Assembly: GCA_903879715.1 (NCBI GenBank)
Contig: CAIRMR010000153.1
Location: 3,026-67,025, forward strand
From: an uncultured Bacteroidales bacterium
Lineage (GTDB): Bacteria > Bacteroidota > Bacteroidia > Bacteroidales > UBA4417
Direction: 5' to 3'
Length of the DNA stretch: 64,000 nucleotides
How positions within the stretch are numbered: the stretch's first letter is position 1; each line of letters begins with the position of its first letter. This document shows positions 1-64,000 of the stretch, piece by piece. A model generated the notes under the pieces. That model saw only the letters and a list, made by a program, of their open reading frames with translations, was not told the origin of the DNA and ran no database searches. Both the position numbers and the translations under genes were made by a program.

Positions 1-508
1 ACCATGCATTCGATTGCTTTGCGAAATGGAATTCGGTGTTTTCCTTTGCGATTTCAAAATCCTTTAAATTGGGCTGTTCCGGAAATTCATATCTGAAACC
101 ATAGCCATCGTTAAAAACGCGGAAAATAATATTCAAATATCGCTTGTGTCCTTTGGTTTCCTGGAGAAAGATCTTTAGCTCCTTGTAATCGTTTCGTACT
201 TCACGTGATTCACCCCAGGGTTGTTCCCAGGTTTTATCAAAAACGGAAGTTTCGGTTTTAAGGATTTTGAAGTTTTTATTAAATGTGTCACCTTTTGTAA
301 AAGTAAAGCCAAGCCTGGAATCAAACAGAATCTGTTTCCCTTCTTTGTGAACAGAATAAAACAGTTCTCCTTTTACAGCTTTAAATTGAATTGCTATTTT
401 CCCATCGGGTGAAGATACAGGGTAGGTTTTCGACTCGGCAGTGCATGACATCAGGGTGAAAACAATGAAAAACAGTGCTGGTATTATTTGGCGAAGTAAA
501 AGTTTCAT
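1..508 (-). CDS. Glycoside hydrolase family 97-like (SusB-type alpha-glycosidase), N-terminal part only; gene runs off the window start
   Basis: Open minus-strand frame from ATG (complement of 506-508) to position 1; it is missing from the ORF track because it has no stop in the window. My translation is MKLLLRQIIPALFFIVFTLMSCTAES...SPDGKIAIQF...WEQPWGESREVRNDY...FRVFNDGYGFRYEFPEQ. It has a lipoprotein-type signal (LMSC) and the N-terminal pattern I associate with GH97. Confidence 0.6.
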   Translation of the reverse strand, partial: MKLLLRQIIPALFFIVFTLMSCTAESKTYPVSSPDGKIAIQFKAVKGELFYSVHKEGKQILFDSRLGFTFTKGDTFNKNFKILKTETSVFDKTWEQPWGESREVRNDYKELKIFLQETKGHKRYLNIIFRVFNDGYGFRYEFPEQPNLKDFEIAKENTEFHFAKQSNAW

Positions 509-539
509 GAGATTCGGGAATGTGTTGAAATTTTTTGCG

Positions 540-1781
540 TTATTTTGCTATACTATCGATTAAATGAATTGCTTTTGTATTTTGGAGTGAAACCCAATAA
601 TAGAAAGCCTGATCGAGAACTTTTGCAGAAGACTTGTCGGAGCCTTTGCTTTTACGAAGCGCGTATTGCTGTGCTATCGCTTCGAGGTCACTTTTATGAT
701 AACTGAGTCCTGTAAAAGACTGTAGTTTCTCAAGATAAGTATAACCAAACTCATTGGTTGGCTCTATCATGGTACCTTCGCCAAAGTCGTTCCAGGTGAT
801 CAGCTGCAGGTTTGTAATATTCTTTGCCGCTGCTTTGTTGAGGAGATCCTGGAATGTAACACCATTGTTATAATCAATTTTGAAAAGAGTATTTCCTGCG
901 CCGCCTTCTTTATAAAAATCATTGAAACCAGGCCATGCACCTCCAAGGTAATCCGTAAATCTAGTGACAAGATCATACTGTGTATCGATATACGAAGGAT
1001 CGGTATTTGAGCCCCATACCCATATAAATTCGCCTGATGTTACAGTTCCGGTAGTCGAATTCCGTCCATAAAGAGGCATAAAACACGGTTTAGTGGTAAA
1101 TGCACCTATTATGCTTTCCCATTCCGAAGTTTTCTGGAAATAATTCGGACCAAAAACCATCACCAGAGGTTTCCCGCCTACTTTTATGTAGGAGCTTTTT
1201 GCAAAATACTTTTGCTGAATGTAATTCATATCGGTCCGGGCCAGGCTGACAGCCTCGGTTGATCCGGTTTTTGCCATTACCACCGGTATGGTTGCGTCTT
1301 CATACACAATGGCAAACTTCAGTCCTACCTTTTCCAGCAAGGCTACCAGTGCTTCGGTATTGCGGCGGTTGGTGCCATAATCATTCACGTCAGTACTTCC
1401 ATACCAGTCAATCAGCACTCCGTTGATACCAGAATATTTCATAAGCAGCAGGTGATATTCTATTAACGCTGCATCACTTGAAGCATAAGGCCCGATTTTC
1501 GGGTAATAATGTGAAGCTATCTGGCGCTTTCCGTTGGCATCAACAATATCCGGATTCTGATTGGTCATTGTCCAGTGCCAGCCCCATTTCCCGCTTCCTG
1601 ACGTTGTTTTGTCTTCGAACCATGGCATGTAATGCGCAAAAATCTGCATGGACCTGGTCTTTACCACGGGAAGTGGTTTATACGAAGTAACAGTAAATTC
1701 AGTGAATGCTGGCGGATCGTCTTTTTTACACGAACCAAGGATTGCAATGGCAGCGAAAATTATAAGAAGGGTTCGTTTCAT
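540..1781 (-). CDS. Glycoside-hydrolase-like lipoprotein, GH99-like TIM-barrel fold (family assignment tentative)
   Basis: 413-aa ORF with lipobox ILGSCKKDD. The segment HYMPWF...HYYPKIGPYASSDAALIEYHLLLMKYSGINGVLIDWYG resembles the YPxxGxYSSxDxxVIxxH...WY pattern of GH99 endo-alpha-mannosidase-like enzymes. It lies inside the PUL, next to GH97 and SusD. Confidence 0.5.
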   Translation of the reverse strand: MKRTLLIIFAAIAILGSCKKDDPPAFTEFTVTSYKPLPVVKTRSMQIFAHYMPWFEDKTTSGSGKWGWHWTMTNQNPDIVDANGKRQIASHYYPKIGPYASSDAALIEYHLLLMKYSGINGVLIDWYGSTDVNDYGTNRRNTEALVALLEKVGLKFAIVYEDATIPVVMAKTGSTEAVSLARTDMNYIQQKYFAKSSYIKVGGKPLVMVFGPNYFQKTSEWESIIGAFTTKPCFMPLYGRNSTTGTVTSGEFIWVWGSNTDPSYIDTQYDLVTRFTDYLGGAWPGFNDFYKEGGAGNTLFKIDYNNGVTFQDLLNKAAAKNITNLQLITWNDFGEGTMIEPTNEFGYTYLEKLQSFTGLSYHKSDLEAIAQQYALRKSKGSDKSSAKVLDQAFYYWVSLQNTKAIHLIDSIAK

Positions 1782-1850
1782 ACTAGGATTCAGTTTTAAT
1801 TTGAGCTAAGCATCCACTTTTATTTTTGGAATAGAAGTCAAAACATTCAT

Positions 1851-1962
1851 TTAATAAGACCCAAATTCCAAACCTCAAATCCCAAAATCAAAGCAAGTAA
1901 ACAAGTGAGATTTGGACCTTGGTTCTTGGATTTTGGAATTTGGATCTTGGTTCTTCAATCCG
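1851..1962. repeat. CCAAAAT-type short-period hairpin repeat (family B, copy 1)
   Basis: A CA-rich arm (ccaaattccaaacctcaaatcccaaaatc) faces a GT-rich arm (gattttggaatttggatcttgg). ccaaattccaaa/tttggaatttgg are perfect complements. Intergenic, between susD and the GH99-like gene. Confidence 0.75.
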
Positions 1963-1974
1963 GCTAATCAGTAT

Positions 1975-2003
1975 ATCCGGCCGAAACATTTTTCCGGCCG
2001 GAT
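1975..2003 (-). terminator. GC-rich hairpin just downstream of the susD stop (possible intra-PUL terminator or attenuator)
   Basis: atccggccg (1975-1983) and cggccggat (1995-2003) form a perfect 9-bp stem with an 11-nt loop. There is no clear U-tract. Confidence 0.35.
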
Positions 2004-2018
2004 TTGCTGATAGTTGAA

Positions 2019-3527
2019 TTAGTATCCCGGATTTTGCACCAGTTTCGAATTCTTCTGCATTTCGTTAACCGGAATAGGGAAAATTCCACGTGTTGCAGCA
2101 GTTGCTCCTTTTTGCCACCACGGATTAAAGAAGTCGCCAAAACGGATATTGTCGGTGCGGCGATGGCTTTCGAAGATAAACTCTTTTTTGAGTTCCTGGT
2201 TGATAAAAGCAAGGTCGATATTGTCGGGTGTCGATAATCCGGCGCGGTTACGGATCTGTTCAACCAGCGGACGAGCATTTGCCGGTGCGCCAAGGCGGAC
2301 ATAACATTCGGCTTTCATCATCAGGATTTCGGCATAACGCATTACAACCAAATCGTTGTCGCGTTCCCAGGCGTCATCAGCCTTTACTTCATATTTCATT
2401 AAACGGGCACCTTCATTTTGCAACGAATTGGTGATGTCGTTGATAGTATCGGTATAAGTAAGCGGCGAGCCCGAAGCAGGCATTATGATTACTGAACCGG
2501 TTGCCAGGTTAATCTGGTCGCCGAATAACAAGGATTTGCGGCGAATGTCTTTTTCATCAAATGACCTGTATGTTCCTGGTTGAGTGCACATCCCATTGCC
2601 ACACCACTGGTACGTGCCTGTTGGCGAGAAAGCATATTTCTGCTCATAATGGAATGTCATCGAAGCCATGTAATTTCCCACAGTTCCTTCTTTGTGATCG
2701 TAAGGTATTGCAAAGATAATCTCCCTTGATCCCTGGTTTTCGGTCAGGAAACTTGCAAAATAGTTTTGTTCGATCATTCCGGTAACTTTATCACAGGCAT
2801 CAATACAATCCTGCCAGCGTTCCTGGTTTACGAACACCTTCGAATTCAGGTAAAGACGCGCCAAAAGTGTATTTGCCGCATTTTGAGTCATTCGGCCGTA
2901 TCCGGTTACAGGAAGCAGGCTAACCACCTCTTTCAATTCTGATTCTACAAAAGCATAAACTTCTGCACGAGTCGAATTGGCAGGCAGTTCTGTGACTTCA
3001 AAATTGGTTATGATAGGAACATTGCCAAACAAATCGAGCAATTGGTAGTAGTAATAAGCGCGAAGAGCTCGGAGTTCAGCAAAAAGATTGGTCTTTGCCT
3101 CATCGGTGAGATCTGATTGTTTTACCTGGTACATCACCGCGTTTACGGACGAAATACCGGCATAGCAATATTTCCAGGCACTCCAGATAACTTTGTTATC
3201 CGATTTCCAGGTGTGACGGTGTAATTCAAGATATTGACCACCATCGTACCAGTCGCCACCAACTCGGGTTGGGACAACACATTCGTCGGAAGAAAGCGCG
3301 GTGAGGAAATATACATATTCCGAAGCCGGGTAGCAGTGGGTTCCACCGCTGCTGGCATCACTGAAGCCACGAAGGGAAGCGTAAGCCCGACCAACGATAG
3401 TTCCGATTTCGGCAGGTGTTTTACCGTAATTACCGGCTTCCACTTTGTCGTACAGCTTTTCATCCAGATTGGTACAAGCTGCCAGGACAAGTACAAGGCT
3501 TGCAACTAATATTGATTTTAATTTCAT
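2019..3527 (-). CDS. susD: SusD/RagB family nutrient-binding outer-membrane lipoprotein
   Basis: ORF 2019..3554; the likely start is the internal ATG at 3527, giving MKLKSILVASLVLVLAACTNLDE (lipobox). Its size, TPR-like SusD pattern, C-terminal ...IPVNEMQKNSKLVQNPGY and position directly downstream of SusC all fit. Confidence 0.9.
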   Translation of the reverse strand: MKLKSILVASLVLVLAACTNLDEKLYDKVEAGNYGKTPAEIGTIVGRAYASLRGFSDASSGGTHCYPASEYVYFLTALSSDECVVPTRVGGDWYDGGQYLELHRHTWKSDNKVIWSAWKYCYAGISSVNAVMYQVKQSDLTDEAKTNLFAELRALRAYYYYQLLDLFGNVPIITNFEVTELPANSTRAEVYAFVESELKEVVSLLPVTGYGRMTQNAANTLLARLYLNSKVFVNQERWQDCIDACDKVTGMIEQNYFASFLTENQGSREIIFAIPYDHKEGTVGNYMASMTFHYEQKYAFSPTGTYQWCGNGMCTQPGTYRSFDEKDIRRKSLLFGDQINLATGSVIIMPASGSPLTYTDTINDITNSLQNEGARLMKYEVKADDAWERDNDLVVMRYAEILMMKAECYVRLGAPANARPLVEQIRNRAGLSTPDNIDLAFINQELKKEFIFESHRRTDNIRFGDFFNPWWQKGATAATRGIFPIPVNEMQKNSKLVQNPGY

Positions 3528-3569
3528 TGTTCTGTTTTTTAGATAATTTGACAATACGTTTACCGGGTC

Positions 3570-6473
3570 TTAAAGGCCTAATTTCAAACCAACCATCATA
3601 GTACGAGGCCGTGGATAATAGTTCAGCATATCAATACCGGGCGAAGACAGTCCGTCAATACTTACTTCAGGGTCAATTCCAGTGTAATTTGTGAAAACAA
3701 AAAGGTTTTCGCCTGTTACATAAAGGTTGAGTTTGCTGATGCCTTTTACTTTAAGCGGAACATTGTATCCCAAAGTAACACTCTGCAGGCGCAGGAACGA
3801 AGCTTTTTCAATCCAGTAGCTGGAATAAAGCGGATCGGAGGTTACCCCTGAGGTTAAGTACGAATCGTACACATTGTAAGCGGGCAAACGACCAGGATAA
3901 TTGGTATTCATGGCGGTTGCGTTTAAAACATCCTGACCGAATAAACCGTAAGTTGAAATGTTAAGATCGAAATTACTGTACATAAAATCCATTCCGAAAC
4001 CCATACTCATCTTAGGCTGGGCATTGCCGATAACCTGCGGTTCACCGTCATTGGCAAGAATGAACTTACCATCTGCGTCAACGCCATCGCATTTTGGACC
4101 CCAGAATGTTCCAACTGAATAACCTTCTTTCAGAATCTGGGAGAACGTATTCGACATACCCGTTAACCCATGAAGGGAACCCGAGTAAATAGCATCCGTT
4201 TGGTAAATATCATTCGACAGTTTTTCAACAACCTGTTTGTTATGCGCCAAGGTAAGGTTTGCGCTTAAAGTGAAATCATTGCTCTTGATTATGGTGCCGT
4301 TCAAAGTTAACTCAACACCTTTATTGGTGAGATCGCCGACATTTGCCAGCATTGTACCATAAAGATATGGTGGCTGAGGAACATCATAGGTGTACAATAA
4401 ATCGCTGGTTTTTTTCGAATAAATCTCGAAGGTACCATACAAGCGTTTGAAGAGTGTAAAATCGAGACCCAGGTTCAGCTGTGCTGTGGATTCCCATTTC
4501 AAATCAGGATTCGGATTCTGGATTGCTCCGTAGGATTGTTTCCATGTATCGCTGGCAGGATCGTAGTACGAAGCGCCACCTGCACCAAGCAGGAAAAGTG
4601 ATTTATATTCACCTATTCCATCCTGGTTTCCGGTAACACCATAACCGGCGCGGATTTTAAGGTTATTCAGCCAACCCTTGGTGCCTTCCATAAAAGCTTC
4701 TTCGGTAACACGCCAGCCAAGAGATACAGACGGGAAAATACCCCATTTGTTGTTTGCGCCAAAGCGTGATGAACCATCGTCGCGGACTGTAGCCGTGAGT
4801 AAGTAACGTTCTTTCAGATTCAGGTTCATACGGCCGTAGAAAGAAATCAGTTTTGCTTCGCCCTTGTATGAATACACATCACCGGCACGGTAATCCTGTC
4901 CGGCAGCCAGGTTGTTGTATCCGAATTCATCGGTATCAAAACCGCGTCGCTGTGATCCAAATCCGCTGTAAACATTGTCCAGGTAGGAATATCCTCCCAA
5001 CAGGTTAAGTTTAACATCCTTCGAAAACTGCCTTTCATAACTCAGGTAAGTCTCCAGCTGAGCGGTATAATATTCGCCTGAAGTCTTGCTGCCATATCCT
5101 TTATCTGTAATTCCGTTGAACGAATACGAAGGCAGGTAATATCCGTTGGTTGATGAATTAAATTCGTACGAAACGTTGGCAACAGCTTTTAATCCTTCGA
5201 TGATCTCCAACTCAGCTTTTCCATATCCGAGCACCCGTTTGCGGGTTTTATCATCGGTGCGGTTTTCGAGAATTTCGACAGGATTATTGTTATTCGTTCC
5301 GCCAATCTGCGTGTATTTCCCGTTTTGCATAACAGGAATGGTAGGATTAAGGTTGTAAGCACGTACAAACATGCTGTTGTCGATATCCGACCATTTATCG
5401 GTATTGGCATGTAGGCTGAGTTCCACTTTTAATTTGTTATTCAAACCATATTGGTAACCGGTAACGCTAGCACCCATTCGGTTCATGTAGCTCTTCTTAA
5501 TTACACCATCCGTATTCAGGTAATTGAATGATGCCCTGAGGCCGCTTTTCTCGCCACCCGACGAAAAACTTACGTTGTGCGATTGAGCGTAGGATGTTTG
5601 CTCAAGTTCTTTCTGCCAATCCGTATTAGCGCCATAATCAACAGCTGATTTAACATCGTTATCACGTACATATTGACGCCACTGATCTGCCGACAATAAA
5701 TCCAGATTTTTGGCTACCTTCCCTACTGCGAAATAGGTGTTGTATTCCAATGATTTTCCTTTGTTTTCGCGGTTGGTGGTTATAATGATTACACCGTTTG
5801 CACCACGCGAACCATAAATTGCGGCAGCCGAAGCATCTTTGAGTACATCAAACGAAACTATTTCGTTCGATTGAACTGAGTTGATATCTACGCCTGGAAC
5901 TCCGTCAATTACTACCAGCGGACCGTTGCTTGCCGATAGAGAAGTGCCTCCGCGCAGGCGCATGGATGATCCGGCAGCCGGGTTTCCTCCCCCTGAAATT
6001 ACTGTTAATCCGGCTACTTTGCCTTGCAGTAATTGCTCGTTTGAGTTTACAACTCCCTGCCTGAAGTTTTCGGATTTTACTGATGAAATTGCTCCGGTAA
6101 GATCAGATTTGCGCATGGTTCCGTATCCAACAGCAACCACGGTAACACCTTCCAGTGAAATATCATCGGTTTCAAGAACAACTTCCATTTCCGGTTTAGC
6201 TGGAAGCACTTGTGTTTTATGCCCGATGTACGATATTTTAAGTGAGGTGCCTTCGATGCAACTCAGGGAGAAGTTCCCGTTTAAATCAGTGATAGTTCCC
6301 GATTTGTCGGCTTCCACCACTACTGTTACGCCAATCAGAGATTCCTGATTAATGTTGGTAACCGTCCCTTTCACGGTTATCTTATTCTGCGAAAATGCCT
6401 GGTTCATGCCTATAACAAGCAAGAAAAGCAAAGGAAGAATTATATATTTGAGGTATTGAGTTTTCAGATTCAT
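3570..6473 (-). CDS. susC: SusC/RagA family TonB-dependent outer-membrane transporter
   Basis: 967 aa with a signal peptide. It has an N-terminal carboxypeptidase-regulatory-like domain (ITVKGTVTN...GVTVVV), a plug (GYGTMRKSDLTGAISSV, LQGKVAGL) and the barrel terminal motif ...RTMMVGLKLGL. Paired with SusD. Confidence 0.95.
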   Translation of the reverse strand: MNLKTQYLKYIILPLLFLLVIGMNQAFSQNKITVKGTVTNINQESLIGVTVVVEADKSGTITDLNGNFSLSCIEGTSLKISYIGHKTQVLPAKPEMEVVLETDDISLEGVTVVAVGYGTMRKSDLTGAISSVKSENFRQGVVNSNEQLLQGKVAGLTVISGGGNPAAGSSMRLRGGTSLSASNGPLVVIDGVPGVDINSVQSNEIVSFDVLKDASAAAIYGSRGANGVIIITTNRENKGKSLEYNTYFAVGKVAKNLDLLSADQWRQYVRDNDVKSAVDYGANTDWQKELEQTSYAQSHNVSFSSGGEKSGLRASFNYLNTDGVIKKSYMNRMGASVTGYQYGLNNKLKVELSLHANTDKWSDIDNSMFVRAYNLNPTIPVMQNGKYTQIGGTNNNNPVEILENRTDDKTRKRVLGYGKAELEIIEGLKAVANVSYEFNSSTNGYYLPSYSFNGITDKGYGSKTSGEYYTAQLETYLSYERQFSKDVKLNLLGGYSYLDNVYSGFGSQRRGFDTDEFGYNNLAAGQDYRAGDVYSYKGEAKLISFYGRMNLNLKERYLLTATVRDDGSSRFGANNKWGIFPSVSLGWRVTEEAFMEGTKGWLNNLKIRAGYGVTGNQDGIGEYKSLFLLGAGGASYYDPASDTWKQSYGAIQNPNPDLKWESTAQLNLGLDFTLFKRLYGTFEIYSKKTSDLLYTYDVPQPPYLYGTMLANVGDLTNKGVELTLNGTIIKSNDFTLSANLTLAHNKQVVEKLSNDIYQTDAIYSGSLHGLTGMSNTFSQILKEGYSVGTFWGPKCDGVDADGKFILANDGEPQVIGNAQPKMSMGFGMDFMYSNFDLNISTYGLFGQDVLNATAMNTNYPGRLPAYNVYDSYLTSGVTSDPLYSSYWIEKASFLRLQSVTLGYNVPLKVKGISKLNLYVTGENLFVFTNYTGIDPEVSIDGLSSPGIDMLNYYPRPRTMMVGLKLGL

Positions 6474-6511
6474 AGCATTTTTAATTGAATGTTCAATGTA
6501 TAAGGATTTTG

Positions 6512-7585
6512 TTAATCTACCTTTACCAGTGGGATATCACCTTGAAAAATGACTTTCGCTTTCTGGTCGGTGATGGTGAGCGCAAGCTTGGGAATATCCA
6601 TGCTGCCAAAATTCCCGATCAGGTCGATATAAGCCTTTTGCGAATCCATGCTACCTGTAAACGCGCCGGTAATGGTTTTATCGCCGCCTTTTACGGTATA
6701 GGTAAGTTTTTGCCCCACAGTATTATGCTGGCGGGTAATAACCAGAAAATCTTTTACGCTGATTGTCATCGGGAAAAAGGACAGAATCGGGTCAGCAGGG
6801 ATAGGAACGTCAGGTGCATAAATAACGTAATCAGGAGTTGTTGATGCCCAGTTATCCTTTACAAAAAGAAAGTTTATCAAACTCATCACATATCCTTCGG
6901 GTGCACCGAAATAAGTTCTTGGCACAATGTCCATGCGGTAAAAGCCGCCACCCATATTTACCAGTTGTGTTTTGGCAACAATTTCCGGCAACCACGACTG
7001 GTATTCCTGTTTGATATCCCAGTTGTTGAGTCCTGCGTGCATATGAATTGTTGCTGCATCAGTAAAAGCCGGGATCAGGTTTGCGTTGAAAATGATGCTC
7101 AAAGGATCATCCAGGTAAAATTTGGTCGGGTAATAATCAAAAGGCTTGCCGGAAGTTGCAAAAGCCGAAAAATCGGTAATAGGCACATTTGCTACACTCG
7201 ATTGCTTGGTCCCGGTTTTGTCTTTCAAACGCAGCCAGAAACCGGCGCTGGCTTTTATTTCTGCAATGGTCTTGTTAAAATAGGTTGTTGGCGTGAGATC
7301 AAATCTCCATACCATATTTCCAACATACGTAAGTTTGGCAAAATCGGATGAATTTTCCCAATTTCCTGCATCAGGTTCTGAAGGTGACCAAATCCAGATA
7401 TAAACATCTTCGGTTTCGGCAAAGGTGGTGCCGGATAGATTAAAGTACCAGGAAACCTGCTCGTCGAAATTATAGATAACAGGATTGGAGTACATCTTAT
7501 AAATATCACCTGCTTCCTGCGCCTGCGAAAAGGCGGCGAATGGAAAAAGCAGCGTCACCAGAATGGAATATGTTATTTTTTTCAT
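6512..7585 (-). CDS. PUL-encoded secreted protein, paralog A (candidate surface glycan-binding protein), no T9SS tail
   Basis: 357 aa with signal peptide ...AFSQA. The first roughly 260 aa are near-identical to ORF 8504..9538. It lies directly upstream of susC. Confidence 0.8.
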   Translation of the reverse strand: MKKITYSILVTLLFPFAAFSQAQEAGDIYKMYSNPVIYNFDEQVSWYFNLSGTTFAETEDVYIWIWSPSEPDAGNWENSSDFAKLTYVGNMVWRFDLTPTTYFNKTIAEIKASAGFWLRLKDKTGTKQSSVANVPITDFSAFATSGKPFDYYPTKFYLDDPLSIIFNANLIPAFTDAATIHMHAGLNNWDIKQEYQSWLPEIVAKTQLVNMGGGFYRMDIVPRTYFGAPEGYVMSLINFLFVKDNWASTTPDYVIYAPDVPIPADPILSFFPMTISVKDFLVITRQHNTVGQKLTYTVKGGDKTITGAFTGSMDSQKAYIDLIGNFGSMDIPKLALTITDQKAKVIFQGDIPLVKVD

Positions 7586-7592
7586 GTTTTTA

Positions 7593-8123
7593 TTATTTAG
7601 TGGTCGCTAAAACAAGTTTGTACAGATACGATACATAAGCCACCTGGTTAGAGGAATGCGTTAGTTTTAATTCCATTTCAGGAAGGGCGCCGGGCATGGT
7701 GGTAATGCTTACCTGGTTGGTTTTCTGTGTTTTAGCAGCATCAGAATATAAATTGATTTTAACAGGTGTGCCATCGGTTGAAGGAAAATCCGTATCAAGA
7801 GCCCAAAACCCCTGGGGAGCCAGTAACTGCGGGGCTTCGCCTGTTACGGCATAGGTGGTGGCTTTGTTTGCCTCATCTACATTAAGCGTGATGGCAAAAC
7901 CCAGGAAATTAAACTGGTCGGTTAAATTTACTTCATCTGGCTTGATAGCCGCTGATTTGGCTGTTTCATCAATCATTTTGATCGAAAACATGTTCCATGT
8001 ACCATTTACCTTTTCATTAACGGTAATCGGTGCGGTGTAGCTGCCGTCGTCTGTTTTTGTGCATCCATACCATAGTGTTGGTATGAAAATCAGGACGATG
8101 ATCAGTAATCTGGTCTTTTTCAT
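7593..8123 (-). CDS. Small PUL-associated lipoprotein (lipocalin-like, function unknown)
   Basis: 176 aa with lipobox LWYGCTKTDD. Only an 8-nt gap separates it from the downstream paralog A gene. Confidence 0.7.
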   Translation of the reverse strand: MKKTRLLIIVLIFIPTLWYGCTKTDDGSYTAPITVNEKVNGTWNMFSIKMIDETAKSAAIKPDEVNLTDQFNFLGFAITLNVDEANKATTYAVTGEAPQLLAPQGFWALDTDFPSTDGTPVKINLYSDAAKTQKTNQVSITTMPGALPEMELKLTHSSNQVAYVSYLYKLVLATTK

Positions 8124-8503
8124 AATTTTGATGGGTTTGGTTAAGAACTATAATTTTTTATTTAAAGTAAATCAGTTAGTTACAAAAGAATGCTTTGAAA
8201 TAAATACCAGTTATTTCCTGGAGATTTTATGCTTCAGTCCTCAAAAGATGAAAACTAAAAGCCACTGACAATATACTGTATTTCAGTATTTTAATAGACA
8301 AATATTTACGACAGCAAAAAAAAACCTGTTAAGTCATTTGTATTTAAAGTACCGATGCAAAGTATGCTTGTAGTATGGTATGTAAGCGGTTATTCTTTGT
8401 TAATTCGGTTTTTCCCATTCTCTATTTTCAACAATAGAGACATCAACTAAAATTACTTCGCAAATCAATTGATAAAAAACCGCTTACATCACCATCCTGT
8501 TAA

Positions 8504-9538
8504 TTACTGTTTTATAAGCTTACTTGTTCTTGTTGTGGTATTATCCGAAACTTTAACCGAATAAACTCCTTTTGTTAAATTGCTTACGTCAGTTTTTTCG
8601 GTTGTTGATCCGGCAGTTTTATACATGACCAATTTGCCGCTTAAATCGTAAATTGATATTTTAACATTTTTGCTTATGTTGCTTATCGTTAATTCGTTTT
8701 TAACCGGATTTGGAAATAGCAACAGCGATTTATCGTTTATCTGGTATGCTGGTACTGATGAAAAACCAGGCGCATTCATTACATAATCAGGTGTCGTGGC
8801 TGCCCATTCGTTTTTAACAAAAAGGAAGTTTATTGTATTCATTACATATCCTGCGGGAGCTCCGAAATAGGTTCTTGGCACCAGGTCGATACGGTAAAAT
8901 CCGCCACCCATGTTTATCAATTGAGTTTTAGCTACAATTTCGGGCAGCCACGCCTGATATTCCTGTTTGATATCCCAGTTGTTCAAACCTGCGTGTAAAT
9001 GAACAGTAGAGGCATCAGCAAAAGCAGGGAGCAGGTTTGCATTGAATATAATGCTCAAAGGATCATCCAGGGTAAATGCAGCTGGGTAATAATCAAAAGG
9101 CTTTCCGGAAGTTGCAAATGCTGAAAAGTCAGTAATCGGCACATTAGCTACGCCGGTTTGTTTGGTTCCGGTTTTATCTTTTAATCGCAACCAGAAACCG
9201 GCACTTGCCTTTATTTCAGCAATCGTTTTTGTGAAATATGTTGTTGGAGTGAGATCGAACCGCCATACCATATTGCCAACGTAAGTTAGCTTGGCAAAAT
9301 CGGATGAATTTGCAAAGTTTCCTGCATCGGGTTCCGATGGAGACCATATCCAGATATATACATCTTCGGTTTCGGCAAAGGTGGTGCCGGTTAAATCGAA
9401 GTACCAGGAAACCTTTTCATCAAAGTTATAGATGACAGGATTGCTGTATATTTTTTTTATAATGCCGGCATCTGCCTGCGAAAAGGCGGCCAATGGGAAA
9501 ATCAGTGCCACCAGAAAAGAGTAAATTTTTGTTTTCAT
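8504..9538 (-). CDS. PUL-encoded secreted protein, paralog B, with T9SS type-A C-terminal sorting domain
   Basis: 344 aa with signal peptide ...AFSQA. The N-terminal roughly 260 aa are paralogous to 6512..7585. The C-terminus LLLFPNPVKNELTI...IYDLSGKLV...GVYSVKV...KLIKQ is a typical T9SS CTD. Confidence 0.85.
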   Translation of the reverse strand: MKTKIYSFLVALIFPLAAFSQADAGIIKKIYSNPVIYNFDEKVSWYFDLTGTTFAETEDVYIWIWSPSEPDAGNFANSSDFAKLTYVGNMVWRFDLTPTTYFTKTIAEIKASAGFWLRLKDKTGTKQTGVANVPITDFSAFATSGKPFDYYPAAFTLDDPLSIIFNANLLPAFADASTVHLHAGLNNWDIKQEYQAWLPEIVAKTQLINMGGGFYRIDLVPRTYFGAPAGYVMNTINFLFVKNEWAATTPDYVMNAPGFSSVPAYQINDKSLLLFPNPVKNELTISNISKNVKISIYDLSGKLVMYKTAGSTTEKTDVSNLTKGVYSVKVSDNTTTRTSKLIKQ

Positions 9539-9761
9539 AATTTTAATTTGGTTGGGTTAAAGGATTGCTTTTAATTGGAGGTTTGTTAAATCGATGAAAC
9601 GATCACACAATATTACAAGCACATCAACCTGAATCCAAAATGTATTTGAAATATATGAACTACAATTGTTCATATAAACTATTACCAACAGTAAATCAAT
9701 GTTATATAAAATATTTATCAGGAAAAAATATAGATGGCATTAAGATAAAATATAGATAATA

Positions 9762-11378
9762 TTAAGCATCAATCTTCATGAGATGCTCTTCAAATTCATT
9801 ATTTGAAACGATAGAACGGTTTTTAATTTTTGTTTTATAGGTATAAATAGTATTGACTGAAAAATTTAAAATCTTCGCAATTTTTTCGTTATCGGAAATG
9901 CCCATACGTATCAGGGCAAAAATCCGTAACTCTTTGTTAAGTATCTGCCCTTCTTTTGGTATAAACTGATCTTCGGGATTAAATAGCTTGTTGAATTCGA
10001 TAACGAAGTTTGGGAAAAGGCTCAATACAATCTTATCGAAGTTATTGTTGAGTTCATCCAACTCTTTTTTAGGATCGAGGTCTCTTTTGAGGAAATCATC
10101 CAGATCATCAAATTGACGCGAAATAATTCTACGACTCAGTTTCTTATGGATCTTTTCAATCCGTTCCATGTAATTGGCTGTTACATTGAAATAGTAGCCT
10201 ATGTACTTCTCTTTAATGCGGTTAGCTTCCAAAAGTTTTTTGTTGGTTTCGGAAATGGTTGAGTTGGTGGTTTGGAGCAATTCCTTTACCCGTTTCAACC
10301 TGTAAAACTGAATAGTGCTGATAATCAAAAAGACAACTGCAAGGGCTCCGAGTATCGAAATCAGTATCAGGTAAAGGATCAACTGTTCTTTTTGCTTTTC
10401 GGTTTTGCGAAGTTGTTCTCCTTCAATAATTGGAAGAATGATGCCAACTTCCTTTTTCCGGTGCCTGGCATTGTAAAAATCAGCATCTGCTAATGCAATT
10501 TTTATATAGCGATGTGCCCGCTCAGTATCTCCTTTATCATTGAGCAAATGCGCGAGGTTACGAAGGGCAACAGTTTCCTTTGTGCATGATTTTATATCGG
10601 AAATTGCTGCAATAGCGAGTAAATAGATAGCTTCCTCATTTTTATTCAGGCAAGTATAAATATATCCAAGTGTTGAGGTTATAATGGCACGCTGATGCTC
10701 GGTAATGGTCTTAGTATTGTACAGAAGGTGAAAAGTTTCACGGGCGCTTTCAAACTGCCCGGCTTTTAGTTGTTCGGCGCCGTAAAGTTGGTAGTATTGA
10801 AATGAATTTTCAGGAACAAGAGCTATTGCTTTTTTAAGATAAAAATTACCCTTCCGGTTATAAATTTCTGTAAAAAAGGTCGATCCGTCATAATCAGCCA
10901 AATCGTGATAGGTTCGTCCAAGAATGGAGTAATACTCAATTTGCAAATCTTTATTAAGCTTTTCCAGATTTACCGACATAAGTGTATCGAGCGCTTCCTT
11001 AAATAAACCCGACGACAGGAAAATAAATCCCATTTTGATTTTAGCCGATGAAATTCGCTGAATATCTTTTTGCCTGGTAGCAAGTTCATCGAGATACAGA
11101 ACATATTTAAAAGCCGAGTCGTAAGTATACGATTTGTACTCATTGTAGAGTTTATCTGCCGCAATATATCGTTCTTCAAGCTGTTCATCACCCAGCTGCT
11201 GAAGCTTTATAAGCTCATTTCCTATTTGTTGAATTTTATTATTATCAGTAATAAGGCGCGTAACAAGTGCCTCGTCGAGCTTAAGGAGCATCGAATCGTT
11301 ATTCCAGCTCTGTGCGAACGAGTTGTTAAGTATAAAAAAAAGAAGTAGTATGAATACTATTTTCAGTCGCACTATCAT
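9762..11378 (-). CDS. TPR-repeat / single-TM / C-terminal LuxR-like HTH regulator (DUF6377-type PUL regulator)
   Basis: 538 aa: signal/anchor, TPR-like helical repeats, a TM helix (LILYLILISILGALAVVFLII) and a C-terminal HTH (LRIFALIRMGISDNEKIAKILNFSVNTIYTYKTKIKNR). Confidence 0.75.
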   Translation of the reverse strand: MIVRLKIVFILLLFFILNNSFAQSWNNDSMLLKLDEALVTRLITDNNKIQQIGNELIKLQQLGDEQLEERYIAADKLYNEYKSYTYDSAFKYVLYLDELATRQKDIQRISSAKIKMGFIFLSSGLFKEALDTLMSVNLEKLNKDLQIEYYSILGRTYHDLADYDGSTFFTEIYNRKGNFYLKKAIALVPENSFQYYQLYGAEQLKAGQFESARETFHLLYNTKTITEHQRAIITSTLGYIYTCLNKNEEAIYLLAIAAISDIKSCTKETVALRNLAHLLNDKGDTERAHRYIKIALADADFYNARHRKKEVGIILPIIEGEQLRKTEKQKEQLILYLILISILGALAVVFLIISTIQFYRLKRVKELLQTTNSTISETNKKLLEANRIKEKYIGYYFNVTANYMERIEKIHKKLSRRIISRQFDDLDDFLKRDLDPKKELDELNNNFDKIVLSLFPNFVIEFNKLFNPEDQFIPKEGQILNKELRIFALIRMGISDNEKIAKILNFSVNTIYTYKTKIKNRSIVSNNEFEEHLMKIDA

Positions 11379-11560
11379 AGTTTAATGACAATTTAATCAG
11401 TAGTCAGGCAATAGTATTAAACTCCAGTATGCATTGGATACAGGAGCTTTTATGAATAATATCTTTCGGCGAAAGCAGCAGGAACTACTGCCTCAGAAAT
11501 TAAATATTCAGAAACCAAAAATAGGTATAAAAATTTTATCGGCTATAAGAAATTAAAGGC

Positions 11561-11980
11561 TTATTTCACAATCCTTTTTAGCAGATAATCAACACTCCAT
11601 TTTCCGGATCCAATAAAAAAGAAGGCTACAAAGATCAACAGGAATAAAAATGCATGTTCTCCATCACCGGTTATTTCACCGTGATGAGCAATAAATGCGG
11701 CTACGGCCATAGTAATTACCAAAGGAATAGATACAAACCTGGTAAAAAGTCCCAGCGCAAAAAACAATCCACCGAAAAATTCAGAGCCTTTAGCAAGGTA
11801 GGCCATAAGCAATGGGAAAGGCATTCCCATATCTTTGCTCATGGATTCCCCCATACCATTCATAATCTGTGAGTCGAAAACTATTTTCCCGTGCAGAAGC
11901 ATCAGAATCCCGGTAAAGACCCGGATTATGCTCAAAGCATCTATACCTACAGGATTGACAGATAGCAGTTTTTTGATCAT
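11561..11980 (-). CDS. DoxX family membrane protein
   Basis: ORF 11561..12040; the likely start is the ATG at 11980 (MIKKLLSVNP...). It has four hydrophobic helices and the DoxX-like pattern HGxxK...FGGLFxxLGLFTR. Confidence 0.75.
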   Translation of the reverse strand: MIKKLLSVNPVGIDALSIIRVFTGILMLLHGKIVFDSQIMNGMGESMSKDMGMPFPLLMAYLAKGSEFFGGLFFALGLFTRFVSIPLVITMAVAAFIAHHGEITGDGEHAFLFLLIFVAFFFIGSGKWSVDYLLKRIVK

Positions 11981-12029
11981 AGTAATTAGAAATTTGATAA
12001 TTAAAACCCGGAATATTCCATTATGTTTA

Positions 12030-13040
12030 TTATTCCCCACAATTCCTGCAAATCTCCGTTTCCGACCGGTTTTTCAAAACCTGTCGTCTGAAGGCAGTAT
12101 AATGTTGATTCTTCCAGATTTCGGATAAAGGCTCATCCAAAAGATTACCCATTTGGTGATTTGCATCTTTATCGTAACAACAGGGAACCGCTCTCCCATC
12201 CCAGGTAATTACAAGTGAACTCCATATCCGGTGACAACGGTTCCGGACTTTCCTGGCCATGACCCATTCACCGTCCGTAGTTTGTCTGTAGCGCGATTTT
12301 GATTTCAGAGCTGGAATAATAGTACTTTCAGCATCAAAATTGTAAACCTGGGCCGTTTTAAACGCAAGTTTATCAACACCAGCAAGCGTTGCAAACTCAC
12401 GCATCTCCTGCATCTGATGCTCATTATGCCGCATCACAAGAAATTGCAACTCGATAAATGGCGTGGATGTGTTTGCAGCCTTTTTAGCTGCGACTAACCG
12501 CTTAATTCCGTCAGTAACAATTTGCAAATTCCCTTTGATGCGATACTTCTCATAAGTTTGCTGATCGGTACCATCCATGGAAATTATTAGATGGCTCAAG
12601 CCACTTTCAATAATCTTATTTACATTTTCACCTGTTAAAAAATGGCCATTGGTTGAAGTAGCCACAAAAATCCGGCGTTTTCGTGCTGCTTTAACCATTT
12701 CCGGAAAATCAGGATTCAGCAAGGGTTCACCCTGAAAATAAAGGGTAAGATAAAAAAGATCAGGCGAAAGTTTATCCAGAATCTTAGTGAATTTTTCCAA
12801 TTCCACATTCCCTTTGGGTCGTAAAAGTGATTGCATTCCTGTAGGGCACTCAGGGCAACGCAGGTTACAGGAAGTTGTGGGCTCAATGGATGCTGCCCAG
12901 GGATTTCCTGCAAGTATCGGGATTCGGAATAAGCGGCTCAGGAAAAAACATACCTCAACCAGTATCAAATTTAGAACCTTTCGAAGGTTCATCGAATTTA
13001 ATAACTGTGAATAATAAGGAAACATTTTAAGGAAGCTCAA
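12030..13040 (-). CDS. Radical SAM protein with C-terminal SPASM-type Cys-rich domain
   Basis: CNLRCPECP (CxxxCxxC), a glycine-rich YFQGEPLL motif, and C-terminal cysteines ...RCHRIW...AVPCCYD...ICRNCGE. Confidence 0.8.
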   Translation of the reverse strand: MSFLKMFPYYSQLLNSMNLRKVLNLILVEVCFFLSRLFRIPILAGNPWAASIEPTTSCNLRCPECPTGMQSLLRPKGNVELEKFTKILDKLSPDLFYLTLYFQGEPLLNPDFPEMVKAARKRRIFVATSTNGHFLTGENVNKIIESGLSHLIISMDGTDQQTYEKYRIKGNLQIVTDGIKRLVAAKKAANTSTPFIELQFLVMRHNEHQMQEMREFATLAGVDKLAFKTAQVYNFDAESTIIPALKSKSRYRQTTDGEWVMARKVRNRCHRIWSSLVITWDGRAVPCCYDKDANHQMGNLLDEPLSEIWKNQHYTAFRRQVLKNRSETEICRNCGE

Positions 13041-13042
13041 AA

Positions 13043-14146
13043 TCAGTCGATTTTTGCAGTAAGCTTTTGAACAACCCTGAATTGCTGAAAGAATTCTTTC
13101 GCTATTACCCGCAAAACGGTATAAACGGGAATCGCGAGTAGCATTCCGACTAATCCGGCAAGACTGCCGCCCATAATTATTACGAAAAAGATCTCAAGCG
13201 GATGGGCTTTCACACTTTTTGAATAAATCATCGGAACTAGTATGTTATTATCGATAAAATTAGCCACCAGAAGCACACCACCAAGTTTAGCCAGAACCGA
13301 TAACAAATCATTATACATTCCAGCGGCAAGAGTTCCGGTAATACCCAGTGTTAAAGCGATTAAAGCACCGATCACCGGCCCGATGTAAGGAATGATATTC
13401 ATGATCCCTCCAAAAAAACCAATCAGCAAGGCATTATCAACACCCAGTATCCAAAGCCCGAGAGCAATAATCGACATAACACCAAGCACCTCAAGAATAA
13501 CACCAATAAAATACCGCATCAGCAGGTTTTTGGAATCGGAGATAACCTTACGGGTCGCATCATGCTGTTTTTCAGGAACAAGAAGTAACAGCGTGTTTTC
13601 GAACAAGGTATCGTCTTTCATAAAAAAGAAAGCAATAAAAAGCACTGAAAATAACCCGACAAAAATAGTACCTGCTGCGTTAAAAACTCCATTTATGACC
13701 GATGTTACACTGCCTATATTTACAACTGATTTTGCTTTAATCACAATAAAATCCTGCAATGTTTGCCCGGTTGGGATTACTCCCAAAACACGCAATTCTT
13801 CATCAAGCCAATGTAATGGACCCTCCAGATTTTTAGCCAGCAGATTCACATCAATTTTCGAAATGGTTTGAGCCTGCTGTACAATAAGCGGGACAAAAAT
13901 GGATAACATTCCGAGAAAGCCTATCACTATTGTTACCAGCGCGAGTGCCGTGCTAAGTGAATGCGGAATACTCCACTTTTTAATATGTATCCTGTCGAAA
14001 AACCGTACCAATGGATGCCCTATAAATGAAACCACAGCCGCTATCAGTATCCATACAATCATAAATGAAAACCGCCAGATCATAAAGCCCAATAAAACTA
14101 TCAGTAAAATGTAACCTACATAAGTCAGAACCTTTTTCATAAACAA
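13043..14146 (-). CDS. AI-2E family (PerM/YhhT-like) transporter
   Basis: 367 aa and polytopic. Family-typical segments are IPYIGPVIGA... and LEIFFVIIMGGSLAGLVGMLLAIP. Confidence 0.8.
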   Translation of the reverse strand: MFMKKVLTYVGYILLIVLLGFMIWRFSFMIVWILIAAVVSFIGHPLVRFFDRIHIKKWSIPHSLSTALALVTIVIGFLGMLSIFVPLIVQQAQTISKIDVNLLAKNLEGPLHWLDEELRVLGVIPTGQTLQDFIVIKAKSVVNIGSVTSVINGVFNAAGTIFVGLFSVLFIAFFFMKDDTLFENTLLLLVPEKQHDATRKVISDSKNLLMRYFIGVILEVLGVMSIIALGLWILGVDNALLIGFFGGIMNIIPYIGPVIGALIALTLGITGTLAAGMYNDLLSVLAKLGGVLLVANFIDNNILVPMIYSKSVKAHPLEIFFVIIMGGSLAGLVGMLLAIPVYTVLRVIAKEFFQQFRVVQKLTAKID

Positions 14147-14280
14147 AGTGTTGAGTTACAAATTTAGAAAAAAATGGTCAGATATTGAAAATTAGCGGAA
14201 TATCTGCTGCTGAATAAAAAATCCGGATCTGATAATAACTGCATCCGGATTTAACCTTTTTGGGATATCGTAGTTCTTTA

Positions 14281-14412
14281 AATTTTAAGACCCAGGTCTC
14301 AAATTCAAAGTCTCAAATTCCAAAATCCAAAATCCAGATACTAAACTCCAAAATGTCTTATAGTAAAAGTCTTGGGAATTGAAATTTGGGTTTTGGGTCT
14401 TGGGTCTTTCAA
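14281..14412. repeat. CCAAAAT-type short-period hairpin repeat (family B, copy 2)
   Basis: ...aagacccaggtctcaaattcaaagtctcaaattccaaaatccaaaatcc... faces ...cttgggaattgaaatttgggttttgggtcttgggtc. It has 7-nt periodicity and opens with the same aagaccca motif as copy 1. Confidence 0.75.
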
Positions 14413-14417
14413 AATCC

Positions 14418-15458
14418 TTACTTCACCCAATCCGCAATAAACAAATTGGTATCATGTGACCCATGGTTATTGCGGTTGGATGACCAAACCAGTTTTTTGC
14501 CATCGGGCGAAAACATCGGGAATGCGTTGAAATAACTTACTGATGTTATCTGCTCAATTCCTGTACCATCAAGATTTACCATAAACAGGTGAAAATCATA
14601 GCCTTTGCCAGACTGGTGGTTACTGGAAAAAATGATCTTTTTGCCATCGGGTGTAAAAAACGGTGCCCAGTTAGCTTTACCCAGGTTTGTCACCTGCTTA
14701 AAATCGCTTCCATCTGCATTACAAACACAGATTTCCATATTCGTTGGCATTACAAGACCTTGTGCCAGTAGTTCTTTGTATTCCTTAATATCTTCAGGTG
14801 TTGTCGGTCGTGAAGCACGGAAGACCAGTTTTTTGCTGTCGGGCGAAAAGAACGCGCCTCCATCGTAACCCAATTGATTGGTTACCTGTTTAACATTACT
14901 GCCGTCAATATCGCAGGTATAAAGATCGAGGTCGCCATTGCGGGTTGACGTAAATACAATTTTCTTGCCGTCGGGCGAAACGGTAGCTTCGGCATCATAA
15001 CCAGGCAGATCGGTAAGCTGTTTTACAATATTTCCTTTCAGATCGGCCACAAAAATGTCGAAATCAGGATAAATAGCCCATAGGTATTTATGATCGGCGC
15101 GTGGCTCAGGATTCGGCGGACATTCCTTGCTGCCAAGATGCGTTGATGCATATAAAATCTGTTTATTGCCTGGCATAAAATAGGAACAGGTGGTGCGACC
15201 GAGACCAGTGCTTATCAGAGTAGGACGGTAAGTGCTGTCTTTAGCTGCTTTATCAATATCGAGATTAAAAATCTGGTCGCATTTAAGATCCCATTTTGGA
15301 TTGTTGCATTGAAAAGAAAGGTTTTTACTGTCGAAGCTGAAATAAGCTTCGGCGTTATCGCCACCAAAAGTAAGCTGATGAATGTTTTTCAGGTGTTTTT
15401 CCTGGGCTGTAACTGCGAGTGAAACCAATAAAAGAATTGCAAAAATTGAGTTTTTCAT
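14418..15458 (-). CDS. TolB-like / PD40 beta-propeller periplasmic protein
   Basis: 346 aa with a signal peptide. Repeated SPDGKK(I/L)VF..., FTPDGKKIIFSS and FSPDGKKLVWSS PD40 repeats. Confidence 0.8.
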   Translation of the reverse strand: MKNSIFAILLLVSLAVTAQEKHLKNIHQLTFGGDNAEAYFSFDSKNLSFQCNNPKWDLKCDQIFNLDIDKAAKDSTYRPTLISTGLGRTTCSYFMPGNKQILYASTHLGSKECPPNPEPRADHKYLWAIYPDFDIFVADLKGNIVKQLTDLPGYDAEATVSPDGKKIVFTSTRNGDLDLYTCDIDGSNVKQVTNQLGYDGGAFFSPDSKKLVFRASRPTTPEDIKEYKELLAQGLVMPTNMEICVCNADGSDFKQVTNLGKANWAPFFTPDGKKIIFSSNHQSGKGYDFHLFMVNLDGTGIEQITSVSYFNAFPMFSPDGKKLVWSSNRNNHGSHDTNLFIADWVK

Positions 15459-16371
15459 TGTGTAAGTTAAGAGTTTAATACTGTTTAGAATACAAAGGAT
15501 TTTATAGCCGGAATGTTCATTGAAACAGATATTTTTCCTGAATCGGAATGATTTTTTTCACTATAAACCAGGAAATTTTTCAATTTTAACAAATGAGCTA
15601 TAGCCCGGAGGAAAATTAAAAATATTCCCTGTCATGAAGGCCGAGGCTAAGGGGTTTGATTGTATTTGCATTAATTATTCACTGCCATCTGCATTCCATC
15701 CTGATGATGATTAGGAACAACCATAAATACGACGTTATCCAGGGATTATAAAATTCCCCGATCAGTTGTATTGCGTACAACTGAAAAATCTGAGTAAAAG
15801 CCTGTGTTGGGCCAACATTCTTGGAATGCATTGATAAAGTCGCCAGCACAAAAACCTTATTTTCAGCAATGAGAGAATCCCGCTCAGAATCCTTCATTCT
15901 CCAATCCAACGCTAATTAATGGTTGATGTATTTGCAACGATCAAATTTTGACAAGTTTTCAGGCGACGGTATAAATACCAGGTACCTCTTTTTGCCCATG
16001 GGCGTTTCACCAATTTCTTTCAAAAGCACTCTCGGTGAAGCCTCATCCAGTTGCCGGCAATAAGCTATCAATTAATCATAGCTGAATAAATAACAAGTTT
16101 AAACCTGGTTCAAATCCATAAATTTCAAGAGGAGATTTTGTCGTTTGAGCTTGCATAGTTTTTTAGGGGAAAATCAATACAACCGGAATAAAGGAAAAGA
16201 TTAAAAGTGTGCTTCTCATGGTAGAACGGTCAATGGGAATGGTTGTTTGAACATCAGAATTTTCGTGAAGCTCTCAAAAAACGCAGGACGAGAGTGTATG
16301 GCAAGTTAATGCCATTTTGAAGGAAAATGCAAATAGAAGAAAGTAAATCAGTTATCTAAATAACACTAATT

Positions 16372-17841
16372 TCAAAACTGAAAATATATAAATGGCTGTA
16401 TCTCTGAAGATTTGATCTGAATTACTATAAAAACAATAACAACCAGGTATGCTACTTTCAGCACAAAAGGCGACTTAACCACTAACGACTGTACACGGCT
16501 CTCAACGCCGGAAGGAATAAAATGCAGGATATATCCAAGCACCATCAGCATTAATACGTATGGATAACCTTTTATAAAATCGGCCAGTATTCCGGGATGA
16601 AAATCGGTGGTTATCTGTGTAAGCATTGCACTAACAACTTCCATATTATCCGCTCTGAAATATATCCAGGCAAAACACACAAAATGGAAAGTGATCAGAA
16701 CTCCCAGTATCCGGGTAAGTTTAGTTTTAGGAATACTGAAGATTGAATTAATGAATTTCTCAAATGCTAAACCAATGCCATGCAAAGCTCCCCAGATTAC
16801 AAACCGAAGTGCCGCACCATGCCACAATCCACCAATCAGCATAGTGATCATCAGGTTGATATAAGTCCGGATCTTGCCTTTGCGGTTTCCGCCAAGTGAA
16901 ATATACAAATAGTCACGCAGCCAACTGGAAAGGGAAATATGCCAGCGCCGCCAAAACTCGGTAATACTTGCCGATTGATAAGGCGAATCGAAGTTGACCG
17001 GGAGTTTATATCCCAGCAACAACGCAATTCCAATTGCCATATCGGTATACCCCGAAAAATCGCAGTAAATCTGCAGCGCGTATCCATAAACGCCAAACAG
17101 GTTTTCTAGACCGGTATACAATCCGGGATTATCGAAAATTCTGTCGACAAAATTCAGGCTGATATAATCGGAAATAACCGCCTTTTTGAACAGTCCGATG
17201 CAGATTAGAAAAATAGCTTTGCCGAAATCCTCTTTGGTAACATAAGGGATTTTTCGTACCTGAGGCAGAAAAACTGAAGCCCTGACAATCGGCCCGGCAA
17301 CCATTTGCGGAAAAAACGTTACAAAAAAAGCAAATTCCGAAATATTTTTAACCGGCTCTATAATACGGCGATAGATATCAATGGTATAACTCAGACTTTG
17401 GAACGTGAAGAATGAAATCCCGACAGGTAAAAAGATATTCAAAGGATCGAAAGGCTTATTAGCTACATCATACAAAATACTAAGAAAGAAATTTGTGTAC
17501 TTGAAATAAACCAGCATTCCGATATTCACAATCAAACTCAAAACCAGGAATAAAACCCGTTTTTGCTTAATTTCGGTGCGGGCAATCTGTTTAGCAAGGT
17601 TGTAATCCACTACCGCAGTAATGACCAACAGTATGAAATACAGTCCGCTGGATTTATAATAAAAGAAGATTGAAAACAGCGTTAGGTAAATATTTTTAAG
17701 CGTATTATGCTTATATACAATACTGTACACAGCTATAAACCCCAGGAAGAGGAATAAAAAGAAACCGCTGCTGAAAATCATCGGCTCCTTTGGGTTGTAA
17801 ACGAACTCCAGTAAAAGTTTATGAAAATCAATCTGCTGCAT
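16372..17841 (-). CDS. MBOAT family O-acyltransferase (AlgI/DltB-like)
   Basis: 489 aa and polytopic. Carries the conserved FWRRWHISLSSWLRDYLYISLGGNRKG block with the catalytic His. Confidence 0.9.
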   Translation of the reverse strand: MQQIDFHKLLLEFVYNPKEPMIFSSGFFLFLFLGFIAVYSIVYKHNTLKNIYLTLFSIFFYYKSSGLYFILLVITAVVDYNLAKQIARTEIKQKRVLFLVLSLIVNIGMLVYFKYTNFFLSILYDVANKPFDPLNIFLPVGISFFTFQSLSYTIDIYRRIIEPVKNISEFAFFVTFFPQMVAGPIVRASVFLPQVRKIPYVTKEDFGKAIFLICIGLFKKAVISDYISLNFVDRIFDNPGLYTGLENLFGVYGYALQIYCDFSGYTDMAIGIALLLGYKLPVNFDSPYQSASITEFWRRWHISLSSWLRDYLYISLGGNRKGKIRTYINLMITMLIGGLWHGAALRFVIWGALHGIGLAFEKFINSIFSIPKTKLTRILGVLITFHFVCFAWIYFRADNMEVVSAMLTQITTDFHPGILADFIKGYPYVLMLMVLGYILHFIPSGVESRVQSLVVKSPFVLKVAYLVVIVFIVIQIKSSEIQPFIYFQF

Positions 17842-19075
17842 ACCTCAAATAGCTGTCAATTAATGCCTTAAATAATAATGATCCTTGCAGAGTGTATCCT
17901 TGTTTATTGTAATGCACTCCGTCTTTTTGTATCATAGCCGCCTTTTTCCATTCACTGCATGAACCAAAACCTCCGCTGATTCCATACATATCCCAACACG
18001 CAACATGTTCCTGTTCAGCACTTTGCTTTAAAGCACGCTGAACTGCTTCCAGGTAAGGATTTTTATATTTTTTACGAAAATAATCATCTGCTGGTGTAGC
18101 TATCAATATACAGGTTCCCGGATTTACGGATTTGATGCTTTGCACCATTAAGGTTACGGAAGCAATTACCTCATCCACAGTCACTTTTATATTTGCGCCT
18201 TCGTTAGTACCTAATGAAACAATGACCAGATCAGGTTTTAAAACTTTTAATTGCGCGTAGAATAGCGGTGAATTATTATAATCGCTGAAATGAGCACCAT
18301 TAATGCCTACGCTGTTGTACAAAATTCCAGGTTTGTTGTTTGTAAGCACCAATCCATTAACAGTAGCTGAACTTTGTCCAACCTCAGTTTGTTCAGCTTG
18401 TATGCGGACATAATTTGTGGGATGCTCAAACCGGACTGATGTGGTGATTTCGCCAGGTTCTATTGGGCTGGCTGACATAAGGTAGCCAAATTTAGGGGGT
18501 GAATCGGTAAATCGACAGTCAAATTGAAGTGAATCTTTGGTATGAATTAATGTTACCTGGTCGAAAGCATAATCCAGGTCGTCGTGATTTAGGGTTGTGA
18601 TATCAAAATAAACACCTGTTTGATTTGCAGACATTGCTATTCCTGATATTCCAGGTTCAGGGTACCGGTTTGCGCTGTTTATTTTTGCAACTGTCCAGCC
18701 GGCATTTGTTGACGAACGGTAATCATTTGGTTCGTTTGTGCCGGCAACCCTGAGCGGAAATACTAATCCGCGTCCGGCGTTACCAAACTTTTGTTGAAAG
18801 TCTTTCCGGACTTCACGCGTAAGGAAATCAGCCTGAATATGCGAATCTCCTATATGCAGAATGCTAACCTGGTTTGTATCTCCATTTTCGAGTTTGAGTA
18901 ATTTTTCGAAAAACGGAACCAGATGAGTTGCATTTATGAGGGTATCAGCTTCGTAATTAATAAACGAAAATTCAACAGCACCAAGGGTATCAGCATCAAT
19001 CTCCTGCCCTTTTAATCCAAGGGAGATGAACAATATTAGTATGATCGTTAAAAAACTATTTCGCAATGGCCGCAA
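17828..19075 (-). CDS. SGNH/GDSL-like hydrolase-fold protein (acyl-transfer partner of MBOAT)
   Basis: 415 aa with a signal peptide. Contains ILHIGDSH (GDS block), LGTNE and a DGVHYN block. Its stop overlaps the MBOAT start by 14 nt. Confidence 0.75.
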   Translation of the reverse strand: MRPLRNSFLTIILILFISLGLKGQEIDADTLGAVEFSFINYEADTLINATHLVPFFEKLLKLENGDTNQVSILHIGDSHIQADFLTREVRKDFQQKFGNAGRGLVFPLRVAGTNEPNDYRSSTNAGWTVAKINSANRYPEPGISGIAMSANQTGVYFDITTLNHDDLDYAFDQVTLIHTKDSLQFDCRFTDSPPKFGYLMSASPIEPGEITTSVRFEHPTNYVRIQAEQTEVGQSSATVNGLVLTNNKPGILYNSVGINGAHFSDYNNSPLFYAQLKVLKPDLVIVSLGTNEGANIKVTVDEVIASVTLMVQSIKSVNPGTCILIATPADDYFRKKYKNPYLEAVQRALKQSAEQEHVACWDMYGISGGFGSCSEWKKAAMIQKDGVHYNKQGYTLQGSLLFKALIDSYLRYAAD

Positions 19076-20411
19076 GACTCTTCCTCCTTTTCTCGTATTT
19101 TTCTACTTCATAAATAAAACTCCGCGCTAATGACAACCCAACTTTCCGTCCACCTGCAAAATTGAGGTGGGTGTAATCCTTATTAGCAAGCGCAGGCTTT
19201 GAATTGGCAAACCCAGCCATAGAGTTTTCTCCACCCATGGCTTCAAAAAGGTTCCAGAACAACAACTTATTATCAAAGGCAATCTTTTCCTGGGCCTGGA
19301 TAAGAAACGGGATAACCGGCATAGTAACAAACTGCCCCTGCCGACGCTGGCTACGGTCCGATACAGATAAAAGCAATATAGGCGTTTCCGGAAAAGCCTC
19401 TTTGAGTTTATCAATCAACTTACTCATCCCTTTGATGTAGCTTGTAAAATTCGCAGAAGGAGAATTTGAAACATTTAACCCAAACTGGAGAACGATCATA
19501 TCGTAATGCAGCAAACTGTCGAAAGCAGCGAGGTTCTTTTCAGGAATTGCCTGCAGTCCAAGTCCGGAATTGCCTTTGATGGCAAAATTATCGATATAGA
19601 TTCCGGTTTCATCTTCAAGTGAGGCACCGAAACACGTCATGCCGTTCAGGTTAAACCTGGCACTTACCTGCCGGATGGTATCGGCCTGAACGGTAATCAT
19701 CGAAGGAAACTCAGAAGCAACCATATCCATAACGCGGCTGTCTTTCCGGTTAATCATAATTCGCGCCTTCTGATTGTAAGCAGAGGTATAAAATATCCTG
19801 AAGGTACTGAAGGTTGAAGTATGCTTGAAATGATTGGTACCTTTATAAAAGACATAATTACCGGAATCAGGCGTATAACTGAATCCATTTATACCAAATC
19901 GTCCGGAACGTAAATTGGTAAGGATTGAGGTAGTATTCCATCCACCGAAAGAATGAATTACAGAGCGCCTGAAACCGGCAACTTCGGAAGTAATAGGAAC
20001 AAAACCCACACCATTTCCACCATAAAGGCTTTGGAGCGTATCGCGTAAATCGCTGACAAGAATATCTCCGTCCGAAAAGGAATCGCCATACCATGCAATC
20101 CGCACTTTCCCTTTTTTCTCTTTTGCTTTCAGTAACTGGCCGAGAAGTTTATCGAGAGGGTATTTATCATCGGTAAAATTGCGGAAACGTACAACACCCT
20201 TGGGAGCTGGCTCAGATTCCAGGGCAAGTGAATCTACAAAAAGAGGTTTAAGCTGCGCGATGTCGTCGGTTAAAATATCCGAAAAAATACTCACAGGTTT
20301 AATAGGATATCCAAAAATACTTCTTTCATACGGGAACAGGGACAAAATACCCAGAATACCAGCAACAGCCAAAGTAAAATAAAACGCTTGCGGGATATAA
20401 TTCTTGTTCAT
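19056..20411 (-). CDS. SGNH/GDSL-like hydrolase-fold membrane-anchored protein
   Basis: 451 aa with an N-terminal TM helix. Contains AWYGDSFSDGD (GDS block), QFGLN and a DYTHLN block. Overlaps the next gene by 20 nt. Confidence 0.7.
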   Translation of the reverse strand: MNKNYIPQAFYFTLAVAGILGILSLFPYERSIFGYPIKPVSIFSDILTDDIAQLKPLFVDSLALESEPAPKGVVRFRNFTDDKYPLDKLLGQLLKAKEKKGKVRIAWYGDSFSDGDILVSDLRDTLQSLYGGNGVGFVPITSEVAGFRRSVIHSFGGWNTTSILTNLRSGRFGINGFSYTPDSGNYVFYKGTNHFKHTSTFSTFRIFYTSAYNQKARIMINRKDSRVMDMVASEFPSMITVQADTIRQVSARFNLNGMTCFGASLEDETGIYIDNFAIKGNSGLGLQAIPEKNLAAFDSLLHYDMIVLQFGLNVSNSPSANFTSYIKGMSKLIDKLKEAFPETPILLLSVSDRSQRRQGQFVTMPVIPFLIQAQEKIAFDNKLLFWNLFEAMGGENSMAGFANSKPALANKDYTHLNFAGGRKVGLSLARSFIYEVEKYEKRRKSLAAIAK

Positions 20412-20567
20412 TAAGTATTCAAAAGGCTGTTACAGAATATTATATTTTAAAATGAAATCACCTGGCTTTATCAGGAAAGTTTCAAAGAAAAATAAGGGTG
20501 CAAAAGTAGGGACTTTTCGGATTATGTATTAAAATGATTTGATGCAGAATTCAAGTTTAGCATACTT

Positions 20568-21110
20568 ATGCATGAAAACCATAATACTCCCCAATTAAGT
20601 CCCCGTGTATCCGCAGTTTATAGTATAACCCCTGCAACCTGCGCATCAAGCTACCCATGGCAAATACCTTCAATATGCAACTACAACTATTGTCGGCATA
20701 TTACTTAGGGCCAGGGAACAACTGCTATTTCTGTTCAGGCCGGGGCTATTGGAAGTGGGGCTGTTCAGGTTACAGCATCAAATACATGTGGTACTGATTC
20801 GCGTTATGTGTATGCCAACGTACAGGATCCAAACGCTCCCTGTGATCCTTTGACATTAAGCATATCGCCCAATCCTAGTGTGAGAGGAAATGTGGTAATA
20901 GATGTAATAAAGCCTCCATGCGATCCCACATTGATGAGCACTTCAGAAGCAACAGTTGCAATAACCGATAACATGGGCAACATCGTTTATTCGAAAAAAC
21001 ATACCGGAAATAAGGTCACAATCTTAGGTTTGAACTTAATACAAGGAGTGTATCATGTTGTATACACTCAGAATAACAAACGGTTTGAAAAGAGCATGAT
21101 TGTACAGTAG
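20568..21110 (+). pseudogene. Remnant of a small T9SS-sorted surface protein, interrupted by an in-frame TAG at 20706-20708
   Basis: My in-frame translation is MHENHNTPQLSPRVSAVYSITPATCASSYPWQIPS...HIT*GQGTTAISVQAGAIGSGAVQVTASNTCGTDS..., followed by the tracked ORF 20808..21110. That ORF ends in a T9SS CTD (LSISPNPSVRGNVVIDV...GVYHVVYTQNNKRFEKSMIVQ). No signal peptide is present. Confidence 0.5.
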
Positions 21111-21220
21111 CATTATTAGTACTCTTAAAATGGCTTAAACTCCGGGGAATCTTCCTTTGGGGTTGACTTTTTATATCTAGTTGTTGCTGGTTTTGCGAAG
21201 AGGGCCGCTTGTGGTGCCAT

Positions 21221-22480
21221 CTATACCAGCTGCAGCCTGTTCGAATCCATTTTAATAAAAATAAACAGCAAAATAGTAAAGGCCCATAGCGAAGATCCTC
21301 CATAGCTAAAGAAGGGCAGCGGAATACCGATAACCGGCATCAGCCCTATGGTCATTCCTATATTTACAAAGAAATGGAAAAACAATATAGAGGCGACTCC
21401 ATACCCGTAAATCCGGCTGAAATCCGAGCGTTGTCGCTCGGCCATCATAATAATACGCACTATCAGCGCAAGGAATAACAACATTACTACCGTTGAGCCG
21501 ACAAATCCCCATTCTTCGCCAACGGTGCAAAAAATAAAGTCAGTGCTTTGTTCAGGAACAAAATTGAACTTGGTCTGGGTCCCTTTCAGGAAACCTTTGC
21601 CCCAGAAACCGCCGGAACCGATAGCTATTTTCGACTGGTTAACATTATACCCGGCGCCTTTCAGGTCAATCTGTTTGCCTAGCAGCACATTGATACGTGT
21701 TTTCTGATGCAGTTCAAGTACATTCTGAAAAGCATAATCCACACTCAGCACAAAGAGTGATGCCACCACAAAAATTCCAATCACCTTCACTATATTCTGC
21801 CAGTTTCGCCTGATAAAAAAAGTAAATCCAATTAGTAATATCCCTACACCTGTAATAACAATATATTGGTTAAACATCAAAGCCATTATTGCTAAAATGG
21901 CTACAGCTATGCCTATAAGTAGTATGCTGCCGGGCATTCCCTGCCTGTATAAAACAAGAGCGAGTGACGAGTATACAATAGCTGAACCGGTATCATTCTG
22001 AAGCAGAATAAGCAAGGCTGGAATTGCCAGGATAATCAAGGGTATAATCTGAGATTTTCGTTTCCGGCTGTCAAAATCCAGTGCACTCAGGTAATGTGCT
22101 AAAGCAAGATTGGTTGCAAACTTGGCAAACTCGGCAGGCTGAATTCTGAATTCCCCGATCTGAAACCATGATTTGGACCCCGCTATTTCTTTCCCGGCAA
22201 ACAATACTACAACCAGGAGCAATATTGTTCCTATGTAAATAGGGTAGGCAAACGCGTTGAAAAATTTTGCATCGGTAAGTATTATCATTAATGCGATGGC
22301 CAGGGCAGTAAATATCCAAAGCAATTGTTTGCCATACGATTGCGATAAATCTAAAATACTGGCATGCTCATTGTTATAAACCGCAGCGTAAATGCTTATC
22401 CATCCCATCAGTACTAATGTCAGGTACAACAGCACCAGTGGACGGTCGATAAATTTGAATATGCTTTTTTGCTCTTTCAA
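21221..22480 (-). CDS. rodA: Rod shape-determining SEDS protein RodA (FtsW/RodA/SpoVE family)
   Basis: 419 aa and polytopic with SEDS-family motifs (IQPAEFAK..., PEQSTDFIF, GLMPVIGIPLPFFSYGGSS). Overlaps the mrdA stop by 4 nt. Confidence 0.9.
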   Translation of the reverse strand: MKEQKSIFKFIDRPLVLLYLTLVLMGWISIYAAVYNNEHASILDLSQSYGKQLLWIFTALAIALMIILTDAKFFNAFAYPIYIGTILLLVVVLFAGKEIAGSKSWFQIGEFRIQPAEFAKFATNLALAHYLSALDFDSRKRKSQIIPLIILAIPALLILLQNDTGSAIVYSSLALVLYRQGMPGSILLIGIAVAILAIMALMFNQYIVITGVGILLIGFTFFIRRNWQNIVKVIGIFVVASLFVLSVDYAFQNVLELHQKTRINVLLGKQIDLKGAGYNVNQSKIAIGSGGFWGKGFLKGTQTKFNFVPEQSTDFIFCTVGEEWGFVGSTVVMLLFLALIVRIIMMAERQRSDFSRIYGYGVASILFFHFFVNIGMTIGLMPVIGIPLPFFSYGGSSLWAFTILLFIFIKMDSNRLQLV

Positions 22481-24288
22481 TTGTTTATTGTATTAATAAG
22501 AATCATACGATCTTCGAGCTCCTTGCGTTTAACCTTGCGGGTAATGTATTTTTCAATCATAAGTGTTGCGATGGGAGCGGCAAAAGTAGATCCGAATCCC
22601 GCATTTTCAACGATTACACAAATCGCGATCTGAGGATTCTCGACAGGCGCGAAAGCTATAAAGTTCGAGTGCGGCTTACCGTGCGGGTTGTCAGCAGTCC
22701 CGGTTTTTCCGGCCATGGTGATGCTGTCGAGGCGATACGCCCGTGCGGTTCCGTGCTCACCCTCAAAAACCTCCATCATCCCTTCGCGTACCACATCAAC
22801 GTACTCCGGATTTATAGTGGAAACATTTTTTTCTGAGGCGTATTTGGTTTTTTCGGTTCCAACTGTCCTGACCACATGCGGGGGATAAAAGAATCCCCTG
22901 TTCGCCACCATAGCGGCATAATTTACAAGCTGAAGAGGGGTGGTAAGGACCTCTCCCTGTCCGATGGATAGGGACCTGACCGTCATAGCGTTCCAGTGAT
23001 CTTTGCCGTATATTTTATCAAATACTTCTGAAGGAGGAAGGTTGCCTTTTAACTCAAACGCCAGGTCGGTATTCAGGATACGGCCAAATCCCATGCTTAT
23101 CAGGTGACTGCGCCATACATCATAACGTTGTTTTGAATTCTCATAACGCGGGTCGTTCATAATAGCCCGGAACACCTGCCAGTGAAAAGGATTGCACGAT
23201 TGCTGAATAGCCATATACACATCGAGTGGTGAAACGTGGTTGTGGGTACATCTTATAGGTGAAGAACCCGGTCCCTGGCATGTATAGCGGGTGTCCTTTG
23301 TTATAACGCCCATTTGGAGCCCAACCATATCATTTGCCATTTTAAAGGTCGATCCCGGGGGATACTGTCCCATGATAGCGCGGTTGAGCAAAGGCTTGAT
23401 AGGGTCTTTCATGAGTTCGCCGAAATTTTTACCTCGGACCCTTCCAACCAACAGATTCGGATCATACCCGGGACTTGACAGAAAGCAAAGTATTTCTCCC
23501 GTTTTAGGGTCTATAGCCACAATACTGCCACGCTTATTGGTCATCAGTTTTTCGCCGTATTCCTGCAAATCGGCATCAATTCCGGTGTACAGATCGTGGC
23601 CCATTACCGATGCGGTATCGTAACGGCCATTTTCAAAACTACCTACGTCACGGTTAAAAACATCGACCATACGGATTTTCAATCCTTTAATTCCACGCAA
23701 TTCTTTCTCGTAGGCACGTTCAATACCGCTGATGCCAATATAATCCCCTTGTTTGTAATAAACATTTTTTTCGACCTGGGCCGGGGTTACTTCACCTATA
23801 TAACCTAAAAGGTGAGCACCAATGGACATCGGGTATTTGCGCAAGGTACGCGGCTGAACAAAGAACCCTCTGAACCGGTAAAGTTTTTCCTCAATATATC
23901 CATACGTTTCTTTTGAGATTTGTTTTTCAAAAGCCGATGCCAGCATGGGAGAATAATCGCGCGCTTTTTTCATCCGCTCAATAAAACCTTCGCGGGTAAT
24001 ATCCAGTAAACGGCAAATTTCGGTAGTGTCAAGATCCTTTACCTGCCGGGGAATCACCATCAGGTCATAAACGGCTTCGTTGTATAAAAGCAATTTCCCG
24101 TTACGATCATATATCAATCCCCGGGCCGGGAATTGAGTGACATAACGAAGCACATTATTGTTGGCTGAAAGAGTATAACTCCGGTCGATAACCTGTATAT
24201 AAAATAACCTTAAAAGATATATAAAACCGATTGCCAGGAAGGTTGTGATTATAACAAGTTTACGATCGGCGTAGATGCGGCTGGCCAT
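22477..24288 (-). CDS. mrdA: Penicillin-binding protein 2 (elongasome transpeptidase)
   Basis: ORF 22477..24369; the likely start is the ATG at 24288 (MASRIYADRKLVI...). Motifs are STFK (PPGSTFKM), SCN (QQSCNP) and KTGT (AGKTGTA). Confidence 0.9.
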   Translation of the reverse strand: MASRIYADRKLVIITTFLAIGFIYLLRLFYIQVIDRSYTLSANNNVLRYVTQFPARGLIYDRNGKLLLYNEAVYDLMVIPRQVKDLDTTEICRLLDITREGFIERMKKARDYSPMLASAFEKQISKETYGYIEEKLYRFRGFFVQPRTLRKYPMSIGAHLLGYIGEVTPAQVEKNVYYKQGDYIGISGIERAYEKELRGIKGLKIRMVDVFNRDVGSFENGRYDTASVMGHDLYTGIDADLQEYGEKLMTNKRGSIVAIDPKTGEILCFLSSPGYDPNLLVGRVRGKNFGELMKDPIKPLLNRAIMGQYPPGSTFKMANDMVGLQMGVITKDTRYTCQGPGSSPIRCTHNHVSPLDVYMAIQQSCNPFHWQVFRAIMNDPRYENSKQRYDVWRSHLISMGFGRILNTDLAFELKGNLPPSEVFDKIYGKDHWNAMTVRSLSIGQGEVLTTPLQLVNYAAMVANRGFFYPPHVVRTVGTEKTKYASEKNVSTINPEYVDVVREGMMEVFEGEHGTARAYRLDSITMAGKTGTADNPHGKPHSNFIAFAPVENPQIAICVIVENAGFGSTFAAPIATLMIEKYITRKVKRKELEDRMILINTINN

Positions 24289-24828
24289 TGAAAAATTTAA
24301 ATTGTAAGACGGGCTGGAATTAATAAATAAGTGTGCAAAAATACAGAATACAACTATCATATATTGCAATCTATAAATATTTATCTCAGTTTATTCCATA
24401 AAAAAACCTGCCGGAGTTTTTGTGCTTCAGCAGGTGATAGTATAATTGGGTAAACGGAGATTTTTGCCTGGAATTCCGGAACAAGATTAATTGAAGTCTG
24501 GTTCTGTATCTATGACGATAATCAGGATGAAAGGTTACAGCTGGAAGGGAGTTTTTCGATGATTTTGAGAAATGGGGAGCCTTAACATAAGGCAAGAAAC
24601 TGTCTGAATTTCATAATTTATTCCCAAAGCTTTCAATTTCCGGAATAACGAACAAGGAATACCGATTATTCGCTCCTCGCTTATTTTCAAAGGAGCTCAT
24701 GAGATCGCTTCGCTAGTTTTTGATTTAAGATGTATATTCAAACTGATGATTTCTGCACTTCGCTGATCGTAAATCCTTGTTCTTAAATCTGAATAATTAA
24801 AAATTTAATCTGACTCTTTGTTGCAAAA

Positions 24829-26208
24829 CTATTTTCTGTTCAGAAGACTTTTAAACCTACCATCCTCCTGGTACGCTTTGAAATCCGGATCCGCTTTCAT
24901 GCGGTTTATATCTTTAAACCCCAGGTCAAAAGCCTGATTAAGGGCTATAAAACAAGCGTCCGGATCTTGGTTTCTTGCTGCTACTTTGGCGGCCATGTAC
25001 CGGTGTTCTGTGTTTGCAGGATCTACAAGCTGGTAAATTTCAATATATTTTCCAGCCGAAACCAGGTTCCCCCGTTTAAAAGCATCATTTGAATACATAT
25101 AGCAATTCATACTCAGGAAAGCAAGTACTCTTTGATATACCTGGTTTACCTCCGGCTTACGGGATTGTTTGGTTAAGGATTGCAGCTGAGCGGCTTGATT
25201 TTTCCACCAATCCACATTTTTTAAATTTAATTCCGGCGAATATTTTTGCTGTAGTTCCTGTTCCAGATCAAGGAGTTTCTGTTGTTGTTTCTGGTATGCA
25301 ATTATCTTTTTATCAGAAGCTAGCCTGGTGATTTCAGCCTGCAACGGAGCAACATCTGTCAGTCCCTTCAGGAAATGCAGCATTTTAATAAATACTGCCT
25401 GTTGCGCGGGAAGTTGTCCTTCCGTGGCCAGTTCACCAGCGATTTTATCATTTTTCTGAATAAACTGGTTGATTTCATTCCGGTCAGCCGGTATCGCCTG
25501 TTGCCGCATGGCATCAAACCTGAGCCAGGCAAAAATATCCGGAAGAAGTGCTTTGGGCGGCCACTGGTGAATGCCATCGAAAACTAAAAGGTGATGTTGA
25601 TAATGAGCGGACTCCAGCATTGCGTCAAGTTGTTTGATTTCCGTGTAATTAAAATCCTGGTTCCCAACCACTGCCAGGTAACTGAAGGGCCCTGCCGGAT
25701 TCCGGTTTATGGCGGGTAAGCCTGCGCCACATCCAACAACGCCGGCAATACCTGCTTCGGTAATAGCCACAGCTCCGGCAACCCGTGAACCTCCCGAAAA
25801 TCCACTCACGTATATTGCCTTTTTCTCGATATTGAACCTTTTTGTGATATCAGCAAGCATTTTGCGATATATAGCAGTTGTTTGCTCGAAGTCCATCCCG
25901 TTTCTTGAGTTATTGGAGCCAGCCAGGATAAAGCCATTTTTCCCTGCTTCGGAACTGAAATGATTTACAGGAAACACCCCCCTGCCGCTGGGATCAAAAA
26001 GGATTAGCAAGGGACAGGGTTTTCCTTCCTCGTATTGAGGTGGTAAAAACAATGCATATGTAGTATTTGTATCCGCCGTGCAGGCAACGGAAGGATAAAT
26101 TTTTGAGTTTTCAAATTCCTGAATTTCATTTTTTTGTCCCGAAACACAGGAACCAGGTACCAGAAGAAAAAGAAAACATGATGCAGTGAAAATAAATTGT
26201 TTTAACAT
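24829..26208 (-). CDS. Secreted alpha/beta-hydrolase (esterase-like) with C-terminal helical/TPR-like domain
   Basis: 459 aa with a signal peptide and a nucleophile elbow GFSGGS. The C-terminal half is helical and repeat-like. Confidence 0.65.
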   Translation of the reverse strand: MLKQFIFTASCFLFLLVPGSCVSGQKNEIQEFENSKIYPSVACTADTNTTYALFLPPQYEEGKPCPLLILFDPSGRGVFPVNHFSSEAGKNGFILAGSNNSRNGMDFEQTTAIYRKMLADITKRFNIEKKAIYVSGFSGGSRVAGAVAITEAGIAGVVGCGAGLPAINRNPAGPFSYLAVVGNQDFNYTEIKQLDAMLESAHYQHHLLVFDGIHQWPPKALLPDIFAWLRFDAMRQQAIPADRNEINQFIQKNDKIAGELATEGQLPAQQAVFIKMLHFLKGLTDVAPLQAEITRLASDKKIIAYQKQQQKLLDLEQELQQKYSPELNLKNVDWWKNQAAQLQSLTKQSRKPEVNQVYQRVLAFLSMNCYMYSNDAFKRGNLVSAGKYIEIYQLVDPANTEHRYMAAKVAARNQDPDACFIALNQAFDLGFKDINRMKADPDFKAYQEDGRFKSLLNRK

Positions 26209-26446
26209 TGCAAAGATTTTGATAGGGAAAGATGAATTATCTTGTACAAAGTTCGTTTTTTAATGTTTTGTAACAAAATAATGTATATTTGACATCTCAC
26301 ATTTAATACTATTCCCCTTTCAGCACTATGTTAAAGGTTAAAAAATTGATTTTCAGAAATATAAAAAGACGCGATGAATTCGTGAGTTAACCTTGTTAGC
26401 TCGTTTACTTTCGCATTTTTTTTATTTTTTCTAAAGATTTAATTTT

Positions 26447-27823
26447 ATGGAATTACCTTTTGCAGAACCATACAGGATAAAAATGGTGGAGTCCATCCGC
26501 TGTAGTACACGCGAAGAGCGCGGACAATGGATAAAAGAAGCCGGTTACAATTTATTCAATCTCCGCAGCGACCAGGTTTTTATCGACCTTCTTACCGATT
26601 CGGGCACCGGGGCCATGAGCGATAAACAATGGAGCGAAATGATGCTGGGCGACGAAAGTTATGCCGGCGCTTCATCCTATTATAAATTAAAATCAGCGAT
26701 AAAGGATTTGCTGGGTTTTGATCATTTCCTCCCAACACACCAGGGACGCGCCGCCGAAAATGTGCTTTTCAGCGTGCTGGTTAAAGAAGGAAATGTGGTT
26801 CCCGGAAATTCGCATTTTGATACCACCAAAGGCCATATTGAATTCCGCAAGGCCGAAGCCATTGATTGTACAATCGGCGAGGCTTTTGATACTACTATCG
26901 ATCATCCGTTTAAAGGAAACCTTGACCTGGGAAAACTGGAAGATGTTCTGAAAAAATATCCCCGCGAACAGGTTCCTATGATCATTGTTACCATTACCTG
27001 CAATTCATCGGGCGGACAGCCGGTTTCACTGGCTAACATCAAAGGTGTAAGGCAACTTGCTGATAAATACAATATCCCGGTAATTTTCGACTCAGCCCGC
27101 TTTGCCGAAAATGCTTATTTTATCAAAACACGTGAAGCCGGACAGCAGGATCGCAGTATCCGGGAAATTGTAGCTGAAATGTTTTCTTATGCCGATGGCA
27201 TGACCATGAGCAGCAAGAAAGACGCTATTGTAAATATTGGCGGATTTATTGCTTTGCGCGATCCTGAACTTTTCAGGCAGGCATCGGTATTCAATATTAT
27301 GTTTGAGGGATTTTTAACCTATGGCGGGCTCGCCGGCCGCGACCTGAATGCCATTGCACAAGGTTTGTACGAAGGCACCGAATTCGATTACCTGAAATCA
27401 AGAATTAACCAGGTTGGAATGCTGGGTCAGAAAATGACTGGTTTTGGAGTCCCAGTGCAGATGCCGTATGGCGGACATGCAATTTTTGTTAATGCCAACG
27501 AAGTACTCTCCCACATCCCCAGGGAACAATTCAGGGCACAGACTTTAGCCGTTGAATTGTATATAGAAGCAGGTGTCAGAGGTGTTGAAATCGGTGCAAT
27601 AATGGCCGACCGCGATCCTGTTACCCGCGAAAACCGCTATCCCGAACTTGAATTGCTGAGGCTTGCCATTCCACGCAGAACCTATACTAACGATCATATG
27701 AATTATGTGGCTGTTGCCATGGGCAATGTGTACGAACGCCGCCACCAGATCACTACCGGCCTGGTAATCGTTGAAGAAGCACCAATTCTCAGGCATTTTA
27801 CGGTGAAGTTGAGGAAGATCTGA
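26447..27823 (+). CDS. tnaA: Tryptophanase-type PLP-dependent beta-eliminating lyase (tryptophanase; tyrosine phenol-lyase not excluded)
   Basis: 458 aa: MELPFAEPYRIKMVE...DLLTDSGTGAMSDKQW...PTHQGRAAENVLF... with the PLP-lysine block MSSKKDAIVNIGGF. Confidence 0.85.
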   Translation: MELPFAEPYRIKMVESIRCSTREERGQWIKEAGYNLFNLRSDQVFIDLLTDSGTGAMSDKQWSEMMLGDESYAGASSYYKLKSAIKDLLGFDHFLPTHQGRAAENVLFSVLVKEGNVVPGNSHFDTTKGHIEFRKAEAIDCTIGEAFDTTIDHPFKGNLDLGKLEDVLKKYPREQVPMIIVTITCNSSGGQPVSLANIKGVRQLADKYNIPVIFDSARFAENAYFIKTREAGQQDRSIREIVAEMFSYADGMTMSSKKDAIVNIGGFIALRDPELFRQASVFNIMFEGFLTYGGLAGRDLNAIAQGLYEGTEFDYLKSRINQVGMLGQKMTGFGVPVQMPYGGHAIFVNANEVLSHIPREQFRAQTLAVELYIEAGVRGVEIGAIMADRDPVTRENRYPELELLRLAIPRRTYTNDHMNYVAVAMGNVYERRHQITTGLVIVEEAPILRHFTVKLRKI

Positions 27824-27838
27824 TTTTAGAAATTAAAG

Positions 27839-27947
27839 GAGGTACAATTTACGAGGTACGATTTACGAGGTACGATTTACGAGGTACGATTTACGAGGTA
27901 CGATTTACGAGGTACGAATGACGAGGTACGAATGACGAAGTACGATT
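27839..27947. repeat. CGTA heptad tandem repeat (family A, copy 1)
   Basis: Alternating 7-nt units GGTACGA/TTTACGA (later AATGACG variants), about 15 units, starting 16 nt after the tnaA stop. Confidence 0.9.
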
Positions 27948-28195
27948 GGAGAATTCCTTCAATCTGCTTCGTTTTTTTATTTCTAAATTTCTCAGAATTT
28001 ATATAGCATTAAATACGAATGTTAAGTGTTCTGGTTATTTTTTAAAGTTCATGCCGCAAAAAAGGTAATACCTTCTCCATAATGCCGTCAGATATTATAC
28101 TACAAATTGAGTATTTTTTTTTGAAATTTATGCGTATATATTTGATTGATATAATAAGCCAAATTCGAATACTAACTTTTTAAAAAGAATCTGTC

Positions 28196-31100
28196 ATGAA
28201 GAATTTTACAACTCTGATATTCTTATTAGCCAGTTTGGTTAGTAGTGCTCAAACTAATGAGCAGGAGCCTAACAATTCATTCGGTACAGCCAATTACATT
28301 TTAAAAGATATTGGCACAACGGGGAATATTTCCCAGGTTGGTGATTACGATTATTTTGTGGCCTACCAGCCAGTTGACGGCACTTTAAAAATTTACATTT
28401 CTGCTACCAATACTGGTGCTTCCAACAGTTATTGCTATTTAACCTTATATGCAGGCAACAAATTCCCTATAGACCAACGATACCTTGGGGAAAAAACCAG
28501 TGTTGTTCCCGGTGCTACTGTTTACGATACAATAACACTTTATGGCCACGGAGCTGATTCCGTTTTCTTCAGGTTTGAAGCAGGAGGCACATTTTCTTAT
28601 AATTTTAAATACGAATTCAATGAAACAAAGAATAATGATATTGAGCCAAATGGCAGTTTTGCATCGGCTATTCCCATCAATCAGAACGAAAACAAGTCTG
28701 GACACATCGGATATGTTATAAATGGAATTGTTGATAATTATGACTATTACCGAACCAAAACGTCCGACGACGGCACTTTAAAAATTTACGTTTCTGCCAC
28801 CAATACTGGTGCTACAAGTAGTTATTGCTATTTAACTCTCTATGCCGGCAACAAGTCAATTATTAACCAACGATATATTTCCGGAGCTACCAGTGTTGTT
28901 TCTGGTGCCAGTGTTTATGATACAATTACACTTTATGGCCACGGTGTGGATTCAGTTTTCTTCAGGTTCGAGGCAAACGGTACATTTTCGTATAATTTAT
29001 ACTACGAATTTAATGAAACAAAGAATAATGATGTAGAGCCCAACGGCAGTTTTGCATCGGCTATTCCAATCAAACAGAACGAAAACAAGTCTGGACACAT
29101 CGGATATGTTTTATTAAATGGAATTGTTGATAATTTAGACTATTACCGCACCAAAACGTCCGACGACGGCACTTTAAAAATCTACATTTCTGCTACCAAT
29201 ACAGGTGCTTCCAGCAGATATTGCTATTTAACTTTATATGCCGGCAATAAAACATTTATAGACGGGCGATATATTTCCGGTGCAACCAATATTGTTTCCG
29301 GTGCTACTGTTTATGATACAATTACTCTCCGTGGCCGCGGAGTGGATTCAGTTTTCTTCAGGTTCGAGACAAATGGTACATTTTCGTATGATTTTAAATA
29401 TAACATAGAAGATATAAGTGTAAATGATATTGAACCCAACAATACTCTGGAAACTGCAATAAAAACTGATTTTAAACAAACTAAAAACGGGCACCTGATG
29501 TATAATGCAAATGGAGCCCTGGACTATACTGATTACTATATAATACCTTCATCTTTCAAAGGAAATATAAATATAATAGTCGAATTGACCAATAAAAGCG
29601 GAAAGCCTAATTATGTTTATTTGTATGGATATGATCAATCCCAAACACAGATATTTGCGCAATATGTAAAAAAGATTGCAAATTTACCCAATGACCAACT
29701 CATTCGGGATACCCTTGTTTTGAATTGTGCCGTTTTAGATGTTTTCTATCTCAGGTGGACAGCCGGAGGCCTCACTAATTACAAGTTCTCAGTTGAGTTG
29801 GTCGATCACCAGCCACATGCCAGCATGACACATGAAAGACTTGGGAATGCTGTAGGTTTCAGGCCTCAATTGGCGAATGCGGATAAATTCATGTGGGATT
29901 TTGGCGATGGTACAACAAGCACTCAAAAATACCCGATGAAAACATATAAGCCAGGATATTTTACAGCTCAGCTTATTGCAACAAACACCCAATGCAATCT
30001 AAAAGACACCGCACAGACTGCATTTGAAATAGAGGGAGTGGAATATTTTACTCCCGATTCATCCGGAGTTGGAGGCGATGCCATTGTTAAAATATTTGGT
30101 GGCGGCCTCGACACAAATACAAAAATCAGGTTAAATATGGGCGCTATTGAACTTACTCCCATTCATTTGGAAATGTTTAAAAACAATGTTCAGCTCAATG
30201 CCATTTTTGATTTTCACCTGGCCGAAGAAGGCACGTATGATGTCACCATCGAAATAAAAGGCCAGACACCAATTGTTTACCCAGGAGGGTTCAAACTTAC
30301 AGCATTCAAATATCCTTATACCTGGTCCGAAATTGTTTCCCCGTCCCGGATGAGGACCAATCTGAATACCAATATGAAACTGGTGGTTGGAAACAAAGGT
30401 AATGTAATGGCTTCGGGTGTTTTGGTTTGTGTTATATGGCCCAAGTCGGTGGATTTAATATTCGATACCAAATGGTTCAAGCCACCGGCCAGTGGCAATT
30501 ATACAATAACCGCAGCCGATACTACCTTTAATTTTAAATGGGAGGATATTCAGCCTTTATTCAGCGAGACCTTCAATTCCGTTACAGCAATAGATACATT
30601 TAATTTAGAACCGTATGACGGGTTTATGAGGTTAATTCTGATTCCAAAAATTGGTGCAGGAAGTACGGTTGAAATTCCGTTGATTGTTAAAACCACTTCA
30701 ACAGGAGCAAAAGACTTTATTACCTATACATTCAAGCCCAACCTTTTCGGGTCTGGTGAAACAGGAAGCTGGATGGATGTTTCCGAAAATTTGGCAGTTG
30801 AAAGCTGCGATTTATTGGATAAAGTTGTGGGAGGGGTTCCAGTATTAGATAAATCGCCAGTTAAATGGCTTGTTAAAGCCGTTAAAGGTACCACAAAACA
30901 CATGGCAAATTTAGGTCAGGTAATGGGCGCAACTTACAACTATCTTGATGGAACAACCAATAGCATTTACGAATCACTGGAGCCAGCTGATTTTAATGCA
31001 AGTTGCGATGCTGGAGATGTGCAACTTTATGGAGCTTTAGCGGATGTTAGTGTAGATTTCGTATGGAAAAAAGCTGGTAATAATTTCATGAAAGGCCAAA

Positions 31101-32473
31101 CTGACGATTTAAATAAGTTTATTGCAACCAACAGGCATACCGCAACAGCAGCTACAATTGAGTTTGCTATAGAAAATCTGAATAACGCTAACGATGTTAG
31201 AAAATATATTCAAAATGCTCACAAACTTTATAAAGCCGGTAAGGACCTGAAAACATTATACTCGAAAGTGAAAAGACTGGAAGAACTGGTAAAAGAATAC
31301 CCCGAATTAGAGCCGCAGTATGATGTGTTAAAGCAAGAGATGAATAAAGATATGATGATTCGCGATCCTAAATATACTAAAATCAATTCCGTAACCTCGT
31401 TGGACCCAAATGAAATTATCGGCCCGGTTGGTCAGGGGGCAAAACAGTTTGTGTTAAAGCAGGAAAGACAGCAATTTACAATCACCTTCGAAAATAAAGA
31501 CGTTGCCCTTGCTGCTGCACAAATTGTTACTGTGTCAGATACATTGGATGCCACCAGATTTGACCTGAACACCTTTGAATTTACCGATTTTACCATTGCC
31601 AATAAAACTTATACCGTGCCCAAGGGCCGACAGGAGTTTGTGTTGCAGGATAGCCTTTCACAGGTTATGAAGGTGCGTATTAACGGAAGTCTGGAAAAAA
31701 GCACAGGCATAGTTTCGTGGCAGTTCACCGCTATTGATCCTGCCACGGGCGATATACCGGTTTTTGAAGGATTTTTGCCACCCAACAAGAACATCCCCGA
31801 AGGTGAAGGTTCGGTATCATTTACCATACTGCCAAAACAAACCTTAGCTGATGGAGTGGTTATTAAAAACCGCGCTTCTATCATTTTTGATCAGAACGAA
31901 CCGATACTTACCAATACATGGCAGAATATCGTGGATGCTTTGCCTCCGGCAAGCACTGTTATGGCAACCCGGGTTGAGGGGAGTCCTGAAATTCATCTTG
32001 CATTTACCGGCAGCGACGCTTCGTCGGGCATCGCAAATTACGATATTTACATCCGGGAAGAAGGAGGCGAATGGCAGGCATTCGGAAATGCTTTCAGTGA
32101 CACAGAAACCATCCTGGCTGACTCGTCCAAACAGTATAGCTTTTATGTATTGGCAAATGACCTGGTAGGTAATAGAGAATTAAAAACCCCTGGTGCCGAA
32201 ACCACAGTCGGAATTAAGGAACTTTTAAAAGGGAAGGGGCAATTGAGCCTGTGGCCAACCCCGGCTGCTGATGCAGTTTTTATTGGTGGGCTTAAGCAAA
32301 GCAGTACTTTTATTATCAGCGACCTTTCAGGTAAAAAAATTATGTCAGGCATTGTTTCCGAAACCAACAACAGTATTGAGATTAACAAACTTGCCGTTGG
32401 TATATATATGCTCAGAGTTTATTCCGGCGGTTGTTTTGAATCACTAAAATTGCTTAAAAACCAGGGCAGATAA
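28196..32473 (+). CDS. Large T9SS-secreted surface protein: 4 tandem PPC-like repeats, PKD domain, unknown central region, T9SS CTD
   Basis: 1425 aa with a signal peptide. There are four units of about 131-133 aa, each opening with EPN(N/G)(S/T)...A (pre-peptidase C-terminal-like). It also has a PKD-like FMWDFGDGTTSTQKY, a DPNEIIGP...FLPPNKNIPEGEGSVSF module, and a terminal T9SS CTD (LSLWPTPAADAVFI...GIYMLRVYSGG...LLKNQ). Confidence 0.9.
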   Translation: MKNFTTLIFLLASLVSSAQTNEQEPNNSFGTANYILKDIGTTGNISQVGDYDYFVAYQPVDGTLKIYISATNTGASNSYCYLTLYAGNKFPIDQRYLGEKTSVVPGATVYDTITLYGHGADSVFFRFEAGGTFSYNFKYEFNETKNNDIEPNGSFASAIPINQNENKSGHIGYVINGIVDNYDYYRTKTSDDGTLKIYVSATNTGATSSYCYLTLYAGNKSIINQRYISGATSVVSGASVYDTITLYGHGVDSVFFRFEANGTFSYNLYYEFNETKNNDVEPNGSFASAIPIKQNENKSGHIGYVLLNGIVDNLDYYRTKTSDDGTLKIYISATNTGASSRYCYLTLYAGNKTFIDGRYISGATNIVSGATVYDTITLRGRGVDSVFFRFETNGTFSYDFKYNIEDISVNDIEPNNTLETAIKTDFKQTKNGHLMYNANGALDYTDYYIIPSSFKGNINIIVELTNKSGKPNYVYLYGYDQSQTQIFAQYVKKIANLPNDQLIRDTLVLNCAVLDVFYLRWTAGGLTNYKFSVELVDHQPHASMTHERLGNAVGFRPQLANADKFMWDFGDGTTSTQKYPMKTYKPGYFTAQLIATNTQCNLKDTAQTAFEIEGVEYFTPDSSGVGGDAIVKIFGGGLDTNTKIRLNMGAIELTPIHLEMFKNNVQLNAIFDFHLAEEGTYDVTIEIKGQTPIVYPGGFKLTAFKYPYTWSEIVSPSRMRTNLNTNMKLVVGNKGNVMASGVLVCVIWPKSVDLIFDTKWFKPPASGNYTITAADTTFNFKWEDIQPLFSETFNSVTAIDTFNLEPYDGFMRLILIPKIGAGSTVEIPLIVKTTSTGAKDFITYTFKPNLFGSGETGSWMDVSENLAVESCDLLDKVVGGVPVLDKSPVKWLVKAVKGTTKHMANLGQVMGATYNYLDGTTNSIYESLEPADFNASCDAGDVQLYGALADVSVDFVWKKAGNNFMKGQTDDLNKFIATNRHTATAATIEFAIENLNNANDVRKYIQNAHKLYKAGKDLKTLYSKVKRLEELVKEYPELEPQYDVLKQEMNKDMMIRDPKYTKINSVTSLDPNEIIGPVGQGAKQFVLKQERQQFTITFENKDVALAAAQIVTVSDTLDATRFDLNTFEFTDFTIANKTYTVPKGRQEFVLQDSLSQVMKVRINGSLEKSTGIVSWQFTAIDPATGDIPVFEGFLPPNKNIPEGEGSVSFTILPKQTLADGVVIKNRASIIFDQNEPILTNTWQNIVDALPPASTVMATRVEGSPEIHLAFTGSDASSGIANYDIYIREEGGEWQAFGNAFSDTETILADSSKQYSFYVLANDLVGNRELKTPGAETTVGIKELLKGKGQLSLWPTPAADAVFIGGLKQSSTFIISDLSGKKIMSGIVSETNNSIEINKLAVGIYMLRVYSGGCFESLKLLKNQGR
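28253..29420 (+). repeat. In-frame tandem DNA repeats (about 393-400 nt units) encoding the PPC-like modules
   Basis: aataatgatattgagccaaatggcagttttgcatcggctattcc... at 28631 recurs nearly verbatim at 29024. Units 1 and 4 are more diverged. Confidence 0.85.
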
Positions 32474-32542
32474 AAGGATATGCCATAACATATCCTGACA
32501 GATGCACTATTTCAGGTAAAATAGATGTATTTTTGTTAGGAT

Positions 32543-34483
32543 ATGGGGCTAAAAAGTATTCTGACAGCATTTGTGCTTGTGTATGCCATCTCTTTATGTG
32601 GCAGCATCAGCTACGCCCAGACAGATACCCTGGAAACTTTGAAAAAAACCTTATTACTTACTCAAAATGTGAAATCCAGGCAGGACGTATTATTGCAGAT
32701 ATGTGCGCAAAATCATTCATTCCCTCCGGACACTTTTCATAAATACATTCAAATGGGGTTGGCAATTTCTTCAGCGAATAGCCAGGAATATCTGAAGTTT
32801 CTGCGGTTTGAAGCTTCATATTTAAATAAATCAGGGCGAAATGATGCAGCCATTCATTTGACTGACAGTATTTTAAACTTATCTGTTGCCATGCAAAATA
32901 TCCAGCTGTTTCAAAGATTGCGAATTGAAAAATGTAAGGCATTGATAAGAATCGGTAAGTCAAAAGAGTCTATTGCAAATCTGTTTGATATGCTTGAAAA
33001 AGCTGAAACAATGAATGACACAACAACTGCTCTAGCGGCTTTTTCCATGTTGGGATGGGCCAATATGGAGTTGGGAAAGTATGAAGAAGCAATAAAATGG
33101 CTGGAAAAAGGGAAGAATTATACCAGCGTACAAGCCTATTTTATACAGAATCCCGCTCTTTATGTCAACTTGGGCTCCTGTTACAATAATGTTTTCAATT
33201 ATGACAAAGCGCTGGTGATTATAAATCAGGGATTGGAGCAGGCAAGGAAAGGAGAAAACTTAACTATAACAGCCAATGCTTTAAATATCAGGGCTGATAT
33301 TTACATTAACGTGAAGAAAAATGAGGAAGCACAGCGCGATCTGGAAGAGTCTTTGAACATCAGGGAGCAAATAGGGGATGCGTATTATATGCTTTCGGAT
33401 ATGGCTCAGTTGGCGTTGTTTTATGCAACTTCCAACCAATGCCCTAAAGGTATTGCACTGGCTAACAAAGGCATAGCGAAAGCAAAGGAAGGAAATCATC
33501 TTTCTAAAATTATTTATCTTTATGAGGCTTTGGCCGAAAATTATAAACACTGTAATCAAAGCATCGAATATGCTGCAACGCTTTCCACACTTCTGATTCT
33601 GAAAGATTCATTATACCGTGACAATACAGCGAAAGCATTAGCCGAGCTGGAAGGAAAATATGAATATCAGAAGAACCAAAATATCATTATACAGCAACAA
33701 AACCGCATTCTCCGAAACAGATATTCTGCTTATGGATTGGGATTGTTACTACTTGTAACTATAGTCGTATTTGCATTTGCTTATAGAAATTTCAAACGAA
33801 CCCAGAAACGAAAATTGGCAGTACTTACATTGGAGCAAACTAAACTGGCTGAGGAAGCAGTGCAAAAAGCAGAGGAAAATGAGAGAAAAAGAATAGCTGC
33901 TGACCTGCATGATAACCTGGGAACTCACGTTGCAGCTATCTGTTCAGGGGTAAAGTATTTTAAAGATGGAAATATTGATCAAGCTGAGGTTTTGGCGCAA
34001 CTAGATACCAATGCCACCGAAATTATGAATCACCTGAACGATACAATATGGGTATTAAAAAACGAAAAACTACTTTTTATTAACCTGGCGGATCGTTTTA
34101 AGTTATGGATACAGCGTGTAATGAAAAACTACCCCCACATAAAATATTTCATAACGGAAAATATAAATGAGGATATTGCATTAACTCCCATTAAAATTCT
34201 GCATTTGTTTTTAATGATGAAAGAGGCCCTGAACAATGCATTGAAGCATAGTGAATGTTCTGAGATAAGAATTCATTTTCAATGCACTGACAGCAATGAA
34301 TGGCAGGTTAGTATTACTGACAATGGAGTGGGATTTGATGTGGACAATCCAATGGAAGGAAACGGAATCGGGAATTTGAAACTCAGGGCAAAAGCAAGCA
34401 ACTTTAAAGTAATCTGGAACCGGATGGAACCTTCCGGAACTGAGATTTTATTTAAAAGTAAAAATTCGGAACAAGTGTTGTAA
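32543..34483 (+). CDS. TPR-repeat sensor histidine kinase (HisKA_3/NarX-LiaS type)
   Basis: 646 aa: signal/anchor, TPR-like repeats, a TM helix (GLGLLLLVTIVVFAFAY), H-box ERKRIAADLHDNLG, and an HATPase region (NNALKHS..., DNGVGF, GNGIGNL). Confidence 0.85.
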   Translation: MGLKSILTAFVLVYAISLCGSISYAQTDTLETLKKTLLLTQNVKSRQDVLLQICAQNHSFPPDTFHKYIQMGLAISSANSQEYLKFLRFEASYLNKSGRNDAAIHLTDSILNLSVAMQNIQLFQRLRIEKCKALIRIGKSKESIANLFDMLEKAETMNDTTTALAAFSMLGWANMELGKYEEAIKWLEKGKNYTSVQAYFIQNPALYVNLGSCYNNVFNYDKALVIINQGLEQARKGENLTITANALNIRADIYINVKKNEEAQRDLEESLNIREQIGDAYYMLSDMAQLALFYATSNQCPKGIALANKGIAKAKEGNHLSKIIYLYEALAENYKHCNQSIEYAATLSTLLILKDSLYRDNTAKALAELEGKYEYQKNQNIIIQQQNRILRNRYSAYGLGLLLLVTIVVFAFAYRNFKRTQKRKLAVLTLEQTKLAEEAVQKAEENERKRIAADLHDNLGTHVAAICSGVKYFKDGNIDQAEVLAQLDTNATEIMNHLNDTIWVLKNEKLLFINLADRFKLWIQRVMKNYPHIKYFITENINEDIALTPIKILHLFLMMKEALNNALKHSECSEIRIHFQCTDSNEWQVSITDNGVGFDVDNPMEGNGIGNLKLRAKASNFKVIWNRMEPSGTEILFKSKNSEQVL

Positions 34484-35197
34484 ATGATAAACACTTTAAG
34501 ATTTAAAACGGTGGAAAGTGAAGTAAAACATATCAGAATCGGGTTGGTAGAAGACAATTCTGTGAATCAGCGGAATTTTGTGCAAAACATCAAATTGTTT
34601 CCTGATTTGAAACTAGCGATACTGGCTTCTTCGGGGGAAGAATATCTGGATAAAATTAAAAGCATGCCTGCTAACTTATTGCCGGCGGTCGTGTTTATGG
34701 ATATTCAGATGGCGGGAATGAATGGTATTGAGACTATCAAATTAGCAAAGGCACACAGCAACGCCATTTATTATATTGTTTTAACTGTATTTGAAGATGA
34801 AGATTACATTTTTGAAGCCATAAAAGCCGGAGCTATTGGATATTTATTAAAACATGCAAATTTCGCATCTGTTTATGATGCAATAACCGAAGTTTTGGAA
34901 TACGGGGGAGCGCCTATGAGCCCGGCCATTGCGCGTAAAGCATTGAGGATGTTAAATAAACAACAGGTTGAAGTCAATGAAAAGGATAAAATACTAAACC
35001 TGCTGACCGACAGGGAGCGGGAAGTTTTACAAAACCTCGTAAATGGTTATGATGCCAAGCGAATAGCTGAGATTTTGGATGTAAATACCCTTACTATCCG
35101 AAAACATATCGCAAATATTTATACCAAACTGCACGTTAACTCCAAGGCACAGGTGATTTCGTTAGCGTATCAGAATAAGTGGATAAATAAAGCCTGA
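34484..35197 (+). CDS. NarL/LuxR-family response regulator
   Basis: 237 aa: receiver (VFMDIQMAGMNG, phospho-Asp context) plus a C-terminal LuxR HTH (LTDREREVLQNLVNGYDAKRIAEILDVNTLTIRKHIANIYTKL). The start ATG overlaps the kinase stop (TAAATG). Confidence 0.9.
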   Translation: MINTLRFKTVESEVKHIRIGLVEDNSVNQRNFVQNIKLFPDLKLAILASSGEEYLDKIKSMPANLLPAVVFMDIQMAGMNGIETIKLAKAHSNAIYYIVLTVFEDEDYIFEAIKAGAIGYLLKHANFASVYDAITEVLEYGGAPMSPAIARKALRMLNKQQVEVNEKDKILNLLTDREREVLQNLVNGYDAKRIAEILDVNTLTIRKHIANIYTKLHVNSKAQVISLAYQNKWINKA

Positions 35198-35232
35198 ATA
35201 AATTGGAATCTCTCTTTTGCATTCAATAACTT

Positions 35233-35438
35233 AAGGTACGACTTACGAATGACGATTTACGAATTTGCATGGTAATCGTACTTGGTCAGTCGTACCTTTT
35301 TATTTGCGATTTACGATTTACGAATGTTTCCTGCAATCGTACCTCGTACCTCGTCAATCGCACCTTTTTATTTACGATTTATGAATAACGATTTACGAAT
35401 GTTTCCTGCAATCGTACCTCGTCAATCGTACCTTTTTT
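35233..35438. repeat. CGTA-heptad hairpin elements (family A, copy 2), about 3 hairpin units each ending in a T-run
   Basis: aaggtacgac...gtcgtacctt is a perfect 10-bp inverted repeat. It is followed by two units, gcgatttacgatttacga-atgtttcctgca-atcgtacctcgt..., each followed by acctttttt. Lies between convergent genes. Confidence 0.85.
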
Positions 35439-35457
35439 AAATCAAATACTATAAACC

Positions 35458-36342
35458 CTAGCGCCCTGCTGGCGGAGTCTCCGTCTTTGATTTAATCGGA
35501 ATAATCCCACCCATTTCGCCCATCACATTTACCAGGTCAGAACCGGTTGGAACAACGATTTTCGAATTATCTTTTAAAGAGGTTTCCATAGCCTGTATTC
35601 TGCGCAGCATCTGGGCATTCCCTACGAAATATTTCTCCGCGGCTTCGTTTACCAGCTGAATGGCCTGGGCTTCACCCTCGGCACGAAGAATAGCGCCCTG
35701 CTTGATACCTTCGGCACGACGGATTTCGGCACGTTTTTCGCCATCAGCTTTGGTTTCGGTGGCAGTGGCGTAGTCGATAGCAGCTATTTTTTCATTTTCG
35801 GCCTTCACAATTTTATTCATGGTTTCCTGCACATCTTTCGGCGGATCAATCTCCTTGAGCTCCGTGCGTACAATTTCAATTCCCCAGTTCGCGGTTTCTT
35901 CGAGCAGTGTGCCATGCAGTTCCTTATTGATTTTTCCACGCTCGCTATTGGCCGATTTCAACGTCATGGTACCAATAATATTACGCAAGGTAGTGCGGGC
36001 CAGGTTTACGATCTGGTATTCGATGCTGTTTACATTGTACTGCGAGTTTTTAACGCTTTCCTCATCCTCTTTGATCTTGAAATAAACCTGCGCATCAACA
36101 CTGGCATTCAGGTTGTCGTTCGTGATGATCTCCTGGGGTTCGGCATTCACCATTTTTTCAGTGATGTTGATCTTATACATCTTATCAATGAAAGGAATAA
36201 TCCAGTTAAAACCCGGAGGTGCAAAATGATGGTACTTGCCAAGCCGCTCAATCAGGGCACGGTTTGTAGGTCGGATAATACGGATTCCTGCAAAGAAAAA
36301 CAGGAGCAGAACAGCAATGATGATAGTTAACAGATTTCCCAT
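35458..36342 (-). CDS. SPFH/Band-7 (stomatin/HflK-C-like) membrane protein
   Basis: ORF 35458..36402; the likely start is the ATG at 36342 (MGNLLTIIIAVLLLFFF...). It has SPFH-core motifs and a C-terminal Ala/Glu-rich coiled coil. Confidence 0.85.
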   Translation of the reverse strand: MGNLLTIIIAVLLLFFFAGIRIIRPTNRALIERLGKYHHFAPPGFNWIIPFIDKMYKINITEKMVNAEPQEIITNDNLNASVDAQVYFKIKEDEESVKNSQYNVNSIEYQIVNLARTTLRNIIGTMTLKSANSERGKINKELHGTLLEETANWGIEIVRTELKEIDPPKDVQETMNKIVKAENEKIAAIDYATATETKADGEKRAEIRRAEGIKQGAILRAEGEAQAIQLVNEAAEKYFVGNAQMLRRIQAMETSLKDNSKIVVPTGSDLVNVMGEMGGIIPIKSKTETPPAGR

Positions 36343-36502
36343 AAGTGTAATTTTTAAAATTAAATTAAGATAATTGAATGATAAGATTTTCTCTTCGTAC
36401 AAATATAAATCCTTTATATGTGTGATTCACTGATTTTTCAAAATAATTTAAGAAGTCTTAAATGCTATTCACTAAAGTAGACTTGGGTGACGTGCTTCTT
36501 AA

Positions 36503-36845
36503 TGTACGATGTACGATGTACGAATTGTCTATGCTAACGTCAATCGTACCTCGTCAATCGCACCTTTTTGTTCTACGATTTACGAATTCTCCCGGCAATC
36601 GTCAATCGTACCTCGTCAATCGTACCTTTTTGTTCTACGATGTACGAATTCTCCCGGCAATCGTCAATCGTACCTTGTCAATCGTACCTTTTTGTTCTAC
36701 GATTTACGAATTCTCCCGGCAATCGTCAATCGTACCTCGTCAATCGTACCTTTTTGTTCTACGATTTACGAATTCTCCCGGCAATCGTCAATCGTACCTC
36801 GTCAATCGTACTTCATCAATTGTCAATCGTACCTTTTTGTTTTAC
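36503..36845. repeat. Tandem array of a 62-bp hairpin unit built from CGTA heptads (family A, copy 3), about 5.5 units
   Basis: The unit is tttttgttctacgatttacgaattctcccggcaatcgtcaatcgtacctcgtcaatcgtacc. The tttttg landmark falls at 36565, 36627, 36689 and 36751 (period 62) and at 36834 (an expanded last unit). tacgatttacga pairs with tcgtcaatcgta around a 12-nt loop. Confidence 0.9.
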
Positions 36846-36907
36846 ATATTTCAAATTCTTAAATAATTCTTTACCTTCGCATTTCTGAAATTTCAAATCC
36901 TTATTAT

Positions 36908-38167
36908 ATGAAAAACATTGATACTTACGATTTTACCGGTAAACGTGCCCTGATCAGGGTTGATTTTAACGTTCCACTCGACGACAATCAGAAAATTACC
37001 GACGCAACTCGTATTGACGCCGCTTTGCCAACCATCCGCAAAATACTGGCCAGCGGTGGTTCAACCATACTCTGTTCGCACTTAGGCAGACCTAAAAAAA
37101 TCGGTGAGCCAAAACTTTCACTTCGTCACCTTGTTCCCTACCTGGAGAAAGTGTTGAACACTACTGTAAAATTTGCCGATGATTGCATGGGCCAATCCGC
37201 TGTTGATCTTTCGGCTACATTGAAACCCGGCGAAGTGCTGTTGCTCGAAAACCTCCGTTATTACGAGGAAGAAGAAGGAAAAGCACGTTTACCGGAAACA
37301 GCAGCCGACGAAGAAAAAGCCGCCGCAAAAGTTCGCGTTAAGGCAGCACAGAAAGAATTTACCCAAAAACTTGCCGGTTACGCTGATTGTTACGTAAACG
37401 ACGCTTACGGCACGGCTCATCGCGCTCATGCTTCAACCGCTTTGGTTGCAGCTTATTTCCCTAACGATAAAATGTTTGGCTACCTGATGAATAACGAGGT
37501 AAGCAACATTACCAAAGTTTTACATGAGGCCCAGCATCCATTTACTGCTGTTTTAGGAGGAGCAAAGGTTTCCAGCAAAATTGAAATTATCAACAACCTT
37601 TTAAGCAAAGTCGATAACCTGATAATTGGCGGTGGAATGATGTTCACCTTTATTAAAGCTAAAGGCGGAAAAATTGGCGGATCGCTGGTTGAACCTGATT
37701 ATATTGAGCTGGCAAAAAATATTATGGCAGGTGCCGAAAAACTTGGTGTTAAAATCCTGATTCCATCAGATGCCGTTATTGCCAACGCTTTTGCCGACGA
37801 TGCCGAACGTAAGGTTTGCAAATCGGATGAAATTCCTGATGGCTGGCTTGGCATGGACATAGGTCCGGATACCATAAAACATTTCAGCGAGGTGCTTGTT
37901 GGTTCGAAAACCATTCTCTGGAACGGACCAATGGGCGTTTTCGAAATGTGCAACTTCCAGAAAGGGACCAAAGATATTGCCCTGGCCATTGTTGAGTCTA
38001 CAGCTAAAGGCGGATTTTCACTGGTAGGCGGTGGCGATTCGGTTGCTGCCGTAAATAAATTCCATCTTGCGGATAAAGTAAGCTACGTTTCCACCGGTGG
38101 TGGAGCTATGCTCGAATCTATTGAAGGAAAAGTGCTGCCGGGAGTTAAAGCAATTTTAGAAGATTAA
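36908..38167 (+). CDS. pgk: Phosphoglycerate kinase
   Basis: 419 aa: [15 protein letters not shown], and C-terminal GGGDS...STGGGA motifs. Confidence 0.95.
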
Positions 38168-38214
38168 TTTTAATAATCAGGATTTGATTATTCTGATATT
38201 CTCAAGCTAATATA

Positions 38215-38258
38215 GAAACCGCAGATATGATGAAATTCTTCATCTGGTCCGCGGTTTC
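38215..38258. terminator. Bidirectional hairpin between convergent pgk and cvpA
   Basis: gaaaccgc (38215-38222) pairs with gcggtttc (38251-38258). An inner gatgaa-attc-ttcatc stem sits between them. Confidence 0.5.
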
Positions 38259-38294
38259 TGCTATAATCCATTTCGGGATCAAATTTGTTTAAAA

Positions 38295-38810
38295 TTATTT
38301 CTTCTTTATCATCTCCTCAACCTGTACCGTATATTTCTGCACCAGCGGAATTACAGCAGGAGCTACAGCCGCAACCGGTTTATATAATACAGATCCTTTT
38401 TTGTGCGTGGCCGTGAAAAGGCTTTCGTGGGGATCAATACGAGCGAATAATAAAAAAAGGAAACTTGCTATCAACAGTCCTTTTGCAATGCCAAATAGTG
38501 CACCGGCCAAACGGTTCACAATTCCCAGCCCGACGGTTTTTACAACACCTGTCATAAAACGGCCCAGCAGAAAAATAAGAACGACCACAATTACAAATGT
38601 AACAATATAGGCTATCAACTTAATGTTGCCGCTTTTCAGGCCCATATCATGTTGCAGCCAGTTAGCGGTAAATTCCGAGAAATGCGCAGCTGCATAAAAG
38701 CCAAGTATCAATCCTGCCAGGGTTGCAATACTGATAATAAAACCGTTGGTAAAACCTTTAAAAGCAAAGTAAAACAGGAAAATGGCAAGGATGATATCGA
38801 GTGTTGACAT
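38295..38810 (-). CDS. cvpA: CvpA family membrane protein
   Basis: 171 aa: MSTLDIILAIFLFYFAFKGFTNGFI... and four TM helices typical of CvpA. Confidence 0.8.
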   Translation of the reverse strand: MSTLDIILAIFLFYFAFKGFTNGFIISIATLAGLILGFYAAAHFSEFTANWLQHDMGLKSGNIKLIAYIVTFVIVVVLIFLLGRFMTGVVKTVGLGIVNRLAGALFGIAKGLLIASFLFLLFARIDPHESLFTATHKKGSVLYKPVAAVAPAVIPLVQKYTVQVEEMIKKK

Positions 38811-38884
38811 GCAGTTTATTTCGAAATGAATTTTTCATAAAAAGAATACAATTGATACGAAATTTAGGAAAAAAAATTGCCTGA

Positions 38885-39072
38885 TTTCTAATTTAAAGTC
38901 CCAAGTCTCAAAATACAAGACCCAAATCCCAAGCCCCGATTAGAATGAAATAGTTTATCCTTTAAAGATCTCAATCCCTCAAAGTCCTCGTCCAACAACA
39001 ATTGAATGACAACCGAATGACAACTGCCTTTCAGGAATCCCAACCCCGAACTTGAATCCCAAACACCCAACT
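38885..39072. repeat. CA-rich CCCAA/CCAAAAT-type low-complexity repeat (family B, copy 3, one-armed)
   Basis: aaagtcccaagtctcaaaatacaagacccaaatcccaagcccc ... ggaatcccaaccccgaacttgaatcccaaacacccaactcctaaccccc. It shares the aagacccaaat and ctcaaa motifs with copies 1 and 2, but no complementary GT arm is present. Confidence 0.6.
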
Positions 39073-39073
39073 C

Positions 39074-39838
39074 CTAACCCCCAACACCTTTCACCGGCCT
39101 TAATCTTTTAGTCAGTTCCGAAGTAAACACAAATGCCTGGAGTTCCGGGTTTTCGGTATACAAAATATTGTTTTTAGTTCCTTCCCACCACAATTTGCCC
39201 TGGTACAGGAAGTAGATTTTCTCGCCGATTTCAAGCACCGAATTCATGTCGTGAGTTACCACAACGGTAGTCATATTATACTCGATGGTAATTTCCTTGA
39301 TCAGTTCATCAATAAGGTGGGCGGTTTGTGGATCGAGGCCCGAATTAGGCTCATCACAAAACAGGTATCGCGGGTTCATGGAGATGGCACGGGCAATGGC
39401 GACGCGCTTTTTCATACCACCGCTAAGTTCCGATGGGTAAAGTTTGTTGACATTCTGCAGGTTCACCCTCGAAAGGCAGAAGTTTGCCCGCTCAAGTTTT
39501 TCCTGGGGTGATTGTTTTGTAAACATGGTAAGCGGAAACATAACATTTTCCTCAACGGTAAGTGAATCGAACAGAGCGCCTCCCTGGAAAAGCATCCCGA
39601 TCTCTTGCCGGATTTCTTTCATCTCGTTGAACGACATTTTCGAAAACTCCCTGTCATCGTAAAACACTTTGCCATGATCAAATTCCAGCAAGCCAACAAG
39701 GCATTTGAGCAAAACAGTTTTCCCCATTCCGCTCTGGCCGATAATCAGGTTAGTCTGCCCTTTTTCCATGGTGACTGAAACATCTTCGAGCACCAGCCGC
39801 TCGCCAAAACTCTTACTGATATTTTTACCCTCTATCAT
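39074..39838 (-). CDS. mlaF: ABC transporter ATP-binding protein (MlaF-like)
   Basis: Walker A GQSGMGKT, signature LSGGMKKRV, Walker B LFCDEP. Overlaps the upstream permease gene by 4 nt. Confidence 0.85.
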   Translation of the reverse strand: MIEGKNISKSFGERLVLEDVSVTMEKGQTNLIIGQSGMGKTVLLKCLVGLLEFDHGKVFYDDREFSKMSFNEMKEIRQEIGMLFQGGALFDSLTVEENVMFPLTMFTKQSPQEKLERANFCLSRVNLQNVNKLYPSELSGGMKKRVAIARAISMNPRYLFCDEPNSGLDPQTAHLIDELIKEITIEYNMTTVVVTHDMNSVLEIGEKIYFLYQGKLWWEGTKNNILYTENPELQAFVFTSELTKRLRPVKGVGG

Positions 39839-40584
39839 GCCAGCAGGATTTGAGTGAGGATGAGGTTCATAAAGATGATGGCAATACTGCTGTATACGAC
39901 GCCATTGGTACTTGCTTCGCCAACTTCGAGCGCTCCGCCTTTGGTATAATATCCATTATAGGCTGAAACAGAAGCAATAATAAACGCAAAGACAACGGTT
40001 TTCGTTAAAGCATAGAAAATATCATACAAATGAAAAAAGGATTGAATGCCATAAATATATTCAGCAGATGGGAAAAGTCCTGTAAAAATCCCTGCAAGCC
40101 ATCCACCGCCTACTGCAAGTAACATGCTCATCATGATCAGGAAAGGATTAATAATCATGGACGCTACTATTTTAGGCAGAATGAGGAACGTAGCGGGATT
40201 GATACCCATGATTTCGAGGGCGTCGATTTGTTCGGTAACGCGCATGGTTCCTATTTCCGAGGCAATTCTTGACCCAACCTTACCGGCAAGGATGAGGCTG
40301 ATGATAGTAGGAGCAAACTCAAGTTCCACACTTTGCCTGGTCACAAAACCGATGGTGTAGGATGGAATCAGCGGAGTATCAATGTTAAACGCCATCTGAA
40401 TGGCAAGCACAGCACCCATGAATACCGAAATAATAGCAACAATACCAACGGAAGCCAGGCCGAGATTTTCCATCTCTACCATAATCTGCCGGAAGTAAAT
40501 TGACTGCTTTTCAGGACGTTGAAATGCCAGCCGTAATAAACTCAAGTAGCGTCCAAAGTGGAATAAAAATTTCATTTCATACAA
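39835..40584 (-). CDS. mlaE: MlaE-family ABC permease
   Basis: 249 aa: ...LILAGKVGSRIASEIGTMRVTEQIDALEIMGINP..., the typical MlaE/Ttg2B block. Confidence 0.85.
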   Translation of the reverse strand: MYEMKFLFHFGRYLSLLRLAFQRPEKQSIYFRQIMVEMENLGLASVGIVAIISVFMGAVLAIQMAFNIDTPLIPSYTIGFVTRQSVELEFAPTIISLILAGKVGSRIASEIGTMRVTEQIDALEIMGINPATFLILPKIVASMIINPFLIMMSMLLAVGGGWLAGIFTGLFPSAEYIYGIQSFFHLYDIFYALTKTVVFAFIIASVSAYNGYYTKGGALEVGEASTNGVVYSSIAIIFMNLILTQILLA

Positions 40585-40718
40585 TAATAAGTGCTAAATT
40601 AGCGTAAATTTCAGGACTGGCATCTTCACCTGGATTATTTTCTGAACAAGCAGAAGAAATAATTGTTAAAATTTAGGTTAAAAAGCCGCAAAAAAACCTT
40701 AGAATCAGACAACTAAAT

Positions 40719-40949
40719 ATGATAAAGAATATACCTTCAAAAATTGGAATGCGTCAAATCTTATTTTTGGCTTCATTCGTCTTCTTTTTGATATTTTCAG
40801 GCTGTGCCGGCAGTCAGAATTCACATAGCGGCAAACACCGCAAACCTGTTTCAACCGGTAAACGTAAATGCGGATGTAGTTTGTTGACACCCGATTCAAA
40901 ACACACCATTAAATTGTATCAGTCGACTTATTATGTCCTACAAGCCTGA
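40719..40949 (+). CDS. Possible small basic lipoprotein (hypothetical)
   Basis: 76 aa with lipobox LIFSGCAGSQ. Overlaps the next gene by 17 nt. No recognisable family, so it may not be expressed. Confidence 0.3.
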   Translation: MIKNIPSKIGMRQILFLASFVFFLIFSGCAGSQNSHSGKHRKPVSTGKRKCGCSLLTPDSKHTIKLYQSTYYVLQA

Positions 40950-41547
40950 AACACTGGATGGTGTTCTATCCCGGTTTCCTGAGCAGGCCAGGTTGCTTAC
41001 ACAGCCTTTATTTGATGAACATCGCTTTCTTTTCCGTATAACAGCGCCACGCAAAACCAGGCTTGGGAGTTTTAAAGGCGTGCGTTTTGGTGCCCGGCCG
41101 GTAATCCAGATAAATTCCGACCTTGGTCAATACACGTTTCTGCTCGTTTTTCTGCATGAACTTGCTCACCTGGTTGTGACGAAAAAATTTGGACGCAAAG
41201 CAAAACCGCATGGTGCAGAGTGGAAAAATGCTTACCGAAACCTGGTTCAACCTTTCTTTAACGAACAGGTTTTTCCACCGGTTCTTACCGCTGAACTCCA
41301 CAGGTATTTCATTAAAACACCCGCCACTTTTCAACACGATACAAGGCTTATCAATACTCTTTCTTCCCTCGAGGGTGGATCACAAATGGTAACGGTTAAC
41401 GATATTCCTTTGAACAGTACTTTTACTTTGATGAGTGGCCGGCAGTTTGTGAAACTCGAAAAACTCCGCACCCGGTATAAATGCTTTTGCCCGAAAACCA
41501 AAAAGTATTACCTTGTTCCTAAGTCAGCGCAGGTGATGCAGGCTTGA
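40933..41547 (+). CDS. SprT-like zinc-metalloprotease-domain protein
   Basis: 204 aa with HExxH in FLHELAHLV, followed by ...HGAEW. Confidence 0.65.
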   Translation: MSYKPETLDGVLSRFPEQARLLTQPLFDEHRFLFRITAPRKTRLGSFKGVRFGARPVIQINSDLGQYTFLLVFLHELAHLVVTKKFGRKAKPHGAEWKNAYRNLVQPFFNEQVFPPVLTAELHRYFIKTPATFQHDTRLINTLSSLEGGSQMVTVNDIPLNSTFTLMSGRQFVKLEKLRTRYKCFCPKTKKYYLVPKSAQVMQA

Positions 41548-41554
41548 AGTGGAT

Positions 41555-41778
41555 TTGCGATTTCAGATTGACGATGTACGATTGGGGTAGACGAATCGTA
41601 AATCGTACTTCATGAATCGTTCCTTATAAATCGCAAATCGTACCTCGCAAATCGTAAATCGTACCTCGTAAATCGTACCTCGTAAATCGTACTTCGTACC
41701 TCGTACCTCGTAAATCGTACCTCGTACCTCGTAAATCGTAAATCGTACCTCGTAAATCGTACCTCGTAAATCCATATC
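41555..41778. repeat. CGTA heptad repeat (family A, copy 4): hairpin head plus about 20 tandem heptads
   Basis: gcgattt...aaatcgc and tacgatt...aatcgta are inverted pairs. From about 41630 onward the sequence is tcgcaaa tcgtacc tcgcaaa tcgtaaa tcgtacc tcgtaaa ... (units TCGTACC/TCGTAAA). Confidence 0.9.
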
Positions 41779-41907
41779 GTAAGAACAAAGCACCCTTTAG
41801 AATATTAATTCCCCCTTTAGTTAATCTGAAACCGGATTCATTACCTTTGCAAAAAATACATCCTTCAAATTATTGTAATCTAAATTGTTACATTAATATA
41901 TATCTTT

Positions 41908-42999
41908 ATGAACAAAGACTACTATTGTGTGATCATGGCTGGCGGAGTTGGAGCTCGCTTCTGGCCTTTGAGCCGTAACTCGCGACCTAAACAGTTTATT
42001 GATATACTGGGAACCGGCGAAACGCTGATCCAGCAAACGTTTAGAAGGCTAACCACGATTTGTCCGCCCGAAAATATATTTGTAGTAACCCACCAGCAGT
42101 ATTTCGATCAGGTTGTTGAGCAGTTACCCGCCATCGTTCCTGATCATGTGCTCTGCGAGCCAATGCGCCGAAATACGGCTCCGTGTATTGCCTATGCCAC
42201 TCATAAAATATATAAGTTGAACCCCAACGCCAGTATAGTTGTTGCTCCTTCGGATCATATCATTCTCAAAGAAGAGGTTTTTACCCAAACACTGCTTTGT
42301 GCCTTGAAGGCTGCTTCCCAAAATGATTGGCTGCTAACGCTTGGCATCACACCCAGCAGGCCAGATACCGGCTATGGATACATACAATTTGATGAAACAC
42401 ACTCCTATACTTCTGAATGCAAAGTACGGAAAGTAAAAACATTTACCGAGAAACCCAATCATGAACTGGCAGAATCGTTTCTGCAAAGCGGTGATTTCCT
42501 GTGGAATGCAGGTATTTTTATCTGGTCTGTTAAAAGTATTCTCGCCGCTTTCGAAAAACACCTTCCCGAGTTGGACAGCCTTTTTAAAGAAGGTGCCGAT
42601 TTATATTATACCGACGAAGAATCAACATATATCGAAAGTGCTTACACCATCTGTAAAAGCATTTCAATCGATTACGGTGTGATGGAGAAAGCTGATAATG
42701 TGTTTGTTCTGGCAGCTGATATCGGCTGGAGCGATTTAGGCACCTGGGGCTCTCTTTACGACACTTCGGCAAAAGATGCCGACGGAAACGCAATAACAGG
42801 TTCAAAACCGCTTACCTACGATACACATAACTGCATAATTAACCTGCCTCTGGACAAGGTTGCTGTAATTCAGGGTATTAACGATATGATAGTTGTCGAA
42901 GATAATGGCATACTGCTTATCTGCAAACGCGGCGACGAACAGAACATCCGCAGTTATGTTGACGCTGTCCGCAATGAAAAAGGTGAGCAGTACGTTTAA
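41908..42999 (+). CDS. manC: Mannose-1-phosphate guanylyltransferase
   Basis: 363 aa: IMAGGVGARFWPLSR N-terminal nucleotidyltransferase motif and family-typical length. Confidence 0.85.
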   Translation: MNKDYYCVIMAGGVGARFWPLSRNSRPKQFIDILGTGETLIQQTFRRLTTICPPENIFVVTHQQYFDQVVEQLPAIVPDHVLCEPMRRNTAPCIAYATHKIYKLNPNASIVVAPSDHIILKEEVFTQTLLCALKAASQNDWLLTLGITPSRPDTGYGYIQFDETHSYTSECKVRKVKTFTEKPNHELAESFLQSGDFLWNAGIFIWSVKSILAAFEKHLPELDSLFKEGADLYYTDEESTYIESAYTICKSISIDYGVMEKADNVFVLAADIGWSDLGTWGSLYDTSAKDADGNAITGSKPLTYDTHNCIINLPLDKVAVIQGINDMIVVEDNGILLICKRGDEQNIRSYVDAVRNEKGEQYV

Positions 43000-43042
43000 T
43001 AACCGCTTAATTTAAAACCATCGCCTTAAAAAAAGATTAAGA

Positions 43043-43135
43043 ATCCTGCTAGGTTCAGGTTGAGGTTCAGGTTGAGGTTGAGGTTGAGGTTGAGTGCATC
43101 GGTGCTTAAACTCAACCTGAACCTCAACCTGGATT
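43043..43135. repeat. GGTTGA/GGTTCA hexamer palindrome (hairpin) downstream of manC
   Basis: aggttcaggttgaggttcaggttgaggttgaggttgaggttgag - tgcatcggtgcttaaa - ctcaacctgaacctcaacct. Confidence 0.85.
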
Positions 43136-43217
43136 TAAAGAACCCGAAAATTATAATAAAATACTTTATACAACCAAAACCTTAATTATTTACCCATTAA
43201 CAGAACCATAATCACCC

Positions 43218-45371
43218 ATGAAAAAAATCACTCTTGTCATTCTGACGCTTTTATCCGTAATTACCTTCCAGAGTCGTGCTGACGAAGGCATGTGGCTGCC
43301 TTTATTTGTTCAGCGTCTCAATTATGTGGATATGCAAAAAGAAGGCCTACATCTCACGGCTGAAGAAATATACAGTATCAACCATTCCAGTCTTAAAGAC
43401 GCAATTATCATTTTCGCTGGTGGCTGTACCGGTGAAATTGTATCGCCTAATGGTTTGATTTTCACAAATCACCACTGCGGTTATGGCTCAATCCAATCAC
43501 ACAGCACGGTTGATCACGATTACCTGAGCGATGGATTCTGGGCAACCCGCTACGAGGAAGAATTACCTACTCCCGGTTTAAGAGCCAGTTTCCTTGTAAG
43601 CATTCAGGATGTAACTGCAGTTGTACTTGCTGGAGTTTCGAGTTCGATGACGGAGGCTCAAAGGGCTGATAAAATTAAGGAGAATTCAAAAAAAATTGAG
43701 GCTGAAAATACCAAAGGAACCCAATACGACGCGCGTACAACAGCTTTTTTTAACGGTAACGAATATTACCTTTTCCTGTATGAAGTTTATAAAGACGTAA
43801 GGCTTGTTGGAGCACCACCTACCTCCATTGGCAAATTCGGCGCCGATACCGATAACTGGATGTGGCCCAGGCATACAGGTGATTTCTCGGTTTTCAGGGT
43901 ATACGCCAGCAAGGAAAATAAACCTGCTGAATACGCTGCCGAAAATGTTCCTATGAAGTCAAAGCAATTTCTGCCTGTATCGATTAAAGAAAAAAAGAAA
44001 GGCGATTTTGCCATGATTATGGGCTATCCGGGCCGAACAACCCGTTATGCAACTTCAACTGCCATCAAGTTTGCTTTGGAGAAAAACAATCCTATGGTTG
44101 TGAAAATACGTACCCAAAAACTTGATATCCTTCGCGAAGACATGGCGGCTGATGCCGCTGTTCGTATAAAATACGCTGCTAAATTTGCAGGATCGGCAAA
44201 TTATTGGAAATATTATATTGGCCAGAGTAAAGGACTGAAACAACTGGGTGTATACGACAGGAAAAAAGAACTTGAGGATCAGTTTGTAAAATGGATCAGT
44301 ACGGATAAAGATCGCACCGCTACATACGGTGAAGCATTAAATGATATCTCTCAGGCCTACGAAACCTTAAATAAATACGAAGCTCCCGTACGTTACAATG
44401 CTGAAGCTATTATGCAGGGTTGTGAAATTATCGCTTTTTCAAGGAATTTTAACAAACTGGCCGAAGAACTTGCCAAGCCAAAACCTGATCAGAAAATCGT
44501 TAAAACCTTAACCAAACAGGTTACCGAAGCATCCGGAAAATATTTCAAGGACTACAATAAAGCTACTGATGTTAAAATGCTGGCTGCCATGCTGCAACTG
44601 TATTACCACGATGTTCCCAAAGAAATGCAGCCTGATTACCTCGGGAAGATTTATAAAAAATACAAAGGAGATTTTGCCGCCTATGCCAGTGAAGTCTTCA
44701 ATAAAACCAATTTCAGCGATACTACGAAAGTAAAATTATTTCTTTCAAATCTCAAATTGAAATCCTTACAAAAAGATCCGGCATGGATTTTATACAAGGC
44801 TTTCAGTGCCAACTCAGGCCTTATCGATAGTTTGGTAAAACCTTCCAACGAATTGCTCGCTAAAGGAAACAGGTTATTTATGCAAGGCCTGCGCGAAATG
44901 CAAAGCGACAAGACTTTTTATCCTGATGCCAACAGCACCATGCGATTAACTTATGGCCAGGTGCTTGACTACAGCCCGGCCGATGGCATTGATTACAATT
45001 ATGTAACTACCCTTGATGGTGTCATGGCAAAAGAAGATCCTTCGAACCCTGAATTCGTGGTATCTGAAAAACTTAAACAATTATACAAATCGAAAGATTA
45101 TGGCCGCTACGGCGAAAATGGCAAAATGGTGGTTGGTTTCCTGACCAACAACGATATTACCGGAGGAAACTCTGGCAGCCCGGTATTAAATGGTGATGGC
45201 GAACTTATCGGGCTTGCTTTCGACGGAAACTGGGAAGCCATGAGTGGAAATTATGCTTTCGAGCCTAAACTTCAGCGTACGATCTGTGTTGATATACGGT
45301 ATGTTCTTTTTGTAATAGATAAATATGCCGGTGCCACCAATCTTATTAATGAGCTCGACATACGTAATTAA
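43218..45371 (+). CDS. S46 family dipeptidyl-peptidase (DPP7/DPP11-like)
   Basis: 717 aa with a signal peptide followed by DEGMWLP. Catalytic blocks are TNHHCG (His) and GGNSGSPV (Ser). Confidence 0.9.
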   Translation: MKKITLVILTLLSVITFQSRADEGMWLPLFVQRLNYVDMQKEGLHLTAEEIYSINHSSLKDAIIIFAGGCTGEIVSPNGLIFTNHHCGYGSIQSHSTVDHDYLSDGFWATRYEEELPTPGLRASFLVSIQDVTAVVLAGVSSSMTEAQRADKIKENSKKIEAENTKGTQYDARTTAFFNGNEYYLFLYEVYKDVRLVGAPPTSIGKFGADTDNWMWPRHTGDFSVFRVYASKENKPAEYAAENVPMKSKQFLPVSIKEKKKGDFAMIMGYPGRTTRYATSTAIKFALEKNNPMVVKIRTQKLDILREDMAADAAVRIKYAAKFAGSANYWKYYIGQSKGLKQLGVYDRKKELEDQFVKWISTDKDRTATYGEALNDISQAYETLNKYEAPVRYNAEAIMQGCEIIAFSRNFNKLAEELAKPKPDQKIVKTLTKQVTEASGKYFKDYNKATDVKMLAAMLQLYYHDVPKEMQPDYLGKIYKKYKGDFAAYASEVFNKTNFSDTTKVKLFLSNLKLKSLQKDPAWILYKAFSANSGLIDSLVKPSNELLAKGNRLFMQGLREMQSDKTFYPDANSTMRLTYGQVLDYSPADGIDYNYVTTLDGVMAKEDPSNPEFVVSEKLKQLYKSKDYGRYGENGKMVVGFLTNNDITGGNSGSPVLNGDGELIGLAFDGNWEAMSGNYAFEPKLQRTICVDIRYVLFVIDKYAGATNLINELDIRN

Positions 45372-45411
45372 CTGATTTCCATAATTTTTAAAAAACATCA
45401 TTCAAATTAAA

Positions 45412-46620
45412 ATGAAAATCCGAATCTTTAAATTAGCATTTCTATCATTCTTCATACTGGTTGTTTTCACTTCATGTAATACTGATACCATTGACGTTAC
45501 GCCACAATTTCTGCGTTGCGGGAATAGCCTGGTTTTGTCTGAAAATGGCAATCTGGTTATCGCCGGTTATAACACATCCTCTTCAACAGGGTATGACGCA
45601 GTTCTGATGATGAGAAAAACTGATGGTGATACTGCTACTGCCTGGACCAAGTCATTTGGAGGATCTTATTCAGATGCGTTCTATTGTGTTAAAAATTCAA
45701 ATGAAGGTGGATTTATTGCCGCTGGTTTTACTAACAAGGCTAGTGTTGGTTCACCTGCCATGTTTGTGGTAATAACAGATGAAAACGGCAAATTGAAAAA
45801 TACGAAAACTTACCAGTTTGCTGCTGCTTCACAGGGCTTCAGTGTGATATCAGCCAATGCCGATAGCGGATATCTTGTTGCCGGCGTTGTTCAAAATACC
45901 AGTAGCTCCGACCGCGATATTTACCTGGTTCGGATAAAGGAATACGGAGACACATTATGGACAAAACGACTGGGCGCAAAAAGTGCCAGTCAGTACGACA
46001 TGGTTAATGATGCCGCATACTCGGTAATTGCCGCGCCGGCTCCAGATTCCGGGTATTACATTACGGGATCATTGAACGGATACTCCCAGTATGGGGGTAA
46101 AATTTTTCTTATGAAAGTTTCGGCTGAAGGTGACAGCCTGTGGACAAAAACATACGGTACCGGTATCGGATTTTCATTAACGCTTACCAAGGATAATGGA
46201 ATAGCCATTAGTGGTTCTTTGCAGGAAGGAAGCAGCCAGGATGTTTTCCTCCTAAAGACAAATCTGGATGGAGAAGCTCTATGGTCATATTCTTATGGGG
46301 GTTCCGGTTTCGAATATGGTGCAAATATGATTGAAACTTCCGATGGCGGATTTGCCATAGCGGGAATTACCGATAGTAAAGGCTATGGTAATCAGGATGT
46401 GTGCCTTCTGCTCACCAATTCTTTTGGTATTGGCTCCTGGGATCAGGTAAAAACCTATGGTATGACTGATAATGATCAGGGCTTTGGCCTGGTTGAGATG
46501 CCAGACAAGGGATTCAGTATAACCGGGCTTTCCAACTCAGGTGGGAGCTATATCTTCCTGAATCGCGTTCAAAGTGATGGAACCCCGGGTACAGTGGGAT
46601 GGGAAAAATATATTGAATAA
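45412..46620 (+). CDS. Lipoprotein with about 6-7 degenerate repeats of about 50 aa (beta-propeller-like), function unknown
   Basis: 402 aa with lipobox VFTSCNTD. The pattern D(I/V)(Y/F)L(V/M/L)K...G(D/E)xLW(T/S)K..G recurs. Confidence 0.7.
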   Translation: MKIRIFKLAFLSFFILVVFTSCNTDTIDVTPQFLRCGNSLVLSENGNLVIAGYNTSSSTGYDAVLMMRKTDGDTATAWTKSFGGSYSDAFYCVKNSNEGGFIAAGFTNKASVGSPAMFVVITDENGKLKNTKTYQFAAASQGFSVISANADSGYLVAGVVQNTSSSDRDIYLVRIKEYGDTLWTKRLGAKSASQYDMVNDAAYSVIAAPAPDSGYYITGSLNGYSQYGGKIFLMKVSAEGDSLWTKTYGTGIGFSLTLTKDNGIAISGSLQEGSSQDVFLLKTNLDGEALWSYSYGGSGFEYGANMIETSDGGFAIAGITDSKGYGNQDVCLLLTNSFGIGSWDQVKTYGMTDNDQGFGLVEMPDKGFSITGLSNSGGSYIFLNRVQSDGTPGTVGWEKYIE

Positions 46621-46665
46621 TATCCGCATAAAATCTGACTGTATTGCATTTCAGGCAATGTGAAG

Positions 46666-46708
46666 TGAAAGAAAGAGGCTGTTTCCTTGAGAAACAGCCT
46701 CTTTCTTT
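46666..46708 (+). terminator. Rho-independent-type terminator after the repeat lipoprotein gene
   Basis: gaaagaaagaggctgtttc (46666-46684), loop cttga, then gaaacagcctctttctttc (46690-46708): a perfect 19-bp stem followed by a T-rich tract. Confidence 0.75.
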
Positions 46709-47172
46709 CGTATTTGTTTGAATATTTTCTGTTAAACATATCAAGTGTCTATTTGTTATATTTGCGCATATAGCACAAGGCTTTTGCTAAAATGGCACAT
46801 AATTACCATTGCAATGTCTTCGCTCTGATCAGCAATACTCCAATCAGTAATTAAATTGATTTTTTTCAATTTTAAACAATTTTTCTTCGATCTGTACCAC
46901 GCTTTCCGTTTATAATTTGTTCTATACTGAACCTAATCAGAAATATCAGTGTATCAATAAACCAATAGATGAAGATAAATCAATATTTTTGTAAAAATGT
47001 AGTGTTCCGGAACAGGGTTATAGGATAAATATGCCAGTAACAGTGACAAAAACACTTTCGTCGTCTGCATAAAAAATACAATTCAGTATTACTATGTGAG
47101 GATGAAGCTAATACAAAATCACTGAACATTTTCGACCAATAGTGAGCATCCATCAAATATGAGGAGAAACCC

Positions 47173-50100
47173 ATGATTCAGATTAAGAGCACAATTATGC
47201 CAGTAACAGGCTTAACCTGCACAAATTGCGCATCTACAATCGAGGAGAAAGTCCGCAAACTTCCAGGCGTTATTGATGCTAATGTTGATTTTGCAAGCGA
47301 AAAGCTTTCCGTTAAATTTGATCCAACTCAGCTTGCGGAGAATGATATTGTTTCGATAGTGAGTAAAATTGGATATGGTGTTGCTACCGGTAAAATCGAT
47401 TTACCTGTCACCGGTCTTCAGGATAATAACGATGCCTTATCGCTGGAAAAAATTCTGAGTAAGCAGAATGGTGTACTTAAAGCTATTGTAGGCTATGGCA
47501 CCGAACGGGCTATGCTTGAATATATTCCGGGAGTTACAAGTATAGCTGAACTTGCTGCTGTCATTCGTAAGGCAGGGTTCGATATTGTTCAGGCCAGCGA
47601 TGCGGAAGAAATTGAAGATGTTGAAGCCGCTGTGCGTGCTTCGGAACTTAAAAAACAAAAGAATCTGTTGATAACCGGCCTCACATTTACGATTCCGCTT
47701 ATCATGTACAGCATGGCTCGCGACTTCAGTGTCGTGGGATTCAACTATGATCAATATGCTATGCTTTTTGCGGCTACTATAGTTCAGTTTGTTGTAGGGT
47801 GGCATTTTTATATCGGTGCTTATAAAATTTTGCGTTACGGCAGTGCCAATATGGATGTCTTAATCGCGATGGGCTCGTCAGTTGCGTATTTTTCCAGCCT
47901 GCTGGTAACCGTTGGTATTATCAACAGCCCGCATGTTTATTTCGAAACAGGAGCTGCAATCATTACACTGATCAGGCTTGGAAAATACCTGGAAGCAAGA
48001 GCAAAAGGCAAAACATCCGAAGCGCTTAAAGCATTGATGGGATTACGCGCCAAGACGGCTACCGTTTTACGTGATGGCCGGGAAATCGAAATCAACGTTG
48101 ACGAAGTTGTAGTTGGCGATATTGTTCTTGTTCGACCCGGAGGCAAAATACCTGTCGACGGAATTATTATCGAAGGCCATTCGGCTCTTGATGAATCTAT
48201 GATTACAGGTGAGTCGATGCCGGTTAGCAAAGGACCTGGCAATGAAGTTATTGGTGCCACTATTAACCGTGAAGGATTGATCCGCTTCGAAGCTACCAAG
48301 GTTGGCAAGAATACAACACTTTCGCAGATTGTTAGGCTTGTGCAGGAAGCACAGTCGAGCAAAGCACCCATACAGAAGCTTACAGATGAAATTGGCAGAT
48401 ATTTTGTCCCAATTATCATTGGTATAGCACTTTTCACATTTTTTGGCTGGGTATATGTAGCTCAGATTGACTGGACCGGGGCTATGATTAATGCCATTGC
48501 TGTGCTGGTAATAGCCTGCCCTTGCGCAATAGGTCTGGCAACGCCAACAGCAATCATTGTCGGTACTTCAAAGGGCGCTGAAAATGGTATTTTATTCAAA
48601 AGCAGCGAAATGCTGGAGCGTGCCGGGAAAATAAACATAGTAGTATTTGATAAAACCGGAACTCTGACTAAAGGAGAACCGACAGTAACAGATATAATTG
48701 CCCTGGATGGTCTTACAGCAAATGCGGTTCTTCAGCAGGCTGCCAGTGCCGAGCGTGGATCTGAGCACCCTCTGGGTCGTGCGCTCGTAAAAGCTGCCCT
48801 TGAAAAAGGCTTGACTCTTATAAATCCAAAACAATTTCGTGCATTTGGTGGTTCAGGAATAAGGGCTGTAGTGGATGATCAATCAGTCGTTATTGGAAAC
48901 CTGCGCATGATGCAGAATGAAAAAATTGACATTGAAGAGTTTCAGGATGATGTTCAGCGGTTGCAATCCGCAGGTAAAACAGCTATGATTGTAGCCTGCA
49001 AACCAGTTAATAGTACTGAGCCTGCCCGGCCCATCGGAATAATTGCTGTTGCTGATACCGTTAAATCCGGAGCCAAAGAGGCGATTCATGATTTACGCCT
49101 GCTTGGAATGGATATAGTAATGATTACCGGTGATAATCAAAGTACAGCCGAAGCTATTGCCCGACAGCTGGGAATTAGTACTGTTCTGGCTGAAGTATTG
49201 CCCGGTGAAAAGGCAAATGCAATAAAAAAACTACAGGAAAAAGGCAGCATGGGTAATTTTGCTCATCCCGTGGTAGCAATGGTGGGCGATGGTATTAATG
49301 ACGCACCGGCGCTGGCACAAGCAGATGTGGGAATTGCTATAGGAACCGGAACTGATATTGCGATGGCTGCCGCCGGAATAACACTCATCAGCGGGGATCT
49401 TTCAGGCGTGGGCCGTGCTATTTCCTTGTCACGTGGCACCTCTCAAACCATTGTACAGAATCTTATCTGGGCTTTGTTTTATAATGTTGCTCTTATCCCG
49501 ATAGCGGCTTATGGTATGCTTAGTCCTATGTTTGCAGCAGGTGCGATGGCTTTCAGCTCAATTTTTGTTATTACCAACAGCCTTCGTTTAAAATCCTTCA
49601 AAGTACAGACTTTTGCTCCGCCCAAATCAATTCTGAGACAGGCCCTATCGCTAATACCACGAATTATCGCTCCGGCCGTTGCGCTGGCAATTCTTATTAT
49701 TGGCCCTATGGTTTTTATGCCTGGTGCAAATATGGAAATAAAAGGCGCAAATCCAGGTTCAATGTCACCCTTACTAATGATGGTAATGGCTCTGTCGAAT
49801 GCGTTGATAGCGATATCCTATGCTTCTATTCCCTTTTTTCTGATTGTTTTTGTCCGTAAGCGAAAGGACTTGCCATTCACCTGGATAATTTTCCTTTTCG
49901 GACTGTTTATCCTTGCATGTGGAGCAACGCATATCACTCACGTCATTGGTCTTTGGTGGGAAGTGAACTGGTGGCAGGCAAGCTTTGACGCTATTTGTGC
50001 CGTTATTTCAGTAGCCACAGCTGTGGTTGTATGGCCCATACTTCCACGTCTTCTCTCTATTCCCAGCCCAAACCAGTTAAGAATGGTTAATGAGGAATTG

Positions 50101-51762
50101 CAAAAGGAGAAAGATAAACTTGTTTTCACACAAAGTGAACTGCATAAAGCTTACAATGCAATTGAACTACGCGTAAATGAACGTACAGCTGAATTAATGA
50201 TTGCCAATAAGTCGCTCCAGGATGAAGTCAGGATACGTAAAAGAGCTGAGAAATCACTCCGCGAAAGCGAAAATCAATTTAGACGGCTATTCGAAAGTAC
50301 ACCTTTACCCATATGTTATGTCGATTCAGAGGGTAAGATTGTACTCAGAAACGATCGATTTGTAAACACATTTGGATACACCGAAACCGATGTTCCTACA
50401 CTTACAGAATGGTGGATTAAAGCGTATCCTGATGAACAATACCGGCAAAAGGTGAATGATAGCTGGAATGTGGCTGTTGAAAAAGCAGCTGAATCCGGCA
50501 CCGATATTCAATCAGATGTGTATCACGTAACCTGCAAGGATGGCAGTATCCGCGAAATTATTATTTCAGGGACATACATTAATGAAAATTTTCTGGCTAC
50601 TTTTATCGATATAACTGAACGTAAAAAAGCAGAAGAAGCCCTGGCAGTGAGCGAAGAAAAATACCGCTTAATTGCTGATAATACTGACGATTGGGTATAT
50701 TGGATTACACCGGAAGGGAAATTGCGATACATTTCACCATCCTGCGAGCGGGTAACCGGATATACGCCTTCCGAATTTGTCGTTTCTCCAAAATTAATAG
50801 ACGAAATTGTATATACTGAAGACAGGGTCATTCATACGCAGCATGCTGAACTTATTAAAAATAAATTAAGTGCGGAAAGCCTGGAATTCCGTATAATAAC
50901 CAAAACCGGGGAAATTTGCTGGATAAGTCATTCATGCGGTCCAATCTATACCCAGGAGGGTATTTTTGCAGGGCGTAAAGCGACAAACCGCAACATCACG
51001 CAACGGAAAAAAGCTGAAGAAGATATAAAAATCCTTAATTCAGAACTTGAACATCGAGTAATACAACGCACTGAACAGTTTGTAGCAGCCAATAAAGAAC
51101 TCGAAGCATTCTCCTATTCCGTTTCTCACGACTTACGGGCTCCCTTGCGGCATATCAGTGGATTTATCGGACTTTTCCTCGAAAACAAATCATCGGAATT
51201 AACTAAGGAAGAGCTTGGATACCTCAATGTTGTAGTTCAATCCTCCGAAGAGATGGGAAAACTTATTGACGCACTGCTCTCATTTTCGAAGCTTAACCGC
51301 TCCGAACTTCACAAAGAACGAATTGATACCCCGCAGATAATAAAAAGGGTTTTACAACTCTTTGAGCCGGAAATTCAGTCAAGGTCTATTGAAATAAAAG
51401 TTGATGTACTTCCCGAATCGAAGGCTGATCAGCAACTTCTCAACCAGGTGTGGATTAACCTGGTTTCAAATGCCATTAAATACACCGGCAAAAAAGAAAA
51501 AGCTATCATCGAAATCGGTAGTTTTGGCGCTGATAAAGAAACTATATTCTTTATCAAAGACAATGGTGCCGGATTTAACATGAAATATGCGGAAAAATTG
51601 TTTACTGTATTTCAGCGTCTTCACAAATCCCGCGATTTTGAAGGAATAGGGATCGGGCTGGCAAACATCCAGCGTATTGTTGTACGCCATGGTGGCCGTT
51701 GCTGGGCTGAAGGCGAGATTAACAAAGGCGCAACCTTTTATTTTAGTTTACCCAACGAATAA
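47173..51762 (+). CDS. Fusion protein: Cu(I)-translocating P1B-type ATPase (CopA-like) + ETR1-like ethylene-binding/Cu(I)-cofactor membrane domain + 2 PAS + histidine kinase
   Basis: A single 1529-codon frame with no stop. ATPase motifs are CTNC (HMA), ITGES, CPC, DKTGT, SEHPLG and GDGINDAP. These are followed by ...[16 protein letters not shown]...[16 protein letters not shown]... (EBD-like), a coiled coil, two PAS domains, the H-box [11 protein letters not shown], an N-box [16 protein letters not shown] and GIGIGLA. Confidence 0.85.
47194..47388 (+). other. Domain: heavy-metal-associated (HMA) domain 1 with an intact CxxC
   Basis: [25 protein letters not shown]... Confidence 0.85.
47395..47592 (+). 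other. Domain: HMA-like domain 2, metal-binding cysteines absent
   Basis: [25 protein letters not shown]... has the HMA fold pattern, but the CxxC position reads DNND. Confidence 0.6.
49662..49720 (+). other. Domain: single bridging transmembrane helix between the ATPase TM8 and the EBD-like module
   Basis: A hydrophobic stretch [19 protein letters not shown] follows the ATPase C-terminal [10 protein letters not shown] polar loop [13 protein letters not shown] follows it. Confidence 0.6.
49761..50085 (+). other. Domain: ETR1/SynEtr1-like ethylene-binding domain (three TM helices; Cys/His Cu(I) ligands in helix 2)
   Basis: [106 protein letters not shown]. The Cys codon is at 49918-49920 and the His codon at 49930-49932. 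Confidence 0.75.
50270..51000 (+). other. Domains: two PAS/PAC modules
   Basis: [24 protein letters not shown]...[12 protein letters not shown] and [25 protein letters not shown]...[12 protein letters not shown]. Confidence 0.8.
51100..51759 (+). other. Domains: HisKA + HATPase_c catalytic core
   Basis: [16 protein letters not shown] (His codon at 51127-51129), [31 protein letters not shown]. Confidence 0.9.
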
Positions 51763-51792
51763 TTTGTAAATTGCATTCATATTTGGGCTAAT

Positions 51793-52230
51793 ATGGAAAC
51801 TACCATCAAAAATATTCTTTTGGTCGACGACAGCGCCAATGATGTGATCCTTATCAAATCCGCATTGAAGAATGCGCACTTTGGCAACGAAATTATTGTG
51901 GCTGAAGATGGAGAAGAAGCTATTGGTTTTTTATACAAACGGGGGAAATTCGCTGATTATTCAGGCGGAATGCCGGTTTTTATTCTACTGGATATTAAAT
52001 TACCTTTGATGAACGGCATCGAAGTATTGAAGGTAATTCGTTCCGATAAGGCATTTAAGCATATTCCCGTGATTATGCTTACTTCTTCACGCGACACTCT
52101 CGATCTGAAGGAGTGCTATGACAATGGGGCCAATTCGTTCGTAGTAAAACCGGTGAATATAAACGACTTTATGCTGGTAGTTAAAGAATTGGGGCAATAC
52201 TGGGTGGTAATAAATGAAATACCGTCATAA
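51793..52230 (+). CDS. Stand-alone receiver-domain response regulator (CheY/Rcp1-like, no output domain)
   Basis: 145 aa: ILLVDDSANDV, phospho-Asp context FILLDIKLPLMNG, TSS, and K in VVKPV. Confidence 0.9.
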   Translation: METTIKNILLVDDSANDVILIKSALKNAHFGNEIIVAEDGEEAIGFLYKRGKFADYSGGMPVFILLDIKLPLMNGIEVLKVIRSDKAFKHIPVIMLTSSRDTLDLKECYDNGANSFVVKPVNINDFMLVVKELGQYWVVINEIPS

Positions 52231-52247
52231 GAGGTGAAATGATTTAT

Positions 52248-52265
52248 CCCGACCTTCAGGTCGGG
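52248..52265 (+). promoter_or_regulatory. Intercistronic stem-loop between the receiver gene and the hybrid kinase gene
   Basis: cccgacc-ttca-ggtcggg is a 7-bp GC-rich stem with a tetraloop. Flanking tttat/ataaa extends it. There is no U-tract. Confidence 0.45.
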
Positions 52266-52285
52266 GAAATAAAACCCGATTACAA

Positions 52286-54268
52286 ATGGAAAGCATAATT
52301 CAGCTACTTCATCTCGAAGATAACCCTACAGACTCACTGTTGGTACAGTCGTTGCTGAAAAAGGCTAATGTCCGCTTCAACTATTTCTTTGCCGATAATG
52401 AAGAAGATTACCTTTTCATACTCAGAAACCATACAATCGATCTGATTTTATCCGATTACCACTTGCCTTCTTATTCAGGTGCCGAAGCGCTGTTGTTTGC
52501 AAGAAGAAATTATCCCAATATCCCGTTTGTGTTTTTAAGCGGAACGATGGGAGAGGATGCAGCCATTGAATCACTTTTAAACGGAGCTACTGATTATGTG
52601 CTCAAAAACAAAATGGAAAGGCTTATCCCGGCTGTTTATCGTGCTTACAAAGAAGCCCAGGAAACCAAAGCCCGGCAAAAAGCTGAAGATGAACTCCGGA
52701 AATTATCACGGGCTGTTGAGCAGAGCCCAAATTCGGTTGTGATCACCGATACGGAAGGCAGAATTGAATATGCAAATCCGGCAACACTTAAACTGACCGG
52801 TTATACCAGTGAAGAAGCAATGGGAAAAAATCCAAGGATATTTAGTACTCACGAAAAAACCAGGGAAGAATATGATTTTTTATGGGAAACTATCCAATCA
52901 GGAAAAGAATGGAAAGGGGAGTTTCACAATAAAAAGAAAGATGGGGAACTGTATTGGGAATCTGCTTCAATATCTCCTATTTTAAACGAAAATGGCGTTA
53001 TAACTCATTACCTTGCCATAAAGAAAGACATTACTGAAAGTAAACAGCTTACTACAGACCTTATCAATGCTAAAGAAAAGGCAGAAGAAAGCGATCGTTT
53101 AAAAACAGCTTTTCTTGCGAATATGAGTCATGAAATACGAACACCTATGAATGGTATCCTGGGTTTTGCCGCTCTTCTCAAAGAACCTGATCTGTCTGGT
53201 TCTCAGCAACAGGAATATATCAGGATTATAGAGAAAAGTGGTGCCCGTATGCTCAATATTATCAATGATATTATAAGTATTTCAAAATTAGAATCAGGTC
53301 AGACAAACCTTCTGTATTCCGAAATAAATGTAAATGAACTGGTTAAAGACTTGCATGATTTTTTTAGACCTGAGGCTCAGCAGAAAGGATTATATTTATA
53401 TCTTAAAAATTCATTGCCCGACAGTAAGGCAATAATCACGACAGATAAAGAAAAACTTACTGCTGTTTTAACCAACCTGATTAAAAACGCTGTTAAATTT
53501 ACTAAACAAGGCTCCATTACCATTGGTTATAAATTGAACCCATCCAAGCTATTGAATGAAGATGGAACGTTAGTTGAACCAGATGTACTAGAGTTTTTTG
53601 TAAAAGATACTGGTGTTGGCATTAGCCAGGAAAATAAGGGGATTGTTTTTGAGCGGTTCCGGCAAGGAAGTGAATCTCTGACCAGAAACTATGAAGGTGC
53701 TGGTTTGGGATTATCGATTTCGAAAGCATATGTGGAACTATTAGGGGGTAAAATCTGGTTTGAATCCAATCCTGAAGTTAACTCGGGAGAAAACGGGTCG
53801 GTTTTCTTTTTCTCGATTCCTTATTTACCTGTCCTGGAAAAACATGATACCATTACAAACACTAAACTTAACCTGAAAAGCATCGACATGATAAAACCTA
53901 TTAAAATTCTCATCAGTGAAGACGATGAAACATCGGATTTGCTGATTGCAATTATGTTACGAAAATTTAATACCGAAATCCTGCATGCGAAAACCGGAAT
54001 TGAAGTTTTAGGGATATTACAGGAAAACCCTGATATCGATATGATCCTTATGGATATTCAGATGCCTGAAATGAACGGATATGAAGCAACCAGGGAAATA
54101 CGAAAGTTTAATACGGATATAGTAATAGTTGCACAAACAGCTTACTCACTTTCAGGAGAACGCGAAAAGGCCATGGCTGCCGGATGCAACGATTATTTTG
54201 CTAAACCTATTGATCAGAATATGTTGAATGATGTTATCATGAAGTATTTTAATGAAAAAACTGTTTGA
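52286..54268 (+). CDS. Hybrid sensor kinase: REC - PAS - HisKA - HATPase - REC
   Basis: 660 aa: N-terminal receiver (LILSDYHLPSYSG), PAS (RAVEQSPNSVVITDTEGRIEYANPA...), H-box MSHEIRTPMNGI, HATPase (LIKNAVKFT, KDTGVGI, GAGLGLSI) and C-terminal receiver (ILMDIQMPEMNG). Confidence 0.9.
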   Translation: MESIIQLLHLEDNPTDSLLVQSLLKKANVRFNYFFADNEEDYLFILRNHTIDLILSDYHLPSYSGAEALLFARRNYPNIPFVFLSGTMGEDAAIESLLNGATDYVLKNKMERLIPAVYRAYKEAQETKARQKAEDELRKLSRAVEQSPNSVVITDTEGRIEYANPATLKLTGYTSEEAMGKNPRIFSTHEKTREEYDFLWETIQSGKEWKGEFHNKKKDGELYWESASISPILNENGVITHYLAIKKDITESKQLTTDLINAKEKAEESDRLKTAFLANMSHEIRTPMNGILGFAALLKEPDLSGSQQQEYIRIIEKSGARMLNIINDIISISKLESGQTNLLYSEINVNELVKDLHDFFRPEAQQKGLYLYLKNSLPDSKAIITTDKEKLTAVLTNLIKNAVKFTKQGSITIGYKLNPSKLLNEDGTLVEPDVLEFFVKDTGVGISQENKGIVFERFRQGSESLTRNYEGAGLGLSISKAYVELLGGKIWFESNPEVNSGENGSVFFFSIPYLPVLEKHDTITNTKLNLKSIDMIKPIKILISEDDETSDLLIAIMLRKFNTEILHAKTGIEVLGILQENPDIDMILMDIQMPEMNGYEATREIRKFNTDIVIVAQTAYSLSGEREKAMAAGCNDYFAKPIDQNMLNDVIMKYFNEKTV

Positions 54269-54515
54269 CTTTTGTTTGAGAATATGGATTGGCCTTTCCT
54301 TTGCCGATTAACTGATTCATGGTTTTTTATGATGTTCACTGGAAAAATCCCTTTCGGACATGGGTCAATTTAACAATACTGCTGATCGTAATGCTGCTCT
54401 GCTAATTAGAAATTGCGGGTCAGTCATAAAAGTTGGGGAAGAAGAAGGGTTTTTTGGAAAGGCCATAAGTTTTTTGAAACTTTCTAGTTTCGTTTTTTAA
54501 CGTTAGTGATGGATA

Positions 54516-54596
54516 ATAAAGCACCGTAGGTGCGAAATTATGGTAGAAAAAAGATCATCAATATATTAAAAGCCTCGTAGAGGCGGTATTATTGAT
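54516..54596. repeat. Left arm of an imperfect inverted repeat of about 80 bp flanking the RAYT pseudogene; holds two GTA-loop hairpins
   Basis: ataaag-gcaccGTAggtgc-gaaattatggtag...aa-gcctcGTAgaggc-ggtattatt. Its reverse-complement partner is at 54964-55049. Confidence 0.8.
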
Positions 54597-54953
54597 GAAA
54601 AAATTATTCATAAAATTCAAAAATATAGGCTGCGATCGTGAATATGAGAAACCTCTTTATTCTTCCTGCCATGAAAATTTGCCAACCATAAGTTTATTTT
54701 TATTAAACCATTTCGAAAAATCGGCCTTTACAATTCTTACAATGTCCGAAAGAGATTAAAAGGGACTCATTTCTAAAAACCTATGGACATGGTCTTTGTA
54801 CCCATTTACTGCCTGGGAAAATTGATTGGTATTGGTTAAAATTCATGAGATATATTTGAATAGCTCAGGACGCATTTTGGATGGCAATATATTTTCTCTT
54901 CCTTTAACTGCAAAAACAACGTGAGTGTTCAGGTGCGAGTAAATATTTGCCAT
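54558..54953 (-). pseudogene. RAYT / IS200-like Y1 (HUH) transposase pseudogene with three in-frame stop codons
   Basis: My minus-strand translation in ONE frame is MANIYSHLNTHVVFAVKGRENILPSKMRPELFKYIS*ILTNTNQFSQAVNGYKDHVHRFLEMSPF*SLSDIVRIVKADFSKWFNKNKLMVGKFSWQEE*RGFSYSRSQPIF... The stops are the complements of 54843-45 (TGA), 54756-58 (TAA) and 54657-59 (TAA). The HUH motif is HVH. The C-terminal Tyr/HH region is not recognisable. Confidence 0.75.
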
Positions 54954-54963
54954 AAGAATAGTG

Positions 54964-55049
54964 TATAATAATGTCGCCTCTACGAGGCTTAACCTTAATT
55001 TGTATTTTTTTGCTACCATACTTTCGTCTCTACGAGACTTTATACTCTC
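54964..55049. repeat. Right arm of the inverted repeat flanking the RAYT pseudogene
   Basis: aataatgtc-gcctcTACgaggc-tt...ctaccatactttc-gtctcTACgagac-tttat. A 16-nt core (cgcctctacgaggctt) is the exact complement of the left arm. Confidence 0.8.
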
Positions 55050-55545
55050 AGAATTAACATTTTTCGAAACCTACTCCTCAACTTTTGAAAGTGATCCGAA
55101 ATTGCTTTTCATAAAAACAGCAAAATTTGTTCTGTAATTCTCACAGTTGATACCATTTATTATTGCCTTCATTTTTTTTTATTGGCAAGATATTATTTTG
55201 ATGTGCTGGATTATAAAACCACTTGAAGTAAAATCTTTTTTTGATTTTTTGTTGCTTTTTGATCAAGCAAAAAGCAAAAGAAAAATAAATAATCAATTCG
55301 ATATTTCCAAAACAATCAAATTTGTTTATAATTCTTCATCAAAATTTGGTTCCAGCACATCAAAAATTTATGTAGCCTTTTTGTTGCACATATCAGACGC
55401 AAAAAGAATAAACATGTATATAGTTGAAATACAGTTGGATAATTGAATATTGCATACGAAGATTATAATTTTGTGTATCTTTGCGACTCTGCCAAGATTC
55501 AATTAATCTTTTACCTCCTTTCAGGATACAGACAACTTAATACTC

Positions 55546-57375
55546 ATGTTACTACGGAATATTTTCATATTTCTATTGTTCATGGTCTGCGTAAGCGGGG
55601 TTGCGTTAGCGCAGGAGAAACCTGACAGTACTGGTGTTACAGGAGTTTATAAACGAATTGAAGAATATTCGTCCAGGCGGAAATTTACCAGTATAATACA
55701 AAGCCTTTTATTACGACCGGTGATTACTTCAACGACTCCAACCCCTGAAATTTCAATCAATCCGGTTTCTGAAAATTATGCCTGTTATGAAGGTAAGATA
55801 ATCCGGAGTATTAATGTTACCACCCTTGATCCTTTTGGATTTCAGATTGCTGATACCACTGCCAGGCCAAGAAGTTACCTCGAAAATACCGGGAATTTGC
55901 TTCATGTAAAGACCCAGGATTATGTTATCCGGAACCGGATGTTAATTCAAAGGAATGATAGGTTTGATTCCTTATTGGTAAAGGAATCGGAACGTTTAAT
56001 CCGCAGCCAGAGTTATATTTACGATGTTGTTATTACAGCTGTCCCGACAGGCGAAAATTCTGATTCAGTTGATGTTTTTGTTCGCGCCAGCGATTTGTGG
56101 AGTATTGTCCCCGATGGCGCATTCTCAAATGAGGCTATTACATTAAAACTAACCGATAAAAACCTGGGTGGGTTGGGACATACATTTTCAGGTTCGTATA
56201 TGCAGAATTATATGAACGCCAACAATGCTTTTACAGGCTATTATTTTGTGCCAAATATCAGGAACTCATATATAAGCATGCGTTTAGCGTACTCCATTGA
56301 TGAGAATAAAAATTTCATTAAGGGGCTAAATTTCGAAAGATCATTTTTCTCTCCTGTTGCCCGGTGGGCTGGTGGTGTAGCCGTATCACAGCAAAAACTG
56401 ACCGGATGGATTTATAAAAATGACACAATACGCCTTAATCTACAGTCCAAAGCCAACATCCAGGATTATTGGGCTGCCGCGGCCTGGCAGGTTTTCAGAG
56501 GCGGGTCAGTCACCGACAGGTCTACAAAATTGATTTTATCCGGACGGATCTATACTGTCAGGTATCTCGAAAAACCCATTGAGCAACCTGACCTGATGGA
56601 TTATTATACCAGTGAACAGTTTTATTTGTCCGGGCTGGGGATTTCGAGCCGGAAATATGCAGAGCAAAGTTATATTTTTCGTTTCGGAACAACCGAAGAC
56701 GTGCCGATTGGAATCACTTACGGCGTTGTGGTCGGTTACCAGCTGAAAAACAGCGATCGCTGGTATTGGGGATTTAACCATTCGTGGGGTAATTTTTTCA
56801 AATTAGGTTACTTTGGAACTAATATTGAATACGGAACGTTTATAAACGCATCTTACAGGACCGAAGGCGTTTTAAAAGCCAGTATAAATTATTTTTCGGG
56901 CTTATTCTCTATCGGGAGCTGGAAATTCAGGCAGTTTGTAAAACCTGAATTTACACTCGGCTTAAGGCAGCCCTCATACGAAAGATTAACGCTTAACGAT
57001 GGGTATGGTCTTAACGGTTTTAACAGCGCTGTGCTTTCAGGTACCAGTCGTTTGCTTTTTGTAATTCAGACTCAATCCTATGCACCCTGGAATGTACTGG
57101 GTTTCAGGTTTGGGCCTTACCTTAATTTTTCGTTCGGTATGCTGGGCAATGGAACCTCCGGCTTCAGCCATAGCCGTATGTATCCTCAATTGGGAATGGG
57201 GGTTCTTATTCGTAATGATTACCTGGTTGTCAGCAATATTCAACTGTCTTTCGCTTTTTATCCTACCATTCCTGGCAAAGGGAATAATATTATCATAGCA
57301 AATCCTTTCCGAACTACCGATTTTGGATTCCCTGATTTTACTATCGGGAAACCCTCGGTAATTGAATATCGCTAA
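55546..57375 (+). CDS. Outer-membrane beta-barrel protein candidate (Omp85/BamA-superfamily-like; weak assignment)
   Basis: 609 aa with signal peptide ...GVALAQE. It has a POTRA-like N-terminal segment (GKIIRSINVTTLDPFG), and the C-terminal two thirds is rich in alternating aromatic/Gly beta-strand patterns. Confidence 0.5.
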   Translation: MLLRNIFIFLLFMVCVSGVALAQEKPDSTGVTGVYKRIEEYSSRRKFTSIIQSLLLRPVITSTTPTPEISINPVSENYACYEGKIIRSINVTTLDPFGFQIADTTARPRSYLENTGNLLHVKTQDYVIRNRMLIQRNDRFDSLLVKESERLIRSQSYIYDVVITAVPTGENSDSVDVFVRASDLWSIVPDGAFSNEAITLKLTDKNLGGLGHTFSGSYMQNYMNANNAFTGYYFVPNIRNSYISMRLAYSIDENKNFIKGLNFERSFFSPVARWAGGVAVSQQKLTGWIYKNDTIRLNLQSKANIQDYWAAAAWQVFRGGSVTDRSTKLILSGRIYTVRYLEKPIEQPDLMDYYTSEQFYLSGLGISSRKYAEQSYIFRFGTTEDVPIGITYGVVVGYQLKNSDRWYWGFNHSWGNFFKLGYFGTNIEYGTFINASYRTEGVLKASINYFSGLFSIGSWKFRQFVKPEFTLGLRQPSYERLTLNDGYGLNGFNSAVLSGTSRLLFVIQTQSYAPWNVLGFRFGPYLNFSFGMLGNGTSGFSHSRMYPQLGMGVLIRNDYLVVSNIQLSFAFYPTIPGKGNNIIIANPFRTTDFGFPDFTIGKPSVIEYR

Positions 57376-57384
57376 ACTTAGCTT

Positions 57385-58368
57385 ATGGGAGTTACTCGTG
57401 GTGAATTGCAAATTATTGTCATCATTCTCTTTTCTTTCAATAGTTTTCTCCCGCTCAAAGCGCAGACTGACTCTACTGCTCTGAATTTCCCGGATAATAC
57501 CCCGCTTCGAGCCATTTCAACCACTTATAAGACTGTGCATTATAAACCTCACTTCATTGCCGGTTTGCCTGGTAAAATAAAGGAAACTTCAGGTCTTTTG
57601 TTTTTTAATGGCCAGCTCTGGACACACAATGATAGCGGAAACCCACCGGAAATCTACCAGATTGACAGTGTAAACGGGAATATTCTGCGCACGGTCGTCA
57701 TCCGAAATTCAGTGAACAAGGATTGGGAAGGCATGGCACAGGACGATTCAAATATGTACATCGGGGATTTTGGGAATAATTCAGGCGACAGAAAAGACCT
57801 GAAAATTCTGAAGATAGCGAAATCGGATTTATACAACCCAGTGACAGACACTGTGGAAGCCGGTTATATTCATTTTTTTTATCCCGATCAGACTTTTTTC
57901 ACTCCGGCGTTTAACAATAACGATTTTGATTGTGAAGCTTTCTTCTTCTACAATGATTCGCTGCATCTTTTCAGCAAGGATTGGGCTGACTTACAGACGC
58001 GGCACTATGTAGTTCCGGCAGAACCTGGCTGGTACAAAGCAAGGTTCGTTGAACAATTTCAGGTTGACGGACTTATAACCGATGCCACTGTGAATCAGAA
58101 TGGGAACATTATACTATTGGGGTATAAAAACACATCAGGAAGATCTTATATTTGTTTTGCCTGGTTATTATCAGGGTATAACGGCTCAGAGTTTTTTAGC
58201 GGAAGCAAGCGGAGAATTGAATTGGGTTTAGCTTTACACCTGGGCCAGTCCGAAGGAATTGTATTGAAAAATGATAACACAGGGTGGATTTCATCCGAAA
58301 GCATTCAGTCGGGGTGGCTCAATGAGACTGCTAAGTTGTTCAGGTTTGATTTTGGAAAATATTATTAA
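57385..58368 (+). CDS. Secreted hypothetical protein (possible beta-propeller, SdiA-regulated/YjiK-like)
   Basis: 327 aa with a signal peptide. Contains ETSGLLFFNGQLWTHNDSGNPPEIYQID and ...EGMAQDDSNMYIGDFGNN. Only a 9-nt gap separates it from the upstream barrel gene. Confidence 0.55.
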   Translation: MGVTRGELQIIVIILFSFNSFLPLKAQTDSTALNFPDNTPLRAISTTYKTVHYKPHFIAGLPGKIKETSGLLFFNGQLWTHNDSGNPPEIYQIDSVNGNILRTVVIRNSVNKDWEGMAQDDSNMYIGDFGNNSGDRKDLKILKIAKSDLYNPVTDTVEAGYIHFFYPDQTFFTPAFNNNDFDCEAFFFYNDSLHLFSKDWADLQTRHYVVPAEPGWYKARFVEQFQVDGLITDATVNQNGNIILLGYKNTSGRSYICFAWLLSGYNGSEFFSGSKRRIELGLALHLGQSEGIVLKNDNTGWISSESIQSGWLNETAKLFRFDFGKYY

Positions 58369-58635
58369 CAGGGTAGTACTTTCAGTTAACAGGTAGCATT
58401 GTTTTGCCGGCTTTAACTGATATTTTCGGGCGAAAGATATTTCTTATTCTTGAAATTATTTTGGATAAATGGCTGATTATATCAGATAAGCCAATTATTG
58501 AATGCAGGAAATATAGGCAGACTTTGATTGATCAATTGAGCGGGGAATCGGAAAAGCTGTAAATTTGTATTTAAATAGAGTAGTCTGTTTGGGATGCAGA
58601 AAGGGCCTGGGTATTCATCATTAAGAGATTAAATT

Positions 58636-59196
58636 TTGATTGAAAACAAATTATTTGAGAAGCTTGATTTTACATCTTCCCCGTTTCCACGTGGCGAATA
58701 CGAAAACTGCACGTTTAAAAACTGCAATTTTTATAGTTGCGATTTATCCAATTTCATTTTCAGGGAGTGCAGTTTCGACGGATGCGACCTTAGCATGGTT
58801 GCGTTTAGAAACACCACATTAAACGATATCCGGTTTGTAAACTGCAAAGTAATGGGTATTCAGTTCCAGGAGTGCAACAGCTTCCTGCTGTCGTTCAGGT
58901 TCGAAAACTGTATTCTGAAACTTTCGGTATTTTACAAACTGAAACTCAAAAAGACAGGTTTTATAAACTGCAACCTGCAGGAAGCTGATTTCACGGAAGC
59001 TGAGCTGACGAGTGCGATATTCGAAAACTGTGATCTTCATCGCAGTATATTTTTCGGTACAAACCTCGAAAAGGCTGATTTCCGTTCATCCTATAATTAT
59101 TCCCTCGATCCTGAGCGAAACCGCATTAAAAAAGCGCGTTTCTCACGGCTGGGAATTGCAGGGTTACTGGATAAATACAATATTGAAATTGAATAG
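58636..59196 (+). CDS. Pentapeptide-repeat protein (Qnr/McbG-like fold)
   Basis: 186 aa with consecutive A(D/N)LXX-type pentapeptides (CTFKNCNFYSCDLSNFIFRECSFDGCDLSMVAF...). The tracked start is a TTG, so the true start is uncertain. Confidence 0.8.
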   Translation: MIENKLFEKLDFTSSPFPRGEYENCTFKNCNFYSCDLSNFIFRECSFDGCDLSMVAFRNTTLNDIRFVNCKVMGIQFQECNSFLLSFRFENCILKLSVFYKLKLKKTGFINCNLQEADFTEAELTSAIFENCDLHRSIFFGTNLEKADFRSSYNYSLDPERNRIKKARFSRLGIAGLLDKYNIEIE

Positions 59197-59221
59197 GGCT
59201 CTTAATCTGAATCAGATATAA

Positions 59222-59352
59222 ACATTGCGTTCTTTGCATTTTCTTTGCGTCTTCGCGGTAAGAAAAGCAAAACGCTTTTTATTTTCTTTGCGTCTTCGCG
59301 GTAAAAAAGTTAAACGCAAGGACGCAAAGTTTTTCGCAAAGGACGCAAAGAT
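59222..59352. repeat. CTTTGCGTC repeat cluster (2 direct + 2 inverted copies) between convergent genes
   Basis: attttctttgcgtcttcgcggtaa occurs at 59238 and 59281. The inverted copies are aaacgcaaggacgcaaag and cgcaaaggacgcaaag at 59312-59350. Confidence 0.85.
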
Positions 59353-59368
59353 GTAATTTCGGAAAAGT

Positions 59369-60871
59369 TTAAAACAGTGCGATTTTTTGGTTCAAATACG
59401 CATTTTTAGTTCTAACCAACAGAGTATAAATCCCTTTGCTTATACCTGGTACATTCCCCAAATCAATGCCGATTTCTTTCCCGATTAATTTTACGGCTTT
59501 TTGGGTATAGATAATTTTCCCGGTTAAATCTGTAATTTGAATCGTCATGTCATCGGAAACAGAATTTTCGAATACGATTTTAAACTTATTACCCAATATG
59601 GGATTAGGATAAACATTTGCTTTTAATTTTTGCAATTGATTATCGGCTATACCGGCAGCACCTTTTTCAAATTTCAGCCAGTTTAAATTAAATCCGGCAT
59701 TCGCTACAGCAAGTTTTAAAATATGTTCGCCTGCTTCAAGGTTGATGGATGTAACAACCGATGCCCATGTTTGCCAGCCACCGGTATTTGTTGTATTGAC
59801 GGTTGCTTTTTTGACATCATCAACGTAAACATCAAATCTCCCGGCTGCGGTTCCGGCATACCTTGTTATTATCTGGTGTTCTCCGGTTTCGGAAACAGAG
59901 ATTTTATATTTCAGCCAGTCACCCGCATCGGTATAACCGACATCCATAAGTCCATCAGTATCGCTTGTGAGCTCGGCAAACACCCCTTTCTGACGGTAAT
60001 ACTCTTCCGATTCAATCTTTCCGGGCACCGCGTTAACGAATGTTGAATCATAAACCGGGATATCCAGGTAAAGCTGGCCTAAATCTGTCATCTGTCCGCT
60101 TCCACTATACAAATCAATGTATGGATAGGTTGTGGCACCTGAACCTCTTCCGATAAACCACGAATACCTGAAAACATCAGGATCGCGCTCTAAAAAGTTG
60201 GTAGTTCCGGCTAAATAACTTTTCTGGCTTTGTGCGGTAACCCCTGTTTCCCAGTTGGCATATTCGGTTACCCAGATTGGTTTGCCGTATTTGCGGGCAT
60301 CTTCTATATAACTGCTCATGGAGTTGCCGCCTCCATACCAGTGAAGAGCAATATAATCCACACGACAGCCAACGCAGGCGGTAAAAAAATCATCTAACCA
60401 TTTAAAGGGATTTGTATAAACTATCCCGTTTTCCGAAACGCAATCACCGCAATAATTTACTGCCGGGCTCACTAATTTCAAGTTGTATTGATCGGCAATT
60501 GCCTGCAATTGAGGCCATGCAGCTGCGGCTTGTGTAGGAGTCATGCCAGCCTGCGCTTTAAAATTTGGTTCGTTGAAACCTAATATGTACTTCACCTTAT
60601 CATCCTGCGCAACCCATAATTTCACTCCGTTAATACCCGAACCATTCCATGCCTGTGGCGCAAAATCAACATTATACCCGGAATAGGTGGTTACAATGGC
60701 ATATTCAGGTTCCGGTGACCAGTTATACCACCATGATATGCCTTTGGAGGCAGTTTGCATATCTGAGGCAGAATGGTTTCCATAACCAACTCCCCGTTTA
60801 TAGCTTTTAACCTGGCCAAATGAAAAAGAGGCTGTCAACAAAAAAAGAAACAATGGAACAGCAGTTTTCAT
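59369..60871 (-). CDS. Secreted glycoside hydrolase (GH128-like 'glycosyl hydrolase catalytic core') + CBM6-like module + T9SS CTD
   Basis: 500 aa with a signal peptide. The catalytic part has KRGVGY...ISWWYNW...LGFNEPN...WVTEYANW. The CBM6-like part has ESEEYY...GYTDAGDWLKYKI...GGWQTW...NLNWLKF. The T9SS tail is VYPNPILGNKFKIVFE...GIYTLLVRT...KIALF. Confidence 0.8.
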   Translation of the reverse strand: MKTAVPLFLFLLTASFSFGQVKSYKRGVGYGNHSASDMQTASKGISWWYNWSPEPEYAIVTTYSGYNVDFAPQAWNGSGINGVKLWVAQDDKVKYILGFNEPNFKAQAGMTPTQAAAAWPQLQAIADQYNLKLVSPAVNYCGDCVSENGIVYTNPFKWLDDFFTACVGCRVDYIALHWYGGGNSMSSYIEDARKYGKPIWVTEYANWETGVTAQSQKSYLAGTTNFLERDPDVFRYSWFIGRGSGATTYPYIDLYSGSGQMTDLGQLYLDIPVYDSTFVNAVPGKIESEEYYRQKGVFAELTSDTDGLMDVGYTDAGDWLKYKISVSETGEHQIITRYAGTAAGRFDVYVDDVKKATVNTTNTGGWQTWASVVTSINLEAGEHILKLAVANAGFNLNWLKFEKGAAGIADNQLQKLKANVYPNPILGNKFKIVFENSVSDDMTIQITDLTGKIIYTQKAVKLIGKEIGIDLGNVPGISKGIYTLLVRTKNAYLNQKIALF

Positions 60872-61022
60872 TTAGCGTAGTTTATCCTTAGCGGTTTTTT
60901 ACAAAAGTAAGTCTTGATGTAATTGCTTTGGAGCGATTATAAAATTAATATCTTTTCAAAATAAGAAATCAGGGCCTAAACGATTAATTGATACTTTTAC
61001 TTTATTAAAAAAGACAAATAAA

Positions 61023-62444
61023 ATGAAAAGATTTTCCATTCTGTTTCTGGCACTGGGATTAAGTTTGCTATCGTTTGCCCGGCAAAATAAAAATGTTAAT
61101 TACCACCAGTATTTCACCGCCGAAACCATGCGGGTTGATTATTTCCACACAGGAACCGTTGCCGAGGAACATTTTTCCCTCGACCGTATACTGAACGACG
61201 GAGCCTGGGGCGGAAGTGAAACTGTGTTGCTGGATGAACTCAACCGCGGGGCTTATTTTTTTAAGATAACCGACACTTTGACGAATACCTTGCTTTACAG
61301 CCGTGGCTTTGGCAGTGTTTTCGGCGAATGGCAGAGTATAGGCGATCCGGCCTGGGGAACCTTTCACGAGTCAGTACGTTTTCCATGGCCTAAATTGCCT
61401 GTTAAACTCACCATCGAAAAACGGGATCCGAAAAGCAATTTTGTTGCCATCTGGAGTATTGTAGTCGATCCCAAATCAAGGATCGTAAATCCTTCTGTTC
61501 TGAAAAGCGCGTATAAAAACTATTCATATATTGATAACGGAAAGGCTGCCAATCATGTTGATATTGTAATACTCGGCGATGGCTATACTTCTGCTGAAAT
61601 GGATAAGTTTCACAAAGATGTGGCTTCGCTTGCCGATGAACTATTTACTGTTGAGCCCTTTAAATCACGTAAAGCTGATTTTAATGTGAGGGTCGTTGAA
61701 ACTCCTTCGGCAACCAGCGGTGTTAACAAACCACATCCCGGGGTTTTCAACCGTACGCCGCTTTCCATGTCGTACGGCGCTTTCGACTCCGAAAGGTACG
61801 CGCTTTCGTACGATAACCGCACCCTGCGCGATGTAGCTTCCAGTGTTCCTTACGATTATATGTTTATACTGATTAACGAACGCACTTACGGTGGCGGAGG
61901 TATTTTTAATTTGTATTCAACCGTGGCTGCCGATAATAAATTCTCACGTTATATTTTCGTTCATGAATTTGGACATTCTTTTGCCGCTTTGGCGGATGAA
62001 TATTACACTTCTGATGTTTCGTATCAAACACCGGCAATTACTGTTGAACCCTGGGAACCCAATGTTACCGCACTTCTGGATACGGCCAACCTGAAATGGA
62101 AAGAGCTTGTTAAACCCGGCACACCAATTCCAACTCCATGGGACAAAACCGAATTCGATAATTTTAGTTATGATATTCAGAAGGAGCGAAGGGCTTTGCG
62201 GGCAGCCAACGTTCCTGAAACCCAGATGGAAGCTTTATTTGAACGCGAAAAAAAGACCTCACTCGAAATGTTTGGAAAAAACAAGTTCAAAGATGCAACC
62301 GGCGCGTTCGAAGGAGGTAATTATATGCAATTCGGGATTTACCGTTCAGCGCTCGACTGTATCATGTTCACCAGGAACAAACAGGCCTTTTGCCCGGCTT
62401 GTACAAAGGCTGTTTCGGAGGTGATTGATATGTATTCGCGCTAA
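61023..62444 (+). CDS. M64 family (IgA-peptidase-like) zinc metallopeptidase
   Basis: 473 aa with a signal peptide and FVHEFGHSFAALADEY (HExxH...E). Confidence 0.85.
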   Translation: MKRFSILFLALGLSLLSFARQNKNVNYHQYFTAETMRVDYFHTGTVAEEHFSLDRILNDGAWGGSETVLLDELNRGAYFFKITDTLTNTLLYSRGFGSVFGEWQSIGDPAWGTFHESVRFPWPKLPVKLTIEKRDPKSNFVAIWSIVVDPKSRIVNPSVLKSAYKNYSYIDNGKAANHVDIVILGDGYTSAEMDKFHKDVASLADELFTVEPFKSRKADFNVRVVETPSATSGVNKPHPGVFNRTPLSMSYGAFDSERYALSYDNRTLRDVASSVPYDYMFILINERTYGGGGIFNLYSTVAADNKFSRYIFVHEFGHSFAALADEYYTSDVSYQTPAITVEPWEPNVTALLDTANLKWKELVKPGTPIPTPWDKTEFDNFSYDIQKERRALRAANVPETQMEALFEREKKTSLEMFGKNKFKDATGAFEGGNYMQFGIYRSALDCIMFTRNKQAFCPACTKAVSEVIDMYSR

Positions 62445-62577
62445 GCTATTTAAATAAAAAGTACATGGCTGGGTTATTTAGTATAGCGATGGCCTTAGAA
62501 CCGGATAATTATATGAAAAAAACGGATTCCGGCAAAATTCCGGACCCGGCATATTGTCATCCTTCATCAATCTGTTT

Positions 62578-63747
62578 ATGGTTAAACTAACTAAGCTGTT
62601 CCACGAATTTTTCGAAAGTGAAAAGGCCGGCGGCCTGATACTGGTGTTTGTTACGGTTATTTCTCTTATTCTTGCTAATTCTGAGTTTCAGAAAGGATAT
62701 ATCCATTTCTGGCATTATGATATTGCCGGTCACAGCCTGGTACATTGGATCAATGATGGCCTGATGATGATTTTTTTCCTGCTGATAGGGTTGGAGCTCG
62801 AACGGGAAATATATGCTGGCGAACTGACAAGTGCCAGGCAGGCAGCTCTTCCCATTTTCGGTGCTTTAGGAGGAATGCTTGTACCAGCCGGAATTTTCTT
62901 AGTCCTCAATTTTGGTAAAGCAACACAATCCGGCACGGGAATACCAATGGCAACGGATATCGCCTTTGCGATTGGAATTCTTTCATTATTAGGGAATAAG
63001 GTTCCTGTTTCACTCAAAATATTCCTTACAGCTTTAGCCGTTATCGACGACCTGGGCGCAATAATTGTTATCGCAATTTTTTATACTTCATCATTATCAG
63101 TCTTAAACCTGGGAATAGCTATAGGAATACTGGGCGTTCTCGGTATTTTGAACCGACTGAAAATTCATAACCTTATCCCTTACCTGATCGGAGGCGCATT
63201 TGCATGGTATTTTATGCTGCAATCCGGGGTTCATGCTACAATAACAGGCGTTTTGCTGGCATTTGTTATCCCGTTTGGTGATGGTGGCGAAAAATCGCCT
63301 TCGTATATTCTCCAACACTTTTTACACAAGCCGGTTGCCTTTATCATACTTCCATTATTCGCGCTGGCTAATACCTGCATTGCTATAGGTGGTGACTGGA
63401 TCAGCAACCTTGGTACTTCCGACAGTCTTGGGATAATTGCGGGGCTGGTAATAGGAAAACCATTGGGGATACTGTTGTTTTCATTTGTCGCCGTGTTGCT
63501 TGGAATCGCTGTTTTGCCCGACGACCTGAAGTGGAAAAATATTCTTGGGGCAGGAATGCTGGGAGGGATAGGATTTACAATGTCTATTTTTATTACTCTG
63601 CTGGCATTCGACAATGAATCAATTATTGACAACGCGAAAATGGCTATCCTGGTTGCGTCTGCAATTGCCGGGATAATTGGTTTTATAACCTTAAAACTGA
63701 CGTTAAATAAAACAGTCTCCGGAAGTGAAAGTGAAAACCAGGAGTGA
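62578..63747 (+). CDS. nhaA: Na+/H+ antiporter NhaA
   Basis: ORF 62554..63747; the likely ATG is at 62578 (MVKLTKLFHEFFESEKAGG...). Contains the conserved LAVIDDLGAIIVIAIFYT block. Confidence 0.9.
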   Translation: MVKLTKLFHEFFESEKAGGLILVFVTVISLILANSEFQKGYIHFWHYDIAGHSLVHWINDGLMMIFFLLIGLELEREIYAGELTSARQAALPIFGALGGMLVPAGIFLVLNFGKATQSGTGIPMATDIAFAIGILSLLGNKVPVSLKIFLTALAVIDDLGAIIVIAIFYTSSLSVLNLGIAIGILGVLGILNRLKIHNLIPYLIGGAFAWYFMLQSGVHATITGVLLAFVIPFGDGGEKSPSYILQHFLHKPVAFIILPLFALANTCIAIGGDWISNLGTSDSLGIIAGLVIGKPLGILLFSFVAVLLGIAVLPDDLKWKNILGAGMLGGIGFTMSIFITLLAFDNESIIDNAKMAILVASAIAGIIGFITLKLTLNKTVSGSESENQE

Positions 63748-63839
63748 CTTCAGGCATTTGGCGCTTCACTATTTTGTAATTTTGCGTGCTGAAACATACA
63801 AGCCTCCTATTTATTCCAGAGATAAAAATCTAATTTCCC

Positions 63840-64000
63840 ATGCACGAACCAATTACGCTTACCACTCCCGCACTATTATTTTCGGCTATTTCGCTGATAC
63901 TGCTTGCTTATACCAACCGCTTTTTAGCTTATGCCGCCCTGATCCGAACCTTGCACGAAAAATTTAAAGCCGATCCGAACGAACTTTTGAAAAGCCAGAT
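63840..64000 (+). CDS. DUF2721-like membrane protein, N-terminal part only (runs off the window end)
   Basis: My translation from the ATG at 63840 is MHEPITLTTPALLFSAISLILLAYTNRFLAYAALIRTLHEKFKADPNELLKSQ. The frame is open to the window end and is not in the ORF track. Confidence 0.5.
   Translation, partial: MHEPITLTTPALLFSAISLILLAYTNRFLAYAALIRTLHEKFKADPNELLKSQ

Follow-up and report, generated by a model that had tools for sequence, protein, structure and literature searches.

The window, a 64,000-nt stretch of the genome of an uncultured Bacteroidales bacterium (G000; other genomes are also referred to by G numbers), contains four loci built of CGTA-type heptads. All four were found as an earlier note on this DNA had described them, and TCGTMMM repeated three times, with at most one mismatch, matched 43 times in the window compared to 0 times in 100 dinucleotide-preserving shuffles. 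The run that the note had put at about 15 units amounts to 15.6 heptads, whereas the one put at about 20 is longer, with ~25. Three loci lie within 40 nt of a stop codon, and one lies in a divergent region, both as the note had stated. The features of these loci, and of the gene block between two of them, are as follows.

27839..27947, + strand: apparently expanded 5′ arm of ~15 heptads GGTACGA/TTTACGA (complement of TCGTACC/TCGTAAA), directly past the tnaA stop and upstream of a terminator hairpin
27925..27985, + strand: hairpin followed by T7, the present tnaA terminator-like structure (dG −21 kcal/mol, z −4.9; in the terminator scan list)
28196..35197, + strand: 7-kb gene block between two CGTA loci (genes assigned by Pfam)
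35233..35298, + strand: CGTA-heptad hairpin followed by T5 (dG −26.4; z −5.8 on the + strand and −5.5 on the − strand)
35299..35440, + strand: two more tandem hairpin and T-run units with a 75-nt period (TRF period 75, 2.1 copies)
36503..36845, + strand: five tandem hairpin and T-run units with a 62-nt period, in the divergent SPFH/pgk spacer
41555..41640, + strand: hairpin core past the sprT-like gene, orthologous to the CGTA hairpin and T-run of G015 and G008 (dG −25.5, z −2.9)
41596..41772, + strand: apparently expanded 3′ arm of ~25 heptads TCGTAAA/TCGTACC, unstructured (z +1.8)

The first locus, 27839-27947, begins 16 nt past the tnaA stop and consists of the 14-nt double unit GAGGTACGATTTAC repeated 7.8 times (~15.6 heptads). 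It is predicted to be unstructured (z +0.7), and the same position in congeners has only 2 to 4 such heptads, which form the 5′ arm of a hairpin. Because it lies directly past the tnaA stop and upstream of the terminator hairpin, the array is probably part of the tnaA 3′ UTR. That hairpin (27925-27985) uses the last heptads of the array as its 5′ arm and a degenerate CGTA arm as its 3′ arm. The gene block that follows encodes a 1425-amino-acid T9SS-sorted PKD protein, a TPR histidine kinase, and a LuxR-type response regulator, and it is missing from the tnaA-SPFH spacer in G014, G001, G005, and G003, where tnaA adjoins SPFH. The second locus, 35233-35438, has three hairpin units, each with T5-6 at its end; it lies 36 nt past the stop of the LuxR-type regulator, and the convergent SPFH gene has its stop 20 nt away. 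The first of these units (35233-35298) is the orthologue of the ancestral terminator of the convergent tnaA/SPFH spacer, with a loop, GAATTTGCnTGGTAATCGTACTT, identical to that of G014; the other two have dG values of −19 (z −5.2) and −14.5 (z −3.3). The third locus, 36503-36845, occupies the divergent SPFH/pgk spacer as 4.8 copies of a 62-nt unit (hairpin and T-run), a single one of which folds weakly (−11.1, z −2.0), and it adjoins, on the upstream side, a conserved pgk promoter-like TAccTTCG region. The fourth, 41555-41778, begins 8 nt past the stop of the sprT-like gene and consists of a hairpin core and then ~25 heptads.

Long ORFs across the repeats had been regarded as artefacts, which is a reasonable view. 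Three ORFs that overlap one another, each in a different + frame, cover 36462-36888. The arrays were judged not to be coding, since the periods of 7 and 62 nt are not multiples of 3 and all three frames are open; the copy number, which differs between species, further counts against coding. Rfam 15 covariance models gave no match in 27000-42500 at E values up to 1. Separately, a second heptad-hairpin family, TTGGnnn/nnnCCAA, occurs in the window at 1860-1955, 14301-14408, and 38916-38938, and two of its members are as follows.

1860..1955, no strand assigned: second-family hairpin, CCCAAAT... / ...TTTGGAT (dG −26.7, z −1.9)
14301..14408, no strand assigned: second-family hairpin, AAATCCA / TTGGGTC (dG −26.2, z −2.7)

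Heptad arrays across the genome and the genus

The CGTA motif is also present elsewhere in the genome, with ~71 arrays and ~600 units (~4 kb) in total. The family was found in 15 of the 24 genomes of the same genus and was essentially missing from 16 other families of the order. Heptad arrays of all families together make up 15.4 kb, or 0.25% of the 6.07-Mb genome, a modest load rather than the very high one that had been supposed from the window, where the array density is about twice the genome average. These totals are lower bounds because 23 of the 446 contig ends stop in heptad arrays. The arrays thus break short-read assemblies, yield spurious ORFs, and may also be usable as strain-typing markers.

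The anomaly is period 7 as such, a general excess in this lineage. The CGTA family is one of 243 heptad unit types in the genome, and period 7 dominates the tandem repeats, with 275 loci that have 94% of their bases outside ORFs. By stringent selection there were 184 arrays at period 7 compared to 1 to 27 at periods 4 to 13, and by TRF there were 956 at period 7, 469 at period 8, and 204 at period 6. ORFs hold 6% of array bases, whereas 82% of the genome is coding, and divergent spacers are poor in arrays, which lie nearer to stops than to starts (47 versus 103 nt), all of these context statistics resting on crude longest-ORF gene calls. Every congener sampled has heptad arrays, with units that differ from one congener to the next.

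Most arrays are unidirectional and unstructured, and ~15% have a complementary partner arm, compared to 4 to 6% in controls. Since partner arms are so few, the derivation of one-directional arrays from hairpin arms can be traced at two loci only. Adjacent units within arrays differ at 2 to 5% of the TCGT core positions compared to 25 to 46% at positions 5 to 7, figures that are somewhat biased by the selection of arrays by their core. A conserved 4-nt core with a variable 3-nt tail is found in the CGTA, TTGG, and other heptad families. A weak A-T signal with respect to the replication strand (59 of 87) is confounded with gene orientation.

Hairpins at gene ends and their change in place

In relatives, the 3′ ends of tnaA and sprT have one strong hairpin of the form GGTACGA(TTTACGA)n-loop-(TCGTAAA)nTCGTACC followed by a T-run. 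At the tnaA end, a single CGTA-heptad hairpin with T4-6 directly after it was found in 9 of 10 congeners, and the sprT orthologues have a CGTA hairpin and T-run that is single in G015 and double in G008. The nine tnaA and three sprT orthologous hairpins have dG values of −17 to −37 kcal/mol, and 11 of the 12 have z scores of −3.2 to −9.5, the exception being the G004 tnaA hairpin (z −2.1). A stable stem-loop with a U-run directly after it, co-oriented downstream of a gene, is the form of an intrinsic terminator, and this form was found at 35233-35298, at 27925-27985, and in the tnaA and sprT orthologues. It was found neither in the block upstream of pgk, where the five units terminate no annotated gene, nor at three of the five G000 loci with a CGTA hairpin and T-run; only two of these five are co-oriented with the upstream gene. 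Judged by position, fold, and conservation across species, the CGTA hairpin past tnaA and the sprT-like gene most likely serves as an intrinsic terminator. The role in termination proposed earlier is thus supported by the terminator position of these members and by the orthologous tnaA and sprT sites, though not as a general one. A general terminator role for all heptad hairpins was rejected because T-runs are seldom present and show no enrichment at gene ends: at hairpin-type loci of all families, they occur at 5 of the 53 that a gene end reads into and at 10 of the 41 others.

A change in the copy number of heptad runs, which had been anticipated, was seen between species. Of the G008 array sites mapped to G000, 13 of 15 bear a heptad array in both species, and the orthologous arrays differ in length (50 versus 277, 257 versus 76, 470 versus 77, and 125 versus 222 nt) and in the dominant unit variant. 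Sites that are kept while copy number and unit variant are altered fit slippage in place, and by this comparison of species the arrays have evidently changed in place.

The reading that we favor, and consider fairly likely, is that the CGTA loci are gene-less, genus-specific foldback heptad repeats that probably act as terminators at the tnaA and sprT-like ends and change by slippage or unequal exchange. In each arm, 7-nt units with three variable positions and a conserved TCGT/ACGA core follow one another in tandem, and the 3′ arm has a T-run after it. At the end of tnaA, which would have been convergent with SPFH ancestrally, and at the end of the sprT-like gene, the hairpin occupies the place of an intrinsic terminator. 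Because the arms are tandem repeats, they may change by slipped-strand mispairing or unequal exchange. In G000, one arm appears to have grown into a long, unstructured run at 27839-27947 (15 units) and at 41596-41772 (~25 units). At the latter, a further heptad stands in the place of the T-run of the orthologues (CGTACCTTTTAAATCC in G015 versus CGTACCTCGTAAATCC in G000). Elsewhere the entire hairpin and T-run unit appears to have been duplicated in tandem, at 35233-35438 (three copies) and at 36503-36845 (five copies). The CGTA family is one of many heptad families in a lineage rich in period-7 arrays. The genus is a tractable case, since a comparison of its species can trace a single hairpin all the way from compact and terminator-like to runaway growth of one arm.

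Alternative origins of the arrays

The arrays might instead be plain simple-sequence repeats, made on the spot by polymerase slippage with a preference for 7 nt, in which case the hairpins and T-runs would be incidental, without element identity or function. Polymerase slippage was proposed for heptanucleotide repeats by Mrazek et al. 2007, as summarized in PMC4679880, and it would suit a period that is favored regardless of the unit, CGTA arrays that show no orientation bias relative to genes, and the unrelated arrays that occupy a single sprT spacer in different species (CGTA in G000, G008, and G015, ATGTCGG together with an 8-mer in G014, and different arrays again in G004 and G005). However, independent origin does not explain a TCGT core common to ~70 loci, and variation confined to three of the seven positions, complementary arm pairs three times commoner than in controls, a hairpin and T-run module kept past tnaA in 9 of 10 species, and PF05635 genes bracketed by inverted arms all argue against it. 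We consider this explanation unlikely.

Movement as REP/REPIN- or MITE-like elements, copied to new intergenic sites by a RAYT or another Y1 transposase, seems quite improbable. The earlier note had called the repeats a REP/MITE-like family, and they are indeed dispersed and lineage specific. The same hairpin module also turns up at loci unrelated to each other, and some orthologous spacers have it while others do not; for example, the SPFH/pgk block was found only in G000 and G008, and the spacer is empty in G015, G014, and G001 (G004 has a 4-heptad stretch at this position). Inserted DNA is flanked by complete hairpin copies in G014 and G015, and Y1 transposase genes abound (16 in G000, 17 in G008). 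However, of nine Y1 genes, none has a heptad locus within 1 kb, compared to 10.6% of random positions, which argues against the supposed link to RAYT or another transposase, and Y1 genes are equally present in G025, whose sampled sequence has no heptad arrays. Target-site duplications or conserved termini were not found at filled versus empty spacers, which are too diverged for base-exact junctions, and 13 of the 15 mapped G000/G008 sites differ in copy number rather than in presence. The MITE label does not suit arrays that persist at orthologous sites and change in place; apart from the arms themselves, terminal inverted repeats were not found, nor was a target-site duplication or a related transposase.

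Equally improbable are multivalent DNA or RNA binding sites for a protein (candidates being a cold-shock, S1-type, or PF05635 protein) that reads the 4-nt core every 7 nt and regulates the neighboring genes. The core-and-tail pattern of the several families, arrays whose sense strand is more often the A-rich one (150 versus 72, with a background of 57%), and the binding proposed for TAACTGA heptamers by MacGregor 2015 (PMC4679880) favor such sites; however, copy number and unit variant vary freely between the closest pair of species, units at one site differ between species, and the CGTA family has no orientation preference. The genes flanking the window loci also show no shared function by Pfam, and the binding protein is only putative.

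PF05635 genes and known heptamer repeats

PF05635 (23S_rRNA_IVP, Avd-like; S23p) marks a small four-helix-bundle gene, and heptad-armed hairpins bearing it exist. In G000, 8 of the 10 credible copies are bracketed by inverted arms of the main heptad families of the genome. Among 40 congener copies, 31 exceeded the 95th percentile, and 24 the 99th, of a random-small-gene null in the inverted-arm test; this uses an alignment score, which replaced an earlier, uninformative k-mer control (40 versus 29). The commonest arm period around the congener copies was 7. CGTA-type units occur in arms of PF05635-bearing copies in G022, G008, and G014, where these arms are short, and none of the 10 credible G000 copies has CGTA arms. 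The PF05635-bearing copies are without a T-run. G014 has a whole gene-plus-arms element where G000 has a 31-nt spacer with no repeats.

Since PF05635 genes are bracketed by inverted heptad arms, few of which are CGTA-type, the window loci may be gene-less relatives, and the CGTA hairpins may derive from PF05635-bearing elements. The same kind of arms around a small conserved gene also suggests a candidate partner protein. It is possible, and we propose it only tentatively, that bacterial heptamer repeats, including CGTA, are the arms or worn remains of selfish hairpin elements, the complete ones having an Avd-like PF05635 gene, and that the hairpins are also preferred insertion points, the whole hairpin being duplicated around incoming DNA. 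A 290-nt TIR element in G014 and gene blocks of 5 to 7 kb in G015 and G000 show this pattern of whole-hairpin duplication around them; Pfam identified no recombinase in the G015 block.

To our knowledge, no origin or function has been accepted for the heptamer repeats of cyanobacteria, Xanthomonas, Beggiatoaceae, and some Bacteroidetes, although these have been known for decades. Mazel et al. reportedly described STRR in cyanobacteria in 1990. The loci studied here are a new example of such repeats, with a new unit, TCGTnnn. Like STRR and the heptanucleotide long simple-sequence repeats (LSSR; Mrazek et al. 2007, as summarized in PMC4679880), they consist of 7-nt units in tandem, with several families of units in each genome, and are almost exclusively intergenic, lineage specific, and quick to change in copy number, and the period-7 excess, intergenic location, many unit families, and copy-number change between relatives were all found here. 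They differ in that a subset, conserved across a Bacteroidia genus, forms a hairpin and T-run at the 3′ ends of genes, and in the link to a gene-bearing hairpin element, which is not described in the heptamer-repeat literature that was compared.

Rehm et al. 2015 (PMC4692102) described inverted GGGAATC heptamer pairs in Xanthomonas and GGGGAYT arrays in Nostoc. These too are intergenic arrays with many convergent inverted pairs, more often between convergent than divergent genes, at orthologous sites kept across species with differing lengths. However, that study treated its G-rich units as G-quadruplex formers, whereas CGTA units are not G-rich, and it covers neither termination nor an associated gene. 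The TAACTGA arrays of Beggiatoaceae, cyanobacteria, and five Bacteroidetes (MacGregor 2015, PMC4679880) are likewise intergenic direct heptamer repeats, the long Bacteroidetes arrays lying beside other heptamer repeats. Most of those closely precede a start codon, in a single orientation, and a role as translational regulator sites was proposed for them, whereas CGTA arrays are found nearer to stops and without orientation bias. Like REP/BIME and other palindromic extragenic terminators or mRNA stabilizers, the hairpins are a dispersed module of gene 3′ ends, sometimes in tandem. They have no RAYT association, and since their stems are tandem heptads, they would change by slippage, unlike REP/BIME. 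Finally, the Coxiella 23S rRNA intervening sequences with an S23p/PF05635 ORF (Warrier et al. 2016, PMC4990558) lie in rRNA, whereas the elements here lie between protein-coding genes and the four window loci are gene-less. The two share a gene for a small four-helix bundle, set in the loop of a long inverted-repeat stem, and direct heptameric repeats, which in Coxiella lie beside the ORF and vary in number between strains.

Heptad hairpins at the window loci

The window loci are heptad-stem hairpins, and products of slippage in them, from a genuine and genus-specific family. This CGTA family (7-nt units, or heptads, of the TCGTnnn type, such as TCGTACC and TCGTAAA, and their complements) is a new example within a known, unexplained class of repeats. 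Sequence inspection and TRF recovered the four loci as the earlier note had described them, and its distances from the loci to stop codons were correct. Three TCGTMMM units in a row (≤1 mismatch allowed) were matched 43 times in the window compared to 0 in 100 shuffles. The flanking genes encode a tryptophanase-type lyase, a T9SS-sorted PKD protein, a TPR histidine kinase, and a LuxR-type response regulator and, farther along, an SPFH protein, phosphoglycerate kinase, a SprT-like protein, and a nucleotidyl transferase. TRF resolved the following repeats.

27839-27947, after tnaA: 14-nt double unit, 7.8 copies
35276-35422, LuxR/SPFH: 75-nt unit, 2.1 copies
36512-36811, SPFH/pgk: 62-nt unit, 4.8 copies
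41596-41772, after the sprT-like gene: 14-, 21-, and 28-nt periods

The identity of these loci is settled by comparison with congeners. First, one hairpin lies 3′ of the tnaA stop codon in 9 of 10 species, with the structure AGGTACGA(TTTACGA)n-loop-(TCGTAAA)nTCGTACCT and then T4-6. In G014, G001, G005, and G003, tnaA and the SPFH gene are directly convergent, so that a single hairpin bearing a T-run and an A-rich stretch on its 5′ side could terminate both genes. In G000, the genome holding the window, a 7-kb gene block separates the tnaA-side copy from the one at 35233-35298, which has a loop identical to that of G014 and two further hairpin units behind it. In the tnaA-side copy the 5′ arm (one side of the stem) has grown to 15 heptads and the 3′ arm is degenerate; the copy is still predicted to form a hairpin of -21 kcal/mol with T7. 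Second, a CGTA hairpin plus T-run is found 3′ of the sprT-like gene once in G015 and twice in G008; in G000 the hairpin core remains with a 3′ arm grown to about 25 heptads, and a further heptad has overwritten the T-run. Third, the SPFH/pgk spacer holds five tandem hairpin-plus-T-run units in G000 and G008, none in G015, G014, and G001, and four related heptads in G004.

The nine tnaA and three orthologous sprT hairpins have fold energies of -17 to -37 kcal/mol, with stability scores (z) of -3.2 to -9.5 in 11 of the 12, the exception being the tnaA hairpin of G004 (z, -2.1). Long one-directional heptad runs are predicted to be unstructured (z, +0.7 and +1.8). We infer that the hairpins at tnaA and sprT are likely terminators, a reading that several counts limit. 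Genome-wide, just five G000 loci have CGTA hairpin-plus-T-run units, in mixed orientation; a complementary partner arm accompanies only about 15% of all arrays, compared to 4 to 6% in controls, and a T-run is rare at hairpins of other heptad families.

The tnaA/SPFH spacer (window 27839-35438; L213 in G015, L214 in G014) is also a repeated insertion point, at the CGTA hairpin. The G000 7-kb block is flanked by the expanded arm and the hairpin triplet, and in G015 a 5.1-kb block (LuxR-type, ThiF, and PKD-like genes) lies between two hairpins. In G014, an insert of ∼290 nt, whose terminal inverted repeats are CCTGACTTCTGACG...CGTCAGAAGTCAGG, sits between two hairpin copies of ∼75 nt that are nearly identical and take in 14 unique nt following the tnaA stop.

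Period-7 arrays in the genome and the order

The real anomaly is period 7. In G000 (draft, 6.07 Mb, 40% GC, 223 contigs), TRF counted 956 arrays at period 7, 204 at period 6, and 469 at period 8 (periods 14 and 21 formed secondary peaks), and a stringent detector found 184 at period 7 compared to 1 to 27 for periods 4 to 13. There are 243 distinct heptad units, the CGTA type ranking fourth. The earlier note expected the CGTA family to recur beyond the window: a strict regular expression gave 52 runs at about 30 loci, and periodicity-based detection gave 71 arrays with about 600 units. ORFs hold only 6% of the bases of 275 period-7 loci. Sorting arrays by position relative to genes, as that note proposed, placed few in divergent spacers (a depletion); in co-directional spacers, the median distance was 47 nt to the upstream stop compared to 103 nt to the downstream start. 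Contig ends fell within an array in 23 of 446 cases. Genome-wide, arrays between co-directional genes have the sense strand as the A-rich one 150 versus 72 times, above the 57% background.

Of 24 genomes from the genus, 15 carry the CGTA family, which was found essentially not at all in the 16 other families of the order searched (reversed-pattern control, 0 matches). The window sequence falls within Bacteroidia, and its tnaA shares 88% identity with the gene of an uncultured Bacteroidales MAG. G002 and G011 carry dozens of GATAAAA arrays but no CGTA or AAAATAG arrays. In sampled sequence, five congeners have 30 to 62 period-7 arrays per Mb, with units particular to each; such arrays are present too in G031, from another family, and number zero in G025 and G026, from two others. 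Period-8 arrays, e.g., CTGAAACT, occur alongside heptads in L205 (G014 sprT spacer), L093-L112 (G005), L113-L127 (G002), and L148-L152 (G031), and period 8 is elevated in the last three genomes (13 to 22 per Mb).

Heptanucleotide repeats are the most common long simple-sequence repeats in many bacteria, and some Bacteroidetes carry TAACTGA arrays (PMC4679880). Xanthomonas has GGGAATC arrays with 70 to 75 convergent inverted pairs, sharing with the G000 arrays a bias towards convergent spacers (PMC4692102). In Coxiella, the intervening sequence of the 23S has an S23p ORF placed within a long stem, along with variable GACAGAT heptamers (PMC4990558).

Array change and candidate mobile elements

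Fifteen G008 array sites could be mapped to G000, and at 13 of these each species carries a heptad array, with differing dominant unit variants and lengths, the latter in keeping with the earlier suggestion that heptad runs are slippage substrates. Neighboring units differ by 2 to 5% at four core positions and by 25 to 46% at the other three. This persistence with altered lengths and variants, together with the core-versus-tail variation, fits in-place slippage or unequal exchange with homogenization rather than repeated insertion. Core/tail variation in the TTGG family is like that of the CGTA family.

That second family, TTGGnnn/nnnCCAA, with a conserved 4-nt core and variable 3-nt tail, forms window hairpins at 1860-1955, 14301-14408, and 38916-38938. 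Small GC-rich palindromic inserts, e.g., CACTGAGCGnAGCCGAAGTG, CCCTTCGACTACGCTCAGGG, and a ∼60-nt form CACTTCGGCTTGCTTCGGGGGTTCGGCTCCGCTCACC...GCTCAGTG, lie inside heptad arrays at G000 C185:32383-32603, C176:36154-36374, C57:14455-14766, and C77:19720-19913 and in G008 L184 and L178; their presence varies between the two genomes.

Descent of the CGTA loci from elements bearing PF05635 genes is possible. Pfam matches to PF05635 number 13 in G000 and 4 to 19 in congeners; among 16 other-family genomes, three had none and G026 a single weak one (arrays were checked in G025 and G026 only). A literature search of incomplete coverage found no link of PF05635 genes to genome-wide heptamer repeats. 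Inverted arms of the main heptad families flank 8 of 10 credible G000 copies, none of the 10 with CGTA-type units. In nine congeners, inverted arms exceeded the 95th percentile of a null of random small genes at 31 of 40 copies and the 99th at 24, period 7 being the most frequent arm period; arms of this kind contain CGTA-type units in G022, G008, and G014. At the site of one G014 element (arms plus gene), G000 has a repeat-free 31-nt spacer. The RAYT link that the earlier note asked to test is not supported: Y1 transposase genes are numerous yet lie away from heptad loci.

A Y1 transposase pseudogene (window 54660-54938, minus strand) carries two in-frame stops, and its closest heptad locus is 12.9 kb away. 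At C154:37625-38041, C44:37652-38131, C7:10517-10900, and C61:4611-4970 of G000, four-helix-bundle genes of PF05635 that have inverted heptad arms are inserted between cistrons. G000, G008, G014, and G001 share an orthologous C44 element whose arm units nevertheless differ from species to species.

Follow-up and report, generated by a model that had tools for sequence, protein, structure and literature searches.

Layout of the fusion gene and its surroundings

The window analysed here, a stretch of 64,000 nucleotides, encodes a protein in which a copper pump, an ethylene-binding domain (EBD) and a histidine kinase follow one another in the order HMA domain, P1B-1 Cu(I) ATPase, anchor transmembrane helix, type-B EBD, coiled coil, two PAS domains and HisKA/HATPase_c. 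The preliminary description had proposed that one stop-free frame of 1529 codons unites such a pump with a PAS histidine kinase and an EBD resembling that of ETR1; the frame is indeed continuous, and the combination is real and recurrent. The features of the locus are as follows.

46665..46711, +, hairpin resembling an intrinsic terminator (stem of 20 bp, then a T-run), closing the upstream gene (sequence)
47173..51762, +, whole fusion open reading frame, 1529 aa, zero internal stops
47203..47376, +, N-terminal heavy-metal-associated (HMA) domain, residues 11-68, carrying GLTCTNC as its Cu(I)-binding motif (Pfam PF00403, 65 bits)
47395..47592, +, second HMA-like domain, about residues 75-140, lacking the Cys pair and any Pfam match of its own (suggested by the AF2 beta-alpha pattern and the family consensus)
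47620..49608, +, core of the P1B-1 Cu(I) ATPase, spanning about residues 150-812, with helices MA, MB and M1-M6 and the A, P and N domains (Pfam, NCBIfam, motifs, CopA matches)
49609..49650, +, cytoplasmic linker from pump helix M6 to the anchor helix, residues 813-826, [13 protein letters not shown]... (conservation 0.72)
49651..49719, +, anchor/adaptor transmembrane helix, residues 827-849 (hydropathy, AF2)
49762..49788, +, Met-rich lead-in M864-S-P-L-L-M-M-V-M872, at the end of EBD helix 1 that faces the periplasm (sequence comparison)
49774..50061, +, type-B ethylene-binding domain, residues 868-963, three transmembrane helices (Pfam, alignment)
50068..50259, +, long signalling helix or coiled coil, residues 966-1029, linking EBD to PAS (AF2 helix, pLDDT about 82-85)
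50272..51000, +, pair of PAS domains, at residues about 1034-1155 and 1162-1276 (Pfam, NCBIfam)
51103..51756, +, histidine-kinase core: HisKA 1311-1375, with H-box SHDLRAPL from 1318, and HATPase_c 1419-1528 (Pfam, motif)
51793..52230, +, 145-aa response regulator made up of a single domain, 31 bp downstream of the fusion (conserved cassette partner)
52286..54268, +, 660-aa hybrid histidine kinase with the domains REC-PAS-HisKA-HATPase-REC, a further 56 bp downstream (third gene conserved in the cassette)

The pump half carries CTNC at residue 16, TGES at 345, CPC(x6)P at 449, DKTGT at 493, SEHP at 530, GDGINDAP at 705, N(x6)YN(x4)P at 763 and M(x2)SS(x5)N at 792, so that all motifs quoted earlier (the first six of these and CGATH at 916-920) are present. 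Pfam places E1-E2_ATPase at residues 291-470 and Hydrolase at 487-718, and the NCBIfam model for copper-translocating P-type ATPases (TIGR01511) reaches 576 bits, its cutoff being 397. Together with a sequence match to Archaeoglobus fulgidus CopA (3J09, E = 1.9e-175) and a fold match to LpCopA (4BBJ, target TM-score 0.79), these motifs show the pump half to be a Cu(I) exporter of the CopA type (P1B-1) with its catalytic parts complete, as had been claimed. The coiled coil, the paired PAS domains and the kinase core were likewise correctly recognised.

Beyond the pump, a hydropathy scan and the AF2 secondary structure both place one further helix (about 827-849) ahead of the three EBD helices. 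This extra hydrophobic helix, already noticed in the preliminary description, is the anchor helix of the type-B EBD, and has its homologue in the anchor helix found at the N-terminus of type-B EBD kinases that stand alone. In an AF2 model of moderate confidence (pTM 0.55; pLDDT of about 56-63 in the anchor helix), it is predicted to carry the chain from cytoplasm to periplasm, giving the EBD the orientation of ETR1, with its N-terminus outside and C-terminus inside; the adaptor helix and a positive-inside RKRKD loop thus place the kinase in the cytoplasm.

Since a terminator-like hairpin closes the upstream gene, the fusion gene begins its own transcription unit. It travels as a cassette with the single-domain receiver and the hybrid kinase, and its conserved partners are signalling proteins only; the copper-resistance genes CopZ, Cus, CueR and CsoR were not found among its conserved neighbours, which argues against a copper-resistance regulon.

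Recurrence, variation and constraint

An assembly chimera, or a missed frameshift joining two separate genes, might be suspected from the metagenome contig from which the stretch derives and from a few relatives that look frameshifted or internally deleted (L048, P0008, P0006/P0007). The junction (49.55-49.80 kb) was checked by means other than raw reads. An identical 1529-aa protein is present in a second, independent assembly, and the junction is unbroken in about 47 species-representative genomes, among them multi-megabase contigs and four named closed long-read chromosomes (OY762227.1, OW818699.1, OW818649.1 and OY761615.1). HMA, ATPase and ETR1_N occur together in 120/120 of the best protein clusters, the same domain order is found in more than 120 clusters, and the linker and anchor helix are themselves conserved. 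An artefact is effectively refuted by these observations, and we consider it next to impossible.

The recurrence that the preliminary description proposed looking for is therefore extensive. At 50% clustering, 19 representatives in an exhaustive scan span the junction; GC3 of the gene runs from 30% to 83%, tracking the host flanks, and protein identity nevertheless stays at least about 65%, a sign that both modules are under constraint. Around a constant pump-EBD core the output modules vary: PAS domains number from 0 to about 9, GAF, REC or HWE kinases may be attached, and in some members the kinase is absent. The fusion appears to have arisen once, with truncations later. Databases name these proteins only "Cu+-exporting ATPase", and a literature search found no description of a pump-EBD-kinase fusion, in line with the earlier statement that no characterised example was known—an undescribed yet widespread architecture.

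Variation among relatives bears on two further explanations. The pump half could be a decayed relic, a mere membrane anchor or scaffold for an ordinary EBD kinase, and truncated, degenerate relatives do show that the fusion can decay; the decayed forms, however, lose the EBD/kinase half and not the pump. Moreover, CPC(x6)P, DKTGT, GDGxNDxP, N(x6)YN(x4)P, M(x2)SS and the HMA CxxC (GxxCxxC) are each kept in 43/43 genome copies, and TGES in 40/43. Conservation is highest in the ion-path helices M3-M6 (0.91-0.95, with M5-M6 the most conserved segment at 0.95) and in the EBD helices (0.88-0.89), patterns which indicate that both modules are under constraint and which make a relic very improbable. 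Alternatively, the EBD/PAS/kinase tail could switch Cu(I) export on and off in response to environmental cues. C-terminal regulatory extensions occur in other P-type ATPases (H+-ATPases and some HMAs), and kinase-less and truncated members still retain the pump, but the conserved kinase, its H-box and the downstream receiver and hybrid kinase imply an outward signalling output, and natural derivatives that lack the pump yet keep HMA, EBD and kinase (P0263, P0003 and P0001) indicate that the sensor-kinase half is viable alone. Regulation of the pump by its tail thus strikes us as a poor candidate, though less far-fetched than a relic.

A type-B ethylene-binding domain

The Pfam ETR1_N model (PF25487) matches residues 868-963 over model positions 2-97 of 97, with 104 bits against a Pfam cutoff of 27. 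Across TM1-TM2 the domain aligns with ETR1 ungapped, matching Tyr32, Ile35, Pro36, Pro50, Trp53, Phe58, Gly59, Ile62, Cys65 and His69, and the Pfam model independently confirms this match. Equivalent residues include Tyr883 (Tyr32), Ile886/Pro887 (Ile35/Pro36), Ile913 (Ile62), Cys916 (Cys65), His920 (His69) and Pro958 (Pro110). Six of the seven ETR1 residues needed for ethylene binding, as cited in PMC11819568, are kept (the equivalents of Tyr32, Ile35, Pro36, Ile62, Cys65 and His69). Pocket residues other than metal ligands (Tyr32, Ile35, Pro36, Phe58, Gly59, Ile62 and Thr68) are nearly invariant, showing that conservation covers the ligand pocket, beyond the metal ligands alone.

The position-for-position likeness to ETR1 claimed earlier thus stands for the listed residues, including Cys65 and His69, but the domain belongs to a divergent subtype, with Asn876 at the Asp25 position, Asp939 at that of Lys91 and an extra His923 at the equivalent of position 72, three substitutions that the preliminary description had overlooked. 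Judged by these residues, the Met-rich lead-in and the N-terminal anchor helix, the fusion EBD is a distinct "type B". Lead-ins of Asn25-type EBDs hold 3.7 Met per 14 residues versus 0.19 in the Asp25 type; PHGxC was present in 104/106 Asp25 proteins tested for a lead-in motif, and 105/105 canonical-type stand-alone relatives examined are D/K (Asp25/Lys91). In ETR1, Asp25 is required for high-affinity copper and ethylene binding (PMC10266040); the D25N variant shows minimal copper binding in vitro and undetectable ethylene binding in yeast, and is functional in planta with about 100-fold lower sensitivity (PMC10266040, PMC11971883). That the fusion EBD binds ethylene with high affinity cannot, therefore, simply be assumed, and that His72 and Asp91 compensate for Asn25 is speculation.

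Type-B EBDs also occur in stand-alone kinases (for example, P0262, P0269, P0271, P0272, P0275 and P0278), which share with the fusion the anchor helix, the Met-rich lead-in, Asn25, His72 and Asp91, at 50-60% EBD identity, but differ from it in lacking a pump in the polypeptide; in one, L067, a 144-aa receiver of the same kind as that of the fusion cassette follows. Split, adjacent pump and EBD genes, which the preliminary description had suggested might exist elsewhere, did not turn up: a pump adjoined the kinase in 0/4 stand-alone type-B loci inspected, so delivery of copper in cis is not a general need of the type-B EBD.

Possible functions and known systems

We tentatively favour, at a little under an even chance, a self-metallating membrane sensor kinase that depends on Cu(I) and senses ethylene or some comparable small molecule, one of the two readings put forward in the preliminary description. 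The pump would take up cytoplasmic Cu(I) by way of its HMA domain and CPC site and release it at the periplasmic face, where the Met-rich lead-in (M864...M872), a putative hand-over path, would capture it and pass it to the intramembrane Cys916/His920(/His923) site, so that the sensor would stay supplied with its cofactor in habitats that are anoxic and poor in copper. A small pi-ligand would then bind at the Cu(I) centre, with ethylene or another olefin like it the most likely and CO or an alkyne also possible; a conformational change would reach the kinase by way of helix 3 and the coiled coil, and the kinase, with the PAS inputs, would drive a phosphorelay through the receiver and the hybrid kinase. 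Asn at the Asp25 position counts against sensing of ethylene, the four pump-free loci count against cis-delivery, and, with an AF2 model of moderate confidence, the proximity of pump exit and EBD that this proposal assumes is a presumption.

The Met-rich lead-in, the extra His on the ligand helix and the loss of Asp25 and Lys91 fit the usual picture of a Cu(I) trafficking site better than that of the hormone pocket in plants, and could point to a copper-flux sensor, or "transceptor", the other reading put forward in the preliminary description. Here the type-B EBD would bind pump-released Cu(I) reversibly and not as a permanent cofactor, and occupancy of the Cys/His/His site would report pump workload, hence cytoplasmic Cu(I) load, to a kinase controlling a transcriptional or behavioural response. 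Transporter-coupled flux-sensing kinases are an established principle, as in BceAB-BceS, and the weak copper binding of ETR1-D25N (PMC10266040) would suit a labile site. However, copper-homeostasis genes are not conserved beside the cassette, its partner regulator consists of a lone receiver and is not an OmpR-type DNA-binding regulator as in CusRS/CopRS, the near-invariance of the pocket extends past the metal ligands, and the large PAS/GAF arrays of many members would be unusual in a simple metal-stress circuit. We therefore consider flux sensing unlikely, albeit a serious contender.

Several known systems resemble the fusion in part. BceAB-BceS offers an analogy in which transporter and histidine kinase act as one sensory unit through flux sensing; Bce kinases have no built-in sensor domain and are made as polypeptides apart from the transporter, beside resistance genes, whereas resistance genes are absent near the fusion, whose kinase has an EBD and PAS domains and is covalently joined to the pump. 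CopA2/CcoI(FixI)-type P1B ATPases, dedicated low-flux pumps that metallate cuproenzymes and do not detoxify, may be likened in concept as pumps delivering a copper cofactor to a membrane or periplasmic client, although their client (cbb3 oxidase) is a separate protein and that of the fusion would be covalently joined. The solved P1B-1 exporters CopA of A. fulgidus and Legionella pneumophila are alike in full-length sequence and fold and in all Cu(I) selectivity motifs, but end shortly after M6, where the fusion continues for about 720 residues (anchor helix, EBD, PAS and kinase).

Among EBD proteins, SynEtr1 (Synechocystis slr1212) and AzoEtr1 (Azospirillum), for which ethylene binding is proven (PMC11819568, PMC6682694), are likewise sensor kinases: each carries sensory domains, of the PAS type or another, and is paired with a response regulator. 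Their canonical three-helix EBD, in contrast, stands alone at the N-terminus without pump, anchor helix or Met-rich lead-in, and AzoEtr1 has Asp35 and Lys98 as equivalents of ETR1 Asp25 and Lys91, where the fusion has Asn and Asp.

The closest parallel to the preferred reading, that of a self-metallating sensor kinase, is Arabidopsis RAN1 (HMA7) with ETR1: a P1B-1 pump that has an HMA domain at its N-terminus goes with an EBD of three helices bearing Cys65/His69, and export is to the non-cytoplasmic side, on which the N-terminus of the EBD lies. In the fusion, by contrast, pump and EBD form one polypeptide via the adaptor helix, the EBD is of type B (Asn25/His72/Asp91, Met-rich lead-in), GAF or receiver domains arranged as in ETR1 are lacking, an anaerobic bacterium of Bacteroidota type serves as host, and signalling downstream would run through a bacterial phosphorelay. 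In plants, receptor function requires RAN1, and RAN1 and ETR1 interact physically (PMC6656775); the fusion joins two proteins whose plant partnership is still mechanistically unexplained, the copper hand-over from RAN1 to ETR1 being unresolved (PMC13012798). If the preferred reading is true, the fusion would be a bacterial, covalent counterpart of this plant copper delivery step.

Domain architecture, copper pump and membrane topology

The fusion protein is encoded at 47173-51762 of the window on the plus strand, in a single stop-free frame of 1529 codons. The preliminary description had already reported such a frame and had quoted motifs along it; the ORF call confirmed the former, and a motif scan recovered every one of the latter at its position. 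The constituent parts are as follows (residues of the fusion protein, plus strand throughout):

Residues 11-68: HMA domain (Pfam PF00403, 65 bits), GLTCTNC present
Residues 75-140 (window 47395-47592): second HMA-like domain, with GLQDNNDA in place of GMTCxxC
Residues 291-470: E1-E2_ATPase domain (Pfam)
Residues 487-718: HAD-type Hydrolase domain (Pfam)
Residues 868-963: ETR1_N (PF25487, "Ethylene receptor 1-like, N-terminal domain"), score 104 bits (cutoff 27), covering 2-97 of the 97 model positions
Between the ethylene-binding domain and HisKA: two PAS domains (Pfam)
Residues 1311-1375: HisKA (Pfam, 39.8 bits), H-box SHDLRAPL from residue 1318
Residues 1419-1528: HATPase_c (Pfam, 73.2 bits)

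The second HMA-like domain has lost the metal-binding cysteine pair and is kept in this form throughout the fusion family. The C-terminal part combines a phospho-acceptor histidine in HisKA with HATPase_c, as expected of a two-component histidine kinase.

That this kinase is preceded by a P1B-type copper ATPase and an ETR1-type ethylene-binding domain (EBD) had been proposed from the sequence alone, and profile searches bear out both assignments—ETR1_N matches over nearly its full length, and TIGR01511, the NCBIfam model of the copper-translocating P1B subfamily, matches residues 209-807 with 576 bits (cutoff 397), alongside TIGR01525 with 637 bits (cutoff 346). The P-type catalytic motifs TGES, DKTGT and GDGINDAP lie at residues 345, 493 and 705. 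In the Arguello classification, the three-part CPC/N-YN-P/M-SS signature is the criterion for P1B-1 Cu(I) pumps, and it is complete here: CPC(x6)P at 449, N(x6)YN(x4)P at 763 and M(x2)SS(x5)N at 792. CopA of Archaeoglobus fulgidus (3J09) matches the pump by sequence (E = 1.9e-175), and Foldseek comparison of the predicted fold recovered ATP7B (E = 4e-51) and Legionella CopA (LpCopA, 4BBJ; target TM-score 0.79). By profile, motifs, the CxxC of the first HMA domain and predicted fold, the pump half is thus a P1B-1 Cu(I)-transporting ATPase of the CopA/ATP7/HMA5-8 type, with Cu(I)-dependent ATP hydrolysis and transport predicted. Its motifs are intact in 43 of 43 genome copies, TGES excepted (40/43), and it is very improbable that the pump is a relic. 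Within the fusion family, whose alignment is shallow (57-99% identity), conservation is highest in the ion-path helices of the pump, M5-M6 (0.95) and M3-M4 (0.91), and in EBD helices 1 (0.89) and 2 (0.88), whereas the coiled coil, the P/N domains and the HMA domains score lower (0.68-0.77).

An AlphaFold2 model of residues 1-1030, built from a 75-sequence alignment, was of moderate quality (mean pLDDT 69.9, pTM 0.55), with pLDDT of about 73-79 in the EBD helices and about 56-63 in the helix that joins them to the pump. The eight pump helices are followed by a conserved 14-residue linker, a very hydrophobic helix (827-849) and a short loop leading to three EBD helices (866-896, 903-925 and 933-961), a secondary structure with which the hydropathy peaks agree. 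Because the number of pump helices is even, one helix is interposed, and the loop following EBD helix 1 (RKRKD) fits the positive-inside rule, the EBD helices are inferred to run out-in, in-out and out-in, with the N-terminus outside and the C-terminus inside as in ETR1; this would place helix 966-1029, the PAS domains and the kinase in the cytoplasm. Since it gives the EBD the ETR1 orientation, the extra helix is a topological adaptor from cytoplasm to periplasm, and without it the fusion would not be expected to work.

Authenticity, distribution and descent of the fusion

The window derives from a JGI metagenome contig, and an identical 1529-aa protein is encoded on a separately assembled Logan contig. 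Among prokaryotic genomes sampled at one per species, about 47 contain a full-length match to the junction segment (residues 741-1029), with identities of 64-96%, in ORFs of 1225-2451 aa that all carry CPC, DKTGT and the EBD Cys-x3-His; several of these genomes are closed or multi-megabase long-read assemblies (OY762227.1, OW818699.1, OW818649.1, OY761615.1, CAXXMN010000001.1 and JACAUB010000001.1). In a collection of 5.8 billion proteins, HMA, ATPase and ETR1_N occurred together in all 120 of the best clusters, at 68-99% identity over residues 1-1030. These observations settle two points raised in the preliminary description, namely whether the junction is genuine—it is contiguous in closed chromosomes—and whether the fusion recurs in other genomes, which it does. 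An assembly chimera or frameshift is rejected on the same grounds, and it is hardly conceivable that the architecture is an artefact. Where the 120 clusters have database names, these read "heavy metal translocating P-type ATPase" or "Cu+-exporting ATPase", which exposes an annotation gap: hundreds of such copper-ATPase entries are in fact sensor kinases.

An exhaustive HMMER scan across 1.84 billion representatives yielded 19 clusters (at the 50% identity level) spanning the whole junction, each at least 57% identical to the query, and no EBD behind a pump of another lineage among the top 150 matches. Because of this, pump-EBD fusions are, as judged from these matches, one family; independent second fusions are absent from those top 150, and the pattern is not one of recurrent convergence. 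As labelled, the hosts are chiefly uncultured Bacteroidales/Prolixibacteraceae (Tangfeifania, Mariniphaga), joined by Ignavibacteriaceae, Chlorobiota and others; their habitats are lakes, groundwater, peat or fen, and bioreactors. Six well-sampled clusters yielded no cultured isolate. The GC3 of the fusion gene ranges from 30 to 83% and tracks the local flanks (contrast loci L030, L033, L041, L042 and L025 with L012 and L004), with low values in Bacteroidales and high ones in the bins of Desulfuromonadales, Verrucomicrobia and Victivallis; protein identity, meanwhile, does not fall below about 65%. Since GC3 matches each host's flanks at this level of protein identity, the pattern indicates that the gene has long been resident in very different genomes, with real horizontal spread and strong purifying selection, and it points to old transfers between low-GC Bacteroidales and high-GC Desulfuromonadales/Verrucomicrobia/Victivallis-type genomes rather than to binning errors.

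EBDs that are 50-60% identical to the fused one, and of the same subtype (type B, defined below), also occur in pump-less, stand-alone kinases (proteins P0262, P0269, P0271, P0272, P0275 and P0278), in which an anchor helix stands at the N-terminus and the same Met-rich lead-in comes after it. Because these kinases already possess both elements, the fusion arose at the anchor helix, where the C-terminus of a CopA became attached to a helix that a type-B kinase already carried. In a neighbor-joining tree of the ATPase part alone, which carries no support values, the deepest branches are all fusions: the Chlorobiota-type loci L037/L038, L042 and a Verrucomicrobia bin (L041). Nested inside the fusion clade are ordinary CopAs (L058-L060), pumps that carry two additional helices (L053-L057), a kinase-less pump whose EBD is degenerate (L050; ETR1_N 64.6 bits, His69 lost) and internally deleted forms in which EBD helices 1-2 are gone (L051/L052). 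As the deepest branches are fusions and the truncated forms nest within them, the tree suggests, provisionally, that the fusion originated once and that its sensor half has since decayed repeatedly. Among the truncated relatives, L048 contains a probable frameshift. Deletions in the pump half occur as well, in natural derivatives of the fusion (P0263, P0003, P0001 and P0264) that may be genuine or may be collapsed assemblies: in P0263 the whole ATPase core from MA to M6 is gone and both HMA domains, the anchor helix, EBD, PAS and kinase remain, in P0003 HMA runs straight into the EBD, and in P0001 the anchor helix comes directly after pump helices M3/M4.

A second type of ethylene-binding domain

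The excised EBD segment scored 109.9 bits against ETR1_N, within the range of its relatives' EBDs (102-110 bits), and aligns without gaps to ETR1 helices 1-2, with Tyr32, Ile35, Pro36, Pro50, Trp53, Phe58, Gly59, Ile62, Cys65, Thr68 and His69 all kept (ETR1 numbering). The copper ligands of ETR1, Cys65 and His69, correspond to the candidate ligands Cys916 and His920, which are present in 118 of the 120 clusters. Among the seven residues needed for ethylene binding in ETR1 (Asp25, Tyr32, Ile35, Pro36, Ile62, Cys65 and His69), six are found in the window EBD. The exception is Asp25, whose equivalent is Asn876, an asparagine that is invariant across the fusion family; the family likewise has aspartate (Asp939) for Lys91, and Asn876/Asp939 stands in place of the Asp25-Lys91 polar bridge. 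The family also has an extra histidine (His923) at ETR1 position 72, and the segment entering helix 1 is Met-rich (M-S/T-P-x-x-M-M-V-M).

Across 267 fused and stand-alone EBD sequences, positions 25/91 were D/K in 105, N/D in 151, N/K in two and D/D in none. His72 occurred in 145 of the 151 N/D proteins versus none of the 105 D/K proteins, the 14-residue lead-in held on average 3.7 methionines in Asn25 proteins versus 0.19 in Asp25 proteins, and an H-G-x-C motif was found in 104/106 Asp25 versus 9/158 Asn25 proteins; all 28 stand-alone bacterial EBD kinases from the first search had Asp25, Lys91 and an N-terminal PHGxC. Positions 25 and 91 covary almost perfectly, in line with a published prediction that the two residues are in contact (PMC10266040), from a study in which Asn25 was present in 3.67% of 1,221 EBDs. 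An ETR1-D25N protein binds minimal copper in vitro and no detectable ethylene in yeast, and works in planta with an affinity for ethylene about 100-fold lower (PMC10266040, PMC11971883). Because Asn25, Asp91 and His72 replace the ETR1 arrangement, type B is a distinct EBD subtype with a re-wired putative copper site, in which His72 and Asp91 might make up for what Asn25 loses. In the canonical Asp25/Lys91 kinases (P0052, P0060-P0064, P0068 and others), the H-G-x-C motif forms part of F/M-P-H-G-x-C-Y/L-L-W directly before helix 1 (104/106), which, by analogy with the ETR1 Cys4/Cys6 region, may be a periplasmic copper-capture or disulfide motif; type B lacks it.

The Met- and His-rich features of the type-B EBD would suit a flux sensor, in which the site binds Cu(I) reversibly and reports flux through the pump; against such a role, the olefin-pocket residues are conserved. 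A sequence search of the EBD against the PDB returned no homologue at E <= 1, in agreement with reviews that call the ETR1 transmembrane domain structurally unresolved; no experimental structure of any EBD exists (PMC13012798).

Signaling context, proposed function and known systems

The fusion gene is preceded by a 552-bp gap containing a terminator-like element, a perfect 20-bp-stem hairpin with a T-run (window 46665-46711), and is followed after 31 bp by a 145-aa single-domain receiver and, 56 bp further, by a 660-aa REC-PAS-HisKA-HATPase-REC hybrid kinase. This one-strand trio of fusion, ~145-aa receiver and ~650-aa hybrid kinase recurs in most of the 44 loci examined, where the remaining neighbors vary from locus to locus and no copper chaperone (CopZ), Cus/Cop resistance gene or copper regulator (CueR, CsoR) is conserved beside the fusion. 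The two genes upstream (window 43218-46620), one for a 717-aa dipeptidyl-peptidase of family S46 and one for a protein of 402 aa that Pfam does not recognize, adjoin the fusion only in its closest relatives, L003 and L004, and so lie outside the cassette. A CheR-like methyltransferase with the motifs EFFRN and RIWSAACAAGQE is encoded three to four genes downstream in five loci, as a stand-alone protein of ~275 aa in L008 (14297-15130), L034 and L036 and as part of a 978-aa ORF in L019 and L021. An Rfam scan of window 45-56 kb gave no match, and a sigma-70 promoter scan, a method unsuited to Bacteroidota promoters, gave no excess over shuffled sequence (26 candidates against 22 expected).

The region C-terminal of the EBD is highly variable—with no PAS domain (L044, L049), one or two, PAS plus GAF, or seven to nine (L008, L017), and with added receiver domains, HWE-type kinases or no kinase—around a constant unit of pump, anchor and EBD. 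Members of the kinase-less class (P0148, P0158, P0165, P0174, P0182, P0205 and P0208; ~1200 aa) consist of pump, EBD and one PAS domain and end in a conserved helix motif, '..GRE.R...LK.EVNEL...LG....Y'. It is improbable, though less so than a relic pump, that the protein is a signal-regulated pump. The preliminary description had also suggested that pump and EBD might exist elsewhere as split adjacent genes; this found no support, in that no pump gene lies beside the stand-alone type-B kinases in four loci, only two of them with useful flanks. The neighbors there are signaling genes, and in one of the four a 144-aa receiver like that of the fusion comes next. In a single case, at L066 (5177-7915), the stand-alone type-B hybrid kinase P0269 adjoins a GGDEF gene and a RuBisCO-large-subunit-family gene of 431 aa, whose product may be RuBisCO-like. 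Proteins of that kind take part in methylthio-sugar salvage, by routes that lead to ethylene in some anaerobes.

The most economical reading, which we hold tentatively and at slightly short of even confidence, is a self-metallating sensor. The pump would load the Cys/His(/His) site of the EBD with Cu(I) in cis, probably along the Met-rich lead-in on the periplasmic side; the resulting Cu(I) center would bind ethylene or a similar pi-ligand, and ligand binding would control the kinase. This reading is favored because both halves are intact and constrained, because pocket residues other than the metal ligands are conserved, because the partner genes are purely signaling with modular inputs and outputs, and because in plants ETR1 needs RAN1 in order to function and the two proteins interact physically (PMC6656775). 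Against it stand the Asn25/Asp91 re-wiring and the stand-alone type-B kinases that lack a nearby pump. The flux sensor is the main rival, and the missing copper regulon near the fusion counts further against it; we consider it rather unlikely. Taken further, the self-metallating sensor would make the fusion a natural Rosetta stone, in which, on the outer face of the membrane, a P1B pump passes Cu(I) straight to the intramembrane cofactor site of an ethylene-receptor-type domain, and a second, re-wired EBD class (Asn25/His72/Asp91 with a Met-rich entry) responds to ethylene or some other small unsaturated gas in groundwater and sediments that are anoxic. This fuller proposal is possible but a little more doubtful; if true, it would describe the first self-metallating gas receptor and offer a rigid, pump-anchored construct for the first experimental EBD structure and for the copper hand-over path.

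How the receptor acquires Cu(I) from RAN1 has been an open question since 1999. The fusion bears directly on how ethylene receptors obtain copper, as well as providing a route to a first EBD structure, and a 2026 review still calls the mechanism of RAN1-to-receptor transfer unresolved (PMC13012798). The covalent, conserved and widespread union of pump and EBD indicates, as independent evolutionary evidence, that the two are likely to act as one functional unit. It raises testable hypotheses—that the Met-rich segment serves in hand-over, and that Asn25/His72/Asp91 is another solution to the task of Asp25/Lys91—in a bacterial construct tractable for cryo-EM and in-cis metallation assays. The prokaryotic EBD proteins described before, whose output domains are diverse, come from cyanobacteria and proteobacteria (PMC7700396); ethylene-receptor-like sensing is here widened to anaerobic Bacteroidota, Ignavibacteriota/Chlorobiota and other lineages.

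All modules of the fusion belong to known families, and their combination is new in the literature covered: ethylene-receptor papers including a March 2026 structure review and a review of prokaryotic signaling contained no pump-EBD fusion (a passing earlier mention being possible), no Asn25/His72/Asp91 type of EBD and no Bacteroidota EBD proteins. The fusion also falls outside two established designs of copper- or transporter-linked sensing. CusRS/CopRS systems place a periplasmic sensor domain between two transmembrane helices, signal to an OmpR-type regulator and adjoin cus/cop resistance genes, whereas the fusion has an intramembrane EBD as its sensor and a stand-alone receiver, with no conserved copper genes nearby. 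Flux-sensing kinases of the Bce type have no input domain of their own and rely on a separate ABC transporter encoded alongside; the fusion, by contrast, has EBD and PAS inputs, and its transporter is a P-type ATPase contained in the same polypeptide.

What the first reader, a model, noticed from the sequence alone, without database searches (positions are those of the whole stretch)
54516..55049. A decayed RAYT-like Y1 transposase with three in-frame nonsense codons, bracketed by inverted arrays of GTA-loop hairpins
- **Seen in sequence, gene:** on the minus strand a single reading frame spells a recognisable IS200/RAYT-type protein (MANIYSHLNTHVVFAVKGR..., HUH motif as DHVHRF, ...KFSWQEE.GFSYSRSQ). 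It is interrupted by TGA, TAA and TAA with no frameshift. The stops fall where family members, as I recall them, have Gly, Gln and Tyr.
- **Seen in sequence, flanks:** the gene lies between two arms of about 80 bp that are reverse complements of each other. Each arm has two 5-bp-stem hairpins with a GTA loop: gcacc-GTA-ggtgc versus gtctc-GTA-gagac, and an identical gcctc-GTA-gaggc pair. The first pair differs by compensatory changes that preserve pairing.
- **Established knowledge:** REP-associated tyrosine transposases are characteristically flanked by inverted REP hairpins, and a GTAG tetranucleotide is conserved in enterobacterial REPs. Every hairpin here contains GTAG.
- **Inference:** this is a dead or domesticated RAYT cassette. 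It sits directly after the ATPase-EBD-kinase locus and may mark a former insertion or rearrangement boundary.
Basis: partly seen in the sequence, partly recalled or inferred. Interest (0 to 1): 0.6.

Follow-up and report, generated by a model that had tools for sequence, protein, structure and literature searches.

The report
Dead transposase gene riding a MITE
The broken IS200-like (Y1) transposase gene and its hairpins are real, but they are the dead cargo of a 681-bp miniature transposon that a different, ISL3-type transposase copied around. This is a neat but fairly ordinary piece of mobile-DNA natural history.

Summary
**Observation: confirmed.**
- The minus strand at 54953-54630 reads as an IS200-like Y1 (HUH) transposase. 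Pfam Y1_Tnp gives E=2e-15.
- It carries in-frame TGA, TAA and TAA. A ~112-bp deletion has also removed the catalytic-tyrosine motif.
- Two inverted ~80-bp arms flank it, each with two 5-bp-stem, GTA-loop hairpins.
- The hairpins belong to a genomic family. The module hairpin-N8-GGTAG occurs 18 times, against 0 in a control. An intact paralog (67% aa identity) carries the same arms.

**Interpretation: partly right.**
- The cassette did not decay in place and marks no rearrangement.
- It lies inside a 681-bp element (54417-55097). The element ends in ~23-bp terminal inverted repeats and is flanked by an 8-bp target duplication, GAAATTGC.
- The sister species (~90% nt identity in the flanking DNA) has the same site empty, with flanking gene order unchanged.
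- That species holds at least 10 copies elsewhere. Every 5' end recovered (7 of 7, window copy included) pairs with a 3' end through an 8-bp duplication.
- All copies share stops 1 and 2 and the deletion, so the element spread after the gene died. Stop 3 is private to this window.
- The same terminal repeats bound 1444-bp ISAon1-family (ISL3-type, DDE) insertion sequences, in a genus-mate and in metagenome contigs.
- No such transposase is present in this genome's assembly.

**Family placement.** The gene family is Y1 subclass 1.2, not a canonical RAYT.

The parts
54409..54416 (.). Left copy of the 8-bp target-site duplication GAAATTGC
   Evidence: Present twice in the window (also at 55098-55105) and once at the empty site in sister genome G008.
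54417..55097 (-). 681-bp non-autonomous element (MITE / mobile insertion cassette) carrying the dead Y1 cassette
   Evidence: Absent at the orthologous site in G008. Found at 93-99% identity on 13 G008 fragments that give at least 10 distinct 3' ends. The limits of homology between copies coincide with these coordinates.
54417..54439 (+). Terminal inverted repeat at the gene's 3' side: GGGTCAGTCATAAAAGTTGGGGA
   Evidence: Inverted partner of 55097-55075. It shares GGGTCAGT with the right-end repeat of the ISAon1-type IS, GGGTCAGTTTCATTTTCTGGGGAGTAA.
54521..54546 (+). Outer hairpin module: GCACC-GTA-GGTGC, 8 nt, GGTAG
   Evidence: The same module architecture flanks the intact paralog.
54572..54584 (+). 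Inner hairpin GCCTC-GTA-GAGGC, without a GGTAG tail
   Evidence: It is identical to the hairpin of the 51-bp array beside the intact paralog.
54603..54626 (-). Out-of-frame remnant of the gene's last codons (TAT ATT TTT GAA TTT TAT GAA TAA = YIFEFYE*)
   Evidence: DNA alignment with the intact paralog. A ~112-bp gap precedes it.
54630..54953 (-). Y1 (HUH) transposase pseudogene, first ~108 codons. Stops at 54845-54843 (TGA), 54758-54756 (TAA) and 54659-54657 (TAA, private to this copy)
54976..54988 (-). Inner hairpin GCCTC-GTA-GAGGC, read on the minus strand
55013..55038 (-). Outer hairpin module: GTCTC-GTA-GAGAC, 8 nt, GGTAG, read on the minus strand
55075..55097 (-). Terminal inverted repeat at the gene's 5' side: GGATCACTTTCAAAAGTTGAGGA
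   Evidence: The G008 copies read GGATCACTTTCAAAAGTTGGGGAGTAGG. That matches 26 of 28 positions of the left end of a metagenomic ISAon1-family IS (L141).
55098..55105 (.). Right copy of the 8-bp target-site duplication GAAATTGC

Best explanation
**What it is.** Window 54417-55097 is a 681-bp non-autonomous transposon. It can be called a MITE or, because it carries a passenger, a 'mobile insertion cassette'.

**Ends.** Its ends are the terminal inverted repeats of an ISAon1-family (ISL3-type, DDE) insertion sequence.

**Cargo.** The cargo is a REPtron-like cassette. It is an IS200-like Y1 (HUH) gene of subclass 1.2, set between inverted hairpin modules (5-bp stem, GTA loop, 8 nt, GGTAG).

**Order of events.**
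1. The gene died first, through two nonsense codons and a ~112-bp deletion that removed the catalytic tyrosine motif.
2. The whole unit was then copied by the DDE transposase supplied in trans. Each insertion made an 8-bp staggered cut, which shows as a duplication.
3. One copy landed between the hybrid kinase gene and the outer-membrane-protein gene in this lineage, duplicating GAAATTGC.
4. That copy later acquired a third nonsense codon and a G-to-A change in one terminal repeat.

**Shown here.**
- The element's limits, its terminal repeats and its 8-bp duplications.
- The empty site in the sister species.
- Multiple copies that share the gene's lesions.
- Autonomous IS copies with the same ends.

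**Inferred.**
- That the ISAon1-type enzyme did the moving.
- That the element is now immobile in this genome, because no such transposase is in the assembly.
- How the Y1 cassette came to lie between the two IS ends.
For: **1. Empty site.**
- G008 is colinear with window 52000-54432 and 55378-57998 at 90-91% nt identity.
- It reads ...TTAGAAATTGC|TTTTCAT..., with one GAAATTGC where the window has two copies flanking 681 bp.

**2. Copies.**
- A 681-bp DNA query finds one copy in the own genome and 13 fragments at 93-99% identity in G008. No other of the 41 genomes searched has a match above 78% identity.
- Most G008 fragments stop at contig ends, as expected for a repeat in a k141 assembly.

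**3. Target duplications.**
- All 7 recovered 5' ends pair with a 3' end through the adjacent 8-mer.
- Five pairs are perfect: GCAATTTC (the window copy, read on the gene strand, = GAAATTGC on the + strand), TTAATAAA, AACATATA, ATTTAAAG and AGAATATG. Two differ at one position.

**4. Shared lesions.**
- TGA (codon 37), TAA (codon 66) and the 3' deletion are in every copy.
- Codon 99 is TAT in the G008 copies and TAA only in the window.

**5. Autonomous partner.** The same terminal repeat begins 1444-bp elements.
- These lie on metagenome contigs L141, L144, L154 and L163, and in genus-mate G009:C29 (L164).
- They encode two ORFs. The second scores DDE_Tnp_ISL3 at 174 bits and NCBIfam ISAon1_downstr at 444 bits (cut-off 250).
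- L163 is flanked by ACTTAAAG on both sides.

**6. Other elements with the same ends.**
- Sizes of 55, ~220, 330, 533 and 728 bp were found.
- The 330-bp one is a gene-less version of this same hairpin cassette (L127).
- The 728-bp one carries an intact Y1 gene and the duplication GATAAATC (L092).

**7. Cargo homology.** The cassette is 80% identical, outer hairpin to outer hairpin, to the intact paralog's cassette on C65.
Against: - No ISAon1-family transposase was found in the own genome or in G008. Both are short-read MAGs in which multi-copy IS are often lost, so absence is weak evidence. The enzyme is therefore assigned by matching ends and duplication length only.
- Three of the four metagenomic IS copies inspected lack a clean 8-bp duplication.
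- The element's 3' repeat (GGGTCAGTCATAAAAGTTGGGGA) differs at 5 of 23 positions from the 5' one.
- Y1 cassettes of two different subfamilies sit between these IS ends within one genus. Plain passenger capture does not explain this.
- Precise excision in G008, rather than insertion here, cannot be strictly excluded.
Confidence: 0.85

Rival explanations
1. The cassette is moved by the intact Y1 paralog acting on the shared hairpins. That would make it a REPIN/PATE-like non-autonomous partner of an IS200-like or RAYT-like enzyme, moving through single-stranded DNA intermediates.
For: - The intact paralog at C65:514-972 and its 95%-identical ortholog in G008 carry the same hairpin types, GCCTC-GTA-GAGGC and GTGCC-GTA-GGCAC.
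- Hairpin stems vary by compensatory changes across 12 related loci, so the hairpins are under structural selection.
- The only protein-coding gene seen between these terminal repeats in the genus, other than in the IS itself, is a Y1 gene (L092).
Against: - The repeated unit extends 104 bp and 59 bp beyond the outer hairpins, and ends exactly at the terminal inverted repeats in all copies.
- Insertions make 8-bp duplications at varied AT-rich sites, with no conserved target tetranucleotide. Known Y1 HUH transposases make no duplication and insert next to a fixed short motif (established knowledge of IS608/ISDra2).
- The same ends bound elements that have neither hairpins nor a Y1 gene, and they bound a DDE-encoding IS.
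Confidence: 0.06
2. One reading: a resident REPtron that decayed where it sits, marking an old insertion or rearrangement boundary next to the kinase locus.
For: - The gene is dead and hairpin-flanked.
- More distant genus members do not have the kinase gene upstream of the outer-membrane-protein gene.
Against: - Gene order across the site is identical in the closest species, where the site is empty.
- The same dead cassette, with the same two stops and the same deletion, lies at 10 or more other sites in that species.
Confidence: 0.03
3. The element is ancestral at this site and was precisely excised in the sister species. The element would be the same, but the history reversed.
For: The 8-bp repeat could also support deletion by microhomology.
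Against: - The window copy differs from the G008 consensus at only 7 of 458 shared columns, and sits within the G008 copies' own diversity (94.5-96.1% against 93.2-96.9%).
- The orthologous flanks differ by ~10%. An orthologous, ancestral copy should be at least as diverged as the flanks.
Confidence: 0.05

Closest known systems
MITEs and mobile insertion cassettes (e.g. MIC231 of Bacillus cereus, moved in trans by the IS231A transposase; cited from my own knowledge, not checked here)
   Same: - IS-type terminal inverted repeats and a fixed-length target duplication.
- No transposase of its own, small size, multiple copies.
- A non-transposition passenger between the ends.
   Different: - The passenger is itself a (dead) transposase gene of an unrelated mechanistic class (Y1 HUH), complete with its own hairpin ends.
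- The parent IS is ISAon1/ISL3-type, not IS231/IS4.
ISL3 family / ISAon1-family insertion sequences (NCBIfam NF049917, NF033550; Pfam PF01610)
   Same: - Terminal repeats matching at 26 of 28 positions (G008 copies against L141).
- An 8-bp duplication, as in L163 (ACTTAAAG).
   Different: - The window element is 681 bp rather than 1444 bp and encodes no DDE protein.
- Both of its ends resemble the IS left end in the AAAAGTTGGGGA core.
REPtrons: RAYT genes flanked by inverted REPs (PMC3733652; E. coli TnpA-REP)
   Same: - A single Y1 gene between inverted short hairpins.
- A conserved GTAG-containing motif.
- Hairpin arrays, and orphan copies elsewhere in the genome.
   Different: - The protein family is Y1 subclass 1.2 (Y---Q--HH), and scores below the RAYT model cut-off.
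- GTAG lies in the loop/stem junction and again 8 nt 3' of the hairpin, not at the 5' foot.
- The REP population is small (tens of copies) and mostly clustered.
- This particular copy is dead and is carried by another transposon.
TIRtrons / TIRYT: Y1 genes flanked by long terminal inverted repeats (PMC3733652; PMC6006769)
   Same: - A Y1 gene between terminal inverted repeats that belong to a repeated family.
- The repeat contains GGGGAGTA, which matches 6 of the 8 positions of GGGGWSAS.
   Different: - Here the repeats belong to a DDE IS found with its own transposase.
- TIRYT proteins are mostly subclass 2.1 with HTH domains.
- A search of PMC3733652 for 'target site' and 'duplication' found neither term.
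Y1 subclass 1.2 (PMC6006769)
   Same: - DH[IV]H, WQ and Y---Q--HH motifs in the intact paralogs.
- About 150 aa, from Bacteroidetes.
   Different: - That paper describes the subclass as generally lacking terminal secondary structures.
- Here 12 of 30 related loci, including the closest relatives, carry inverted GT(N)A-loop hairpins, often in arrays.

Membership tests
IS200/IS605-type Y1 (HUH) transposase (Pfam PF01797) | Profile score above the curated cut-off | tested here: met
   57.2 bits against a cut-off of 23, with stops masked.
IS200/IS605-type Y1 (HUH) transposase (Pfam PF01797) | HUH motif | tested here: met
   The translation reads KDHVHRF.
IS200/IS605-type Y1 (HUH) transposase (Pfam PF01797) | Catalytic tyrosine helix present in an intact reading frame | tested here: not met
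   - The profile match stops at position 100 of 121.
- A ~112-bp deletion removes the segment VIKYIIKQEQHH of the paralog.
- There are three in-frame stops.
- In the paralog this Tyr aligns with the KYIESQ segment of ISDra2 TnpA, PDB 2xm3.
RAYT / TnpA-REP (NCBIfam NF047646 REP_Tyr_transpos) | Equivalog model score at or above 80 bits | tested here: not met
   Intact paralogs score 20.8 and 31.6 bits. They pass transpos_IS200 instead, at 65 and 71 bits against a cut-off of 55. The pseudogene hits only transpos_IS200, at 48 bits.
RAYT / TnpA-REP (REPtron architecture) | Gene flanked by inverted REP hairpins | tested here: met
RAYT / TnpA-REP (REPtron architecture) | A dispersed genomic REP/REPIN population cognate to the gene | tested here: inconclusive
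   The genome has 18 hairpin-N8-GGTAG modules against 0 in the control. Most lie in arrays beside Y1 genes, plus an orphan array on C5 and scattered GTCCC-type copies.
Y1 subclass 1.2 (PMC6006769) | DH[IV]H, WQ and Y---Q--HH signatures | tested here: met
   - Paralogs have DHVH/DHIH, SWQEG, and YIIKQEQHH or YIINQTNHH.
- The pseudogene keeps DHVH and SWQEE. The third motif is deleted.
MITE / mobile insertion cassette of an ISL3 (ISAon1)-type IS | Terminal inverted repeats matching those of an autonomous IS | tested here: met
   GGATCACTTTCAAAAGTTGGGGAGTA begins the element and also the 1444-bp IS copies L141, L154, L163 and L164, which encode an ISAon1/ISL3 DDE protein.
MITE / mobile insertion cassette of an ISL3 (ISAon1)-type IS | Target-site duplication of fixed length, equal to that of the parent IS | tested here: met
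   8 bp in 7 of 7 paired ends. 8 bp (ACTTAAAG) around IS copy L163 and 8 bp (GATAAATC) around L092.
MITE / mobile insertion cassette of an ISL3 (ISAon1)-type IS | Occupied and empty orthologous sites | tested here: met
MITE / mobile insertion cassette of an ISL3 (ISAon1)-type IS | Multiple copies and no transposase of its own | tested here: met
   At least 10 copies in G008 and 1 here. The only ORF-like content is the dead Y1 gene.
MITE / mobile insertion cassette of an ISL3 (ISAon1)-type IS | Mobilisation in trans by the IS transposase | not testable with these tools
   Needs a transposition assay. No such transposase is in the own genome or in the G008 assembly.
REPIN (inverted REP doublet moved as a unit by a RAYT) | The repeated unit begins and ends at the REPs | tested here: not met
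   The unit ends at IS-type repeats, 59-104 bp outside the outer hairpins.

The most novel reading that the evidence does not exclude
Y1 (subclass 1.2) hairpin cassettes and ISAon1-type IS ends may be associated non-randomly.

**What was seen.**
- In one genus, two different Y1 subfamilies sit between these ends. One is intact, with an 8-bp duplication (L092). One is dead and amplified (this element).
- A gene-less derivative also exists (L127).

**What it might mean.**
- The single-strand-specific Y1 cassettes may preferentially home into the hairpin-forming DNA of MITEs.
- Or an otherwise immobile, 'domesticated' Y1 gene may use DDE-driven cassettes as its vehicle for spread within and between genomes.

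**Possible sign of transfer.** The window copy is nearer to the sister species' copies than the orthologous flanks are to each other.

**A bolder version.** The Y1 enzyme itself may act on the terminal repeats. The 8-bp duplications and the DDE-encoding IS make this unlikely.
Probability: 0.15. Interest if true: 0.6.

Novelty: new variant of a known kind. Interest (0 to 1): 0.4.

Why it matters
- It shows one transposon family hitch-hiking on another. A Y1/REP-type cassette, normally single-copy and regarded as immobile, was amplified to at least 10 copies after its own enzyme was destroyed.
- It is a caution for annotation. Multi-copy 'IS200-like pseudogenes' need not reflect Y1 activity.
- It is also a caution for REP/RAYT surveys. 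Hairpin copy number can be inflated by an unrelated DDE system.
- As a by-product, the Bacteroidetes Y1 subclass 1.2 was described as lacking flanking structures (PMC6006769). In this genus it is regularly flanked by inverted arrays of short GT(N)A-loop hairpins, with a conserved GGTAG 8 nt downstream.
- That gives a concrete substrate to test for this uncharacterised enzyme subclass.
- For the host locus the element is a simple intergenic insertion. It lies 149 bp after the hybrid-kinase stop codon and 449 bp before the outer-membrane-protein start codon.

Tried and rejected
- **IS6 family as parent.** The terminal repeat resembles GGTTCTGTTGCAAAGTT of IS257 (from my own memory), and IS6 also makes 8-bp duplications. 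PF13610 found nothing in six genomes, so I rejected it.
- **Autonomous partner in the own genome.** Only four solo or short terminal-repeat matches turned up (C147, C186, C185, C182), with no transposase nearby.
- **ORFs next to the repeats in 9 relatives' loci and 6 named MAG contigs.** None held a transposase. The metagenome scan then found the IS.
- **Global MAFFT alignment of the window against the empty site.** It was misleading. Local alignments resolved the junctions.
- **My first element coordinates.** 54427-55104 was 10 bp off on the left. I corrected it to 54417-55097.
- **A regex for hairpin plus tail.** It missed the main family because of greedy loop matching. I redid it. The 4-nt-loop class is still under-counted there.
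- **Earlier scan notes near this place.** They concern the neighbouring kinase locus and did not bear on this element.
- **Literature.** Nothing on 'ISAon1' is in the library. TIRYT appears only in the two papers cited.
Full report
**1.

On the minus strand, one frame from the ATG at 54953-54951 reads MANIYSHLNTHVVFAVKGRENILPSKMRPELFKYIS*ILTNTNQFSQAVNGYKDHVHRFLEMSPF*SLSDIVRIVKADFSKWFNKNKLMVGKFSWQEE*RGFSYSRSQ.
- The stops are TGA at 54845-54843, TAA at 54758-54756 and TAA at 54659-54657.
- With stops masked, the translation scores 57.2 bits on Pfam Y1_Tnp (E=2.3e-15, cut-off 23). The match covers only profile positions 3-100 of 121.
- It scores 48 bits on NCBIfam transpos_IS200.

The two flanking arms are inverted repeats.
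- 54516-54555 pairs with 55004-55043 at 78% complementarity.
- 54570-54593 pairs with 54967-54990 at 92%.
- Each arm holds two 5-bp-stem, GTA-loop hairpins.
- The hairpins appear in the predicted single-strand DNA folds.

**2. The hairpins and the gene have a family in this genome**

The window is contig C153:3026-67025 of a 6.07-Mb, 40% GC, 223-contig assembly. Relatives found by name are Bacteroidales/Lentimicrobiaceae metagenome-assembled genomes.

The genome has eight intact Y1_Tnp ORFs.
- The closest is C65:514-972 (153 aa). It is 67% identical to the pseudogene over 107 residues.
- At the positions of the three stops it has Gly, Lys and Tyr. Another paralog has Gln at the second position.
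- Its DNA is 80% identical to the window cassette from outer hairpin to outer hairpin.
- That alignment shows a ~112-bp deletion in the window copy. The deletion removes the segment ...VIKYIIKQEQHH... and leaves the last codons (YIFEFYE*) out of frame.
- The lost tyrosine aligns with the KYIESQ segment near the C-terminus of ISDra2 TnpA, PDB 2xm3. From my own knowledge, that segment holds the catalytic tyrosine.

The intact paralog has the same architecture as the window cassette.
- Upstream there are at least nine tandem 51-bp units of GCCTC-GTA-GAGGC-GGCATTAT-GGTAG, running off the contig start.
- Next to the gene is a proximal hairpin without the GGTAG tail.
- Downstream are an inverted GCCTC hairpin and an inverted GTGCC hairpin with the tail.

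Genome-wide counts exceed chance.
- GCCTCGTAGAGGC occurs 15 times and GTCCCGTAGGGAC 10 times.
- GC-rich GTA-loop hairpins followed by GGTAG exactly 8 nt downstream number 18, against 0 in the reversed-genome control.

Across 30 related Y1 loci in relatives, 12 (including the closest relatives) have upstream and downstream hairpins in inverted orientation.
- Stems vary by compensatory changes: GCCTC, GTCTC, GCACC, GTGCC, GCGCC, GCCCC, GTCCC, GTTCC, TGCCC and others.
- The C-GT(N)A-G core stays constant.

**3. What family the gene belongs to**

- The intact paralogs pass NCBIfam transpos_IS200 (65 and 71 bits, cut-off 55).
- They are far below the REP-associated tyrosine transposase model (21 and 32 bits, cut-off 80).
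- Their DH[IV]H, WQ and Y---Q--HH motifs are those of Y1 subclass 1.2 in PMC6006769. That subclass is Bacteroidetes/Cyanobacteria-restricted and low in copy number. [quoted passage not shown]

The gene therefore works like a REPtron in its architecture. It is not a member of the RAYT family by sequence model.

**4. The cassette is cargo of a larger mobile element**

The closest species in the collection is G008 (JAURYB01). Its outer-membrane-protein ortholog is 95% identical at protein level, and the flanking DNA is 90-91% identical.
- G008 is colinear with the window on both sides but lacks the cassette.
- Local alignment shows ...ATTAGAAATTGC|TTTTCAT... in G008.
- The window has GAAATTGC (54409-54416), then 681 bp, then GAAATTGC (55098-55105), then TTTTCAT.
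- The 681 bp begin and end with inverted repeats: GGGTCAGTCATAAAAGTTGGGGA at 54417-54439, and GGATCACTTTCAAAAGTTGAGGA at 55097-55075 on the minus strand.

G008 carries the same 681-bp unit at 93-99% identity on 13 fragments.
- Most are cut by contig ends.
- No other of the 41 genomes searched has a match above 78% identity.
- Homology between copies stops exactly at the terminal repeats.
- There are ten distinct 3' ends.
- All seven 5' ends recovered (six from G008 plus the window's) pair with a 3' end through the adjacent 8-mer. Five pairs are perfect: GCAATTTC (the window copy, read on the gene strand), TTAATAAA, AACATATA, ATTTAAAG and AGAATATG. Two differ by one mismatch.
- The pairing also shows that the apparently complete copy on G008 C109 is an assembly join of two copies.

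**5. The element spread after the gene died**

- Every copy has the TGA at codon 37, the TAA at codon 66 and the ~112-bp deletion.
- Codon 99 is TAT in the G008 copies and TAA only in the window.
- The first two stops are therefore not sequencing errors.
- Over 458 shared columns, the window copy is 94.5-96.1% identical to G008 copies. The G008 copies are 93.2-96.9% identical to each other.
- The window copy has only 7 private differences from the G008 consensus.
- The orthologous flanks differ by about 10%.

I infer that the insertion here postdates the split of the two species. This implies a shared or exchanged source copy. That step is inference, not shown.

**6. Which enzyme moves it**

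Known Y1 HUH transposases make no target duplication and insert next to a fixed short motif (established knowledge for IS608/ISDra2). The fixed 8-bp duplications at varied AT-rich sites point instead to a DDE enzyme.

The terminal repeat occurs in 8 of the 41 related genomes searched, all of them in the window's own genus (8 of 25). It bounds a range of small elements:
- 55 bp (L099) and ~220 bp (L123);
- 533 bp (L086);
- a 330-bp gene-less version of this very hairpin cassette (L127);
- a 728-bp element with an intact Y1 gene of another subfamily and the duplication GATAAATC (L092).

An IS6 parent was tested and rejected.

A metagenome scan with the repeat found 1444-bp elements on L141, L144, L154 and L163.
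- They begin GG(A/G)TCAC(A/T)TT(C/T)AAAAGTTGGGGAGTAA.
- They end ...TTACTCCCCAGAAAATGAA(A/C)(G/T)TGA(T/C)CC.
- They encode two ORFs in different frames.
- The second ORF scores 174 bits on DDE_Tnp_ISL3 and 444 bits on NCBIfam ISAon1_downstr (cut-off 250).
- L163 is flanked by ACTTAAAG on both sides.

A genus-mate, G009:C29, holds such an IS with these ends and one TGA inside the ORF.

No ISAon1-family transposase is detectable in the own genome or in G008.
- Both are short-read MAGs, where multi-copy IS are commonly lost.
- The assignment of the enzyme therefore rests on matching ends (26 of 28 positions) and on equal duplication length.

**7. Mechanism proposed**

An ISAon1/ISL3-type transposase, supplied in trans, binds the two terminal repeats. 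It inserts the unit with an 8-bp staggered cut. The Y1 gene and its hairpins are passive cargo.
- Shown: the anatomy, the duplications, the empty site, the copies with shared lesions, and autonomous IS copies with the same ends.
- Inferred: trans-mobilisation by that enzyme, present immobility in this genome, and how the cassette came to lie between the IS ends.

The recurrence of Y1 cassettes of two subfamilies between these ends is not explained by plain passenger capture. It is the basis of the 'novel case'.

**8. Comparison with what is known**

The element meets every tested criterion of a MITE or mobile insertion cassette of an ISL3-type IS. It resembles a REPtron in its cargo and a TIRtron (PMC3733652) in outline. 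It fails the RAYT model test and the REPIN boundary test.

I rate it a new variant of a known kind: a DDE-driven cassette whose passenger is a dead HUH transposase unit. It comes with a side observation on subclass 1.2 hairpin arrays. Interest is moderate.

**9. Consequence for the locus**

There is no rearrangement. The element is a simple intergenic insertion. It starts 149 bp after the hybrid-kinase stop codon (which ends at 54268) and ends 449 bp before the start of the 609-aa outer-membrane-protein gene (55546).

A second small insertion follows at 55185-55377. It is also absent from G008.

Noticed in passing
window 55185-55377 (plus imperfect 9-bp direct repeats TTTTTATTG at 55176-55184 and TTTTTGTTG at 55378-55386): A second MITE-like insertion, also absent from the sister genome.
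- It has terminal inverted repeats around TTTTGATGTGCTGGA and an internal palindrome TTGCTTTTTGATCAAGCAAAAAGCAA.
- 137 bp of it are 96% identical to own-genome C31:5769-5905.
- Short end matches occur on C5, C107 and C209.
   Followed up: partly
G000:C65:1-464 and G000:C5:71567-71710: Tandem arrays of a 51-bp unit carrying GCCTC-GTA-GAGGC-N8-GGTAG.
- At least 9 units lie upstream of the intact Y1 gene and run off the contig start.
- An orphan array of 3 and a fraction units lies downstream of an unrelated gene on C5.
   Followed up: partly
L092:2089-2816 (G014:C16:52588-53315): A 728-bp element with the same ISAon1-type terminal repeats and an 8-bp duplication GATAAATC. It encloses an intact 187-aa Y1 ORF of a different subfamily, with its own GTCCC-GTTA-GGGAC hairpins. 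By eye this ORF closely resembles own-genome C8:28842-29330 (identity not computed).
   Followed up: partly
L127:240-568 (G014:C46): A ~330-bp version of the window's cassette with the gene deleted. The order is terminal repeat, GTCTC and GCCTC hairpins, remnant of the gene's last codons, inverted hairpins, terminal repeat. It is 80-83% identical to the window arms.
   Followed up: partly
G000:C202:3150-3650: A complex array without any Y1 gene. GTCCC-GTA/GTTA-GGGAC hairpins in both orientations surround three ~100-bp repeats that contain degenerate hairpin variants.
   Followed up: no
G000:C147:13685, C186:41447, C185:61701, C182:330: Solo or short ISAon1-type terminal repeats (GGATCACTTTCAAAAGTTGGGGAGTAA plus 20-40 bp of shared sequence). 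No partner repeat or transposase lies within 3.5 kb.
   Followed up: partly
G000:C40:1-2389 (minus strand): A 796-aa open frame that runs off the contig.
- It holds an N6-adenine-methylase-like motif (DPACGSGAFL).
- Near its C-terminal end it has a weak Y1_Tnp match (E=1.9e-5).
- It ends in HNSDGK repeats.
   Followed up: no
G000:C16:84233, C17:44587, C64:32670, C131:4692: A ~40-nt sequence, GGAACATGGGATTGTCCGTAGGACATTAATATTCATTGTA, recurs on four contigs. It contains a CGTAG hairpin. It is probably part of another repeated element and was not examined.
   Followed up: no
L163, L141, L144, L154 (metagenome contigs) and L164:363-1806 (G009:C29): The ISAon1-type IS has its two ORFs in different reading frames, overlapping near ...GGATACGCGACCCGATACCATG... 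This is consistent with a two-protein or frameshift-fused transposase. The G009 copy has an internal TGA.
   Followed up: no
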